A program made the translations under genes and the position numbers. 32,000 nt of DNA from Planctomycetales bacterium (lineage in GTDB: Bacteria; 4484-113; JAFGCY01). The stretch's first letter is position 1; the number at the start of each line of letters is the position of its first letter. The stretch is taken from contig CP060262.1 in assembly GCA_022646745.1 (NCBI GenBank), positions 3,810,001-3,842,000 of the forward strand. Direction: 5' to 3'. Below the pieces are notes generated by a model. The model did no database searches and had not been told where the DNA came from. It worked only from the letters and a program-made list of their open reading frames with translations. Positions 1 to 32,000 of this stretch are shown one piece after another.

Positions 1-3000
1 GTGACGCTTTTGGCAATGGCCAGGAGATTGACCGCTCCCTGGATGGCAACTCCGAACCGGAGATGACCATCAACAACATCCAGATCCGATACCACAACGG
101 CTCCAGCTGGACTACGCAGGACACGATTACTCCGACATACACAAGCGATCTGATCACACGGCTTGATGTCAAGTACTGGAATGAATCCGGTTCGACCACC
201 AGTACTGCGTACAAGATCTATTACTCATACACCAGCATTGATTCAGCAGATCGTCTGACCAAAGTGGAGCCCAAGGATTCGTCAGACACGGCCCTCAACA
301 TGGAGGTAGAATACGACTACAACGCTTCCGACGGGCTGGAAATGACGAAGATCTACGACACAGAGGGTAGCAAGGCGGGAACGCCCTACTACTGGAGTGT
401 CAGCTATACCAGTGACAAGGTGACCAGCCTGGTTTTCCCGATTGAAAGTGGTACAACCGGCACCGTAGGCTTCGACTACTCACCGACTGCCCCTACCGGA
501 TGGCCCGGCAGCGGCGCGCTGACCGAAGTGACGGACGCCCGCAGCAACTCCTGGTGGTATGACCATGACACCAGTGGCCGTGTGACCTATCAGGCGGATC
601 CGCTGTGGACCCAGACCACGCATGAGAGCCACATCATCACAACCTGGGATTCTGACAACCAGGTAACCCAGGTGGACACGCCCAAGCCCAACAACCTGTC
701 GGGCAGGCTGACCACCAAGAACTTCTACAACTCTGACAAGAACCTGGAAGTGACCCAGGACCAGTATGGCTTCCTGAGCTTCTACAAGTACGGCACCCGG
801 GCCAGCTACGACACTTCTGGTACCGACGCTACGGTTGATGACATCATTGGCATCTTCACCCCGATGCCCAACCAGAAGGCATATGCGGATGGAGACTACA
901 CCTCCAGCGAAACTACCGCACCGTCCAGCCCGGACATCACGGATGTGAGCTGGGATAACACCAATGGCTACTGGTACTACACGGATGCGGCGGGTTCACC
1001 AAACACCATCAAGCTGGTTCGCACTGTCAATGATCCGACGTATGCTACAGGAACCGGCCAGCTGACCGAGATGTTGTCCTGTTCGCCGGAAAATTTTGGC
1101 GATGGTGGCAATCCGCCGACATATTCGCTGACAACATCATCTGCATGTAACAAACAGGAATATGCTTCTACGACTGGCGATCTGTCCAAGAGCTACACTC
1201 CCCGCCAGTTCCAGAATTCCAGCCTGAAGTGGACTGCCTTCACATATGACCAGCGCTACGGCGTGATGACTGAACAGGAGAATGCAGACAGCCTGGCCGC
1301 GACAGCGAATAAGAAAACCAAGTTCTATTACAACGACACCCGCACCAAGAGGACCAAAGTTGAGCTGCCTGAGGACAACACCAACCAGTGGACAGTCACA
1401 GTTTACGATGACCGCGAGTTCGTTGTCGGGACGCAGAAGCCGGACATTCAGAGCTGGAGCGTCAATCCCCAGGTAAATGTACTTGAGTATGACTACAACG
1501 GCAACCTGGAGAAGGTCTACCAGGCGGACCCGGCTGCGGTCGGCACCAGGTGGAATGGTAATACCGCAAATGGCTACTACCACCTGAACACCTTCTACTA
1601 TGACCGTATCAACCGGCAGATCCAGAGTGACACGCGCGTGGACTGGGACCAGGATGCCACGGTTGAGACCCTCTCCACGTACATGACCTATGACGAGAAT
1701 GGGAATCTGGAGCGCGTCAAGGGACCACAGTACGATGTCGGTGGAACCGGTTATTACAGTTACACGTTCAAGACATATGACAAATTGAACCGCATTGAGT
1801 TGTCATACCTGACCGAAGCTAGCACTAATTCCAACCTTACAACTCCTAGTGGTTCGTACTCCGAGAATACATATAGCGTTAGTGGAAATGTAGTTACCGT
1901 CACCGATCCACGTGGCAATGCAACCACTCTACTCAGTGATTTCCGAGGAGCCGGAGTACAGAACAGCAAGGCATACACACCCGGAGGTGGTGGATCTGCC
2001 ACTCAGACCACAAAGCAGCACTTTGGAGCTAACGGCCAACTGTATTGGATCCAGAATGGAGAGGGATACAAGATGTATCCCCAGTATGACGATAATGGCC
2101 GTCAGGTATACAACCGACGTGGATCTGACACTGGCGCCACCGATGAAATTGAGTACGATGCCAACAGTAACCGGCTGTACTTCTACACTTATCAGGATGT
2201 AGTAGACAGCAAGGTCTACCGCGAAAAGAGTGAATACGACCTGATGGACCGGATGGTTAACTCTGGTCGAGAGCAGTACACGGGAGGCAGCTGGCAGAAC
2301 TGGAACGAAAACACAGCCGATACCACCTTCAATTACAACGGCTGGCTGATAAAGACATACGAAAAAGTCAATTCAGGAAAGTATACCGAGCGCACATACG
2401 ATAACTGGGGGCAGAACCTGAAGGTCAAAGCACCAGAAGTTGCCCATCCGTCCGGTGTGGGCACCATCGTCTATGAAACCGAGAACACATATGACGTGCT
2501 GGGCCGCCGAGTCAGCATGGATGACCATATGGATAACACCACCAGTTACACCTTTGATGTACTAGGCAGGGTGATCGAGGTCACAGATGCGGAAAGTTAT
2601 GATGTAGACACAAAGTATGACGAGCGTGGACTCAAGGCCCAGGTGACCATGCCCGCTGGTGCGGTGTATAAGTACACCTATGACGCAATGCAGAGAATGA
2701 CTCTGCAGAGAGTGACTGCCAACAGCATTGATATTGATACTGATTACACCTACGACGCCAATGGCAATACCACCCAGGTTGACTACCCCGATGGTGGAGT
2801 TACCAAGAATACATATGACGCGCTGAACCGCACCACCAAGAGCGAGGTTCTGTTGTCCGGCATGGATTACCTGGCTACTGAAATGGAGTATGACGACAAT
2901 AACCGCGTCACTACTCGCACGGCTCCCGGTGGATATGACACAGTATATACATATGACAACCTGGGGAACGTTACCACCATCACAGACCCCAACAGCGATG

Positions 3001-5990
3001 ATACCGACTTTACATATGATGCAGACAACCGCATCCTGACCAAGTCGCCGCCAAATGGCCTTGTCGAAACCACCACCTACGACTGGAAGACGCGAGGCGT
3101 GGCAACTGTCACCAACAAGATGTCCGCTTCTTCCGGCGATGACATCACCACAACATATACAAGAGATGACAATGGGCAGGTTACCGGCACGGAAGATGGT
3201 CGAGGCAATGACTGGACCAAGACCTACGATGCCATGGGACGCAACCTGACACTGGTGACACCCAATCCCGGAAGTGGCTCATATACCTGGACCAAGACCT
3301 ACGACGGCAACAACAACATCATCAAGACCAACGATTTCAAGAGCACGGACCATTACTACGCATTTGACGGCCTGAACCGGATGACTGGCCATGGCGCCGA
3401 CAGCAATGCCGATGATGAAACATATACATATGCATGCTGCCGTGAAATGACTGCCTACACGGACAGCAATGGTACTGCCACTCTGGTGTATGACGATCTT
3501 AGCCGCTTGACGAGCAACACTGACAGCCAGGGCAACCAGGTGCAGTATTCCTACGATGCCATGAACCGGACTACAAGGGTCACAGGTCCGCAGGGCACAA
3601 ACTACCGCACAGACTACAGCTTCAACAAGAATGGTTCAACATCTCAAGTGGATGTGTATATCGCCGGTACTGCTGAGAGTTCCACCTATGCATATGACAC
3701 CACATCAGGCAAGGAGACATACAGACGGTTCCCGACCGTATCCAGTGCTTACATCCAGACCGCCAGCAGCTATGACAGCGCTGGTCGCTTGCAGTACGAA
3801 ACCGTCAGCAAGGAAACTGGTTCCACAACCAATATGTACCGGACTTCGTACAGCTACAGCTTTCTGACTTATGGCCGTCAGGTGGTACGTACTGAGCAGG
3901 AATACACCCTGGGGACCTGGCTTGACAAGAACCGCCTGACCTACAAGTGGAACACGCTTGGTTGGCAGACCTATGAGGAACGCGAAGATTATCACCTCGG
4001 TTCCTGGTCGAATCGGTATGACATTTCGCAGGAGTATGACAAGGATGGTAACCGAACCAGGTTCCACAGGAATGTTGCAAGCGGCTACACTTCCAGCTAC
4101 GGCAAGGCGATGGATCTGGGATACACTTTTGATGTACGCAACAACATGTCTGCCATTTCAGATGCGGATGATGCTAACTACGCAGCAGCCGTAACCACTG
4201 ATGCTAACATGAACATCACGGAGATTGACGAATCCTATGACAACGGCAATGGTGTCAATCACCTATATACACAGTTTGCGGTCGATGATTTAAATCGGGT
4301 AACTGAAAACAAGACAAAGAAGTATATTTCGTTGTCCGCCAAATGGCAGTGGACTAGGCGTCAGCATGGTTACAATGCTACCGGTAGCATTGTGAACACG
4401 AATATGAGTCAGTACTGGGATGGCGATACACCTCCTGCCGGTGACTCACTTCAACATATTTATGATCGGGGCCTGATGCTGCAGAACTACGACGGTAGCA
4501 GCACTTATGGCGACCAGTGGCGTTGGGCAGGAGCTCAGAATGCTCACAAGTCACCGCTGCATTCTCCTAACTCTGACACTGCCTCTCAGACTGGTTACAA
4601 CCTTGCCAATGACAAGACTCCTCAGCGCCGGACCTTCCTGAGCCCAACAACTGAAGGGGACCAGCGCAATCTTTACGGCCAAGGCAAGCCCCAGGCCAAG
4701 GATAGCTCAGGAAGTGGCGCTAACTGGTATGTCGGCACAACAAGTCAGCCGCAGACTGCACAGATGGCCAGCATCGAGAGCCGACTGTTCTTCGAGGGCA
4801 CAGTGACGGCAACCGACATGGACCGTGCCACAGACACTCGCGAGAAGGGCCGCCTCGGCATCACTGGCTCTGCGCAGTCCTATGGTGGAAGCAATGGTCG
4901 CGTCACATCAGAGGCAATCGGGCGGGACATCAACCCCCTGGGACGAGGTAATGGCTCTGCCTTGGTTGGTGGCATGATGAATATGGGTATGCTGGCACCT
5001 AGTCTGCCGGGTGGTCGTGGCGAAGTGAATCAGGGGAACAGTGTCAATAATCCTTGTTTTGGATGTTTAAGCGGAGGAGGTGGAACTGGTAATTCTGGGG
5101 GAACAATTCAAGGTGGTTCTTCGAATGATGATCAAACTACTCCACCACCTGGTGGAGTGTTGCTTGATCCAATTCTTATGTGGAACTTCGCATACAAAAC
5201 TCCTGAAAAGTGTAATATCTGGGTCAAACAGCGTCCTACTGTACCCATATTGCCATTTGGCTCAACGGTGTTTGGGTATAATACATTTGAACTCGGTGGA
5301 TTTGAAGTTATCGATAATAATACTGGCATTAGTTTTGATCCTAATGCAGGTGGAAGTTCCGGCAACTCAGGCGGTGGGTTATCCGGCGGAGGTGCTTCTG
5401 GAAATCCTGGAATGCCATCCGATATTCCCTGCAACCCTGTTGAAATGATAAAGAAAAATGCTTGCTTTGCAGCAGCATGGTATACACACAAATTCAAGGT
5501 CTTGGAACTTCGCGCACAAATCTACTGGTACATGGTCGAGCTCACTATAAAGAGATCTTTATTGCTAGCAGGATTATCTGCGGCACTATTGTCAATGTTT
5601 GGCACAGAGGATTTGTTTGATATTATCAGTGGCGGAATTTCAGATCAAGAAATAGAGGGAAACAATGATCCTTGGCTTTGGGATCTGTGGGAAATAATCC
5701 TAGGAGAATTCGAAGAAGTTGCAGACAAGTACACTGACATATTCTATGCATTGTGCATCATTGCGGCAAAAGTGGCAAGCGTTCAGTGGTTCTGGTGGAT
5801 ATCTCAGTGTGATTTATGGAATCTGTTGACACAGGCATGGAACGGCTGCTGCTTAGTGAGTCCTTGTTGTCAACCAAATGGTCTTTACAGGGACTGCAAT
5901 GCTTGTTATGGCCCCGATCCCTTCAACAGCATGAGGCGTTGGTGTGACAATGTATGGGGACCAATTAGAGACTGGGATTGGTTTGTATAG
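1..5990 (+). CDS. RHS/YD-repeat polymorphic toxin, 5'-partial (continues upstream of window)
   Basis: Many YD-repeat units are visible in the translation (YTYDANGN, YDALNRTT, YTYDNLGNVTTITDPN, FTYDADNRILT, YDAMGRNLT, YDDLSRLT). The frame has no stop between nt 3 and the listed ATG at 63 (DAFGNGQEIDRSLDGNSEPE precedes the Met), so the true N-terminus is outside the window. Confidence 0.9.
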   Translation, partial: DAFGNGQEIDRSLDGNSEPEMTINNIQIRYHNGSSWTTQDTITPTYTSDLITRLDVKYWNESGSTTSTAYKIYYSYTSIDSADRLTKVEPKDSSDTALNMEVEYDYNASDGLEMTKIYDTEGSKAGTPYYWSVSYTSDKVTSLVFPIESGTTGTVGFDYSPTAPTGWPGSGALTEVTDARSNSWWYDHDTSGRVTYQADPLWTQTTHESHIITTWDSDNQVTQVDTPKPNNLSGRLTTKNFYNSDKNLEVTQDQYGFLSFYKYGTRASYDTSGTDATVDDIIGIFTPMPNQKAYADGDYTSSETTAPSSPDITDVSWDNTNGYWYYTDAAGSPNTIKLVRTVNDPTYATGTGQLTEMLSCSPENFGDGGNPPTYSLTTSSACNKQEYASTTGDLSKSYTPRQFQNSSLKWTAFTYDQRYGVMTEQENADSLAATANKKTKFYYNDTRTKRTKVELPEDNTNQWTVTVYDDREFVVGTQKPDIQSWSVNPQVNVLEYDYNGNLEKVYQADPAAVGTRWNGNTANGYYHLNTFYYDRINRQIQSDTRVDWDQDATVETLSTYMTYDENGNLERVKGPQYDVGGTGYYSYTFKTYDKLNRIELSYLTEASTNSNLTTPSGSYSENTYSVSGNVVTVTDPRGNATTLLSDFRGAGVQNSKAYTPGGGGSATQTTKQHFGANGQLYWIQNGEGYKMYPQYDDNGRQVYNRRGSDTGATDEIEYDANSNRLYFYTYQDVVDSKVYREKSEYDLMDRMVNSGREQYTGGSWQNWNENTADTTFNYNGWLIKTYEKVNSGKYTERTYDNWGQNLKVKAPEVAHPSGVGTIVYETENTYDVLGRRVSMDDHMDNTTSYTFDVLGRVIEVTDAESYDVDTKYDERGLKAQVTMPAGAVYKYTYDAMQRMTLQRVTANSIDIDTDYTYDANGNTTQVDYPDGGVTKNTYDALNRTTKSEVLLSGMDYLATEMEYDDNNRVTTRTAPGGYDTVYTYDNLGNVTTITDPNSDDTDFTYDADNRILTKSPPNGLVETTTYDWKTRGVATVTNKMSASSGDDITTTYTRDDNGQVTGTEDGRGNDWTKTYDAMGRNLTLVTPNPGSGSYTWTKTYDGNNNIIKTNDFKSTDHYYAFDGLNRMTGHGADSNADDETYTYACCREMTAYTDSNGTATLVYDDLSRLTSNTDSQGNQVQYSYDAMNRTTRVTGPQGTNYRTDYSFNKNGSTSQVDVYIAGTAESSTYAYDTTSGKETYRRFPTVSSAYIQTASSYDSAGRLQYETVSKETGSTTNMYRTSYSYSFLTYGRQVVRTEQEYTLGTWLDKNRLTYKWNTLGWQTYEEREDYHLGSWSNRYDISQEYDKDGNRTRFHRNVASGYTSSYGKAMDLGYTFDVRNNMSAISDADDANYAAAVTTDANMNITEIDESYDNGNGVNHLYTQFAVDDLNRVTENKTKKYISLSAKWQWTRRQHGYNATGSIVNTNMSQYWDGDTPPAGDSLQHIYDRGLMLQNYDGSSTYGDQWRWAGAQNAHKSPLHSPNSDTASQTGYNLANDKTPQRRTFLSPTTEGDQRNLYGQGKPQAKDSSGSGANWYVGTTSQPQTAQMASIESRLFFEGTVTATDMDRATDTREKGRLGITGSAQSYGGSNGRVTSEAIGRDINPLGRGNGSALVGGMMNMGMLAPSLPGGRGEVNQGNSVNNPCFGCLSGGGGTGNSGGTIQGGSSNDDQTTPPPGGVLLDPILMWNFAYKTPEKCNIWVKQRPTVPILPFGSTVFGYNTFELGGFEVIDNNTGISFDPNAGGSSGNSGGGLSGGGASGNPGMPSDIPCNPVEMIKKNACFAAAWYTHKFKVLELRAQIYWYMVELTIKRSLLLAGLSAALLSMFGTEDLFDIISGGISDQEIEGNNDPWLWDLWEIILGEFEEVADKYTDIFYALCIIAAKVASVQWFWWISQCDLWNLLTQAWNGCCLVSPCCQPNGLYRDCNACYGPDPFNSMRRWCDNVWGPIRDWDWFV
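4951..5990 (+). other. C-terminal variable (putative toxin) cassette of the RHS protein
   Basis: It starts just after a degenerate RHS core-end-like motif (GRDINPLGRG, nt ~4921-4950). Composition turns A+T-rich from ~5040. Layout: two Gly/Ser/Asn linkers (GGGGTGNSGG; GGSSGNSGGGLSGGGASGNPG) flank a ~75-aa module, then hydrophobic helices (SLLLAGLSAALLSMFG; IFYALCIIAAKVASVQWFWWI) and a Cys/Trp-rich tail (CCLVSPCCQPNGLYRDCNACYG...RRWCDNVWGPIRDWDWFV). The boundary is approximate. Confidence 0.5.
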
Positions 5991-6240
5991 CAGCCTCAAC
6001 TTGGTCATTTCAACTGATTATTCTGGAGTTCTCGTGAACGAACATTCTAACAGTGATAAATATGAGTATTCTGATATTCTGGAACAGAACAGGTCATTAC
6101 TGGCCGAGAACAAAAGATTAAGAACAAGAATACTGATAATCTTAGTTATCTCCGTCATTGTAATTTTCATTGCCCCTATTGCAAGCAAAGTAATTCAGAA
6201 TATCGCTCTAGGCGAGATAAATCAATCGAATGATAAGTAG
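5944..6240 (+). CDS. small tail-anchored membrane protein, candidate cognate immunity protein
   Basis: ORF immediately downstream of, and overlapping, the RHS stop, in the same A+T-rich block. It has a short coiled segment (LEQNRSLLAENKRLRTR) followed by one clear TM helix (ILIILVISVIVIFIAPIA). GTG at 5944 and ATG at 5950 are both possible starts; no clear SD. The immunity role is inferred from position only. Confidence 0.4.
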   Translation: MTMYGDQLETGIGLYSSLNLVISTDYSGVLVNEHSNSDKYEYSDILEQNRSLLAENKRLRTRILIILVISVIVIFIAPIASKVIQNIALGEINQSNDK

Positions 6241-6340
6241 AATTGGTTTACTTGTGATTGTTTAAGACAACAACTCAAATGTCCGAAATTGGAATTCTGT
6301 ACTGGTTTCTTTCAAGGTTGGATATTAGCTCCACTCACGA

Positions 6341-7981
6341 TTAGTCTTTGTCAATAAAACCCAAGCCCTCTACTTCGGGAGGCAACTTACTAGCGTCCTT
6401 TCTCCCTTCCTTGACCCCTTCAAGATAATGATCGATGGAATCCATCAGGTTCTTCTTGCGTTTTTCCTGTTGATCCTTCAGTTCCACATGGGGACGATAT
6501 TCTTCGTTATAAGGGAAGTTCCTCTTGGGTGCTATCAGGTTGTCGTGTGTCTTGATTAGCTCAGGATGCTCCATTGCTCCCTTAACCATCAGATACGCCT
6601 TGCGTTGCTCCAGTCGAGCGAGACTGTGGAAAGCCACTTCCCACATCTCCGGTAGTGAGAACTTGTTCACCGGTTCCTGGAGCAAGCCTGCTTCACGCTG
6701 TTCCAGTTGCTTCACGATGTTGGAACTTTCCTTGGCTAGCCGTTCGGCATCCTGCCTTGCGACCCGGAAGTAAATCTGTGTTTGGCAGTTGCCAAGAATG
6801 AGAGCCAGCAGTTTGTCATCCAACTGCTTGAGAGACTGGTGCGCCATTGTCAGGCACAGGCCGAACTTTCTTGCTTCTGTAAGTACTGTTGCAAAACTTT
6901 CAGTGGCAATGTTCTGGAACTCGTCTGCATACAGGGCAAAGGGACGGCGAGAATCCATGCCACGGGTCAGGAAGCTGGATTCAATGTCAGCCATCAGCAT
7001 GGCTCCAAACAAGTCAGCACTTAGCCCTAATCTACCCTTGGCCAGATTGACCAGCAGGATTCCACCACTGTCCATAATCTCGCGGACGTTGAACCCACTT
7101 TCCACCTGCCCTAGCCTTGCCCCGATGCGAGGATCAGCCAGGAAGGCCGACACCTTGTTCAGGCTACTCTCAATGAACATCGTTCGTTCTTTGCTATTCC
7201 AGACGTTGTAACGGCCAAAGAAGAAGTCTTTGGTTGTATCAGTGCTGGTCTCGGCCAGCAGCATGTCTCGGAAGTCGGCATCTACAAGAACTTGCTCGAA
7301 TTGGTGCAGGGTCAGGTTGTGCTCGATGAGGAGCGCTAAGGTGTGTCGGAGAATATCTTCCATCCTTGCACCCCAGCTGTCTTCCCATACACGCTTGAAT
7401 GCCAACAATAGCCGAGCTACCTGTTCTGCAATCGGCACACCTTCCCGGCGCTGTAGCGGATTGTATGGAAGCATGTGCTCCATGTCCGCCAGGTCGAGGA
7501 GCACTGCCTGCTCCCGGCGCTCATTGAGGTGCGGGATACTGTCCGTGATGAGATCCCCGTGCGGGTCAATCACACAAAAGCCCATCCCGCTGGCAATGTC
7601 CTGAACGATAAAGTTTTTCAGTAGGGATGATTTGCCAGCACCGGAAGCACCGACCACGTACATGTGAGTGGAGCGAAAGTCGCCTGGGAGCATAAGGGTA
7701 TTGGCAAATCCAGAACTCTTGGTATCGCCAATTGCCAACGAATACTCGCCGTATAGTTCATCGGGAGTGTGGTTTTGTAGAATCCACAAAGCCTCTGCAT
7801 TGGCAGCATTGGCGAGATCCCGCACCTTGAGGAAGCCAGTGGTGTAATCCTCCATGTGATACATGAAGCCGGTCAGGGAGGCACGGATACCCCAGATGAT
7901 GCCAATGGCAACTGCAGTATATAGAAGATATACCAGCGTGCTAAGTACAAAATTCCAAAACAATCCGAACTGAGGAAACAT
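6341..7981 (-). CDS. type IV coupling protein-like P-loop ATPase (TraD/TraG/VirD4 / TrwB-type), N-terminal membrane anchor
   Basis: N-terminal hydrophobic segment FGLFWNFVLSTLVYLLYTAVAIGIIWGI. Walker A VVGASGAGKSS followed by CVIDPHGD. Walker B-like LYADEFQN and TMAHQSLKQL, a layout typical of T4CP/TraM-recognition-domain ATPases. ATG at 7981 is preceded by GGAGG; the listed ORF start at 8002 is a TTG. Confidence 0.75.
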   Translation of the reverse strand: MFPQFGLFWNFVLSTLVYLLYTAVAIGIIWGIRASLTGFMYHMEDYTTGFLKVRDLANAANAEALWILQNHTPDELYGEYSLAIGDTKSSGFANTLMLPGDFRSTHMYVVGASGAGKSSLLKNFIVQDIASGMGFCVIDPHGDLITDSIPHLNERREQAVLLDLADMEHMLPYNPLQRREGVPIAEQVARLLLAFKRVWEDSWGARMEDILRHTLALLIEHNLTLHQFEQVLVDADFRDMLLAETSTDTTKDFFFGRYNVWNSKERTMFIESSLNKVSAFLADPRIGARLGQVESGFNVREIMDSGGILLVNLAKGRLGLSADLFGAMLMADIESSFLTRGMDSRRPFALYADEFQNIATESFATVLTEARKFGLCLTMAHQSLKQLDDKLLALILGNCQTQIYFRVARQDAERLAKESSNIVKQLEQREAGLLQEPVNKFSLPEMWEVAFHSLARLEQRKAYLMVKGAMEHPELIKTHDNLIAPKRNFPYNEEYRPHVELKDQQEKRKKNLMDSIDHYLEGVKEGRKDASKLPPEVEGLGFIDKD

Positions 7982-8048
7982 AGAGGTTCTTCCTCCAATC
8001 AAACTGCAAGATAAGATTCCCGTGCGGAAATCTGTCCGATAACTCCGT

Positions 8049-8276
8049 CTACTTGGAGTCTACTGGCGAAACTCCCCTCAATAGTTCCGAGGGGCGGCAC
8101 TCAAGAGCGCCGGCTAACTTACAAATCGTCAACAGCGTGACATTGTATTTGCCAAGCTCAACGTCCGTGACATACGTGCGATTCAGACCCGACCGGAGAG
8201 CAAGTTCCTCCTGAGAGATACCGAGCTTCTGTCTGCGCCTTCTCACGTTCTGACCAAGGGTCTTGCTCTGCTGCAT
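8049..8276 (-). CDS. XRE-family helix-turn-helix transcriptional regulator
   Basis: Classic HTH_3 sequence LGQNVRRRRQKLGISQEELALRSGLNRTYVTDVELGKYNVTLLTICKLAGAL. I prefer the ATG at 8276 (MQQSKTLGQN...) over the TTG at 8354 listed in the ORF track. Confidence 0.8.
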   Translation of the reverse strand: MQQSKTLGQNVRRRRQKLGISQEELALRSGLNRTYVTDVELGKYNVTLLTICKLAGALECRPSELLRGVSPVDSK

Positions 8277-8324
8277 TCTGGGAAATTGAGCGTATATACT
8301 TGCAATCCACCAGTCCACCGGGTA

Positions 8325-8354
8325 TAACTGACAAACGTCGGATTTAACTGACAA
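8325..8354. promoter_or_regulatory. direct repeat TAACTGACAA x2 (20-bp phasing) in divergent intergenic region; candidate XRE operator
   Basis: TAACTGACAA occurs at 8325-8334 and again at 8345-8354, between the divergent XRE gene and the 8374 gene. Operator function is inferred. Confidence 0.3.
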
Positions 8355-8373
8355 TCAATGTGGGAGGCAGTGG

Positions 8374-8886
8374 ATGAAGTGCCACACTCATAACTTCGAA
8401 GATGCGGTGGCTACTTGCTCAAGCGGATGTGGACGGGGGCTATGCCAGGAATGCGCGACTATGCGCAACCCACCCACCTGCCGCATCTGCACCGAGGCGA
8501 TGCTGGATCATCATCTGTATGACCAGCTGTACGAGATTGCAGAAATCAAGAGAGCGATGGTCATCAATGCGATCATTCTCGCATCGGCAATACTGGGCAC
8601 AATATTCTCTTATTACATCAATGCCAGCGGCAATCAGGACAACGGCGGCCTACTGATCCTCAGCCTGCTGACCTACATTCCCTGCATCTACTGGGGCTGG
8701 AATACGTTCAAGGGATTGATTGACAAGGCACAGGACGCATCCGGTTGCCTGTTCATATTCAATATGCAGGGAGGATGCGTGATGTTCTTCTTTGGGGCAA
8801 TCATCTGCGCTGGATTTGCTCCCATTGTGATTCCATTCCAGCTCTTCAAGCAGTGGCAAGAGCTAAGGGAGTTGCAAGGCTATTAG
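8374..8886 (+). CDS. membrane protein with N-terminal Cys-rich zinc-ribbon/B-box-like motif, function unknown
   Basis: GGGAGG lies 7 nt upstream of the ATG. N-terminus CHTH...CSSGCGRGLCQECA...CRIC, followed by several hydrophobic helices (VINAIILASAILGTIFSYYI; LLILSLLTYIPCIYWGW; VMFFFGAIICAGFAPIVIPF). Confidence 0.6.
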   Translation: MKCHTHNFEDAVATCSSGCGRGLCQECATMRNPPTCRICTEAMLDHHLYDQLYEIAEIKRAMVINAIILASAILGTIFSYYINASGNQDNGGLLILSLLTYIPCIYWGWNTFKGLIDKAQDASGCLFIFNMQGGCVMFFFGAIICAGFAPIVIPFQLFKQWQELRELQGY

Positions 8887-8892
8887 AAAAAT

Positions 8893-8915
8893 GGCGGTCA
8901 CTGGGAATGACCGCC
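8893..8915 (+). terminator. hairpin after the 8374-8886 gene (possible terminator)
   Basis: GGCGGTCA-ctgggaa-TGACCGCC, an 8-bp stem; there is no clear U-tract after it. Confidence 0.3.
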
Positions 8916-9030
8916 GTAAAAGGACATACCTGCAAATATCTCGGAGGGGAGCAGGCAGGCTGAGCATACGCCTCAGCCATGGCCGGTGCAAGAGTTTTTT
9001 GCGTCGGTACACCTGTACTAGGAGAATAGT

Positions 9031-9732
9031 ATGTCAATCACGGATCTGGTTTCGGCGTTTGTGAACCTGCACAGTGCCATCAAGATCGTACTCGGAGCAG
9101 TCCCTTTCCTGATCGGTCTGTATGCCTGGGTGCGCCTGCGAATCAAGTTCCAGCGCTGCTACATCCGGCTGGTAAGGGCACTCCCCCGCTACGTCCAGTA
9201 CCTGAAGGACCGGAAAACCGCCCTGGGTGTGATGGATCACCCGCAGCAACTTCGCTTCGAGGAGGCCGAGAAACGCATCGCCATCGAGCTGAAGCTCAAC
9301 CTCCAACCTTCGATGACAAGCTGGTGGAGTTACCTGAACCCCGGTCAGCGAGACTACCTGTCCTTGGCAATCCGGCAGCTGGAGAGCAGCACATTCTGCA
9401 TTTTCGCGGATGACCTGCTGCAGCGCCTGATCCTCGTACTGGACACCATGACCGACTATGAGAATCTGCGTCGTCAGTCCCGCTGGACGTTGGATGCAAT
9501 GGAGCATTCCCGGCAGCGAGAAAAGTTGCGCAAGCAACTGGAAGAGGACTTTTCCAAGCTGGACCGCCACATTCGCCTGATACAGAAGTATCTGGCCGGT
9601 CAGCTGGACGTGGATATCTGTCCTGCCATCGAGGCAGGGATGTTTAGGAGCTTGCTGGACGAAAAGTACAGCGCATATGAAGCGCTGAGCAGAGAGGATA
9701 TAGAGTTGGCAACGATGGAAGTTGCCAACTAG
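9031..9732 (+). CDS. hypothetical protein, N-terminal TM helix plus helical/coiled-coil body
   Basis: AGGAG lies 8 nt upstream of the ATG. TM segment IKIVLGAVPFLIGLYAWVRL; the rest is charged and helical. The fully overlapping antisense ORF (9034-9777) looks like a shadow ORF. Confidence 0.6.
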   Translation: MSITDLVSAFVNLHSAIKIVLGAVPFLIGLYAWVRLRIKFQRCYIRLVRALPRYVQYLKDRKTALGVMDHPQQLRFEEAEKRIAIELKLNLQPSMTSWWSYLNPGQRDYLSLAIRQLESSTFCIFADDLLQRLILVLDTMTDYENLRRQSRWTLDAMEHSRQREKLRKQLEEDFSKLDRHIRLIQKYLAGQLDVDICPAIEAGMFRSLLDEKYSAYEALSREDIELATMEVAN

Positions 9733-9904
9733 GGATTTAGGTTTAGTTGGTATGTTTAGAAGTAGAATCCCGCGCACAGTCGAACTGAATCCGCCGACCC
9801 TTACGACCGCTCCCCGAGCGGCTGGAGGGGCGGAGTCGGGTTCATTTTGGATGGGAGCAACAGCCTGTTTACACAGTCTGGAAGCGGGTTTACGTGAAGC
9901 ACTG

Positions 9905-9978
9905 CCTATTCCTAGCCTAAGAATACCCTTAGGAATAGGTAAACCAGGACGGAATCAGGTCCTCAGAGGCCGTCCTGG
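9905..9978. other. two adjacent strong hairpins in a ~470-bp non-coding stretch next to the left inverted repeat
   Basis: Hairpin A: CCTATTCCTA (9905-9914) pairs with TAGGAATAGG (9930-9939), 15-nt loop. Hairpin B: CCAGGACGG (9944-9952) pairs with CCGTCCTGG (9970-9978), 17-nt loop. Confidence 0.5.
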
Positions 9979-10198
9979 GACCACTACGAACCGGAGAATT
10001 CTAGGTGAGTGTACTGAGACTAGCAGGTGCATGCATGATGTCCACGTAGGCAAGAGGTTCAAGTTTCCTCTCGTCCGCCATGGTCTCGTGGAAGGCACAG
10101 ATACGAGCCATCAGAAGCAGTTGAATGACAAGGGAGTTGACTTTCTACATGTCATTCATGCTATCCTCGAAATAGGTTCGAAGCTCGTGGAGCAAGGC

Positions 10199-10286
10199 CC
10201 ACCAATCGGAACTTTGGCCGCGCTCCGCGAGGAGCGCGTAAGGCAGATTCCAGTCCCAGAGCAGAATTCGGGAATTCAATTTCAGG
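10199..10286. repeat. left copy of perfect 88-bp inverted repeat (IR-L)
   Basis: By hand alignment, ccaccaatcggaactttggccgcgctccgcgaggagcgcgtaaggcagattccagtcccagagcagaattcgggaattcaatttcagg is the exact reverse complement of 12618-12705. Confidence 0.95.
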
Positions 10287-10330
10287 ATTGGGGGATGCCT
10301 GAGCGTTGTCAGGTATTAATTTCTGAATGT

Positions 10331-11182
10331 ATGCAGTTACGAATCTTTGACGTAGAGCACGGCGATAGCATCTTGATTCTGAGTAACAAGAATGAGGCTG
10401 TTTTGGTGGATTGCGGTTGGAACCATACAACCGGATGGAGAGTATCTGATGGATTGGCAAAGCAGGGCTTTGGAATACGCAGGAAACTTCATCACGTCAT
10501 CATCACTCATCCGGATCAGGATCATGTAGCCGACCTGCCTAATGTGCTTGAGAAGCTCAAGCCAGTCCACGTTTGGCAACACCCTCAGTTGTATCTCAAG
10601 AACATCTCTGAGCTGAAGGCGACACTGAGTCAGGCGCAAAGTGCATACCTGGCCAGTCGCAAGTCCACAGCAGAGCTACAGCCTAGAGAAGCCTCCAGAC
10701 AGTTCAGGACTATGGAACTCCACCAGTTCTACCTGCCGGTTGGTTCGGTCAGGGATGTTAACGACCTGTCACTGGTGACCTTCCTCAAGGAAGATGGCTT
10801 TACCGTCTGTCTGCCGGGGGATCTGAACGCCCGTGGCTGGCGTCTGCACCTACAGAACAAGGCATTCCAGTATTGGCTTCGAGAGACAAACCTGTTCTTT
10901 GCCTCACATCATGGCCGGATGTCCGGCTATCTCGACAAGGTGTTTGAATACCTCTCACCTAAACTGATTGCCATTTCCGATAAGGAGCAGACTAAGGGGA
11001 GGACAGTCACTCAGCGCGCGCCATACACTGACCACTCCAGAGGCGTGAAGATGAAGGATGGCAGCTTTAGGCGCGTCCTGACAACTCGCGGGGATGGCAG
11101 AATTAAGATAGTCGTCAAAGATGGCAACTGGGAGATCAGCACATCACGAATGGAATCCACAAACAAGGGAGGACAGAGATGA
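10331..11182 (+). CDS. MBL-fold metallo-hydrolase, ComEC/Rec2-type
   Basis: MQLRIFDVEHGDSILI...VLVDCG, then metal motif HVIITHPDQDHVADL, then LFFASHHGRMSGY (the HHGS-like motif typical of the ComEC MBL domain). The domain begins at the ATG at 10331. The listed ORF start at 9722 runs through IR-L and the hairpins and is unlikely to be coding. Confidence 0.75.
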   Translation: MQLRIFDVEHGDSILILSNKNEAVLVDCGWNHTTGWRVSDGLAKQGFGIRRKLHHVIITHPDQDHVADLPNVLEKLKPVHVWQHPQLYLKNISELKATLSQAQSAYLASRKSTAELQPREASRQFRTMELHQFYLPVGSVRDVNDLSLVTFLKEDGFTVCLPGDLNARGWRLHLQNKAFQYWLRETNLFFASHHGRMSGYLDKVFEYLSPKLIAISDKEQTKGRTVTQRAPYTDHSRGVKMKDGSFRRVLTTRGDGRIKIVVKDGNWEISTSRMESTNKGGQR

Positions 11183-12801
11183 GAACATATGATCCAAAAG
11201 ACTATGTAACAGACGCTAGTCAGCTGACTCAACAGGAGCTGAGCTATTTCATATACGTCCGTAAGTCCACCGAGGGAGATGAACGACAGGCACAAAGCAT
11301 TCCTGACCAGCTCAAGATTGCCAAGCGGAAGGCTGCTGAGATGGGCCTGAAAGTCGTTGACACCTTCACTGAGAGCAAGAGTGCCAGAAAGCCAGGCAGA
11401 CCAATCTTTATGGAGATGCTGGAGCGCATCCGCAAGGGTGAGGCCAATGGCATTCTGGCATGGCATCCGGACAGGCTGGCTAGAAATGCAGCTGACGGTG
11501 GACAGATTATTGAGCTTCTGGATAGCGGACAGTTGCGAACACTGGAGTTTGCCAACTTCTGGTTTGAGAACACCAGTCAGGGCAAGATGAATCTTGGTCT
11601 GGCTTTCGTACAGTCCAAGTACTACACCGACAACCTCAGTGAAAATGTGTTTCGCGGATTGCAGTCCAAAGCGGATCGGGGCATTTACCCCAATGGTTCC
11701 AAGCGTGGATATCTGACTCATCCCAAGACCAAGTCCCCTGTCCCCGACCCAGAGACATTTCGCCATGTACGGACAGCATATGAGTTGTATTCCACCGGAA
11801 GATACAGCCTGCGTAGTCTGAGCGAGAAGCTGCACAAATTGGGTTTTAGGAACCTCTCCGGTGGCTTACTTGCTAAACGACAAATAGTTGACCTGCTGAC
11901 TGACCCCTTTTACTACGGGGCGTTTGTGTGGAACCGGGAGCTGTATGAAGGCATCCATGATCCAGCTGTATCCAAGGAGCTGTGGGACAAGGTGCAACTG
12001 GTATACATAGACAAGAGCAAACCACAGTCCAAATGGAAGCATCAGTTTCCATTTTGTGGCCTGATGCATTGTGCTGAATGTGGCAGCTCCATTACAGCTG
12101 AACAGCAGACCAAACGGCAGAAGAATGGCAATGTCCATGAGTATGTCTACTACCGTTGCACGAAGAAGAATCACCGTCAGGAGAAGTGTAAGCAACCATT
12201 TGTACGAGATGTGAAGCTGGTGGAGCAGCTTCATTCCATGCTAGGAAGAATATCCCTCCCTGATGAAATGGCAATCTCGATGCTGGAACAGCTGGACAAG
12301 TGGGAATCAGAAGTTGCCAATACCAGTTCCACTGAATTGGATCTTGAGTTGGAAAAGATCACAGCGAAGCTGTGCAGACTTAATGACTTGTTTGTGGATG
12401 GGGAATTAGATCGGGCTGACTATGCAGCCCGCAAGCGCAAGCTGATTGAGAAAAAGATCGCTCTATCAGAGCGCGTGAGTGCCATGCAGTCCAATGGCCA
12501 CTTGGCATGGCTCGAACCTCTCAGGGAGTTCCTGAACACAGTCTGGGAGCGAAATCTCCACGCTGTGGGTGCTGATCTGAATGAACTCCGCAATCATGTT
12601 GCGGAGGTTGGCTCGAACCTGAAATTGAATTCCCGAATTCTGCTCTGGGACTGGAATCTGCCTTACGCGCTCCTCGCGGAGCGCGGCCAAAGTTCCGATT
12701 GGTGGAGGGAACGTGGGCTATGGGGAGAGCATGACACTAGGCTATCAGGATTGGGATTCCAGTTGTTTCCTTGGATTTCATCAGCCAGGAATCACAGTTG
12801 A
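11179..12801 (+). CDS. large serine recombinase (resolvase/invertase N-domain + recombinase domain + zinc ribbon + coiled coil)
   Basis: N-terminal catalytic region YIYVRKSTEGDERQAQSIPDQ and GILAWHPDRLARN. Zinc ribbon CGLMHCAECGSS...YVYYRCTKK. Coiled coil LDLELEKITAKLCRLNDLFVDGELDRADYAARKRKLIEKK. The ATG overlaps the MBL stop (ATGA at 11179-11182). The last 60 codons span IR-R. Confidence 0.9.
   Translation: MRTYDPKDYVTDASQLTQQELSYFIYVRKSTEGDERQAQSIPDQLKIAKRKAAEMGLKVVDTFTESKSARKPGRPIFMEMLERIRKGEANGILAWHPDRLARNAADGGQIIELLDSGQLRTLEFANFWFENTSQGKMNLGLAFVQSKYYTDNLSENVFRGLQSKADRGIYPNGSKRGYLTHPKTKSPVPDPETFRHVRTAYELYSTGRYSLRSLSEKLHKLGFRNLSGGLLAKRQIVDLLTDPFYYGAFVWNRELYEGIHDPAVSKELWDKVQLVYIDKSKPQSKWKHQFPFCGLMHCAECGSSITAEQQTKRQKNGNVHEYVYYRCTKKNHRQEKCKQPFVRDVKLVEQLHSMLGRISLPDEMAISMLEQLDKWESEVANTSSTELDLELEKITAKLCRLNDLFVDGELDRADYAARKRKLIEKKIALSERVSAMQSNGHLAWLEPLREFLNTVWERNLHAVGADLNELRNHVAEVGSNLKLNSRILLWDWNLPYALLAERGQSSDWWRERGLWGEHDTRLSGLGFQLFPWISSARNHS
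12618..12705. repeat. right copy of perfect 88-bp inverted repeat (IR-R), inside the recombinase 3' end
   Basis: Exact reverse complement of 10199-10286. It ends on a recombinase codon boundary (TGG 12703-12705). Confidence 0.95.
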
Positions 12802-12906
12802 ACCTAGCGGATACTTGATCCAATCATTCATCCGGAAATCCATTGAATGCTGTAGGCCGAAAATCACATACAAAGGCCATGCCGTTATTGCCATGTCCTC
12901 CAGTTC

Positions 12907-13626
12907 CTATCCGGCAGGAGCAGCACCCTGTTCAGAAAGTCGCAGCATTTGCGGAAACAGAAGATTGTTCTCCAAATGCACGTGAAGATGGGTGTCTCGC
13001 TCGAGATTCTCCAACCTTGAGATAAGAGCCTGCTGCTTGCGACACATCCCTTCTCCTGCAACATAACCCCTGTGGATCGAACGCATCTCCGACAGCATCT
13101 GCCCGATAGATTCGTGTTCCTCAACGTAACCATCCAGCAGGACATTGACTGCGGATCTGATTTCATTCGTGGACCCTTCCATGATTGGACCGCACAGGGG
13201 GAAGAGCACCTGCTCCTCGTTTCGCATGTGATTTTCCATTTCCCCACGCAGTGCCCTGAACAACTCCAGTGACTTCATGAGTTGGGGCTGCTGGGCCGCA
13301 TGATGGCTGCAGACATGGACATGCAGTTCATCCAGGCGGGGCAATTCCTCCCACAGGAAAGCATGGTGTGTCCCGAGGATATGACCTGCCAGCCTCACCA
13401 GACCGGCATTCTGCAGGTCTATTCCATCGTCTGATGATTCTTCATCACACGCTGACAGAGCAGTCAGGATTTCGTCAGGGTCGATGCCACCCCTCTCGCA
13501 GACCTCACGCAGAGGAACATTGCCACCACAGCAGTAGTCAATGCCGTAGCTCTCAAAGACCCTGGTTCGGGCCATGTTCTCAGTTGCCATTTCCGCTACT
13601 GTCCGCCCGGAATCAAGTGTTTTCAT
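12907..13626 (-). CDS. ric: iron-sulfur cluster repair di-iron protein (RIC; YtfE/ScdA/DnrN family)
   Basis: ScdA_N-type N-terminus VFESYGIDYCCGGNVPLREVCE, followed by hemerythrin-like His/Glu repeats (HILGTHHAFLWEELP; EMENHMRNEEQVLFP; YVEEHESIGQML; THLHVHLENNLLFP). ATG at 13626 with GGAAGGA upstream; the longer listed ORF start (13749) overlaps nosY. Confidence 0.85.
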   Translation of the reverse strand: MKTLDSGRTVAEMATENMARTRVFESYGIDYCCGGNVPLREVCERGGIDPDEILTALSACDEESSDDGIDLQNAGLVRLAGHILGTHHAFLWEELPRLDELHVHVCSHHAAQQPQLMKSLELFRALRGEMENHMRNEEQVLFPLCGPIMEGSTNEIRSAVNVLLDGYVEEHESIGQMLSEMRSIHRGYVAGEGMCRKQQALISRLENLERDTHLHVHLENNLLFPQMLRLSEQGAAPAG

Positions 13627-13648
13627 GTCAGTCCTTCCTACGAGTGAT

Positions 13649-14488
13649 TTAAATATCCTGGCGGCGCAGCAGCAGGGCCGCCAGCCAGCCAGGCAGCACA
13701 ATCCAGCCTGCAAGTGCAGCGCCAAGAAGCAAGAGTGCCTCACTGACACCGCCCAGAGACCTCACCAGCAGCACGCCAGCAGCACCGAACATCTCCTTGC
13801 CTACAGTCGCCAGCAATGTGGATATCCGTGTGGCATCCACCGGGTTCAGGAACAGGCTGATGTAACTCACGCGGTTGGCAACTCCCTCCGGCAGGAGGAA
13901 CCCAAGCCCGATTATGCCAAGGTCATACAGCAGCACCATCACAAACCATGCGATCAGGACCACTCCGTAGCTTCGGTGCGAGCGCTGCATGGCGATTGTC
14001 AGCAAAGCCGCGATGGAGCAGAAGGAGCATGCGATCGCCAGGCTGTACCCCACCAGCACCAGGTAGCTGCCCAGTCCCACGGTCCCAGTCTCCCTGGCGA
14101 TCATGACACCGGGCAGCCCGAAACCGACGAGTGTTGCCAGGCTGAGTGCGGAGCTTACACCGAACAGTTTTCCGGCCACAATCTCCGCGCGGGTGATCGG
14201 TTCTGTGAACAGCTGGTCCGTACAACCACCATCGGCGGTGAAACTCTGGACAGTCATCAGCATCGCGGCTAGTGGAACAATGTACAGGACCAGGTTCAGC
14301 AGGCTGGCAGTCGTACGCTCAAAGCCCTGGAAGCCCGTAAACTCAATGATGCTCAGGCCGAAATAACTGACCGCAGTTGTCAGGACGGTGAAGATCGCGG
14401 CATAGACGAAGATCCAGCGGTTGCGCAGTGCAATGCGCAATTCCTGGCGTGCGATTATTCCGCTGATGCGCAGGGAAATCGTGCTCAT
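13649..14488 (-). CDS. nosY: NosY, ABC-2 type permease of the Cu-processing NosDFY system
   Basis: Polytopic membrane protein directly coupled to nosL (ATGA overlap at 14485-14488), in nosDF(L)Y context. N-terminus MSTISLRISGIIARQELRIALRNRWIFVYAAIF is typical of NosY/ABC-2 permeases. Confidence 0.8.
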   Translation of the reverse strand: MSTISLRISGIIARQELRIALRNRWIFVYAAIFTVLTTAVSYFGLSIIEFTGFQGFERTTASLLNLVLYIVPLAAMLMTVQSFTADGGCTDQLFTEPITRAEIVAGKLFGVSSALSLATLVGFGLPGVMIARETGTVGLGSYLVLVGYSLAIACSFCSIAALLTIAMQRSHRSYGVVLIAWFVMVLLYDLGIIGLGFLLPEGVANRVSYISLFLNPVDATRISTLLATVGKEMFGAAGVLLVRSLGGVSEALLLLGAALAGWIVLPGWLAALLLRRQDI

Positions 14489-14931
14489 GGCTGCCACTCC
14501 AGGACCAGCTGGTCCCACTGCATGACGGTTCCAGGCCATTCCTTGCCCGCCTGCTCAGCTCCTGCCGGGCTCTCGAATGCTCCCAGCCCGTAGCTCATCG
14601 GTGAGGGCAAGTCCTTCGCATGCAGGAAATATGCCTGGTCGGCCCTGAGCCAGGCCTGGCTGTCAAAATCCACCACGAAGGCAACTGCTCCCTCCGGAAT
14701 GCCTGGATCACGGGCCATTTCAACAAGGCAGCCGATGTCATCGAAGTAGAATGCGGTCCTGTCTGTCTTGACGATCTCTGCTGCAAACCTGCGCTGTGAG
14801 ACGGCCATGCGGCAGACCTCACAACTGTCCTCATCCAGCACTATCTCAATCGGTTCCGGTGGACCCTTGCTGCATGATGCAAGAAGCAGGCAGAGCACGA
14901 GCAGGCTACTGGTGGCCCTATTCTTCTTCAT
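14485..14931 (-). CDS. nosL: NosL copper chaperone lipoprotein
   Basis: Lipoprotein signal MKKNRATSSLLVLCLLLASC. NosL-like motifs CEVCRM, FDDIGC and SPMSYGLGAF. Confidence 0.85.
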   Translation of the reverse strand: MKKNRATSSLLVLCLLLASCSKGPPEPIEIVLDEDSCEVCRMAVSQRRFAAEIVKTDRTAFYFDDIGCLVEMARDPGIPEGAVAFVVDFDSQAWLRADQAYFLHAKDLPSPMSYGLGAFESPAGAEQAGKEWPGTVMQWDQLVLEWQP

Positions 14932-15850
14932 TGTCTGCCTCCTCAGCCCCTTTCAGGTACTGCACGTAGACATCCTCCAGCGTGGGGCGCTCGGTGTCGA
15001 AGTCCAACACTGGACCAATACTGCGAAAGCGATCGAGAATCTCCATGCGTTCGGTGCCGCAGCCGGTCACGAGCACGGACTGGCAGTTAAGCGAGGCATC
15101 CAGCGCACCGGCTGCCAGGGCGGCTTCTACATGAGCCGGCTGCGGGTTGCCGACGTTGATCCGCAGTCGGGCCGTGCGGCTGAGACGACTGCGGAGCCTG
15201 GCGACCGGCTCATCTGCGACCGGGGCACCGTCAACCAGCACAATCACACGGCTGGCCAGTGCTTCAACATCAGCGAGGACATGGGTTGACAGGAGGATCG
15301 CCCGTCCATCGTCACGCCACTTTGCCGCCGTCACGCGGAAGTCAAGTGCTCCCTGTGGATCCAGATTGGCTGTCGGTTCATCAAACAGCATCAGGTCCGG
15401 ATCACCGAGACTGCTGAGCGCCAGTGCCAGGCGCTGCCGCATGCCTCCCGAGAGCTGTCCAGAAGTGCGTTCGAAGGCCGATTCCGCCAGTCCACATGCA
15501 AGCAGGGCCTTATCCGCGGAATCGCGTCCCAGTCCCCGCAGGCTGGCATGGAAAACAGCAATCTCTCGCACGGTCAGCTGGGCGGGGAATTGCGCCTGCT
15601 GGGGCAGATAACTGAATTGCCTACGTGCATCCCTGTACTGGCGCTGCAGGTCAAAGCCGTTGACACTGATGATGCCGCTGTCAGCGCGAAGCAGCCCGGC
15701 AATGCAGCGGATCGTGGTTGTCTTACCACCTCCGTTGGGGCCGAGCAGCGCAACCACCTCTCCGGGAGCCACTGCAAGGCTGACTCCGCGGACGGCCTTG
15801 ACGTCACCGTAATTCTTGTAAAGCCCGTCAACTCGCAATACGTCTGTCAT
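14918..15850 (-). CDS. nosF: NosF, ABC transporter ATP-binding protein
   Basis: Walker A GPNGGGKTTT, signature LSGGMRQRLALA, Walker B LMLFDEPTANLD. The ATG at 15850 overlaps the nosD stop (ATGA). The upstream 46 codons of the listed ORF overlap nosD and are rejected. Confidence 0.9.
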   Translation of the reverse strand: MTDVLRVDGLYKNYGDVKAVRGVSLAVAPGEVVALLGPNGGGKTTTIRCIAGLLRADSGIISVNGFDLQRQYRDARRQFSYLPQQAQFPAQLTVREIAVFHASLRGLGRDSADKALLACGLAESAFERTSGQLSGGMRQRLALALSSLGDPDLMLFDEPTANLDPQGALDFRVTAAKWRDDGRAILLSTHVLADVEALASRVIVLVDGAPVADEPVARLRSRLSRTARLRINVGNPQPAHVEAALAAGALDASLNCQSVLVTGCGTERMEILDRFRSIGPVLDFDTERPTLEDVYVQYLKGAEEADNEEE

Positions 15851-17880
15851 TTTGCCAACCCCCTGATACCGAACAGGCAACCGCCCCACCCGAGCAGCGC
15901 CAGCACTGCTAGTGCCAACGATCCCCTGGGGCGGGCCCTGTCTCCAGGTTCCAGTTGCAGCCTGACGCCACTCACGGGATGGGTCCAAGGCTCGGGATCC
16001 AGTACCTCGCTGTGAGGGAGAACCGGGAAACTCCGTTCAGCGAGAACCAGAGCGTCTGCAGCCGCACTTGACAGATAGAGTTTCAGGAGGGGATGGTTTC
16101 CGGTGAGATGCTCGAAGGCATCCTGCAGCTTATGCGGCACATCACCAAGGCCATCCCCATCGAGGTCGTAACCTTCGTAGTCTGAATAGTAATTGCCTCC
16201 GCCTTCAGCTCCCCAGTCCATGGTGGAGCGGCCGATCGTGCGAAGGGTGGCGATGTTCTGGATGAAGTCATTGTGTTCGAAAGTCGTATTCAGTGAACTG
16301 CCGAAGACTACAGCTCCAACATCATTGTAGGCAACAAGGTTATTGCGCAACAGGGTGTTTTCTGCCTGCTCCAGGAAGAATCCGCAGGTGTTGTTGACAA
16401 TCACGTTACGCTCTGCCGTGCAGTCGTAGCAGCTCTGGAAGAGCAGCCCGAATGCATTGTGCCCGAGCCTGTTGTTCAGGATCAGGTTCTCACTGAAGCT
16501 GACATTGTTCGTGTACATGATTGCCGCACCGGCCACGCTGTCGCGGAAGACGTTGCGGTAGAACTCGTTGGCTTCGCAGTACATGTAATGCACTCCGTAG
16601 CGCAGTTCGGCGAAGCGGTTGTCCTCCACGACGTTGTAGTTGGAGTGGTCAAAGTAGACACCGTCGCGCACTGTCTTGACATCGTTGTCCCGTATCACGC
16701 AGTTATGGCTGTCGTACAGATGCAAGCCTGCTCCGCGGCTGCCGATGCCGACATCCGCACGGCCGCGGATCACGTTCCCCTCGACGGTGGCCCTTTCAGC
16801 GAGACGGAACATCACCCCGAAGAGGTTGTCACTGAGCCTGCAGTCCTTCACCTGTGCGTCATTCGCCGTAATGTGGATTCCCGCGTCACTGTGCATCATG
16901 TCCTTGCCGGAGCCTGAGATGTCCAGGCCGGCCAGGCTGACACCGTCCGCGGCAATCGTGACTACACTTCCCTGCCGCTCGCCGATGATCCGCGGGAATT
17001 CCACCCCCCGGATGCTGAGCTGCTTGTCAATGACGAGGTTTCCCGGGTATTCACCGGGCAGAATGACTATCTGGTCACCGGGACCTGCTGCGGTGATGGC
17101 CGCCGCGGGTGTGGTGAATTGTCCGCCGGGACCCACTCGCAGCTCAGCTGCATCCGCGGTGGAAGGCAGCAATGGGGCGGCAAGCAGGATGAATACTGCC
17201 AGTCCTGCTCCGTTCCCGGCCGAAAGTTCCGATCGCTGCCGGCGCCAGTCTCTCCAGGCCTGCCAGAGGGCGATGAAGGTGGCGAGTGCCAGGATGCCCC
17301 CGAAGATCATCAGGGCATAGCTGGCCTCCCCCGGGAAACTCTCAACCCAGAAGTTGGCAACCTTCACCCTGCCGTAGAGCGGCGGAGTGAAGGGCTCGAC
17401 CTTGATGGGCGCCTCCGGGTCCAGGATGTGGCCGTAGTTGTAGAGCTTGTTGTAGAAGTCCCAGAAGCTGAACAGTGCGAAGTACACGAACAGCATGAAG
17501 ACGTCAACGATGTCCCGCAGCCTGCCGAGGAAGATCAGCCGCAGGCACAGCAGTCCGAATATCCCGATCGCGAAGGGCAGCCAGAGGAACTCGGCGAAGT
17601 CACTCTCCAGCAGCGGCTTCATGCCGATGTAGTGGTTCAGTGAGTTGATCTCGCGCAGGTCGTCACGATCCGCAGTCTTCTGACCCTCGAGATGGTCGAC
17701 ATGGATTGCCATCTTCAGCGGATCGGGGTACTGGTTGCTGGTGAAGCTCATGGTCCACAGCGGTCCCCCGATCCACACGAAGGGCAGTGCCGCCAGGGAG
17801 ATGAGCAGCAGCAGCCGGACCAGCCAGCCAAGTGGCCGTCCGAAGAAATCATAGTAAGCTTCCATCCTGTGCTGCATCAT
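15847..17880 (-). CDS. nosD: NosB-like four-TM membrane domain fused in frame to NosD (periplasmic parallel beta-helix Cu-processing protein)
   Basis: The N-terminal ~225 aa carry four hydrophobic helices (LVRLLLLISLAALPFVWIGG; FLWLPFAIGIFGLLCLRLIFLG; VFMLFVYFALFSFWDF; YALMIFGGILALATFIALWQAW), sitting directly after nosZ where clade II clusters carry nosB. A signal-peptide-like stretch follows (GLAVFILLAAPLLPSTADA), then NosD beta-helix repeats (GVSLAGLDISGSG..., NVIRGRADVGIGSRGAGLHLYDSHNCVIRDNDV...). I found no stop and no ATG/GTG between the two parts. GGGAG lies 5 nt upstream of the ATG at 17880. Confidence 0.8.
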   Translation of the reverse strand: MMQHRMEAYYDFFGRPLGWLVRLLLLISLAALPFVWIGGPLWTMSFTSNQYPDPLKMAIHVDHLEGQKTADRDDLREINSLNHYIGMKPLLESDFAEFLWLPFAIGIFGLLCLRLIFLGRLRDIVDVFMLFVYFALFSFWDFYNKLYNYGHILDPEAPIKVEPFTPPLYGRVKVANFWVESFPGEASYALMIFGGILALATFIALWQAWRDWRRQRSELSAGNGAGLAVFILLAAPLLPSTADAAELRVGPGGQFTTPAAAITAAGPGDQIVILPGEYPGNLVIDKQLSIRGVEFPRIIGERQGSVVTIAADGVSLAGLDISGSGKDMMHSDAGIHITANDAQVKDCRLSDNLFGVMFRLAERATVEGNVIRGRADVGIGSRGAGLHLYDSHNCVIRDNDVKTVRDGVYFDHSNYNVVEDNRFAELRYGVHYMYCEANEFYRNVFRDSVAGAAIMYTNNVSFSENLILNNRLGHNAFGLLFQSCYDCTAERNVIVNNTCGFFLEQAENTLLRNNLVAYNDVGAVVFGSSLNTTFEHNDFIQNIATLRTIGRSTMDWGAEGGGNYYSDYEGYDLDGDGLGDVPHKLQDAFEHLTGNHPLLKLYLSSAAADALVLAERSFPVLPHSEVLDPEPWTHPVSGVRLQLEPGDRARPRGSLALAVLALLGWGGCLFGIRGLAK

Positions 17881-17908
17881 CTGCTCCCTGGTGCTGATAG
17901 TCCTCTGA

Positions 17909-19792
17909 TTACTTGACGAGCAGGTAACCCTGCATCTCCTGGTGCAGTGCGCTGCAGAAGTTCGTGCAGTAGTAGGCGAACACGCCCGGCTTGTCCGCCA
18001 CGAAGGTCACGCTCTTGGTCTCGCCCGGGTCGATCACGAGGTTGATGTTGTAGCCGCCGATGCCGAGACCGTGCAGCTCATCCGTCGTCTGTTCGATGTT
18101 CGTCACGTGGATAGTCACCGTGCTGCCGCGCGGCACCTCAATGTCCGTCGGAGTGAGGGTGGATCGCGTGGCCACCATCCTGATCTCGACGTTGTTGCCA
18201 TTCACCGTCATGCCCGCATCCGCGATGTCCCAGATGGCATGGGGATTGGTGTTCTCCTCCATCGGGTAGACCTCGATCGGATTGAGCAGGTCAGCAGGAC
18301 AGGCCTGGGCGTAGTGCGGCTCAGGCTCCGTGTATGACTCGTAGAGCATCTTCATCTTCGAGCCCGTGATGTCAATCAGCTGGCTGCTTTCCGGCTGGCT
18401 CGGCCCGACGTTGAGGTGCCGGCCGTGGGACAGCTTGTTCATGGCGATCACGTACTTGCCGTATGGCTTGGCGGAATCACCGCCGGGTACCATCAGATGG
18501 CCGATGTTGTAGGCGCAGGGAATGGTGTCCAGCACCTCACCGGTGTTGGGATCCCACTTGGCGATGGCGCTGTCAATATACAGACTCGTATAGGCCATGC
18601 CCTTGTCGTCATACTGCGTATGCAGCGGGCCGTTGCCGACCTGGCATTCACGCAGGGCGATGCTGTCGTAGTTGAGCACGGGAATGCCGTCCTCGTCCCC
18701 GGTGTAGTCCTTGGCCTGGATCGCATCGAGCATCTGCTGGAAGCTGTAGACAGTGGTGACGGCCTCGAGCTTGCCGCTGCCGACGAACATCGTGCCGTCG
18801 GGGGTCACGTCAACGCCATGGGGGCTCTTGGGAATCGGGATCAGGTAGACGATGTCCTTGTCAACGGCGGGATCGATGATCCGCACGCCGTCCATCATCA
18901 TGCCCTTGCCGGCATTGACAGCGGCCTCGGCCAGCTTCCAGTTGACGGCGATGACGTAGTCGCGGTCATTGGCGGATGCCGTCTTCTCGAGCTCACCCGT
19001 GGCGCGCTCGGAGTTGTAGCAGGTGAAGAACACCCAGTCCGCGGACGGGCCGCGACCGGTGGAACCGAGGTCCCAGTTGAAGGGCGGGGTCATGATCTGG
19101 AATCCGTGGCTCATCTCACCCGTGTCCGGGTCGACCTTGAGCGCGCCGACAAGCCCCTTCCATTCGGAGGCATAGTTCTCAATCGAGGAATAGCTGCCCT
19201 TGGGAATAGGGATCGAGAAGCGGCTGGCATAGGTCAGGTACTCGGTGTTGGAGGTGCAAAACGAGCCGCCGTGCAGACCGGAGCAGTTGGGAATGGGGCC
19301 GATGATCTGCTTGGTCTTGAAGTCGCGCAGGTCAATGCGGGCATAGCGGCTGTTAGCGTTGTCGTTGACGAAGAGCCAGCGGCCGTCATACTCCGCGTTC
19401 TTGCGGGATAGCGTGGGGTGATGCACATCGCCCCAGGTGAAGTCACCGAGCATCTCCCGGGTTTCATTGTCAAAGCCGTAGCCGGTGGCAGGATAGGGCG
19501 CGAAGACAGGAATCGTGGAGATGTGCCGCATTGATGGAATGCCGGCCACATAGACCTGGCCGCTGTGCCCCCCGCTGTAGAACAGGTACATGTCATCCAG
19601 GTCTCCTGGAGCGACATATGTACTGGTTGCCGCATCGGCCTGCGAACCTGTGGCTCCGCGCTCGGAACCCCTCGCCCGGCTGTCCTCTTCTCCGCCGCCG
19701 CCTCCGCAGCCCCAGAGGGTGTATGCCGTTGCCACAATGGCAAGGATGAGCCAGAACAAGCTTTTCGAAGCTTGAGACTTGATGGATTGCAT
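17909..19792 (-). CDS. nosZ: nitrous-oxide reductase NosZ, clade II (Sec-dependent, lipoprotein-type signal)
   Basis: C-terminal CuA site YYCTNFCSALHQEMQGYLLVK. His-rich propeller body (DVHHP, LHGG, SPHGVDV, GHL). The N-terminus MQSIKSQASKSLFWLILAIVATAYTLWGC has no twin-arginine motif and ends in a lipobox. GAGGAGG lies 7 nt upstream of the ATG at 19792. Confidence 0.93.
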   Translation of the reverse strand: MQSIKSQASKSLFWLILAIVATAYTLWGCGGGGGEEDSRARGSERGATGSQADAATSTYVAPGDLDDMYLFYSGGHSGQVYVAGIPSMRHISTIPVFAPYPATGYGFDNETREMLGDFTWGDVHHPTLSRKNAEYDGRWLFVNDNANSRYARIDLRDFKTKQIIGPIPNCSGLHGGSFCTSNTEYLTYASRFSIPIPKGSYSSIENYASEWKGLVGALKVDPDTGEMSHGFQIMTPPFNWDLGSTGRGPSADWVFFTCYNSERATGELEKTASANDRDYVIAVNWKLAEAAVNAGKGMMMDGVRIIDPAVDKDIVYLIPIPKSPHGVDVTPDGTMFVGSGKLEAVTTVYSFQQMLDAIQAKDYTGDEDGIPVLNYDSIALRECQVGNGPLHTQYDDKGMAYTSLYIDSAIAKWDPNTGEVLDTIPCAYNIGHLMVPGGDSAKPYGKYVIAMNKLSHGRHLNVGPSQPESSQLIDITGSKMKMLYESYTEPEPHYAQACPADLLNPIEVYPMEENTNPHAIWDIADAGMTVNGNNVEIRMVATRSTLTPTDIEVPRGSTVTIHVTNIEQTTDELHGLGIGGYNINLVIDPGETKSVTFVADKPGVFAYYCTNFCSALHQEMQGYLLVK

Positions 19793-19802
19793 TGCTACCT
19801 CC

Positions 19803-21053
19803 TCAGTTTTCCTGCGTCTTGGACGCATTCCCGCCGTCTCCGGCCGGGACCGTACCGGCATCAGCGGCCGCATCGGTTCCGGCGTCCGCTTTCTGCTGTG
19901 TGTGCTTTTCGTAGGCAAGATGCATCAGTCTTGCCGCCTCCGCCTTTTCCTCGTCCGTGAGGATGATCTGCTTGGACAGAACGACTGACATCGTGCCACT
20001 GGGATTGGCAAGGAAGTCCTCCACGGTCCGGCCGAATCGGCGCGGTACATCCTCCGCGGCCAGAGCCAGGTCCGGACCGATCTTGGTGGCGGAGAAGATC
20101 CCGAGGCTGGAAACATCGTGGCAGATGAAGCATGTCTTTTCCACGAAGAAGCGTCCTTCGCCTTCGAGCATCACGCGCTCACGCTCAGCCTCCTCCGGCG
20201 TGGGTTCGTCAGACAGTCCCTTGATCGGGAGCAGTTCCAGCGGAATGTCATGCTGGCGCCAGCTGAGCATGAGCATCGTCACGGCCTGCGCCTCATCCGT
20301 CTTCAGACCGAAGTTGGGCATGATCGTGTCGCCCGTAAAGGCCTTGGGATCCTGCAGGTGCCCTACCTGCCAGTTGAAGACTGAGGGGAAATTCGTCAGT
20401 CTCTCAAAGTCGTACTGCTCCGGATGCTTGTCACCGATGTTTGTCAGGTCAGGCCCGATCGTTCCCCCTCGTGCATTGATCGTATGACAGGCCCTACAGC
20501 CCTTGTCGTTGACAATCTGCTTCGCGAGGTTGAGCCTGTCCATTCCGGGAACATCCCGTTCGTAGCGGTGGCAGGCATTGCACTTCATCTCAATGAAGGC
20601 GAAGGGATCGCTGATCTTGTAGTCATCAGCCAGCTGGCTGTCCAGCAGCGGGTCTTCCCAGTGCTTGATCCAGCCGTGGGCATCCTTGAGTCCGGTGGCA
20701 TTTCCCTGTCCTCCGTGGCACAGGGTGCATCCGAATTCGTCGATCGGATGATTGGCAAGTGGCTCCGGAGGATGACTGCGGAACGGTTCAGGCGCATCCT
20801 CCAGCCCGGCCCAGCTGACACCGAGATGGCAACTGATGCATCTGTCCACCCGGCCGGCGGGTTCCACCCAGATCTGCTGTATGCCGCGGGGAACGGCCGC
20901 GGCCTTTTCCGGTCCCAGCTTGTCCTCGACCAGGCGGCGGAACCGGGCCTGGTATGCGAGGTAGCCCGGCGCGGAATTGCGCTGGGCGGCCCAGGCGAGT
21001 GCCAGCAGGGACAGGACCCCGATGATCAGCATGATGTTTCGGTCGCGGTTCAA
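19803..21053 (-). CDS. pentahaem c-type cytochrome, membrane-anchored
   Basis: Five CXXCH motifs: CISCH, CTLCH, CNACH, CRACH, CFICH. N-terminal anchor IMLIIGVLSLLALAWAA. The start at 21053 is TTG with GGAGGAGG 7 nt upstream; an ATG 7 codons downstream is an alternative. Confidence 0.85.
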   Translation of the reverse strand: MNRDRNIMLIIGVLSLLALAWAAQRNSAPGYLAYQARFRRLVEDKLGPEKAAAVPRGIQQIWVEPAGRVDRCISCHLGVSWAGLEDAPEPFRSHPPEPLANHPIDEFGCTLCHGGQGNATGLKDAHGWIKHWEDPLLDSQLADDYKISDPFAFIEMKCNACHRYERDVPGMDRLNLAKQIVNDKGCRACHTINARGGTIGPDLTNIGDKHPEQYDFERLTNFPSVFNWQVGHLQDPKAFTGDTIMPNFGLKTDEAQAVTMLMLSWRQHDIPLELLPIKGLSDEPTPEEAERERVMLEGEGRFFVEKTCFICHDVSSLGIFSATKIGPDLALAAEDVPRRFGRTVEDFLANPSGTMSVVLSKQIILTDEEKAEAARLMHLAYEKHTQQKADAGTDAAADAGTVPAGDGGNASKTQEN

Positions 21054-21067
21054 GGTTGCGCCTCCTC

Positions 21068-22432
21068 CTACAGTTGCGGTGGGAAGTCAGGCCAGGACTC
21101 CCACGGCCAGATGACGGTCCAGTAGGGACCACGCAGGTATGTGCCGAGATATGTCAGCGCGATCACGGCGATGCAGACGACGATGAACACCGTATTCTGC
21201 AGCCTGCGTTCCCGGCTGAACCAGACGCCGACACTGGAGCGGGAGGATCTGTCCAGGAACGGCGTGAGGAATCCCCACAGCAACATTGCTCCCGGGATGA
21301 GGACCCCGCCCAGGAAACCGCCGTTGACAGTAAAGCCGCCGATGCGGACCGTCGTGATGGCAACAAGCTCCTGGAGCCACAAGAAATACCAGGGGGCCTT
21401 GGCAGGATTAGGCGTGACCATCGGGTTGGCAGGCTCTTCCAGCGGCGATCCGAGCCAGACCGCCAGAGCGCTGGTCAGTGCGAAGGTGAGCAGGCAGGCA
21501 ATGCTGATCCTCCTGATCAGCCCGGGGACTGCGCGGATCTTGTACCTGTCCTCATCCACGAGACTCGCTTCCACCGTCGCGCTCCGGCCGGCGGTCACTC
21601 CGAGCAGGGAATACGTCTTGCTGGGCTCAGGACGGGCCGGTGCAGCACGTTCCGCCAGGGCCAGCCTGTCATCACAGGCCATGCCATCCTTGCGGATGCG
21701 CCACATGTGCCAGAGGAACAGACCGGTGACGATCAGCGGCAGGAACACGCAGTGCAGCACATAGAAACGGATCAGCGTGTTCTGGTTGATCTCGTTGCCG
21801 CCCAGCAGGAAGAAGCGGATGTCGTTGCCAACAACCGGCACCGCCTGCGCGATGTTCGTGCCAACGGTGATTGCCCAGTAGGCCAGCTGGTCCCAGGGCA
21901 GCAGGTATCCGGTAAAGCTGAGGAAGAGTGTCAAGACCAGCAGCACCAGGCCGATCCACCAGTTCAGTGGCCGGAACTGCCTGGCCAGCCCGCCGTTGCG
22001 GTAGGCACCCGTCAGGAATACCCGCACCATGTGAAGGAAGACCATGGCCACCATCAGGTGTGCGGCGATGCGGTGGCTGGCTCTGAGGAAACTGCCGAAG
22101 CTGACCGCATACTCAATGTCCTTGATAGAGGCGTAAGCCCGCTCCACAGACGGGATATAGTGGAACATCAGAATCACGCCGGTGAATACAAGGTAGAAGA
22201 ACAGGAATGCGGTGATCGTGCCCAGCCAGTAGCTGTAGCGGATGCTGATCGACTCAAGCGACACGCGGTTGGGGAACCAGTGCAGCATGAAGTTGGTGAC
22301 GATGGCATCTCCAGCTTCCTTCTGGCTGCGTGGCGACCAGCTCCAGTTCCAGTCCTCCAGTCTGAAGCCTCCGCCCCTGTCCTGCTTGCCAGTTTTCCTG
22401 CCTGTGGCAGGGACTGTCTTGCTCTGTTTCAC
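21068..22432 (-). CDS. cytochrome b, b6-type with fused subunit-IV-like C-terminal domain
   Basis: Helix B: [19 protein letters not shown] (His-X13-His). Helix D: [25 protein letters not shown] (His-X14-His, the b6-type spacing). The C-terminal part carries a PEWY-equivalent, [13 protein letters not shown] start at 22432, 2 nt after the Rieske stop. Confidence 0.85.
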
Positions 22433-22434
22433 TT

Positions 22435-22977
22435 TCAGCTCCTGACCGTCAGCCGCCAGAGTTTGTCAGCGGGCCTGGACTTGTCAACTATCAGCTGGCC
22501 GTCATCTGCGGCGATTTCAAGCATGTAGTAATCAAGCGGACGCGGAGCCGGACCGGCGAAATTCGTGCCGTCCGCCCGGAACATGCTGCCGTGGCAGGGG
22601 CAGTGGAATTCGAAGCCTCCATCAGCCTCAGGAATCTTTGCCAGTTGGACCGTACAGCCGAGATGGCTGCAGACTGCCCCGATGCAGTGCATCGTTTCCC
22701 CTTCGCGAAAGACGAACAGCCTGTGTTCCGAAATGAACACCCCGCCTTCGGTGAATCGTTCCAGCGGTCCGACCTTGAAGCGCTGCGGCGGCTCGTACAA
22801 CACATTGGGAATCACCGAGCGAAAGCTCATCGCAGCAGGAATGGCGCAGGCCAGCCCGAGTGCTGCAAGCCCCATGCTGCCTACGAATCCCCGGCGCGAG
22901 ATGCCGCCCTCCGGGGTCAGGTCGTACTTGCCGTCCCCGGCCTCCGCAGCGGGATTTTCCTGTTCAGAACTGCTCAT
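22435..22977 (-). CDS. Rieske [2Fe-2S] protein with twin-arginine signal
   Basis: Tat motif [18 protein letters not shown]. Cluster boxes CSHLGC and CPCHGS. Confidence 0.9.
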
Positions 22978-24865
22978 AGTAGAGAACCTCCATCGTCATG
23001 GCGTCAGTCGGGCAGCGGATGGCACACAGTCCGCAGCGGATGCACAGCTCGTCATCCTTGATCATCACGGACATCGGTCCGTTGCCATCCAGACCCGCCA
23101 GTTGCAGTACCTTTTGTTCATCATCCGTCGCCAGCTGGACCTCTTCATACGGCACGAGCTTCAGGCAGGCTGTCGGGCAGACATCGACGCAGCGGTTGCA
23201 CAGAACGCATTTCTGTGGATCGTAGATTGTCTGGATGTGGCAGGCGAGACAGCGGCTGGCCTGTTCCATCGCCTGCGCCTCGCCGTAGGTTTCCTCAACT
23301 TCGCTGATGCCGGTCCGCCTTCCCAGATCCGTTGTCGGCGGGGCGGCCCGCGGCTTCATCTCATATTCGTCCTCACGCTCGAAGCGCGAGGTCTGGATCT
23401 TCTCGAAGCGCAGCCGGAAGCCGAACTCCCGCCGGCCGCCGCGCAGCTTCCGGTCGATGGAGGCCGCGGCCCGCTTGCCGTCCGCCACTCCGTCAATCAG
23501 GTTGCGCGGACCATATGCCACATCCCCGCCCGCGAAGACATCGGCTGCGGAGGTGGCATTCGTCTCCGGATCCACCCTGATGATGCCGCCGGGGTTAAGC
23601 GTGATGCCGTCGTCCGGCCTGATGAAGTCCAGCTCGGCCTGCTGGCCGATTGCCAGAATCACCAGGTCGGCGTCCAGCTCCTCCCGCAGATTCTCATTGA
23701 ACACCGGGGAGAAGCGGCCTTCGTCATCATATGTACGCTCCACGCCGATGAGCTGCACCTTTTCCACATGCCCAGTGCCACTCATGCTGGCAACACCGCG
23801 CTGGTGCAGAATGCGGATACCTTCACGGATCGTATCCTCGAACTCCTCGCGTCCCTGTTCCGTGCGGGTGACCGGCATTTCCCTGAAGCTTTCCAGGCAG
23901 GCCAGCGTCACCTCAGCTCCACGCCGGGCGGCGATGCGGGCCGCGTCCAGCGCGGACTGGAAGCTGGAGCCATGTGTTTTCAGCTCAGGTTCGGCACTCA
24001 TGGCCCGCAGCGCCATGCGCGCGGCGTCAAATGCCACCAGTCCGCCCCCCAGCACCAGCACCTTGCTGGCCTTCGGTACACGATAGCCATTGTTGATGTT
24101 GATCAGGTAGTCAATCGCCCGCACCACGCCGTCCAGCTCACTGCCCGGGCAGTTCAGTCCGCGGCCCTTCTGCAGGCCGATGCCGAGGAAGATCGCCTCG
24201 AAGCCCTGCGCCCGCAGCTCGCGAATGCCGAACGCACTGTTCAGCGGGGTGTTGTAGCGGAACTCGACTCCCAGACTGGTTATGAACTCGATTTCACGGT
24301 CCAGCAGGCTGCGGCTCAGACGGAACTCCGGGATGCCGTGGTAGGCCATGCCTCCACCACGCTGCGTCGCCTCGAACACCGTCACGTCGTAGCCGAGAAT
24401 CGCCAGGTCATGCGCACAGGCCAGTCCTGCCGGCCCGGCACCAACTACCGCCACCCGCCGGCCCTTGCCCAGTCCCTTAAGTCCGGGTTCACTGCTCAGA
24501 TGCCATAGCCACTTGTTGCCGGGTTCCGCCGCACCCTCGACAAGGCCGCGCACAGTATCTGGTGAGCTTGATTCGACGCCGTACCTGTCCATCACCACGC
24601 GCTTCAGCGCACGGATGGATACCGGTGCATCGAACAGTCCTCGGCGGCATTTGTCCTCGCAGGGTGCAGCGCAGACCCGTCCGCAGATTGACGCCAGCGG
24701 GTTGGGTGAGCGGGCTGTCAGGAAGGCTTCCTCGAAGCGCCCTTCCTGAATCAGCTGCACATACCGGCCACTGTCCGTCAGGACCGGGCAGGCCATCTGG
24801 CAGGGGATGCGGCTTGTCCAGTAGTTGACATCCGGCAGGCTGACCTTGTAGACAGGCTTGCTCAT
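22964..24865 (-). CDS. GltD-like NAD(P)H-dependent FAD oxidoreductase with C-terminal 2x[4Fe-4S] ferredoxin domain
   Basis: N-terminal Fe-S region CQMACPV...NPLASICGRVCAAPCEDKCRRG. Dinucleotide folds VAVVGAGPAGLACAHDLAILGYDVTVFE and VLVLGGGLVAFDAARMA. C-terminal CVLCNRCVDVCP and CIRCGLCAIRCP. No signal peptide. It overlaps Rrf2 by ATGA and the Rieske gene by 14 nt. Confidence 0.85.
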   Translation of the reverse strand: MSKPVYKVSLPDVNYWTSRIPCQMACPVLTDSGRYVQLIQEGRFEEAFLTARSPNPLASICGRVCAAPCEDKCRRGLFDAPVSIRALKRVVMDRYGVESSSPDTVRGLVEGAAEPGNKWLWHLSSEPGLKGLGKGRRVAVVGAGPAGLACAHDLAILGYDVTVFEATQRGGGMAYHGIPEFRLSRSLLDREIEFITSLGVEFRYNTPLNSAFGIRELRAQGFEAIFLGIGLQKGRGLNCPGSELDGVVRAIDYLININNGYRVPKASKVLVLGGGLVAFDAARMALRAMSAEPELKTHGSSFQSALDAARIAARRGAEVTLACLESFREMPVTRTEQGREEFEDTIREGIRILHQRGVASMSGTGHVEKVQLIGVERTYDDEGRFSPVFNENLREELDADLVILAIGQQAELDFIRPDDGITLNPGGIIRVDPETNATSAADVFAGGDVAYGPRNLIDGVADGKRAAASIDRKLRGGRREFGFRLRFEKIQTSRFEREDEYEMKPRAAPPTTDLGRRTGISEVEETYGEAQAMEQASRCLACHIQTIYDPQKCVLCNRCVDVCPTACLKLVPYEEVQLATDDEQKVLQLAGLDGNGPMSVMIKDDELCIRCGLCAIRCPTDAMTMEVLYYEQF

Positions 24866-25338
24866 GTGGCACTTCCGTTATCAGGGGAGTCGTGCGGCTC
24901 AGTGCTCTGTACCCGGACCAGCCGCCCCAGTCCCTTGATTTCCAGCTCCGAAAGACGGATGTACTGGAGATAGTCCCGCACCTGTCGGTTCACGATGCTC
25001 ACGAGCTGGCCGAAGACGCAGCTTTTGCCATCACAGACGGCCGGGGTCTGGGTGCAGCAGACATCCCCGACCGGTCCATCGATGGCTTCGAACACATCGA
25101 GCATGATGATTTCCCGTGAAGGGCGGGCCAGCACGAATCCGCCCGCCGGTCCTCTGGTGCTCGCCACGAATCCGGCACGGGCCAGGCGCTGGAGTACCTT
25201 CGACTGGTGGGCTTCCGAGCGATGCAGTTTCCCGGCGATGGCGCGCGCTGTCATCGGCTCACCTCCAGCGCAGGCCAGCACCACCATGGTGTGCAGGGCC
25301 ATTGCTGCAGCCTCGGAAATGTTGAGCGCTCTTGCCAT
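24862..25338 (-). CDS. Rrf2-family transcriptional regulator (NsrR/IscR-like, Cys-containing)
   Basis: ISEAAAMALHTMVVLACAGGEPMTARAIAGKLHRSEAHQSKVLQRLARAGFVASTRGPAGGFVLARP is a typical Rrf2 winged helix. Cys cluster GDVCCTQTPAVCDGKSC. ATG at 25338 with GGAG upstream. Confidence 0.85.
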   Translation of the reverse strand: MARALNISEAAAMALHTMVVLACAGGEPMTARAIAGKLHRSEAHQSKVLQRLARAGFVASTRGPAGGFVLARPSREIIMLDVFEAIDGPVGDVCCTQTPAVCDGKSCVFGQLVSIVNRQVRDYLQYIRLSELEIKGLGRLVRVQSTEPHDSPDNGSAT

Positions 25339-25352
25339 CTCAGCTCCATACT

Positions 25353-25374
25353 GGTATTCCGGAATCAGAATACC
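25353..25374. promoter_or_regulatory. palindrome GGTATTC-N8-GAATACC, candidate Rrf2 operator
   Basis: Perfect 7-bp arms, beginning 15 nt upstream of the rrf2 start codon and overlapping the putative -10. Confidence 0.4.
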
Positions 25375-25394
25375 TGATATCTGTGATATGTCAA
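25367..25394 (-). promoter_or_regulatory. putative sigma70-type promoter of the rrf2-...-nos-ric operon
   Basis: Minus strand reads TTGACA (25394-25389), a 16-nt spacer, then TATTCT (25372-25367), ~30 nt upstream of the rrf2 ATG. Sequence match only. Confidence 0.35.
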
Positions 25395-25944
25395 GTATGT
25401 CATATTTGAATAACAAAAGTTCTGTTACCTGCTGGATGCCAAGTCGCAATCATTCGGAGATCTAACGAAGCGCGGGTTGACGGAAGCAAGCTGGCCGTAA
25501 TCCAGGAGCAGCAAATCAACAGGCAGCAGCGGCGAAAGATCCCGGGTGCCGCAGTGATCTGCCGCTTCTAGGATTCATTCGCCGGTCTGGCGCTGCGCTG
25601 GCGCAAGCGCTGCCAGCGGGTCGCGCGGAAGATGCGGGTGGCCGGAAGAAACACGCGCCGAAGGGCTGGAACTTGTTCTGGCACTATCGGCAGACCGTCG
25701 AGCGCTGAGCGAGACGGCAGGATATCCAGGTTCCGCGCGAAAACGCCTGCGGCGTGACTTCGCCGGTGGCTCAGCCCGGAGTTGGCGCAGCGCCAGACCC
25801 GCGAATATTCGGATGAGCTCTTAATCTGTTCTGGCAACAAATCTCATCCAACACACGCTTCCGTCCTGTATACCAAAACAATCAGACTAAATGTAAATTC
25901 CTGGGTAGTTTCGGATCGACAACGGCATAGCACCAGGCTGTTCA

Positions 25945-26226
25945 TCACTCGTAAGGCTGTCGGTATATTTCCAGATTCTCCAGTGCAAAATCTTCGGGGA
26001 ACTCCTCCCCAAAAAATATTTCCTGGCAATTCTCACTCATCCAGCTCATGTGCAACAGTGCCGGGAACAACTTTAGTCCCGCGGGTATGCTCCTGTCATA
26101 TACCGCCAGTTTGAACTGGTTGTTGTCATCTAATTCGTGCAGAATGACTGAATATTGTTCAAGTTGCGTAAATGCAATGTTTTCAACATAAGTAACGTTT
26201 GCCTGATCGAAATACAAGCGCTGGAC
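25945..26226 (-). pseudogene. 3' fragment of a low-GC gene of unknown function, truncated by the IS end at 26227
   Basis: The listed ORF 25945-26307 runs from inside the IS left end. Only ...RLYFDQANVTYVENIAFTQLEQYSVILHELDDNNQFKLAVYDRSIPAGLKLFPALLHMSWMSENCQEIFFGEEFPEDFALENLEIYRQPYE* lies outside the IS. It is A+T-rich, unlike its neighbours. Confidence 0.45.
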
Positions 26227-26300
26227 TGACCTGCCCCCCAATAACTGGTCCACTTGTGAAGTGATAGATCGGACCGGAAACATATTGGAGGAGCAGGCAA

Positions 26301-26579
26301 ATGCCAAGGAAGAAGTACAGCCCGGAAGACATCATCAGGCTGTTGCGTGAGGCGGAAGTGCTGATCAGCGAGGGGATGCCCACCCGGCAGGCCGCACGCA
26401 AGATCGGTGTCAGCGACCAGGCCTATTACCACTGGCGACGTGAATACGGCGGGATGCGGATAGAGCAGGCCCGGCGGCTCAAGAACCTGGAGAAGGAGAA
26501 CGGCCGCCTCAAGCAGCTGGTGGCAGACCTGTCCCTTGACAACCAGATCCTCAAGGAAGCATCACGGGGAAACTTCTGA
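26301..26579 (+). CDS. IS3-family transposase OrfA (HTH + leucine zipper)
   Basis: MPRKKYSPEDIIRLLREAEVLISEGMPTRQAARKIGVSDQAYYHWRREYGGM...LKNLEKENGRLKQLVADLSLDNQILKEA is a typical IS3/IS407 OrfA. Confidence 0.85.
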   Translation: MPRKKYSPEDIIRLLREAEVLISEGMPTRQAARKIGVSDQAYYHWRREYGGMRIEQARRLKNLEKENGRLKQLVADLSLDNQILKEASRGNF

Positions 26580-26893
26580 GCCCGGCGAGGCGCCGCCGGG
26601 CGGTGGAACATGTCTCCGACAGGCTGCGGGTTTCGCAGAGGCGGGCCTACCGGGTGATCGGCCAGCCCAGGTCCAGCCAGCGGTACATTGCAAGTGGCCG
26701 CAGCGATGAACCTGCATTGGTTGAATGCATTGTCGGGCTTGCCAGCCAGTATGGACGGTATGGCTATCGACAGATCACGTCCATGCTGCGCAATGCAGGC
26801 TGGCATGTGAATCACAAGCGTGTGGAGCGAATCTGGAGGCAGGAAGGGCTGAAGGTTCCAAGCCGGCAACCCAAGCGTCGCAGGCTATGGCTG
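26573..26893 (+). pseudogene. IS3-family transposase OrfB, N-terminal fragment only
   Basis: The -1 frame relative to orfA reads LLSPARRRRAVEHVSDRLRVSQRRAYRVIGQPRSSQRY...YGRYGYRQITSMLRNAGWHVNHKRVERIWRQEGLKVPSRQPKRRRLWL. The integrase core is missing. Confidence 0.75.
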
Positions 26894-27523
26894 AAGTGTG
26901 AGCTCAAGTGCAGAAGAGCAACTGGACGGGCCTTCGACTTGCGTTCCCGGGCGGCAACGACCCGACGAGTACATGGTGAGCAGCTCAGCAACATCTCCCC
27001 TACCCCACTCCGATCACTCCTATATGCCCGGTGTTGGCGGCCTTCTTGGTATTCTGGCAATTTGGTTAGTAGTAGAAAGCACTTGACTATCTCACCTGAG
27101 ATCAAGCAAGAATCAGGAAGAAAACCTCCATCTGACTGCTTTGTGCTCCAAAAGCTCTTGACGACTCCATATCACGTCAAGAGCCAGGAACCCTTTACTG
27201 ATCAAGTCTCACGGCATGCCAGAAATCTACAGCTTCGAAAGCAGCACCATGTGTATTGTTTACAATGGCATATTGTCAGAATTCACTTGATGCACTTCCA
27301 TAGTTACGGTAAGCTTGATTTGTACGGAACGTACAGCGCAGACCTTCGCCCCCGCTTTTCCGTACTGTCCTGGGCGAGACAAACCAACTCAATTCGCGTA
27401 GCTTTCCTCACCGCTGAGGCAAGTCGGTTCACTTCGCGGACTTCTTTCCTATGCCCTCCGTGGTGCGCTTATGCGCAAATAGTGTATGTGATTCCGAAAC
27501 AATCGGAACGCACGGAGGAAGCA

Positions 27524-27823
27524 ATGAATTGCTTCAATATGGAACCTCACGATGAGATCCGTCGTCGCCATCTGGCCGAAATCGAGACCTACCGGCGTGA
27601 GCAGGAACGCCTGCGCGACGAGTACGAACAGAAGCGCCGCGATGACTTCATCAACCACCAGGTTGAACTTGAGCGAGCCTGTGAAGAAGCAGATGCCGAA
27701 CTGGCGGAGGCTTGCGAGTCTGCCGAAGAAGAGCTGGCCGAAGCGTGGGAGGATGTCATCGAGGAGCAGAACGAAGAGTGGCTCCAGCTCGAGAAGGACC
27801 TCAACGAAGAGCTGAGGCTGTAA
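27524..27823 (+). CDS. small acidic coiled-coil protein, function unknown
   Basis: GGAGG lies 4-5 nt upstream of the ATG at 27524. The 99-aa product is highly charged and helical (EIETYRREQERLRDEYEQKRRDD...AEEELAEAWEDVIEEQNEEWLQLEKDLNEEL). Confidence 0.5.
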   Translation: MNCFNMEPHDEIRRRHLAEIETYRREQERLRDEYEQKRRDDFINHQVELERACEEADAELAEACESAEEELAEAWEDVIEEQNEEWLQLEKDLNEELRL

Positions 27824-27919
27824 GGCTAGTGTGCACAATCTGATTCGACGCTAGTCTTATGTTGGCAACCATTCAATCCAGCAAGGGATGTCATTCGATT
27901 CTGCTCAGGTTTGCTTAAT

Positions 27920-27955
27920 AAGGAAGCTCTAAATCGCAAGGTTTAGAGCTTCCTT
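27920..27955. other. perfect 14-bp-stem hairpin
   Basis: AAGGAAGCTCTAAA-tcgcaagg-TTTAGAGCTTCCTT. No U-tract on either strand. Confidence 0.6.
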
Positions 27956-27995
27956 CCATGCCCTTGATCTGAACGAGAATTGCGGTCGGCAATAC

Positions 27996-28244
27996 ATGAG
28001 CAAGAAGAAGATTGAGGTGGTCGAACCGGATTCCAAACCGAAGCCTGGGCGGCGGGAAGCTGCCGGCGAGGAAGAAATTAAAGGTAATCCAGGCCGTGAG
28101 CTGACACACAAACAGCTCCGCTACATGGGCTACCTCCACCGGCAACTGGGAGAGGAACCGGATTACTCTGTAATCTCCAAGATGTCACAGAAGCAAGCTA
28201 CGATGCGAATCAAGGAGCTGGAAGCGAAACTCAATGAGGGATGA
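27996..28244 (+). CDS. small basic/acidic protein, DUF3072-like
   Basis: 82-aa ORF whose C-terminal half (LTHKQLRYMGYLHRQLGEEPDYSVISKMSQKQATMRIKELEAKL) resembles the DUF3072 pattern as I remember it. No strong SD. Confidence 0.45.
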   Translation: MSKKKIEVVEPDSKPKPGRREAAGEEEIKGNPGRELTHKQLRYMGYLHRQLGEEPDYSVISKMSQKQATMRIKELEAKLNEG

Positions 28245-28296
28245 GGACAGGCACACTTTCCACGCCTATCCGTTCCTATAGGATTACTGCAAGCAG

Positions 28297-28322
28297 GTCA
28301 GCCGGTCTAAGGACGGGCTGAC
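28297..28322 (+). terminator. possible terminator of the 27996-28244 gene
   Basis: GTCAGCC...GGCTGAC 7-bp stem followed by TTTGCTGT. Confidence 0.4.
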
Positions 28323-28373
28323 TTTGCTGTAAAAGCCTTAAATAAGAAAACAAGATGAGTGTAAAAGAAGAAT

Positions 28374-28397
28374 AGTGGCGGCCCTTAGGCCGCCACT
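28374..28397 (-). terminator. rho-independent terminator of the large minus-strand gene
   Basis: AGTGGCGGCC-ctta-GGCCGCCACT, a 10-bp GC-rich stem. On the minus strand it is followed by ATTCTTCTTTT, 35 nt after the stop at 28432. Confidence 0.7.
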
Positions 28398-28431
28398 GAT
28401 GACAGACTAGCTAGTCAAACATTGCCTAGAT

Positions 28432-31400
28432 CTAGAATCCACCGGGTCTCCAGAGTTTGATGTCGTAGCCGGTTAAGAATCCATCCTGCACTGCATAGAG
28501 CAGGTAAGGGTTGGTCTCCTCGCCATCGTCAAAGTAAGCGAGTTTCACCCACAATACACGTCCTTCGTCAAGCTCTCGCAGGCCACCCACTGTCTGGTAG
28601 CCCCAAGTTGCAGTCTCTCCGTTGCCAATCGTTTCAGCGCAGTAGAGAAACCCGTCCTGATGGACATAGGCACAGCCTAGCGCATCAAACTTGTTTGTTC
28701 CGGATACGTATCCCGGTTTCACGCGAAGGTCAACGACATCATAAGATTGGTCCTGATTGAGGGCAGTGCCGTCAATCAGGCCGACACTGGAGGGAGAAGA
28801 CCAAGTGGATATCGGACCCGAACCGTTATCAACTGCGCACGCGATTCTCAGTCCGTTTGAGTCAGGAGTCCTGTCATGACCGTCGTTGTTGTAATAGGTA
28901 ACATACAGGAAGTGCTGTCCGTTGTATGGATCGACTACGACCTCAAAGCCATTTGTAATGATTCTGGCATCGGTGTTCAGCAACGGAAGATCCTGGCTTA
29001 CGATGTTCTGTTCCCAGCTGTCAAGGTCACTTGTTTTCCAAATCTCAAGAAGCGGCGGAAGCTCAAAGACCACCTCACCGCCCGAGACATATGCCCATGC
29101 ATTAGTTCCCACTGCAAGGTACAGCGTCCGTTCCGGTGCCGTGCTCAACCCGGAATGCACAATCGTGTCGTCATTGATGACCTGATTGTAGCTACTGCGT
29201 GCGATCTGTGACGCGTAGAATTCATAGGGCCACGCGTTTGAATTTGGTTCAGTAAACGATGGCCAAGTTGTTACTGACGTCGAAACTTGCTGCCTGAGTT
29301 TCGAATCCACCGTCGGTGTAAATGAAGGATTGTATAACCACGACAGCAAGTATTTGCTCTCCAATCCTGACCCATTGTCGTAGGTAAATGGATACATCAC
29401 AGCTCCACCAGTGTGCGCGATCGTGCCAGATAGAGACTGGTCATGGAAAAGGTGAGTTCCTGACCAGGAACCACTGCTATTTCTTGCAGAGGTCATCATT
29501 TCAAGATGAAAATAGTTCATTCCCTCATCTGCAGCATTGTATGCCACTACTGGCATCCTATCATCATTGTTATCAAGCAAGGGCGAACCATCGCTTTCAA
29601 CTTGATGTGTAAGTGATAGTTTGTAGTTCCTACCACTAGCAGAAAGTGGTTCATATGTTGCACCCGATAGAATATCTGTGTCGATATCCGAGGGAGAAGA
29701 CTCCCCGCCATGAAACTTACGGTACTCCACGTCAACTCGGTTGCCGGTCTGAATCTCCGAGGGATAGACAACGTACACGTCATCACCATCTGCTTGAATA
29801 TCACCCACCATTTTCAGATCCGAACTGAGTCCTGTTGCCAATACAAGTGCTTCCGTGTTGTCAATCTCTCTGGCTGCATCTTCATGAACTGTAAAGTTCG
29901 TGCTGACATTGCCTTCGCCATCTTCGGCTTTGACGATGAAGTAGATTTTCTCTCCTTCTTCTAGGTCGCTGCCATTGTCATCCAGCACGAATACGAGGGT
30001 GTTGTAGTCGAATGCCGGAAACTGTGTGTCTGGATCATACTTGTCCTCGTAACTGAATGTCAGGGGGCCTGACACGGCTTCCTTCACGCCGGGAATCAGG
30101 CTCGGGTCGTCACCTTTGCCGTCAAAATATTCCAATGACCAGTAGCAGCGGTAGGTAATGTCATCACTGACATCATAGTCGGGGCCATCCAGAGCAGGGT
30201 AGAAGTACATTGCTACTTCACCATCATAGGACCATGAAAGCCGATAAAAATCGCTGAGCTGAGGGACAACAGTGATGTTATCCGAAATAGGTTCCACAAA
30301 GACCGGAGGGATAGTATCCTCAACTGTCAGCGTCGTTGATGTGGTGTTTGGTGTAGTCACGCACTGATACTCCCTAGCATAAGGAGCTCCTGAGGTTTCA
30401 AAGGCCCAGATTCCGAAGTTGATTGTGTTACCAGTGCTGTTGATATCAGCCCAGATAGGATCATCCATATCCAGATTGAAGGAGAAGTCCATGGTGCCGC
30501 TCTGGGCACCAGCAACGCCATCACCCTGGTCCCAATGCTGCCTTCCGGCATATATCCAATTTGCATTTGTGAATAACGCAGAGCCCGTGTCCGTTCTAGA
30601 AGCATACAGCCGGTAGCTGACATTGTCGGAGAGCCAGTCCAGTCCGGGGATGGATGTGTTCCAGTACACATCGTCAGCAAGATCATAGTTTACATTGAGA
30701 CTAACATTGCTTGCCAACTGTTCGGTCACGGATATGGTGTTTATACCGCGTCCAGTGCTGTTGCCTGGCGGGGGGTTTGAACCATCTCTGTACTGCGGAC
30801 CATAATCCCAACCAGTCTCGTCCAGGAAGGTCCACTCAACCGTTGTTGTATTGGCAACATAGTTGCCACTGCCTCCGGGCTCGTACTCCTCCAATTCACT
30901 GCCGCTCTCCTCAAAGGCTCGAATCCCGAAGTAAGCTGTCTGACTGACAGAGAAGTCAAGCCCAAAGGTGCTGATTTCGGACGGAGTGAATGTAACCAGC
31001 ATTGATCTTCTTGTCAGCGACTCTTCCTTGTCTTCTCCCTCCACCCAGGACTTGCCTGTCAACTCGTTGCTGAATACGTTTGCTTCTGTCAACGAACCAT
31101 AGAGCTGATACCGGACATTCTTCGTCTCATTATTGTTCGCCCACTTGTTGGCTGCGCCCTCCGGCACCACATCATCCGCGTTGTCATAGACGAACTGAAG
31201 ACAGTATTCATCAGACTGTCCAATCATCAATAGTCCGTTTCCCGAGCTGTCGTTGTCGGGCTGCGACAACCCAGTGTTGTACTGGGGCCCAAACGTGTCA
31301 GCCTTGTACGAAAATGCTCCAATCACCCTTGATGCTGGTCCTCGGTAGATCTGAGAACCATCGTAATAGTATGGGTAAATCAGAAAGTCATATGTCGTAT

Positions 31401-32000
31401 CCGAAGATGGTTCGGTGTCCCAGAAACTGGATGCTGAGAAGGTCGTTTCAATCTCATCCTTCCAGTAACGTTTGCCTTCCGAGTTATTAGGCGTGGTGTG
31501 ATAGCGCTTGGTGTAGGGTTTCGGCTCCGGAGTGAGTGGCGCGGGGTCAATCCCGTCCCTGTCCCAGTTCGCAGCGCAGATCGTGTCGTAGTAGGGGCTG
31601 TCAGGATTTGTGGGGATTGCAGGCGTGCCACTGCTGTAGGAGTAGTTACTGCTGTTCTGCGGGATCGTATAGACCTGGTATCCTGTGATTCGTTCATTGA
31701 AGTGGTTGTAGATCGGGCCCACGTCGCCTGGGCGCTTCATCGTCGGAGTGTCGTAATACTCTTCATAACCCTTTGGCCCTGCTCCATCTGGATCGTAGTT
31801 TGGCCAGTCCAGGACAAATCCGTCCCAGTTGCCATCAATGGCGTCAGCAACCTGCGTGCTTGGCAAGTTCTCTACGTTGTCAGCATTATATTCGTACGAT
31901 GTGGGGTCGGTCCAGCCAACCTGGTCCAGGTACCAGAACACATTGATGTCGTTCTCTCCCGCTCCTTGAAAATCATCAATGCTCTCTTTGAGATTGAGCC
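28432..32000 (-). CDS. large secreted/surface protein with three FN3-like repeats and a beta-rich C-terminal domain, 5'-partial
   Basis: The frame stays open from the listed GTG at 31941 to the window edge (...LNLKESIDDFQGAGENDIN precedes it). FN3-like modules each end in YFGIRAFEESG / INFGIWAFETSG / IYFIVKAEDGEGN. Composition is rich in Asp/Asn/Ser/Thr/Tyr/Trp, as in extracellular proteins. Confidence 0.8.
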   Translation of the reverse strand, partial: LNLKESIDDFQGAGENDINVFWYLDQVGWTDPTSYEYNADNVENLPSTQVADAIDGNWDGFVLDWPNYDPDGAGPKGYEEYYDTPTMKRPGDVGPIYNHFNERITGYQVYTIPQNSSNYSYSSGTPAIPTNPDSPYYDTICAANWDRDGIDPAPLTPEPKPYTKRYHTTPNNSEGKRYWKDEIETTFSASSFWDTEPSSDTTYDFLIYPYYYDGSQIYRGPASRVIGAFSYKADTFGPQYNTGLSQPDNDSSGNGLLMIGQSDEYCLQFVYDNADDVVPEGAANKWANNNETKNVRYQLYGSLTEANVFSNELTGKSWVEGEDKEESLTRRSMLVTFTPSEISTFGLDFSVSQTAYFGIRAFEESGSELEEYEPGGSGNYVANTTTVEWTFLDETGWDYGPQYRDGSNPPPGNSTGRGINTISVTEQLASNVSLNVNYDLADDVYWNTSIPGLDWLSDNVSYRLYASRTDTGSALFTNANWIYAGRQHWDQGDGVAGAQSGTMDFSFNLDMDDPIWADINSTGNTINFGIWAFETSGAPYAREYQCVTTPNTTSTTLTVEDTIPPVFVEPISDNITVVPQLSDFYRLSWSYDGEVAMYFYPALDGPDYDVSDDITYRCYWSLEYFDGKGDDPSLIPGVKEAVSGPLTFSYEDKYDPDTQFPAFDYNTLVFVLDDNGSDLEEGEKIYFIVKAEDGEGNVSTNFTVHEDAAREIDNTEALVLATGLSSDLKMVGDIQADGDDVYVVYPSEIQTGNRVDVEYRKFHGGESSPSDIDTDILSGATYEPLSASGRNYKLSLTHQVESDGSPLLDNNDDRMPVVAYNAADEGMNYFHLEMMTSARNSSGSWSGTHLFHDQSLSGTIAHTGGAVMYPFTYDNGSGLESKYLLSWLYNPSFTPTVDSKLRQQVSTSVTTWPSFTEPNSNAWPYEFYASQIARSSYNQVINDDTIVHSGLSTAPERTLYLAVGTNAWAYVSGGEVVFELPPLLEIWKTSDLDSWEQNIVSQDLPLLNTDARIITNGFEVVVDPYNGQHFLYVTYYNNDGHDRTPDSNGLRIACAVDNGSGPISTWSSPSSVGLIDGTALNQDQSYDVVDLRVKPGYVSGTNKFDALGCAYVHQDGFLYCAETIGNGETATWGYQTVGGLRELDEGRVLWVKLAYFDDGEETNPYLLYAVQDGFLTGYDIKLWRPGGF

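Follow-up and report, generated by a model that had tools for sequence, protein, structure and literature searches.

What does the long RHS gene at the start of this window (the whole 32,000-nucleotide stretch of DNA that was analysed) carry at its 3' end, and what might that cargo do to another cell? Rhs tips are an established source of novel toxic activities, and an earlier note on this DNA had read the end of the gene as a swapped cassette, possibly of a new toxin family. The reading frame lies on the plus strand and runs from the window start to 5990; as it is open to base 1, with no in-frame stop upstream of 63, the window edge cuts off the N-terminal part of the encoded RHS/YD-repeat protein, and with it the region of any trafficking domain. 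Its shell carries multiple YD/RHS repeats (Pfam RHS_repeat PF05593, 8.6e-32 across 8 stretches; TIGR01643, 5.7e-17), and amino acids ~820-1220 are matched by Rhs proteins of known structure (PDB 7q97, 8qja and 7pq5, 1e-12 to 1e-16). DUF6531 is found N-terminally in a 50%-identical relative (L021), whose frame also runs off its contig. The RHS repeat-associated core TIGR03696 does not match the window protein at E<=1, and a regular expression for the DPxGx18DPxG aspartyl-protease motif of Rhs (as defined in PMC10684867) retrieves a single DPxG (aa 635) and no pair; DPxGx12-30DPxG is absent across the same protein, N-terminally open at the window edge. The canonical motif is missing from the scaffold family as a whole, whose hosts are MAGs labelled Planctomycetales or just 'bacterium'.

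The end of the shell and the borders of what follows it are set by comparison with relatives, and comprise these features:

3 to 5066, plus strand: RHS/YD-repeat shell with the conserved pre-tip region (Pfam, NCBIfam and PDB matches).
4358 to 5066, plus strand: conserved pre-tip region, the left homology arm, common to all family members (alignment A3, 8 proteins).
4920 to 4949, plus strand: GRDINPLGRG, the family-invariant GRD-x-NPLGRG motif (invariant columns G199-G208 in A3), not a canonical DPxG.
5031 to 5066, plus strand: QGNSVNNPCFGC, the junction motif, the last conserved residues before the variable tip.
5067 to 6337, plus strand: swapped cassette of 1,271 bp (variable tip, overlapping small ORF and ~100 bp spacer), without similarity to the L005 segment.
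6341 to 8002, minus strand: convergent TrwB/TraD-like P-loop ATPase (Pfam TrwB_AAD_bind, TraG-D_C), the right homology arm, outside the cassette.

At the syntenic locus of a close relative (L005, MAG AC1.30), blastn homology is confined to 4358-5066 and 6338-7381. The left arm is 78.7% identical to L005 10054-10762 and stops exactly at 5066, while the ATPase arm (PADLOC mad8, 7e-15) resumes from 6338 at 88.8% DNA identity, placing the breakpoints at 5066/5067 and 6337/6338; between the same flanks, L005 holds an unrelated 1,725-bp segment with another tip and ORF. Base composition shifts at the same place. The cassette is the G+C minimum of the window (41.8% against 55%; GC3 38% against 63%), and all 2,819 windows of the same size taken from the rest of the 32 kb lie higher (minimum 47.4%), so that the A+T-rich shift reported earlier is borne out far beyond chance; the shell has 52.7% G+C (GC3 63%) and the tip 44% (GC3 38%). 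With high confidence, 5067-6337 is a swapped polymorphic tip cassette, as the earlier note had supposed.

That note had, however, taken GRDINPLGRG for the junction, whereas conservation of the scaffold extends 39 aa beyond it and the recombination junction lies at 5066/5067. The family layout is GRD-x-NPLGRG-x27-GNSVNN, within a block running GRD-x-NPLGRG...GNSVNNPCFGC; GNS[VI]NN is near-invariant across 45 tips, and first-round matches align to aa 1-49 of the 356-aa query only, diverging past the junction. The pre-tip region (4358-5066) has no Pfam, NCBIfam or PDB match, and its profile retrieved no Rhs plug from the PDB. Could 4921-5990 simply be a conserved C-terminal plug of the RHS shell? 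The stretch 4921-5066 is indeed kept in all relatives, and to that extent belongs to the shell, but from 5067 onward ~45 scaffold relatives show no similarity, P0007 (below) excepted; the lack of similarity leads us to reject the plug for 5067-5990, and we regard it as almost certainly wrong.

Behind this one junction, the 45 tips on the scaffold fall into 27 unrelated clusters, such that a variable tip follows a conserved junction and is exchanged between relatives. All 45 are Cys-rich (4.2-14.6%), and searched against Pfam they gave no credible match. About half of the sister tips contain HExxH, all of them less hydrophobic than the window tip, which is among the more hydrophobic members. 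Tips such as L018 and L020, on the same scaffold, combine bona fide TM-like helices with CC clusters and have small TM ORFs downstream. Counted within the scaffold family alone, a hydrophobic signal/anchor or TM segment is found in 28 of 35 downstream ORFs by Kyte-Doolittle and in 21 of 33 on a stricter scale, some ORFs bearing a signal peptide or lipobox; such exported or membrane ORFs occur family-wide whatever the type of tip, HExxH tips included. Orphan cassette arrays occur at one locus (L052), where a small ORF comes after two of the three orphan cassettes.

The window tip itself is the last 307 aa of the RHS protein (5067-5987), and it and its neighbour are laid out as follows:

5067 to 5156, plus strand: linker 1 (tip aa 1-30), Gly/Ser/Asn/Pro-rich, with low-complexity runs.
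5157 to 5342, plus strand: module 1, 62 aa; aligned with P0007, it shows a single conserved Cys plus PxxPxxPFG.
5343 to 5411, plus strand: linker 2, Gly/Ser-rich.
5412 to 5987, plus strand: module 2, 192 aa (11 Cys, 14 Trp, 1 His), the putative toxic domain.
5556 to 5603, plus strand: hydrophobic helix 1, SLLLAGLSAALLSMFG (KD 1.40, Hessa sum +4.9), below TM grade on these scales.
5739 to 5801, plus strand: hydrophobic/aromatic helix 2, IFYALCIIAAKVASVQWFWWI (KD 1.56, Hessa sum +3.9).
5847 to 5987, plus strand: Cys/Trp-rich tail, CC-x4-CC-x8-C-x2-C-x12-C, beginning CCLVSPCC, with 7 Cys kept in P0007.
5944 to 6240, plus strand: 98-aa ORF, candidate immunity protein with one strong TM helix (aa 63-81), overlapping the last 47 nt of the tip.

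Gly- or Pro-rich stretches similar to linker 1 also follow the junction in many other family tips. The module between Gly/Ser/Asn linkers described in the earlier note is present, at 62 rather than ~75 aa, and the tail is Cys/Trp-rich as stated, with 7 Cys in its 47 aa, or 8 if the preceding SQC is counted. Both hydrophobic helices are likewise there, but they are only moderately hydrophobic (Kyte-Doolittle 19-mer maxima and summed Hessa-scale values as listed), and their Hessa sums of +4.9 and +3.9 compare with -3.0 for the TM helix of the neighbouring 98-aa ORF (KD 3.13). Cysteine makes up 3.9% of the tip (12 Cys) against 0.36% of the shell, tryptophan 7% of module 2, and there is a single His in all 307 aa. 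A motif scan found no HExxH, HAE/PCxxC, HNH-like or DPxG pattern, which agrees with the earlier observation that the motifs of common RHS/CDI toxins are missing. Module 2 is predicted to be mostly alpha-helical, with secondary structure taken from low-confidence models only: AlphaFold2 on the tip reached a pLDDT of 38, and Foldseek with that low-confidence model returned no informative match.

When 1.84 billion representative proteins were searched exhaustively, a single relative of the tip emerged, P0007 (E 5.8e-9), which sits on the same scaffold, and among about 15 billion predicted proteins there are two tip sequence types. P0007 shares 28% identity yet conserves 12/12 tip Cys, and retains the WLW/W motifs and both modules. 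In module 1, C20, P28, P31, P34, F35 and G36 are invariant; in the tail, Y, D, DP and N are conserved besides 7/7 Cys. Its counterpart of helix 1, AALIALLMTAAGAW, is hydrophobic too and its counterpart of helix 2, VVFEICKLFAEIASLYWWYIM, carries E/K/E, both being weaker than those of the window (Hessa sums +4.0/+6.4, against +3.9/+4.9). No His is conserved between the two tips, and their module-2 sequences share no invariant Glu. Every copy of the window-type tip is 100% identical in DNA, and there is consequently no within-type selection signal. The tip has no match in Pfam, NCBIfam, PADLOC or the PDB (the last by sequence and profile queries), module 1 alone has no family match, and hhalign gave no link between it and either L020 or L021, which are TM-rich. 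Judged by sequence, then, the tip is a new family, in keeping with the earlier suggestion of a new toxin family, and a disulfide-knotted domain, with 12/12 Cys conserved, is plausible.

The downstream ORF has a G+C content of 36% and was predicted by gene callers on 9 metagenome contigs. Behind P0007, and overlapping it, lies a multi-TM ORF of 149 aa without detectable homology to the 98-aa ORF, and the architecturally similar L021 tip likewise has a small membrane ORF that overlaps its stop codon.

We infer from these features that an atypical RHS (YD-repeat) gene would carry at its 3' end, in 5067-6337, a cassette of toxin/immunity type that is exchanged horizontally. The putatively toxic tip joins a flexible Gly-rich linker to the 62-aa module and, past another linker, to a Trp-rich helical domain of 192 aa, whose 11 Cys are most likely disulfide-bonded, so that the domain would fold and act outside the cytoplasm. 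The tip would travel inside the RHS shell or at its end and be freed into the envelope of a competitor. There its hydrophobic and aromatic helices would insert interfacially, from the periplasm, into the cytoplasmic membrane and damage it non-catalytically, while the producer would be shielded by the small membrane protein of the overlapping ORF. Against this scheme, no autoproteolysis motif that could release the tip was found, the canonical Rhs aspartyl-protease motif included. Action in the target envelope is probable, the Cys enrichment of the tip, the Cys-rich tips of the family and the exported or membrane downstream ORFs all pointing to an extracytoplasmic site. Membrane perturbation specifically, the mode of action that we favour, is rated somewhat below even: the lack of conserved His or Glu and of catalytic motifs, the Trp richness, the rank of the tip among the more hydrophobic of its family, the TM-like helices of sister tips such as L018 and L020, the stop-overlapping membrane ORFs and the precedent of the pore-forming Tse5-CT (below) count for non-enzymatic membrane action, and the helices scoring below TM grade, the E/K/E in helix 2 of P0007, the want of detectable homology between the two putative immunity ORFs and the lack of a link to Tse5-CT, colicins or the TM-rich L020 and L021 count against it. 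These helices could instead be core helices of a soluble bundle, and the Cys cluster could bind metal rather than form disulfides. The membrane-targeting or pore-forming function first suggested for the tip is thus not established, and the full mechanism, from polymorphic cassette through envelope action to membrane perturbation, is a tentative one that we rate a little short of even.

Exported or membrane ORFs also follow the HExxH tips, presumed to be peptidases, and hence favour an envelope site without favouring membrane attack in particular. The window tip might accordingly be an envelope-acting enzyme of novel fold, directed for example against peptidoglycan, lipids or lipoproteins and stabilised by disulfides, with the membrane ORF as an anchored inhibitor. 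Helices that score below TM hydrophobicity and the conservation with P0007 of polar D, K, Y, R, S, N and Q residues would suit such an enzyme; against it stand the single His of the tip, the lack of conserved His or Glu (from two sequences compared, weak evidence either way) and the lack of an enzyme-family match in Pfam, NCBIfam or the PDB, and we consider it unlikely. Should the tip instead act in the target cytoplasm, its Cys would serve as Zn or Fe-S ligands, as its CxxC and CC clusters could, and the 98-aa ORF would either have no part in immunity or stop entry at the membrane, a role put forward for 2-TM proteins of the CdiI type. Most characterised Rhs/CDI tips do act in the cytoplasm. 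It has also been suggested that 2-TM immunity proteins prevent uptake (Zhang et al., PMC3482391). Nuclease, deaminase, ART and NADase motifs or profile matches are, however, absent from the tip, and the extreme Cys content of 45 tips together with the signal-peptide and lipobox ORFs points to an oxidising compartment, which makes cytoplasmic action improbable.

A last alternative is that the tip is no toxin at all, but an adhesive or structural C-terminal domain displayed on the surface, or else a remnant in decay, followed by a spurious low-GC ORF. The missing Rhs release motif, the putative nature of the toxicity and identical copies that carry no selection signal are compatible with this. 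Set against them is the full grammar of a polymorphic toxin, namely a conserved scaffold, a sharp junction, unrelated tips each with a small ORF, orphan arrays and a syntenic swap, besides an intact ORF, a Cys framework kept at 28% identity and the HExxH of the sister tips, and we find a non-toxin highly improbable.

The kind of system is already known; what is new is the toxin-like tip, a near-orphan within an atypical and unstudied RHS family, on a scaffold none of whose 45 tips is credibly matched to Pfam. Three linked departures from the textbook Rhs protein (no DPxGx18DPxG, universally Cys-rich tips, and putative immunity proteins that are mostly exported or in the membrane) would, if the proposal is true, mark an Rhs lineage that has specialised in disulfide-bonded effectors acting in the envelope, with a different release mechanism, and 5067-6240 would be a compact new toxin/immunity pair. 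In its broadest form, the proposal would make the tip the founder of a new class of helical membrane toxins, rich in Trp and stapled by disulfides, in a previously undescribed RHS lineage that lacks the aspartyl-protease release motif and delivers a whole repertoire of Cys-rich effectors extracytoplasmically with membrane or exported immunity proteins. This form is on the unlikely side; were it true, Rhs warfare would have a branch aimed at the periplasm or the cell surface, whose junction and release chemistry are its own.

How does this cassette compare with known systems? At motif level only, its SVNN junction presumably resembles the VENN demarcation (PT-VENN), and we take its two modules to recall the entry-plus-toxin layout of CdiA-CT; Pfam PT-VENN matches neither the full window protein nor its C-terminus, where no CdiA feature was found. 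With canonical Rhs toxins (RhsA, Rhs1/Tre23, Tse5; TcC-type cocoons) it shares the long YD-repeat shell, DUF6531 in a relative, the sharp junction, an unrelated exchanged tip with a small ORF adjoining 3', orphan tip/ORF arrays and the G+C drop of the cassette. It departs from them in having no TIGR03696 core match and GRD-x-NPLGRG-x27-GNSVNN in place of DPxGx18DPxG, and in its uniformly Cys-rich tips, with putative immunity proteins mostly exported or in the membrane, whereas classical polymorphic toxins have almost exclusively cytoplasmic immunity proteins (PMC3482391). The pore-forming Tse5-CT, from an Rhs effector of the P. aeruginosa T6SS (PMC10684867), is likewise a helical tip on an Rhs protein, with hydrophobic helices and apparently no enzymatic activity, and offers a model for depolarisation from the periplasmic side. 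The window tip, by comparison, is rich in Cys and Trp, larger, built of two parts and less hydrophobic, has no T6SS context in view, and shows no homology by sequence or profile to Tse5-CT, colicins or any PDB chain, Tse5 chain 8cp6_B matching the shell only. Tox-WTIP, also on RHS scaffolds, is similarly a predicted non-catalytic, helix-based membrane toxin (Zhang et al. 2012; PMC3482391), but it is small and highly hydrophobic, and the RxxR and Wx[ST]IP motifs of its two TM helices are both absent from the window tip. Membrane (2-TM) immunity proteins are present in a few polymorphic toxins (PMC3482391), and it is in its membrane immunity proteins that CdiA-CT(EC93)/CdiI resembles the cassette described here, with its candidate immunity ORF.

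The reading frame that ends at 5990 on the + strand is open to the first base of the window and encodes at least 1,995 amino acids, its N-terminus being cut by the window edge. Judged by its profile matches (Pfam RHS_repeat, 8.6e-32 over eight stretches; TIGR01643, 5.7e-17) and by the match of residues ~820-1220 to the solved Rhs proteins 7q97, 8qja, 7pq5 and Tse5 8cp6 in the PDB, the predicted product is an RHS/YD-repeat protein. All of the C-terminal elements quoted in the earlier note were located in this frame.

C-terminal features of the RHS frame ending at 5990
4920-4949, +: GRDINPLGRG motif
5067-5156, +: Gly/Ser/Asn linker 1
5157-5342, +: 62-aa module between the linkers
5343-5411, +: Gly/Ser/Asn linker 2
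5556-5603, +: hydrophobic helix 1
5739-5801, +: hydrophobic helix 2
5847-5987, +: Cys/Trp-rich tail

The last 356 aa of the protein have no Pfam or NCBIfam match at E<=1 and no credible PDB match (best E 0.16). When used as query in the first homology search, a word-indexed protein search, they returned six proteins, all aligning to query residues 1-49 only (GRDINPLGRG...QGNSVNNPCFGC) and unrelated beyond. GRDINPLGRG, previously taken as the start of the variable part, therefore is not, since the 49 aa from that motif on are still conserved in relatives. The limits become apparent by comparison with L005, the syntenic locus in MAG AC1.30, to which the window matches at 4358-5066 (78.7% DNA identity) and again at 6338-7381 (88.8%). 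The intervening 1,271 bp have no counterpart in L005, where an unrelated 1,725-bp segment instead encodes a tip with an HExxH motif, presumably a peptidase, and an N-terminally anchored ORF of 161-179 aa. As the matches stop at 5066 and resume at 6338, the exchanged unit, read from these alignments, is 5067-6337, comprising the variable C-terminal 307 aa of the protein (the tip, 5067-5987) and an overlapping 98-aa ORF (5944-6240). Base composition agrees with these limits: G+C falls from 52.7% in the RHS shell (GC3 63%) to 44% in the tip (GC3 38%) and 36% in 5991-6340, and none of 2,819 other cassette-sized windows is as A+T-rich. Both the compositional drop and the exchange in L005 thus bear out the proposal of an A+T-rich, swapped C-terminus. 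Insertion of a mobile element at the 3' end of the RHS gene, suggested by a TraD-like gene and a serine recombinase, was rejected as the origin of the cassette: the convergent TrwB/TraD-like gene (6341-8002) is present in the related genome and so belongs to the conserved right flank, not to an inserted element.

Directly after the cassette, 6341-11182 carries a gene set resembling a defence island, and a nitrous-oxide reductase cluster occupies 12907-25449 on the - strand.

Genes to the right of the cassette
6341-8002: TrwB/TraD-like ATPase (PADLOC mad8 match, 7e-15)
8049-8354: XRE HTH gene
8374-8886: Cys-rich membrane ORF
within 6341-11182: 233-aa ORF
within 6341-11182: MBL-fold protein matching phage-defence candidate PDC-M48B (8e-41)
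12907-25449, -: ScdA/hemerythrin protein, NosY-like ABC-2 permease, NosL and NosF-like ABC ATPase
12907-25449, -: NosD and NosZ (nos_propeller + cupredoxin)
12907-25449, -: after NosZ, cytochrome c, cytochrome b and a probable Rieske protein (by eye only)
12907-25449, -: also after NosZ, FAD/4Fe-4S oxidoreductase and Rrf2 regulator

The ATPase gene also adjoins an RHS remnant in MAG AC1.30. Two independent metagenome assemblies of the RHS locus both stop at 8395, with the HTH gene on one side and the Cys-rich membrane ORF on the other, pointing to a repeat there or to a breakpoint that varies among strains. The two arms of a perfect 88-nt inverted repeat (10199-10286 and 12618-12705) are 2,331 nt apart. 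The left arm falls within a metallo-beta-lactamase-fold ORF (9722-11182) and the right one within the 3' end of a large serine recombinase gene (11179-12801), so the peptide NSRILLWDWNLPYALLAERGQSSDWW is encoded by both ORFs, on opposite strands. The repeat may mark an invertible segment or have arisen in assembly. Given the nitrous-oxide reductase cluster, the host is likely an N2O reducer. Further right, judged by eye only, 26426-27840 shows ORF fragments resembling an IS3-type transposase (RYGYRQITSMLRNAGWHVNHKRVERIWRQEGLKV) and, after them, a Glu-rich coiled segment. A 1,169-aa ORF (28432-31941, - strand) has abundant Asp, Ser, Thr and Tyr and no Pfam match at E<=0.01.

Exhaustive phmmer searching of 1.84 billion representative proteins found a sole relative of the tip, P0007 (E 5.8e-9, 28% identity), an orphan cassette on the same scaffold as that of the window. 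Both tip modules (5157-5342, 62 aa, and 5412-5987, 192 aa) are common to the pair, and all 12 tip cysteines, a WLW motif and several aromatic residues are invariant between them. Trp makes up 7% of module 2, the larger one. At least four metagenome contigs carry a tip 100% identical in DNA to the window's, and the same 98-aa ORF accompanies it on each. A word-indexed search with profiles A1 and A2 returned nothing and missed even P0007, evidently because the proteins are absent from the index or Gly-rich words swamp it. Back-translated pattern scans of GTDB genomes, JGI metagenomes and IMG/VR, and tblastn against plasmids and phages, yielded no further match to the tip, which was thus found on no other delivery scaffold, where the earlier note had proposed to look. 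Neither tip nor P0007 matches Pfam, NCBIfam or PADLOC at E<=0.01, and the tip has no HExxH, HNH, deaminase or WTIP motif, as had been noticed for the first three, nor a PDB match in sequence or profile searches. The suggested structural route was equally uninformative: AlphaFold2 gave a pLDDT of 38 from the single sequence and again from the two-sequence alignment, and the best Foldseek match to that model (E 9) is meaningless.

Relatives of the scaffold were retrieved with A3, an alignment of the conserved pre-tip region (4358-5066) in eight proteins, which yielded 38 loci in JGI metagenomes and 8 in GTDB genomes, the latter being MAGs that bear the labels 'bacterium AC1.30', 'bacterium SJ870' and 'uncultured Planctomycetales bacterium'. 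In A3 the motifs TD-x-RE and GRD-x-NPLGRG are invariant and the junction reads GNS(V/I)NN; the pre-tip region matches no PDB entry by sequence or profile, solved Rhs plugs included. The 45 non-identical tips on this scaffold fall into 27 unrelated clusters, about half of the tips carrying HExxH, with no credible Pfam match and two marginal ones of one member each (ADIP, E 0.0015; Aspzincin_M35, E 0.0025). All are Cys-rich (4.2-14.6%, median 7.7%, against 0.36% in the window's shell). Many loci are short orphan cassettes, and one, L052 (1-7381), holds three in succession with unrelated tips (P0007-type, Cys-rich of no assigned type, and HExxH), the first two each followed by a small multi-TM ORF (149 and 95 aa). 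The ORF after a tip usually has an N-terminal signal/lipobox-like anchor or several TM segments (28 of 35 by Kyte-Doolittle, 21 of 33 by a stricter scale, counts that carry no genome-wide control). Classical polymorphic toxins have immunity proteins that are nearly all cytoplasmic, whereas exported or TM ones go with toxins acting extracytoplasmically (Zhang et al., PMC3482391). Together with the Cys content of the tips, these exported or membrane ORFs argue that tips of the scaffold family may act in the envelope.

The window's 98-aa ORF shares 47 nt with the 3' end of the RHS gene, sits in 36% G+C DNA and encodes one strong predicted TM helix; its counterpart 3' of P0007 encodes 149 aa, is multi-TM and overlaps by 56 nt. 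Homology is not detectable between these two, or among the small membrane ORFs compared. Diverged immunity proteins commonly show none, which proves nothing here. In four other tips on the scaffold (L016, L018, L020 and L021) the helices are clearly TM-like, CC clusters are present and a small membrane ORF follows, and those of L020 and L021 share with the window's a C-x8-14-CF start, hydrophobic helices, a CC tail and a small TM ORF. Remote homology to the latter two was unsupported by hmmsearch and hhalign (probability 0.3%), and on sequence comparison the resemblance of all four is architectural only. L021 (61-6431) is itself a near full-length relative, 50% identical over 1,326 aa of shell, beginning with DUF6531 and interrupted near 4680 by a frameshift; its tip, starting C-x14-CF with hydrophobic helices, is overlapped at the stop by 46 nt of a 100-aa multi-TM ORF, a layout identical to the window's with no detectable homology.

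We are confident that the RHS protein is atypical and that 5067-6337, its polymorphic C-terminal cassette, has been exchanged horizontally and bears a new domain family; to that extent the earlier reading stands. The tip's site of action is probably the target envelope, and it probably contains disulfide bonds. The earlier suggestion of a membrane-targeting or pore-forming effector is weaker, the two helices being only moderately hydrophobic (Kyte-Doolittle maxima 1.40 and 1.56), with Hessa-scale sums of +3.9 and +4.9 (+4.0 and +6.4 in P0007; -3.0 for the TM segment of the 98-aa ORF). They nevertheless rank above every HExxH tip of the scaffold family in hydrophobicity, and Tse5-CT offers a functional precedent for membrane perturbation by an Rhs tip (PMC10684867). 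Our preferred reading, held tentatively, is that the tip would perturb the target membrane non-enzymatically and the small membrane protein would confer immunity.

The main rival, a novel envelope-acting enzyme, would share its site of action with many presumed peptidases on the same scaffold, and is rather unlikely; the tip's one His is not conserved, and no Glu of module 2 is invariant between tip and P0007. The invariant cysteines would also suit a cytoplasmic metal-binding toxin, an improbable reading set beside the Cys-rich tips and the exported or anchored downstream ORFs of the scaffold family. Least probable of all is a non-toxic domain, a reading to be weighed against the exchange of tip and ORF as one unit.

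Rhs polymorphic toxins with swapped tips are a well-known kind of system, and RHS toxins of planctomycetes were already catalogued in 2012 (PMC3482391). What is new here is the tip family and the scaffold variant, the latter for its want of the canonical protease motif, its all-Cys-rich tip repertoire and its exported or membrane partner ORFs. The window's protein has neither a TIGR03696 core match nor DPxGx18DPxG, the motif that defines the Rhs aspartyl-protease site (PMC10684867); in contrast to canonical Rhs proteins, the scaffold family carries TD-x-RE, GRD-x-NPLGRG and GNS(V/I)NN in its place.

What the first reader, a model, noticed from the sequence alone, without database searches (positions are those of the whole stretch)
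10145..12801. Perfect 88-bp inverted repeat brackets an MBL hydrolase + large serine recombinase pair: candidate self-inverting cassette that would swap the recombinase C-terminus
Read directly: nt 10199-10286 is the exact reverse complement of nt 12618-12705 (88/88).

The right copy encodes recombinase residues LKLNSRILLWDWNLPYALLAERGQSSDWW and ends exactly on a codon boundary. In the present orientation the ORF runs on for 31 codons (RERGLWGEHDTRLSGLGFQLFPWISSARNHS*). On the minus strand just left of the left copy (10198 down to 10145), the same frame would read ALLHELRTYFEDSMNDM*. Inversion between the repeats would therefore keep the recombinase intact to residue 509 and exchange only its tail, while flipping the whole two-gene unit relative to its flanks.

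Classical serine invertases (Hin/Gin/Cin) use short inverted sites and small recombinases. A large serine recombinase carrying one recombination-length repeat inside its own coding sequence, co-translated with a ComEC-type nuclease-like MBL protein, is not an arrangement I recognise.

Alternatives are terminal inverted repeats of a small transposable unit, or a relic of a duplicated recombinase 3' end. Perfect identity over 88 bp argues for recent exchange between the copies.
Basis: partly seen in the sequence, partly recalled or inferred. Interest (0 to 1): 0.8.

Follow-up and report, generated by a model that had tools for sequence, protein, structure and literature searches.

The report
Recombinase gene bracketed by spare attachment site
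The perfect 88-bp inverted repeat is real and marks a widespread, apparently undescribed family of mobile elements whose serine integrase normally inserts at the 3' end of tRNA genes, loses its own conserved C-terminal tail on insertion, and keeps an upside-down spare copy of that tail and attachment site just upstream.

Summary
In detail: 10199-10286 is the exact reverse complement of 12618-12705, and both tail readings are correct.

It is not chance, an assembly artefact, transposon ends or a decaying relic. The same bracket occurs in 104 related loci from many assemblies and phyla, and 45 of them are perfect.

- **Right arm:** the last 29 conserved codons of a large serine recombinase (LSR), ending at the crossover point (attR).
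- **Relatives:** in 94 LSR copies a tRNA gene of at least 15 isotypes abuts that point.
- **Window:** it has no tRNA there, so this copy sits at a non-canonical site.
- **Left arm plus outer flank:** an inverted, complete attP copy. It holds the core, a P'-type half-site, the family-conserved native C-terminus (xLLxxLRTYFE) and a stop codon.

Integration therefore swaps the native tail for read-through codons. Inverting the cassette would restore it.

Flipped isomers exist in relatives but are rare: 3 against 94. In them the LSR is intact and lies downstream of the tRNA.

My leading functional reading is a rarely thrown reactivation switch (about 0.4). A non-inverting regulatory or accessory site is the main rival. 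Nothing here tests whether the window's own copy flips.

The parts
10145..10198 (-). Outer flank of the left arm: P'-type half-site of an inverted attP copy. It encodes the native LSR tail ALLHELRTYFEDSMNDM plus a stop (TAG, 10145-10147).
   Evidence: Translation. The same position in about 60 of 74 relatives encodes x-L-[LFY]-x-x-[IAVL]-R-T-[YFH]-F-[EQ] followed by a stop, with synonymous codon variation.
10175..10183 (-). T-loop-like motif (GGTTCGAAG on the + strand, CTTCGAACC on the - strand); putative zinc-ribbon-domain recognition motif of the P' half-site.
   Evidence: Coordinates. In relatives the motif starts 21-22 nt from the tRNA-end anchor in left flanks and 17 nt in tRNA flanks. 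This matches the 5-bp attP/attB offset described in PMC3783163.
10199..10286 (-). Left arm of the inverted repeat: a non-coding inverted copy of LSR codons 481-509 (the P arm of the internal attP copy).
   Evidence: A homologous arm is present in 104 loci. Where arms have diverged, mismatches are 36% synonymous and include 4 stop codons, consistent with at most one arm being under coding constraint.
10220..10237 (.). GC-rich hairpin GCGCTCC-GCGA-GGAGCGC, the mirror copy of the one in the right arm.
   Evidence: P arms across the family fold more stably than shuffled sequence (mean z -1.8, against -0.2 for control segments).
10295..11182 (+). MBL-fold hydrolase gene (ComEC-C-terminal-like HxDxDH motif), translationally coupled to the LSR gene.
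   Evidence: Pfam Lactamase_B 1.9e-9 and weak ComEC_Rec2 and Avs1a MBL matches. It is 66-81% identical in every locus of the window's clade, which is more conserved than the LSR.
11179..12801 (+). Large serine recombinase gene, 540 codons. Codons 1-509 are conserved; codons 510-540 are read-through into flanking DNA.
   Evidence: Pfam Resolvase, Recombinase and Zn_ribbon_recom. Invariant S30 and four Cys. Homologue alignment loses conservation after W509.
12510..12618 (+). Two direct GCTCGAAC motifs (12510-12517 in WLEP, 12611-12618 in GSN). The second sits at the inner edge of the right arm.
   Evidence: (D2). In most relatives the arm's inner edge lies 0-18 nt after the G-S-N codons. In the P0009 model these codons start a beta-hairpin.
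12618..12705 (+). Right arm of the inverted repeat: LSR codons 481-509 (the P arm of attR).
12667..12684 (.). GC-rich hairpin GCGCTCC-TCGC-GGAGCGC inside codons for ALLAER, 21 nt from the arm's outer edge.
   Evidence: Relatives keep a hairpin here with different sequences (L167 arms; ILASRG variants).
12700..12707 (.). Inferred crossover (core) region at the outer edge of the right arm. The mirror position is 10197-10204.
   Evidence: In 10 small relatives that carry all three sites, attL, the internal attP and attR share only 3-8 nt here. In 59 loci the tRNA 3' end overlaps the arm by a median of 6 nt.
12706..12801 (+). Non-conserved read-through tail (31 codons plus stop) in flanking DNA. 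It is not tRNA-like.
   Evidence: ARAGORN and Rfam find nothing here. There is no T-loop-like motif at the expected offset (read directly from the sequence).
63..10144 (.). Rest of the integrated element visible in the window: RHS-repeat protein, VirD4/TraD-like coupling protein, HTH regulator and unknown ORFs. The left end (attL) lies outside the window.
   Evidence: Pfam and NCBIfam. GC is 51%, against 60% to the right of 12907. The same backbone (Replic_Relax, coupling protein, MBL, LSR) is seen in L002 and the P0003 contig.

Best explanation
The repeat is the recombination module at the right-hand end of an integrated mobile element.

**Anatomy (shown by comparison; about 0.9)**
- The LSR is the element's integrase, and its crossover point lies inside its own ORF, after codon 509.
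- The right arm is the LSR 3' end up to that point (attR).
- In relatives the DNA beyond it is the 3' end of a tRNA gene of almost any isotype. Here it is a non-tRNA site.
- The left arm and the 54 nt outside it form a complete, inverted copy of the element's attP. That copy holds the P arm, the core, a P' half-site with its recognition motif 4-5 bp further out than in tRNA flanks, the conserved native C-terminal peptide and a stop codon.
- Integration therefore replaces the conserved 17-residue tail with junk read-through. The excised form of the element would carry two inverted attP regions.

**Function (inferred; about 0.4)**
The spare inverted attP makes the MBL-LSR cassette invertible. 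Recombination between the arms could come from host homologous recombination or from the LSR. It would re-fuse the LSR body to its native tail. At tRNA sites it would also place the gene downstream of, and co-directional with, the tRNA gene. That would reactivate an integrase which integration had switched off. The switch would be thrown rarely, or the flipped state would be short-lived.
For: **The bracket is conserved**
- It is present in L001, L002 and L003, whose LSRs are only about 55% identical to the window's.
- It is present in 104 loci overall: 45 perfect, 24 at 98-99.9%, the rest decaying to 79%.

**tRNA target**
- A tRNA(-) abuts the right arm in 59 of 74 evaluable loci, covering 15 isotypes, with a median overlap of 6 nt.
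- 94 LSR copies have a tRNA directly after their 3' end.

**Three-site anatomy in small elements**
- attL carries the tRNA's own terminator at the junction.
- The core shared by attL, the internal attP and attR is only 3-8 nt.

**Half-site geometry and tail**
- The motif offset is 17 nt in tRNA flanks and 21-22 nt in left flanks. This matches the attB/attP zinc-ribbon-domain motif shift in PMC3783163.
- The native tail peptide is conserved with synonymous codon variation.
- LSR clusters of at least 90% identity carry both native tails and many different tRNA-antisense tails.

**Other forms seen**
- Forms with attP on both sides of the LSR: L003 and L167.
- Flipped isomers with the tRNA(+) abutting the left arm and the LSR reading into P': L171, L017 and L127.
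- L007, which lacks the left arm, is a 5'-deleted remnant.
Against: - Only 3 of about 97 tRNA-linked copies are flipped. The two orientations are far from equilibrium.
- Flipped isomers could equally come from integration through the second attP copy rather than from inversion.
- Once the arms diverge, the left arm shows no sign of constraint. Mismatches are 36% synonymous, spread evenly along the arm, and include stop codons. That also fits a passive or purely DNA-binding role.
- Canonical LSRs do not recombine attP with attR (PMC3783163), so self-catalysis would be unorthodox.
- The window itself has no tRNA at attR, its attL is off-window, and no read data could be examined.
- The model of P0009 gives the tail low confidence (pLDDT below 50), so its structural role is unknown.
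Confidence: 0.5

Rival explanations
1. The internal inverted attP never needs to invert. It acts as a cis-acting LSR-binding site directly upstream of the MBL-LSR operon. Possible roles are an operator for autorepression, a transcriptional insulator or terminator block, or an accessory site that modulates attL x attR synapsis. The long perfect identity would be a passive result of gene conversion between nearby inverted copies, and the rare flipped isomers would be accidents.
For: - The left arm ends 9 nt before the MBL start codon, so the operon's promoter or 5' UTR must overlap the copy.
- Both arms and the P' flanks carry GC-rich hairpins.
- The orientation bias is 94:3.
- The left arm shows no constraint after divergence.
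- Serine recombinases such as Tn3 resolvase autoregulate through their own sites (established knowledge).
Against: - A binding site needs about 50 bp. The copies span 55-200 nt of P arm plus 95-410 nt of P' arm, and they always include the whole tail ORF in frame.
- No sigma-70-like promoter was detectable in the window's copy.
- This reading does not explain why the crossover sits inside the ORF.
Confidence: 0.3
2. The repeat exists for the excised form. The circle carries two inverted attP regions that split it into a recombinase segment and a cargo segment, as in the yeast 2-micron plasmid. Either attP can be used for integration, which gives the two isomers. The isomer that truncates the LSR accumulates because it is locked.
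For: - Forms with attP on both sides of the LSR exist: L003 and L167.
- Native-tail LSRs lie mostly on contigs of 4 kb or less.
- Both isomers exist.
- Small elements show both A arms and B arms.
Against: - Tandem arrays give the same LSR-to-P' junctions (L150, L153, L157, L172), so circles are not proven.
- No replication functions are seen in the 3-7 kb elements.
- Two equivalent attP copies predict a 1:1 ratio of isomers unless selection is added.
Confidence: 0.15
3. The arms are terminal inverted repeats of a small autonomous transposon that encodes the MBL protein and the LSR.
For: The unit is compact (2.5 kb) and has perfect inverted ends.
Against: - The flanks are not arbitrary. One side is always the conserved P' tail and terminator; the other is a tRNA 3' end.
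- The unit always sits at the end of a larger element, with cargo or conjugation genes between attL and the left arm.
- There are no target-site duplications, and the window holds no second copy.
Confidence: 0.02
4. The left arm is a decaying relic of a duplicated recombinase 3' end, or the repeat is an assembly artefact.
For: Some contigs break inside the arms.
Against: - The same architecture appears in 104 loci from many assemblers and sample types, including long contigs.
- 45 pairs are perfect although the arms differ widely between loci.
- The inner and outer boundaries are conserved.
Confidence: 0.02

Closest known systems
Phage and ICE large serine integrases (phiC31, Bxb1, A118/LI, SPbeta SprA, TnpX, CcrAB)
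   Same: - Same domain set: catalytic Ser domain, recombinase domain, zinc ribbon, long coiled coil.
- Integration by a short core.
- A recognition motif placed about 5 bp further out in the phage-type half-site than in the host-type half-site.
   Different: - The best match to annotated plasmids or phages is 30% identity or less.
- The target in relatives is the 3' end of tRNA genes of many isotypes.
- The crossover lies inside the integrase ORF.
- A second, inverted attP copy is carried next to the gene.
- No separate directionality factor is evident in the 3-7 kb relatives.
SSV1-type integration (fusellovirus tyrosine integrase whose attP lies inside its own gene, targeting tRNA genes)
   Same: Integration splits the integrase ORF, and in relatives the target is a tRNA gene.
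   Different: - The recombinase is a serine, not a tyrosine, recombinase.
- The hosts are bacteria, including CPR lineages.
- Only the last 17 or so codons are detached.
- A spare inverted copy of the detached part is kept inside the element.
Serine invertase switches (Hin, Gin, Cin, Pin)
   Same: - A recombinase gene lies inside, or next to, a segment bracketed by inverted sites.
- The inner half-sites are identical and the outer half-sites differ.
- Inversion changes a protein's C-terminus (as in the Gin and Cin tail-fibre switches).
   Different: - The recombinase is a 540-aa LSR rather than a roughly 190-aa invertase.
- The arms are 55-200 nt rather than 26-34 bp.
- The protein whose C-terminus would change is the recombinase itself.
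- Orientation is strongly biased (94:3), and no enhancer is known.
Yeast 2-micron plasmid FLP/FRT inverted repeats
   Same: The inferred excised form has two inverted recombination regions that divide a circle into two unique segments, one of which encodes the recombinase.
   Different: - The recombinase is a serine, not a tyrosine, recombinase.
- The element is integrative and has no evident replication origin.
- The circular form is inferred, not demonstrated.
tRNA-targeting genomic islands and tycheposons
   Same: Small cargo-carrying elements beside tRNA genes, sometimes in tandem arrays.
   Different: - Those elements use mainly tyrosine recombinases, with direct repeats of a tRNA fragment (910 of 937 tycheposons).
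- Here the recombinase is an LSR, the shared core is 3-8 nt, and the repeats are inverted.

Membership tests
Large serine recombinase (serine integrase) | N-terminal resolvase-type catalytic domain with the nucleophilic serine | tested here: met
   PF00239 at 4.9e-21, residues 24-168. S30 in YVRKSTEGDERQ is invariant across 33 homologues.
Large serine recombinase (serine integrase) | Recombinase domain, a zinc ribbon with four Cys, and an inserted coiled coil | tested here: met
   PF07508 at 1.2e-11 and PF13408 at 1.5e-10. C298, C301, C327 and C337 are invariant. The model of homologue P0009 has long helices at 357-437.
Large serine recombinase (serine integrase) | attP and attB half-sites share a recognition motif that sits about 5 bp closer to the centre in attB | tested here: met
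   In relatives the T-loop-like motif starts at 17 nt in tRNA flanks and at 21-22 nt in left flanks. Rule taken from PMC3783163. In the window only the P'-type half-site is recognisable (10175-10183).
Large serine recombinase (serine integrase) | Unidirectional attP x attB reaction, reversed by a directionality factor | not testable with these tools
   This needs biochemistry. No candidate factor is seen in small relatives. The conserved MBL partner in the window's clade is only a speculative candidate.
Serine invertase switch (Hin/Gin type) | Small recombinase (about 190 aa) with a C-terminal helix-turn-helix | tested here: not met
   The protein is 540 aa with LSR domains.
Serine invertase switch (Hin/Gin type) | Both orientations of the bracketed segment occur in nature | tested here: inconclusive
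   Three flipped loci (L017, L127, L171) against 94 standard copies among relatives. The window's own population could not be examined.
Transposon or IS with terminal inverted repeats | The repeats are the ends of the mobile unit, with arbitrary flanks and target-site duplication | tested here: not met
   The left flank is always the conserved P' tail and the right flank a tRNA end. The real element ends (attL and attR) lie elsewhere.
tRNA-inserted integrative element | The element abuts the 3' end of a tRNA gene and keeps that end intact | tested here: not met
   Met in 94 relatives. Not met in the window: ARAGORN and Rfam find no tRNA at 12706 onwards.
SSV1-type self-splitting integrase | The attP core lies inside the integrase ORF, so integration partitions the gene | tested here: met
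   Conservation and the repeat both end at codon 509/510. Tails differ with the flank. The family's other features (tyrosine recombinase, archaeal virus) are not met.
Integrative conjugative or mobilisable element | Transfer genes (coupling protein, relaxase) lie in the same element as the integrase | tested here: inconclusive
   A VirD4/TraD-like coupling protein lies at 6341-8002. A Replic_Relax gene is seen in the syntenic L002 and P0003 contigs but not within the window. The element's left end is off-window.

The most novel reading that the evidence does not exclude
A widespread LSR family controls its own directionality without a separate factor.
- Integration at the near-universal tRNA 3' end cuts off the integrase's conserved C-terminal peptide and sets the gene head-on against tRNA transcription. 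The element is then locked.
- An inverted spare attP lets a rare flip rebuild the full gene downstream of the tRNA promoter, which unlocks the element.
- Because the host-side half-site would be the tRNA T-arm and acceptor end, the same element could enter very different phyla.
Probability: 0.3. Interest if true: 0.85.

Novelty: new variant of a known kind. Interest (0 to 1): 0.78.

Why it matters
Serine integrases are major genome-engineering tools, and how they control direction is an active structural question. If the leading reading holds, this family would matter for four reasons.

- **Target:** the host site in relatives is the conserved 3' end of tRNA genes of many isotypes. That may explain why LSR clusters of at least 90% identity appear in CPR bacteria, anammox planctomycetes, Elusimicrobiota, a Bacteroidota isolate and an archaeal bin, although binning errors are possible for the MAGs.
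- **Self-modification:** integration rewrites the enzyme's own C-terminus.
- **Spare site:** a built-in inverted copy of the attachment site could serve as a DNA-level switch or accessory site.
- **Ecology:** the 3-7 kb versions (LSR plus one or a few cargo genes) look like a main vehicle for accessory genes in tiny CPR genomes.

Each of these points can be tested directly with purified protein and short DNA substrates.

Tried and rejected
- **tRNA or RNA at the window's right junction:** ARAGORN on the whole window and an Rfam E-value scan of 9500-13500 found nothing.
- **Promoters and terminators:** the sigma-70 and terminator scan of 9600-13100 found fewer hits than shuffled sequence, so it was uninformative.
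- **Element's left end:** a search of the window for a second, direct copy of the P' arm found none, so attL is off-window.
- **Annotated relatives:** tblastn against PLSDB plasmids and INPHARED phages gave 30% identity or less and generic names.
- **Literature:** searches on LSR with tRNA, inverted repeat and attP, on tycheposons, on Patescibacteria, and on attP inside the integrase gene found no description of this architecture.
- **Is the left arm a small gene for a C-terminal fragment?** A 94-aa ORF exists in L009. Against this, the window's version has only a TTG start with no ribosome-binding site, and diverged arms show no coding constraint. I rejected this as a general feature.
- **Gene-conversion gradient from the core:** the mismatch rate is flat along the arms.
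- **Single-stranded forms:** I considered folding of the repeats to make a duplex attP (as in CTX phage) or to splint the ends. I did not pursue it, because an LSR acting on such a stem would linearise the chromosome (reasoning only).
- **Tail structure:** the P0009 model predicts a helix for the tail, but at pLDDT below 50, so no structural conclusion was drawn.
- **Contig breaks as evidence of two orientations:** I rejected this because the break positions fit assembler k-mer limits.


Full report
**Observation.** The window holds one long inverted repeat. Arms 10199-10286 and 12618-12705 are 88 nt, 100% complementary and 2331 nt apart. Neither arm has any other copy in the 32 kb. Between the arms lie two genes that overlap by ATGA at 11179-11182. 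One is an MBL-fold gene whose likely start is the ATG at 10295. The other is a 540-codon large serine recombinase (LSR) gene at 11179-12801. The right arm encodes LSR residues 481-509 and ends on a codon boundary. The ORF then runs 31 more codons. The minus strand outside the left arm reads ALLHELRTYFEDSMNDM* in the same frame.

**Setting.** To the left, at 51% GC, lie an RHS-repeat protein, a VirD4/TraD-like coupling protein, an HTH regulator and unknown ORFs. To the right of about 12900, at 60% GC, lie an ScdA-like gene and a nosL-nosY-nosF-nosD-nosZ cluster with cytochromes. The cassette therefore sits at the right edge of an integrated mobile element. The same backbone (Replic_Relax, coupling protein, MBL, LSR, then host genes) recurs in L002 and in the P0003 contig.

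**Where conservation stops.** I aligned the window's LSR with 40 homologues of 35-62% identity. Conservation runs to ...LLAERGxxxDWW, which is exactly the outer end of the right arm, and the tails then diverge. Many tails read xRxDSNPR, which is the antisense translation of a tRNA T-arm. Others read xLLxxLRT..., like the window's alternative tail. This pointed to an attachment-site crossover inside the LSR ORF.

**The bracket is a family trait.**
- Three homologue loci have the same inverted repeat although their LSRs are only about 55% identical to the window's. In L001 the arms are 81 nt, in L002 78 nt and in L003 172 nt, with spacers of 2342-2345 nt.
- Scans of GTDB genomes and JGI metagenomes brought the set to 172 loci.
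- 104 of these have an arm over the LSR 3' end and an inverted copy just upstream. Of the 104, 45 are perfect, 24 are 98-99.9% identical, and the rest decay to 79%. Arm length ranges from 44 to 199 nt.
- More distant LSRs (36% identity or less) lack the bracket.
- L007 lacks the left arm, but its MBL gene is also deleted at the 5' end, so it is a remnant.
- The MBL partner is confined to the window's clade, where it is 66-81% identical and more conserved than the LSR. Most relatives, mainly from CPR/Patescibacteria bins, bracket the LSR alone (spacer about 1.4-1.6 kb).

**What the two ends are.**
- In 59 of 74 loci whose arms are clear of contig ends, a tRNA gene lies on the opposite strand with its 3' end overlapping the right arm's outer edge by a median of 6 nt. 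Fifteen isotypes are represented.
- Counting all copies, 94 LSRs are followed directly by such a tRNA.
- In ten small elements a second inverted-repeat pair abuts the first. Its far copy marks the element's other end, and there the tRNA's own rho-independent terminator sits right at the junction.
- The three sites (attL, the internal copy and attR) share only 3-8 nt. These are the last acceptor nucleotide, the discriminator and the next base or bases.
- These are the features expected of a short-core serine integrase inserted at the tRNA 3' end.

**The left flank is a P'-type half-site that encodes the native tail.**
- Read outward from the arm, it carries a T-loop-like motif (T[CT]GAAC) starting at 21-22 nt from the tRNA-end anchor. 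In tRNA flanks the motif starts at 17 nt.
- A 4-5 bp outward shift of the zinc-ribbon-domain motif is what distinguishes attP from attB half-sites in LSRs (PMC3783163).
- The same flank encodes x-L-[LFY]-x-x-[IAVL]-R-T-[YFH]-F-[EQ] and a stop codon in about 60 of 74 loci.
- The Arg and Thr codons vary synonymously (CGA, AGA, CGC, CGG; ACC, ACT, ACG, ACA; read from the flank sequences). The peptide itself is therefore under selection.
- A GC-rich hairpin usually follows the stop codon.
- The left arm plus its flank is thus a complete, inverted attP that contains the LSR's native C-terminus.

**Consequences.** Integration swaps the conserved tail for whatever the flank encodes. Within LSR clusters of at least 90% identity, some members end in the native tail (...WLRILNEIRTFFKENPEQE) and others in many different tRNA-antisense tails. 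Native-tail forms are mostly on contigs of 4 kb or less. L003 and L167 have complete attP regions on both sides of the LSR, as a two-attP circle or a tandem array would. Tandem arrays do occur: L150, L153, L157 and L172.

**Does the cassette invert?** The first screen found no flipped locus among evaluable loci. Following a native-tail LSR that lay on a long contig then gave L171. Its order is host dnaX, tRNA-Gln(+) abutting the left arm, an intact LSR, the right arm, the core, P' with the native tail and hairpin, a restriction-modification cargo, an inverted P' arm, and host DNA. Re-screening all loci added L017 and L127, where a tRNA(+) abuts the arm upstream of the LSR. So both isomers exist, at about 3 against 94. 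In the flipped isomer the LSR is whole and lies downstream of, and co-directional with, the tRNA gene. In the standard isomer it is tail-swapped and convergent with the tRNA gene. The data cannot separate three routes to the flipped isomer:
- inversion of the cassette by homologous recombination;
- inversion by the LSR;
- integration through the second attP copy.

**Constraint on the arms.** Where the arms differ, 103 mismatches are synonymous and 183 are non-synonymous in the LSR frame. Four would create stop codons, and the mismatch rate is flat along the arm. This fits one coding arm and one free arm. Identity is therefore highest in young or active copies and decays afterwards. It gives no evidence that the left arm is maintained by selection once homogenisation stops.

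**The window's copy.** It is in the standard, tail-swapped state, with perfect arms and an intact P' flank. Its right junction is not a tRNA. ARAGORN and Rfam are negative, and no T-loop-like motif lies at the expected offset (the motif absence is read directly from the sequence). Because the repeat ends at the usual core position, I read this as integration at a secondary site (inference). Other relatives also show non-tRNA right flanks, such as L032, L037, L084 and L164.

**Mechanism.** The anatomy above is well supported (about 0.9). For function I favour a rarely thrown reactivation switch (about 0.4). On that reading, integration disables the integrase by removing its tail and, at tRNA sites, by opposing it to tRNA transcription. 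Recombination between the arms then restores it. The main rival (about 0.3) is that the inverted attP is a binding, insulating or accessory site that does not need to invert. A third reading (about 0.15) places its purpose in a two-attP circular form. Transposon ends, relic duplication and assembly artefact are excluded by the survey.

**Novelty.** The LSR has no relative above 30% identity in annotated plasmids or phages. I found no paper describing LSRs that target tRNA 3' ends generically, that carry the crossover inside their own ORF, or that keep an inverted spare attP. The closest concepts are serine integrases, SSV1-type self-splitting integrases, Hin/Gin invertible segments and the 2-micron FLP repeats. 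This is a new variant of a known kind.

Noticed in passing
window 12907-25449: To the right of the element lies a clade-II-type nitrous oxide reductase cluster, all on the minus strand at about 60% GC against 51% for the element. It comprises an ScdA/hemerythrin gene, nosY-like, nosL, nosF, nosD, nosZ, a c-type cytochrome, cytochrome b, an FAD/FeS oxidoreductase and an Rrf2 regulator.
   Followed up: partly
window 26000-32000: GC falls back to about 51% after 26000. An ORF with an HTH_21 domain (IS3-transposase-like N-terminus) lies at 26603-27823, and a 1169-aa ORF with no Pfam match lies at 28432-31941. This may be a second mobile region flanking the nos cluster.
   Followed up: no
window 63-5990: A 1975-aa RHS-repeat protein lies inside the element. 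L001, a relative, also carries DUF6531/RHS genes to the left of its MBL-LSR cassette, so toxin cargo may be shared.
   Followed up: no
window 12667-12684 and 10220-10237; L167 1619-1888 and 3382-3671: A GC-rich hairpin sits inside the coding P arm (ALLAER = GCGCTCC-TCGC-GGAGCGC). Relatives keep hairpins at this place with different, compensating sequences. P arms fold more stably than shuffles (mean z -1.8, against -0.2 for controls). It may be a replacement terminator for the tRNA whose own terminator the element displaces to attL.
   Followed up: partly
window 12510-12517 and 12611-12618: The T-loop-like motif GCTCGAAC occurs twice in direct orientation inside the LSR 3' region, in the codons for WLEP and GSN. 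Across the family the inner edge of the repeat lies 0-18 nt after the GSN copy. I have no explanation for this fixed inner boundary.
   Followed up: partly
protein clusters of P0067, P0097 and P0049: LSR clusters of at least 90% identity include members labelled Candidatus Kuenenia, Portnoybacteria, Elusimicrobiota, the isolate Schleiferia thermophila (WP_114366449.1) and a Pacearchaeota archaeon bin. This suggests a very broad host range, or mis-binning of small contigs.
   Followed up: no
L153, L157, L103, L150, L172: Related elements occur in tandem at one tRNA. The inner LSR then reads into the P' arm of a different element and acquires a foreign native-type tail.
   Followed up: partly
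L008, L012, L043, L047, L171 cargo segments: The 3-7 kb CPR elements carry one to a few accessory genes between the P' arms. Judged by sequence appearance (L008, L012, L043) or Pfam (L171), these include a NirK-like multicopper protein, a type IV pilin-like protein, a patatin-like protein and restriction-modification genes. The largest cargo ORF is nearly always on the strand opposite to the LSR.
   Followed up: partly
window 10295-11182: The MBL-fold protein is more conserved (66-81% identity) than the LSR (46-57%) within the clade and is translationally coupled to it. Its role is unknown; a nuclease, or a directionality-factor-like partner, are possibilities.
   Followed up: partly
window 12706-12906: A 200-nt stretch at 47% GC lies between the crossover point and the ScdA-like gene. 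It is neither a tRNA nor a P'-type flank, and the origin of this non-canonical right junction is unexplained.
   Followed up: partly

Follow-up and report, generated by a model that had tools for sequence, protein, structure and literature searches.

The labels 'Fe-S', 'Rieske', 'cyt-b' and 'cyt-c' on maps of nos gene clusters follow a convention that reportedly goes back to Sanford et al. in 2012. Genes with these labels already appear on published nos gene maps (PMC11096178 Fig. 5; PMC13122619 Fig. 2); the labels are generic, and in the searchable text of both papers the product of the 'Fe-S' gene is not described as an NAD(P)-binding flavoprotein of the GltD/NfnB type, nor is a relation drawn between the module and anammox complexes. 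Wolinella succinogenes, according to Hein et al. 2017 as cited in PMC11409646, has a NosGH/NosC1C2 module together with a housekeeping Rieske/cytochrome bc complex. For the Rieske/cytochrome b complexes of anammox bacteria, quinol-based bifurcation to NAD(P)+ has been put forward as a hypothesis, and the HAO-like cytochrome of the anammox cluster has been proposed to reduce nitrite (PMC12954380); according to a complexome study cited in the same paper, the subunits of the Kuenenia complex all migrate together.

Here, we analysed a window of 32,000 nt from a Planctomycetales bacterium (GCA_022646745.1, contig CP060262.1, positions 3,810,001-3,842,000 of the forward strand), in which four tightly packed genes on the minus strand, encoding a flavoprotein, a Rieske protein, a cytochrome b and a pentahaem cytochrome c, precede a clade II nosZ (Table 1; domain assignments are based on Pfam and NCBIfam profiles). 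The flavoprotein and Rieske genes overlap by 14 nt, gaps of 2, 14 and 10 nt separate the Rieske gene from the cytochrome b gene, the latter from the cytochrome c gene and this one from the ATG of nosZ, and the stop of the Rrf2 gene overlaps the start of the flavoprotein gene by 4 nt. The initial annotation had described these five genes with their positions, spacing and motifs, all of which were confirmed in every detail by the coordinates, the profile matches and our reading of the sequence; the HMM searches it had proposed returned the Rieske, cytochrome b N/C, Pyr_redox and 4Fe-4S families.

Table 1 Features of the nos cluster and its upstream module in the analysed window.
Feature	Position (strand)	Characteristics
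Rrf2-family regulator, NsrR/IscR-like, Cys-rich	24862..25449 (-)	Pfam Rrf2 E 8e-26; TIGR00738 above cutoff
Promoter-like site TTGACA-16-TATTCT	25367..25394 (-)	Upstream of the probable Rrf2 start; weak, consensus match only
GltD/NfnB-like FeS flavoprotein, 633 aa, cytoplasmic	22964..24865 (-)	Fer4_20, Pyr_redox_2, 2x[4Fe-4S]
Rieske [2Fe-2S] protein, Tat-exported, membrane-anchored	22435..22977 (-)	Rieske family E 6e-13; CSHLGC and CPCHGS
Cytochrome b, b6-like and subunit-IV-like parts fused	21068..22432 (-)	Cytochrome_B E 5e-44 and Cytochrom_B_C
Pentahaem cytochrome c, N-terminal membrane anchor	19803..21053 (-)	Five CXXCH
NosZ, clade II (Sec-type)	17909..19792 (-)	TIGR04246 829 bits (cutoff 625); signal peptide with lipobox-like LWGC end
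NosB-like membrane domain fused to NosD	15847..17880 (-)	TIGR04247 NosD over residues 260-632; five hydrophobic segments
NosF ABC ATPase	14918..15988 (-)	
NosL copper chaperone	14485..14931 (-)	
NosY ABC permease	13649..14539 (-)	
ScdA/RIC di-iron protein, iron-centre repair	12907..13749 (-)	Last in cluster

Judging from the gene spacing and the weak promoter match, the arrangement from the Rrf2 gene to the nos genes appears operon-like. The Rrf2 gene probably starts at an ATG near 25338 (the orthologue at locus L137 is called at 157 aa), and NosF probably starts later than its ORF (the L137 orthologue has 310 aa). Neither nosR nor nosX was found inside the nos cluster by family assignment. 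The NosB-like and NosD parts are two separate genes at the related locus L054, and ScdA/RIC is also the final cluster gene in L001 and L137. Mobile-element genes flank the window.

In the flavoprotein, a Fer4_20 FeS domain at the N-terminal end and a 2x[4Fe-4S] ferredoxin domain at the C-terminal end accompany Rossmann motifs for FAD and NAD(P); its N-terminus, as read from the sequence, has no hydrophobic stretch. Its nearest solved relatives are modules that bind NADPH in bifurcating enzymes (NfnA 9n5u, E 3e-71; NfnABC 9bp5; StnC 8oh5; NfnB 4ylf), and E-values against solved NfnB/GltD/NfnABC/StnC members range from 3e-71 to 2e-38. An invariant Leu-Glu-Ser is located where NfnA has Tyr-Arg-Arg; this replacement of the motif of NADPH enzymes, a single motif, suggests NAD+ as the substrate. 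The Rieske protein carries an SRRGF twin-arginine motif and, in box II, a Ser131 that is invariant among homologues; the same serine is cited as the hydrogen-bond donor behind the potentials of +303 and +335 mV of anammox Rieske proteins (PMC12954380). In cytochrome b, which has seven hydrophobic segments, four helices form the b6-like part, the haem ligands are His120-X13-His134 and His227-X14-His242, and the Qp motif is NPAKAPWY, with APWY where PEWY is expected. The position of the haem-cn cysteine is taken by Trp69, and the cysteine is absent in all 45 of 45 nos-linked sequences. The CXXCH motifs of the pentahaem cytochrome c lie at residues 72, 109, 158, 186 and 308, haems 1-3 belonging to a multihaem domain and haems 4 and 5 to class-I-type domains. 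In the 39-46 homologues compared from other genomes, no cofactor ligand varies.

A parallel to anammox complexes, which the initial annotation had drawn, was borne out by direct comparison. Among solved structures, the Rieske protein is best matched by the anammox proteins Kuste4569 and Kustd1480 (9rk4 and 9rk3; E 2.6e-21 and 5e-20), while b6f and bc1 reach only about 1e-8. We used the Ca. Scalindua rubra locus L135 as anammox reference, which is orthologous to Kuenenia Kuste4569-4574 and Kustd1480-1485, and found identities of 36% for the flavoprotein, 52% for cytochrome b, 33% for the subunit IV part, in which a motif of 10 residues is identical in Scalindua, and 38% for the Rieske protein. 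The flavoprotein aligns over its full length with the NAD(P) oxidoreductase subunit of Scalindua (E 1.7e-112), with which it also shares an insertion and the CLES motif. In the alignment, His51 and Arg247 of cytochrome b correspond to anammox His43 and Arg247, residues that AlphaFold3 modelling of the anammox complexes places next to an additional haem b (PMC12954380), and haem motifs 1-2 of the pentahaem cytochrome resemble the anammox multihaem cytochrome c. All four subunits thus have homologues in the anammox Rieske/cytochrome b complex that contains an NAD(P) oxidoreductase.

For the synteny survey, we examined 52 loci in related genomes, which represent at least six phyla, and counted only those on contigs long enough to judge. 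The Rieske gene directly follows the flavoprotein gene in 47/47 loci, the cytochrome b gene is next in 44/44, the pentahaem cytochrome c gene is present in order in 39/40, and nosZ completes the order in 34/35. Metagenome loci with a NosZ at least 62% identical agree (pentahaem cytochrome c in 26/26, all four genes in 17/17). No genome or metagenome locus with the other module genes lacks the flavoprotein gene, whereas the ScdA and Rrf2 genes are linked to the module only sporadically in the genome loci. A neighbour-joining tree was built from 103 NosZ sequences; the 64 module-positive ones all group in a single clade, which contains none of the 20 module-negative ones. The hosts of this subclade belong to Planctomycetota, Acidobacteriota, Ignavibacteria/Bacteroidota, KSB1, Myxococcota and Acidimicrobiia. 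From this we conclude that the arrangement is common, conserved in many phyla and a hallmark of a large NosZ subclade; the linkage is not unique to this contig, and the initial annotation, which took the arrangement to be unusual for clade II, overstated its rarity, the more so since such genes are found on published maps. The reading that an unrelated bc-type complex came to lie beside nosZ by chance, for which nothing but the mobile-element genes around the window would speak, has a negligible probability in view of the conserved order and the monophyly of module-positive NosZ and was rejected; invariant cofactor ligands and a gene order kept across phyla put the arrangement far beyond chance.

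Since the four genes and nosZ are inherited together in practically every relative, and since the haem-5 domain resembles a monohaem cytochrome c adjoining nosZ at a module-negative clade II locus (45% identity, E 8e-22), they look like a complete Rieske/cytochrome b module dedicated to NosZ, as had been suspected from the outset. The best explanation, which we put forward tentatively, is a dedicated menaquinol:NosZ respiratory complex that bifurcates electrons to NAD(P)+ via the flavoprotein. The four proteins would form one complex, in which quinol would be oxidised at a Qp site to which the Rieske protein contributes its cluster and cytochrome b its APWY region. The first electron would pass via the Rieske centre to the membrane-anchored pentahaem cytochrome and from its C-terminal class-I haem domain to the CuA site of periplasmic NosZ, for which this cytochrome is the presumed donor. 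The second electron would cross the membrane via haems bP and bN, perhaps also involving an additional haem with the invariant His51 as ligand, and would reach NAD(P)+ on the cytoplasmic side through the GltD/NfnB-like subunit with its [4Fe-4S] chain and FAD, instead of, or besides, reducing quinone at a Qn site. Quinol bifurcation, hypothesised here as for the anammox complexes, is the most likely mechanism, and the very high N2O/N2 potential could provide the driving force, as proposed for these homologues.

However, electrons could equally flow from NAD(P)H to the b haems. The same complex run in reverse, with the flavoprotein oxidising NAD(P)H and feeding the FeS chain, haem bN and the N-side quinone site, would be a self-contained NAD(P)H:N2O oxidoreductase with a Q-cycle that never reduces NAD(P)+. 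We consider this direction unlikely but the most serious competitor, as gene content, homology and synteny fit it equally well and most hosts are apparently heterotrophs (e.g. Ignavibacteria, Acidobacteriota), which have plentiful NADH and do not obviously depend on reverse electron flow to NAD(P)+. Moreover, the invariant Glu325 replacing the Arg pair suggests catabolic NADH instead of anabolic NADPH, and the loss of haem cn together with the fusion of cytochrome b and subunit IV resembles long cytochromes b with a conventional Qn site (PMC5600118). On the other hand, skipping complex I would waste energy, an argument made for the anammox complexes (PMC12954380), and the module accompanies very high-potential acceptors, i.e. 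N2O here, the HAO-like cytochrome in anammox bacteria (PMC12954380) and also an uncharacterised molybdopterin enzyme, found with the flavoprotein/Rieske/cytochrome b trio at locus L048. Likewise, in organisms that use menaquinone, a Rieske signature of the high-potential type (Ser131) fits a very low-potential b chain better.

Two further readings appear improbable to us, and about equally so. The flavoprotein and the transmembrane b haems might carry low-potential electrons from NAD(P)H to the periplasm, so that the CuZ site of NosZ stays reduced and active, with the bulk of electrons coming from quinol via the Rieske branch or from elsewhere. Clade I NosR likewise joins a flavin, transmembrane helices and cytoplasmic [4Fe-4S] clusters, and the missing nosR and nosX and the constant presence of the flavoprotein gene would be in line with such a maintenance role; however, NosB, the usual clade II candidate for it, is present, and the trio also occurs with the CuZ-less enzymes of anammox bacteria (the octahaem HAO-like cytochrome) and L048, from which we conclude that its role is not specific to NosZ maturation. 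Alternatively, the flavoprotein could be a co-transcribed soluble enzyme of a separate pathway, e.g. an NADPH-dependent FeS reductase for redox repair. Its association with the complex is a prediction, GltD-like proteins serve many pathways, and the operon includes an ScdA/RIC repair gene and an Rrf2 regulator. Against this stand its invariable position next to the Rieske gene, as opposed to the sporadic linkage of ScdA and Rrf2, the location of the homologous gene between the Rieske and cytochrome b genes in Scalindua, and the reported co-migration of the Kuenenia subunits.

Compared with known systems, the cluster analysed here shares with mapped clade II clusters the Sec-type NosZ, a nosB-like protein directly downstream, nosDFLY, the lack of nosR/nosX, and Rieske, b-type and c-type cytochrome and FeS-protein genes upstream of nosZ; the 'Fe-S' gene of these maps, as far as their generic labels tell, may be the same as the flavoprotein. 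As in Wolinella, a clade II NosZ with NosB would rely on a Rieske/cytochrome b type quinol oxidase and c-type cytochromes. However, the Wolinella bc complex is, in the account cited above, the general Qcr encoded elsewhere, whereas Rieske and cytochrome b are part of the nos operon here and are joined by a putative flavoprotein subunit, and the NapGH-like NosGH as well as NosC1/C2 are lacking. The N-terminal part of cytochrome b is nearest to b6 among solved structures (E 6e-40 vs ~1e-28 for bc1), and its histidine spacing of 13/14 and subunit-IV-like C-terminal part are those of b6f and Firmicute-type b6c complexes, which differ in that b6 and subunit IV are fused here, haem cn is absent (Cys35 to Trp69), the Qp motif is APWY and not PEWY or PDWY, and a pentahaem c-type subunit and a cytoplasmic flavoprotein are added. 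The flavoprotein in turn shares the Fer4_20 domain and the Rossmann motifs with NfnB, GltD, NfnABC and StnC, but carries in addition the 2x[4Fe-4S] domain at its C-terminal end and, behind the second Rossmann motif, an insertion of 16 residues, and its gene accompanies those of a membrane bc-type complex and not of soluble partners. With regard to the anammox complexes, the hosts here are not anammox bacteria and have no anammoxosome, the cluster starts with the flavoprotein gene and not with the Rieske gene, and the cytochrome c has five haems and two class-I domains, unlike the anammox multihaem cytochrome. In contrast to anammox cytochrome b, the nos-linked protein forms one chain with subunit IV and has no CxGG haem-cn cysteine, so that the N-side chemistry may differ. 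In both cases, the gene for a terminal N-oxide enzyme is part of the same cluster, which is the HAO-like octahaem cytochrome in anammox bacteria and NosZ here.

The four genes that the initial annotation had described directly upstream of nosZ were compared with the ORFs, with Pfam and NCBIfam assignments and with the sequence itself, and their content, order, coordinates and motifs proved to be correct in every detail; the Rieske, cytochrome b, GltD/Pyr_redox and 4Fe-4S assignments were all recovered in the HMM searches. The flavoprotein and Rieske genes overlap by 14 nt, the later gaps down to nosZ amount to 2, 14 and 10 nt, and the stop codon of the Rrf2-family regulator gene overlaps the start of the flavoprotein gene by 4 nt. 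A scan of the cluster for promoters and terminators gave signals no better than those in shuffled sequence, and there is a weak hint in the sequence that the cluster might form one transcription unit. The pairing of an Rrf2 regulator with ScdA/RIC brings to mind the NsrR-ytfE regulon, which responds to NO. Among the compared loci, linkage to an Rrf2 gene was seen mainly in Planctomycetota-like ones (L001, L003, L004, L034, L039, L137).

Features of the nos cluster and its flanks in the window. The table indicates the predicted product, the coordinates, the strand and further remarks.
Feature	Coordinates	Strand	Remark
RHS-repeat protein	63-5990		left flank
Type IV coupling protein	6341-8002		left flank
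Two serine recombinases	9722-12801		left flank
ScdA/RIC di-iron protein (iron-centre repair)	13749-12907	minus	last in cluster
NosY	14539-13649	minus	
NosL	14931-14485	minus	
NosF	15988-14918	minus	
NosB-like domain + NosD fusion, 677 aa	17880-15847	minus	
NosZ	ATG 19792, end 17909	minus	
c-type cytochrome, 416 aa	21053-19803	minus	
Cytochrome b, 454 aa	22432-21068	minus	
Rieske protein, 180 aa	22977-22435	minus	
GltD-like flavoprotein, 633 aa	24865-22964	minus	
Rrf2-family regulator	25449-24862 (ORF)	minus	first in cluster; Cys-rich C-terminal region
Degenerate IS3 transposase	26301-27823		right flank
82-aa ORF	27996-28244		no Pfam match
1169-aa ORF	28432-31941	minus	no Pfam match

The G+C content of the nos cluster is about 60%, compared with about 50% in the flanks (1-12900 and 25500-32000 of the window). 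In L137, the locus of a close relative, the identical 11-gene cluster lies in a housekeeping context (BipA, Dus) in which no coupling-protein, recombinase, transposase or RHS genes like those flanking the window cluster were found. Based on the G+C contrast, the flanking genes and the context in L137, the nos island of the window may have moved or been acquired horizontally.

A forward survey with the flavoprotein as query and one genome per species returned 53 loci, 52 of them at 48-84% identity, which by record title belong to Planctomycetota, Acidobacteriota, Ignavibacteria/Bacteroidota, KSB1, Myxococcales and Acidimicrobiia. The window proteins served as tblastn queries for scoring the neighbouring genes, and a locus was counted only if its downstream DNA was long enough. 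A Rieske gene lies 3' of the flavoprotein gene in 47/47 genome loci, followed in order by cytochrome b (44/44), the pentahaem cytochrome c (39/40) and nosZ (34/35), after which nosD, nosF, nosL and nosY are usually found. The linkage is hence not unique to the window contig, and the synteny rules out a chance juxtaposition of the module and nosZ. In one Acidobacteriota locus (L045) a second, divergent cytochrome b/Rieske pair (582-2260, minus strand; 42% and 39% identity) lies on the strand opposite to the nos-linked module, about 8 kb upstream of it.

In a reverse survey, a NosZ alignment was searched against metagenome contigs, which resulted in 80 loci; the completeness of the four genes was counted for loci with at least 6 kb of upstream DNA. 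Where NosZ is at least 62% identical to that of the window, the pentahaem cytochrome c gene was present upstream in 26/26 metagenome loci and all four genes in 17/17. The corresponding numbers are 7/16 and 3/5 at 57-62% identity, and 1/12 and 0/7 below 57%. A neighbour-joining tree was built from 103 NosZ sequences. The 64 that are module-positive are all contained in a single clade of 75 leaves, whose remaining 11 have too little upstream DNA to be scored, and 20/20 module-negative sequences fall outside this clade. The nosZ gene of L025 was left out of the alignment because of stop codons in frame; this frame (15203-16912) contains two of them, which points either to a pseudogene or to a faulty assembly. 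Neither survey revealed a locus that has the rest of the module but no flavoprotein gene. From the tree and the surveys we conclude that the module is a character common to the members of a NosZ subclade and stably inherited within it. The initial interpretation was sound as to the architecture, the dedication to NosZ and the kinship to anammox complexes, but the view that the architecture is rare did not survive, since it is the hallmark of a subclade with loci in several phyla. In module-negative loci, an upstream c-type cytochrome is mostly a monohaem lipoprotein of 130-160 aa encoded directly 5' of nosZ, in agreement with the monohaem cytochrome that the initial annotation had named for other clade II loci.

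The conservation of cofactor sites was scored over 39-46 homologues. The Rieske protein (Pfam Rieske, E 6e-13) contains the boxes CSHLGC and CPCHGS; 40/40 homologues keep its twin arginine and every cluster ligand unchanged, with C-[ST]-HLGC and CPCHGS, including Ser131, as the invariant sites. Cytochrome b matches Pfam Cytochrome_B (E 5e-44) and Cytochrom_B_C within one 454-aa ORF with seven hydrophobic segments. The ligands of haems bP and bN (H120, H134, H227, H242), spaced as His-X13-His and His-X14-His, are invariant in 45/45 sequences, and His51 (motif LHWFP), His125 and Arg247 are likewise invariant among the homologues. The Qp motif APWY (within NPAKAPWY), in which Pro replaces the acidic residue of PEWY/PDWY and Ala precedes it, is also invariant (45/45) and recurs in subunit IV of the anammox bacterium Ca. 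Scalindua rubra. Judged by these ligands and motifs, the Rieske and cytochrome b genes are predicted to encode a quinol-oxidising bc-type complex. The Cys that binds haem cn is absent from all 45 cytochrome b sequences; its position, Trp69 in the window, is occupied by W in 38 and by Y in 7, whereas it aligns with Cys35 of spinach b6 and with Cys61 of Scalindua. Moreover, b6f and b6c complexes have a separate short cytochrome b6 and subunit IV, in contrast to the single fused ORF of the window, and membership in the b6f group is ruled out by the missing haem cn together with the fused cytochrome b.

The flavoprotein combines Fer4_20 (E 5e-16), Pyr_redox_2 (E 4e-25) and 2x[4Fe-4S] domains (Pfam) and has no hydrophobic N-terminus. 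GAGPAG and GGGxxAFDAAR are invariant among its homologues, as are six N-terminal cysteines, and eleven C-terminal cysteines are kept in 44-45 of 46 sequences. A Tyr-Arg-Arg basic pair after the second Rossmann beta-strand binds the 2'-phosphate of NADPH. In the flavoprotein the residues aligned with the Tyr-Arg-Arg of NfnA (PDB 9n5u) are Leu324-Glu325-Ser326, which are invariant in 46/46 sequences, and according to the Rossmann-fold rule this single motif suggests NADH rather than NADPH as the substrate. The nearest solved relatives, namely NfnA (9n5u), NfnABC (9bov/9bp5), StnC (8oh5) and NfnB (4ylf), serve as the NADPH-binding modules of enzymes with flavin-based bifurcation; 9bp5 is also the entry matched by Kuste4570 in the search of the anammox authors (PMC12954380). 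An insertion of 16 residues (288-303) follows the second Rossmann motif. Since this insertion and the CLES motif also occur in the NAD(P) oxidoreductase of Scalindua, the anammox subunit, too, may prefer NADH.

The c-type cytochrome contains five CXXCH motifs behind a single N-terminal anchor; these motifs as well as His94, His102, His126 and His232 are invariant among the homologues. Its last two haems lie in class-I-type domains. In the module-negative locus L094 a monohaem cytochrome c gene lies directly 5' of nosZ, and its product shares 45% identity (E 8e-22) with the haem-5 domain of the pentahaem cytochrome (residues 297-384). Given this likeness, the pentahaem cytochrome looks as if a putative multihaem domain that faces the Rieske protein had been fused to the electron donor usual for clade II NosZ. 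We consider the haem-5 likeness to be the best sequence-level indication that the module is wired to NosZ, and together with the synteny (34/35) and the single NosZ clade it upholds the proposed dedication of the module to N2O reduction.

NosZ scored 829 bits with the Sec-dependent model TIGR04246 (cutoff 625) versus 423 bits with the Tat model, and its N-terminus, MQSIKSQASKSLFWLILAIVATAYTLWGC, lacks an RR pair. The signal peptide ends in a lipoprotein lipobox-like LWGC, followed by a Gly-rich linker, which is why NosZ may be tethered to the membrane next to the anchored pentahaem cytochrome. The cluster further includes NosD, NosF, NosL and NosY. The ORF that follows nosZ opens with a candidate NosB-like part of ~240 residues with five hydrophobic segments, which is fused to NosD, and one extra hydrophobic segment is present at the C-terminus. 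The same fusion occurs in L001, in L137 (681 aa) and in some Acidobacteriota loci, and the two parts are separate genes in L054. NosR- or NosX-like ORFs were not found in the cluster (12.9-25.4 kb of the window), and a NosGH-type module was rejected because such genes are absent.

A relationship to anammox complexes had been suggested in the initial annotation. Indeed, anammox Rieske/cytochrome b clusters contain NAD(P)-oxidoreductase subunits, and a bifurcated quinol oxidation leading to NAD(P)H has been proposed for them (PMC12954380); the subunits were also noted in PMC5600118. The best PDB matches of the window Rieske protein are 9rk4 (Kuste4569, E 2.6e-21) and 9rk3 (Kustd1480, E 5e-20), compared with about 1e-8 for b6f and bc1 proteins. 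A Kuste4569 query rebuilt from the PDB alignment had its best match at 81% and did not return the exact Kuenenia protein; another anammox contig (L134) is frameshifted, and the Ca. Scalindua rubra locus (L135) was taken as the anammox reference. In BLASTP comparisons with Scalindua, identity reaches 36% over the full length of the flavoprotein (residues 1-631, E 1.7e-112), 52% for the N-terminal part of cytochrome b (E 1.6e-65), 33% for its subunit-IV part (E 7e-25, with a 10-letter motif in common) and 38% for the Rieske protein (E 5e-30), while the pentahaem cytochrome matches at 36% over 59 aa, covering only its first two haem motifs (E 2e-8). The published clusters and the 36-52% identity of flavoprotein and cytochrome b thus bear out the suggested relationship, and the Rieske protein, cytochrome b and subunit IV appear closest to the proteins of anammox complexes, whose cytochrome b is that of subfamily G of Dibrova et al.

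We infer with good support that the module acts as a dedicated menaquinol:NosZ oxidoreductase, in which electrons would leave the Rieske centre via the pentahaem cytochrome and reach NosZ at its CuA site. Less certain is where the second quinol electron goes. An anammox-type route, in which this electron would travel from bP to bN and through the FeS chain and FAD to NAD(P)+, competes with a serious rival, the opposite flow, in which NAD(P)H would feed the b haems, and with a weaker one, a NosR-like role in keeping NosZ reduced. We favour the anammox-type route because each subunit has its homologue in the anammox complex, because the module always retains the flavoprotein, because the Rieske protein retains the Ser associated with high potential although its hosts are expected to use menaquinone, and because the core trio of flavoprotein, Rieske protein and cytochrome b occurs with very high-potential acceptors. 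By our own reasoning, NADH regenerated in this way could re-enter complex I, so that more charges would be moved per N2O.

A KSB1 MAG (JAKEEU010000026; L048, 6690-16685) contains the core trio at 58%, 51% and 62% identity to the window. After cytochrome b at this trio no pentahaem cytochrome c or nosZ was found; instead, a fusion of a dihaem cytochrome c with an EB_dh haem-b domain and a 1156-aa molybdopterin oxidoreductase follow. This gene set suggests that the core could be a portable module for other periplasmic reductases. The most far-reaching reading, which we put forward tentatively and consider rather unlikely as a whole, is that a large and widespread clade II subclade, including Ignavibacteria, Acidobacteriota, Planctomycetota, KSB1 and others, respires N2O via a quinol-bifurcating Rieske/cytochrome b complex, with the very high N2O/N2 potential driving the second quinol electron uphill to NAD+, and with a core that is portable among NosZ, an HAO-like cytochrome and a molybdoenzyme. 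If true, respiration related to denitrification would include a novel form of energy coupling or of reverse electron transport, and the proposed anammox mechanism would have its first experimentally tractable case outside anammox bacteria.

Gene clusters of this kind have been drawn before. Two recent papers show clade II nos gene maps with Fe-S, Rieske, cyt-b and cyt-c labels (PMC11096178; PMC13122619), and a third makes a general statement on such nos-cluster genes (PMC9697520). NAD(P)-binding FeS proteins have been reported to adjoin subfamily G cytochromes b in a study that never mentions nosZ or nitrous oxide (Dibrova 2017, PMC5600118). Within the searchable full texts, whose coverage stops short of key subscription works, none recognises a GltD/NfnB-like flavoprotein in the 'Fe-S' gene linked to nos and none relates it to anammox complexes, and nosZ, Rieske and bifurcation appear together only in one unrelated paper; an earlier description may exist outside this coverage. 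What seems to be new is the putative coupling of an anammox-type NAD(P)-linked Rieske/cytochrome b complex to NosZ, in a cluster type that was already mapped but not functionally recognised. According to its genome paper, I. album possesses ACIII but lacks a cytochrome b-Rieske complex (PMC3362086). Since a MAG assigned to Ignavibacterium album (L012) has the full four-gene module upstream of nosZ, the module was probably missed in the annotation of the type strain, and such modules are therefore easily overlooked.

To our knowledge, the greenhouse gas N2O has no biological sink other than NosZ, and we know of an experimentally established electron route to clade II NosZ for Wolinella only. 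Clade II carriers are the organisms hoped for in N2O mitigation. A large NosZ subclade is always encoded with its own predicted NAD(P)-linked Rieske/cytochrome b complex. This defines a putative distinct N2O respiratory chain, which could affect growth yield and the range of electron donors and for which the module offers a simple genomic marker. The long-standing hypothesis of quinol-driven NAD(P)+ reduction in anammox bacteria is thereby extended to organisms, such as I. album with its MAG L012, for which pure culture on a simple gaseous acceptor may be feasible.

As in the anammox complexes, the flavoprotein gene of the window belongs to the putative Rieske/cytochrome b operon, here overlapping the Rieske gene. 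Window His51 and Arg247 correspond in the family alignment to His43 and Arg247 of Scalindua, and the residues so numbered in Kuste4571 surround an extra interfacial haem b in AlphaFold3 models, which would bridge haem bN and the flavoprotein (PMC12954380); the correspondence to Kuste4571, by residue numbers alone, is a lead that His51 and Arg247 might lie near such a haem. The Scalindua locus encodes, in this order, the Rieske protein, a 607-aa NAD(P) oxidoreductase, a short cytochrome b, subunit IV, a multihaem cytochrome c and an HAO-like octahaem cytochrome. Its cytochrome b and subunit IV are separate, whereas they are fused in the window. Finally, in the anammox complexes the cytochrome c has six or eight haems and the partner is an HAO-like octahaem cytochrome, whereas the cytochrome c of the window carries five haems, the last two of them class-I-type, and its terminal enzyme is NosZ.
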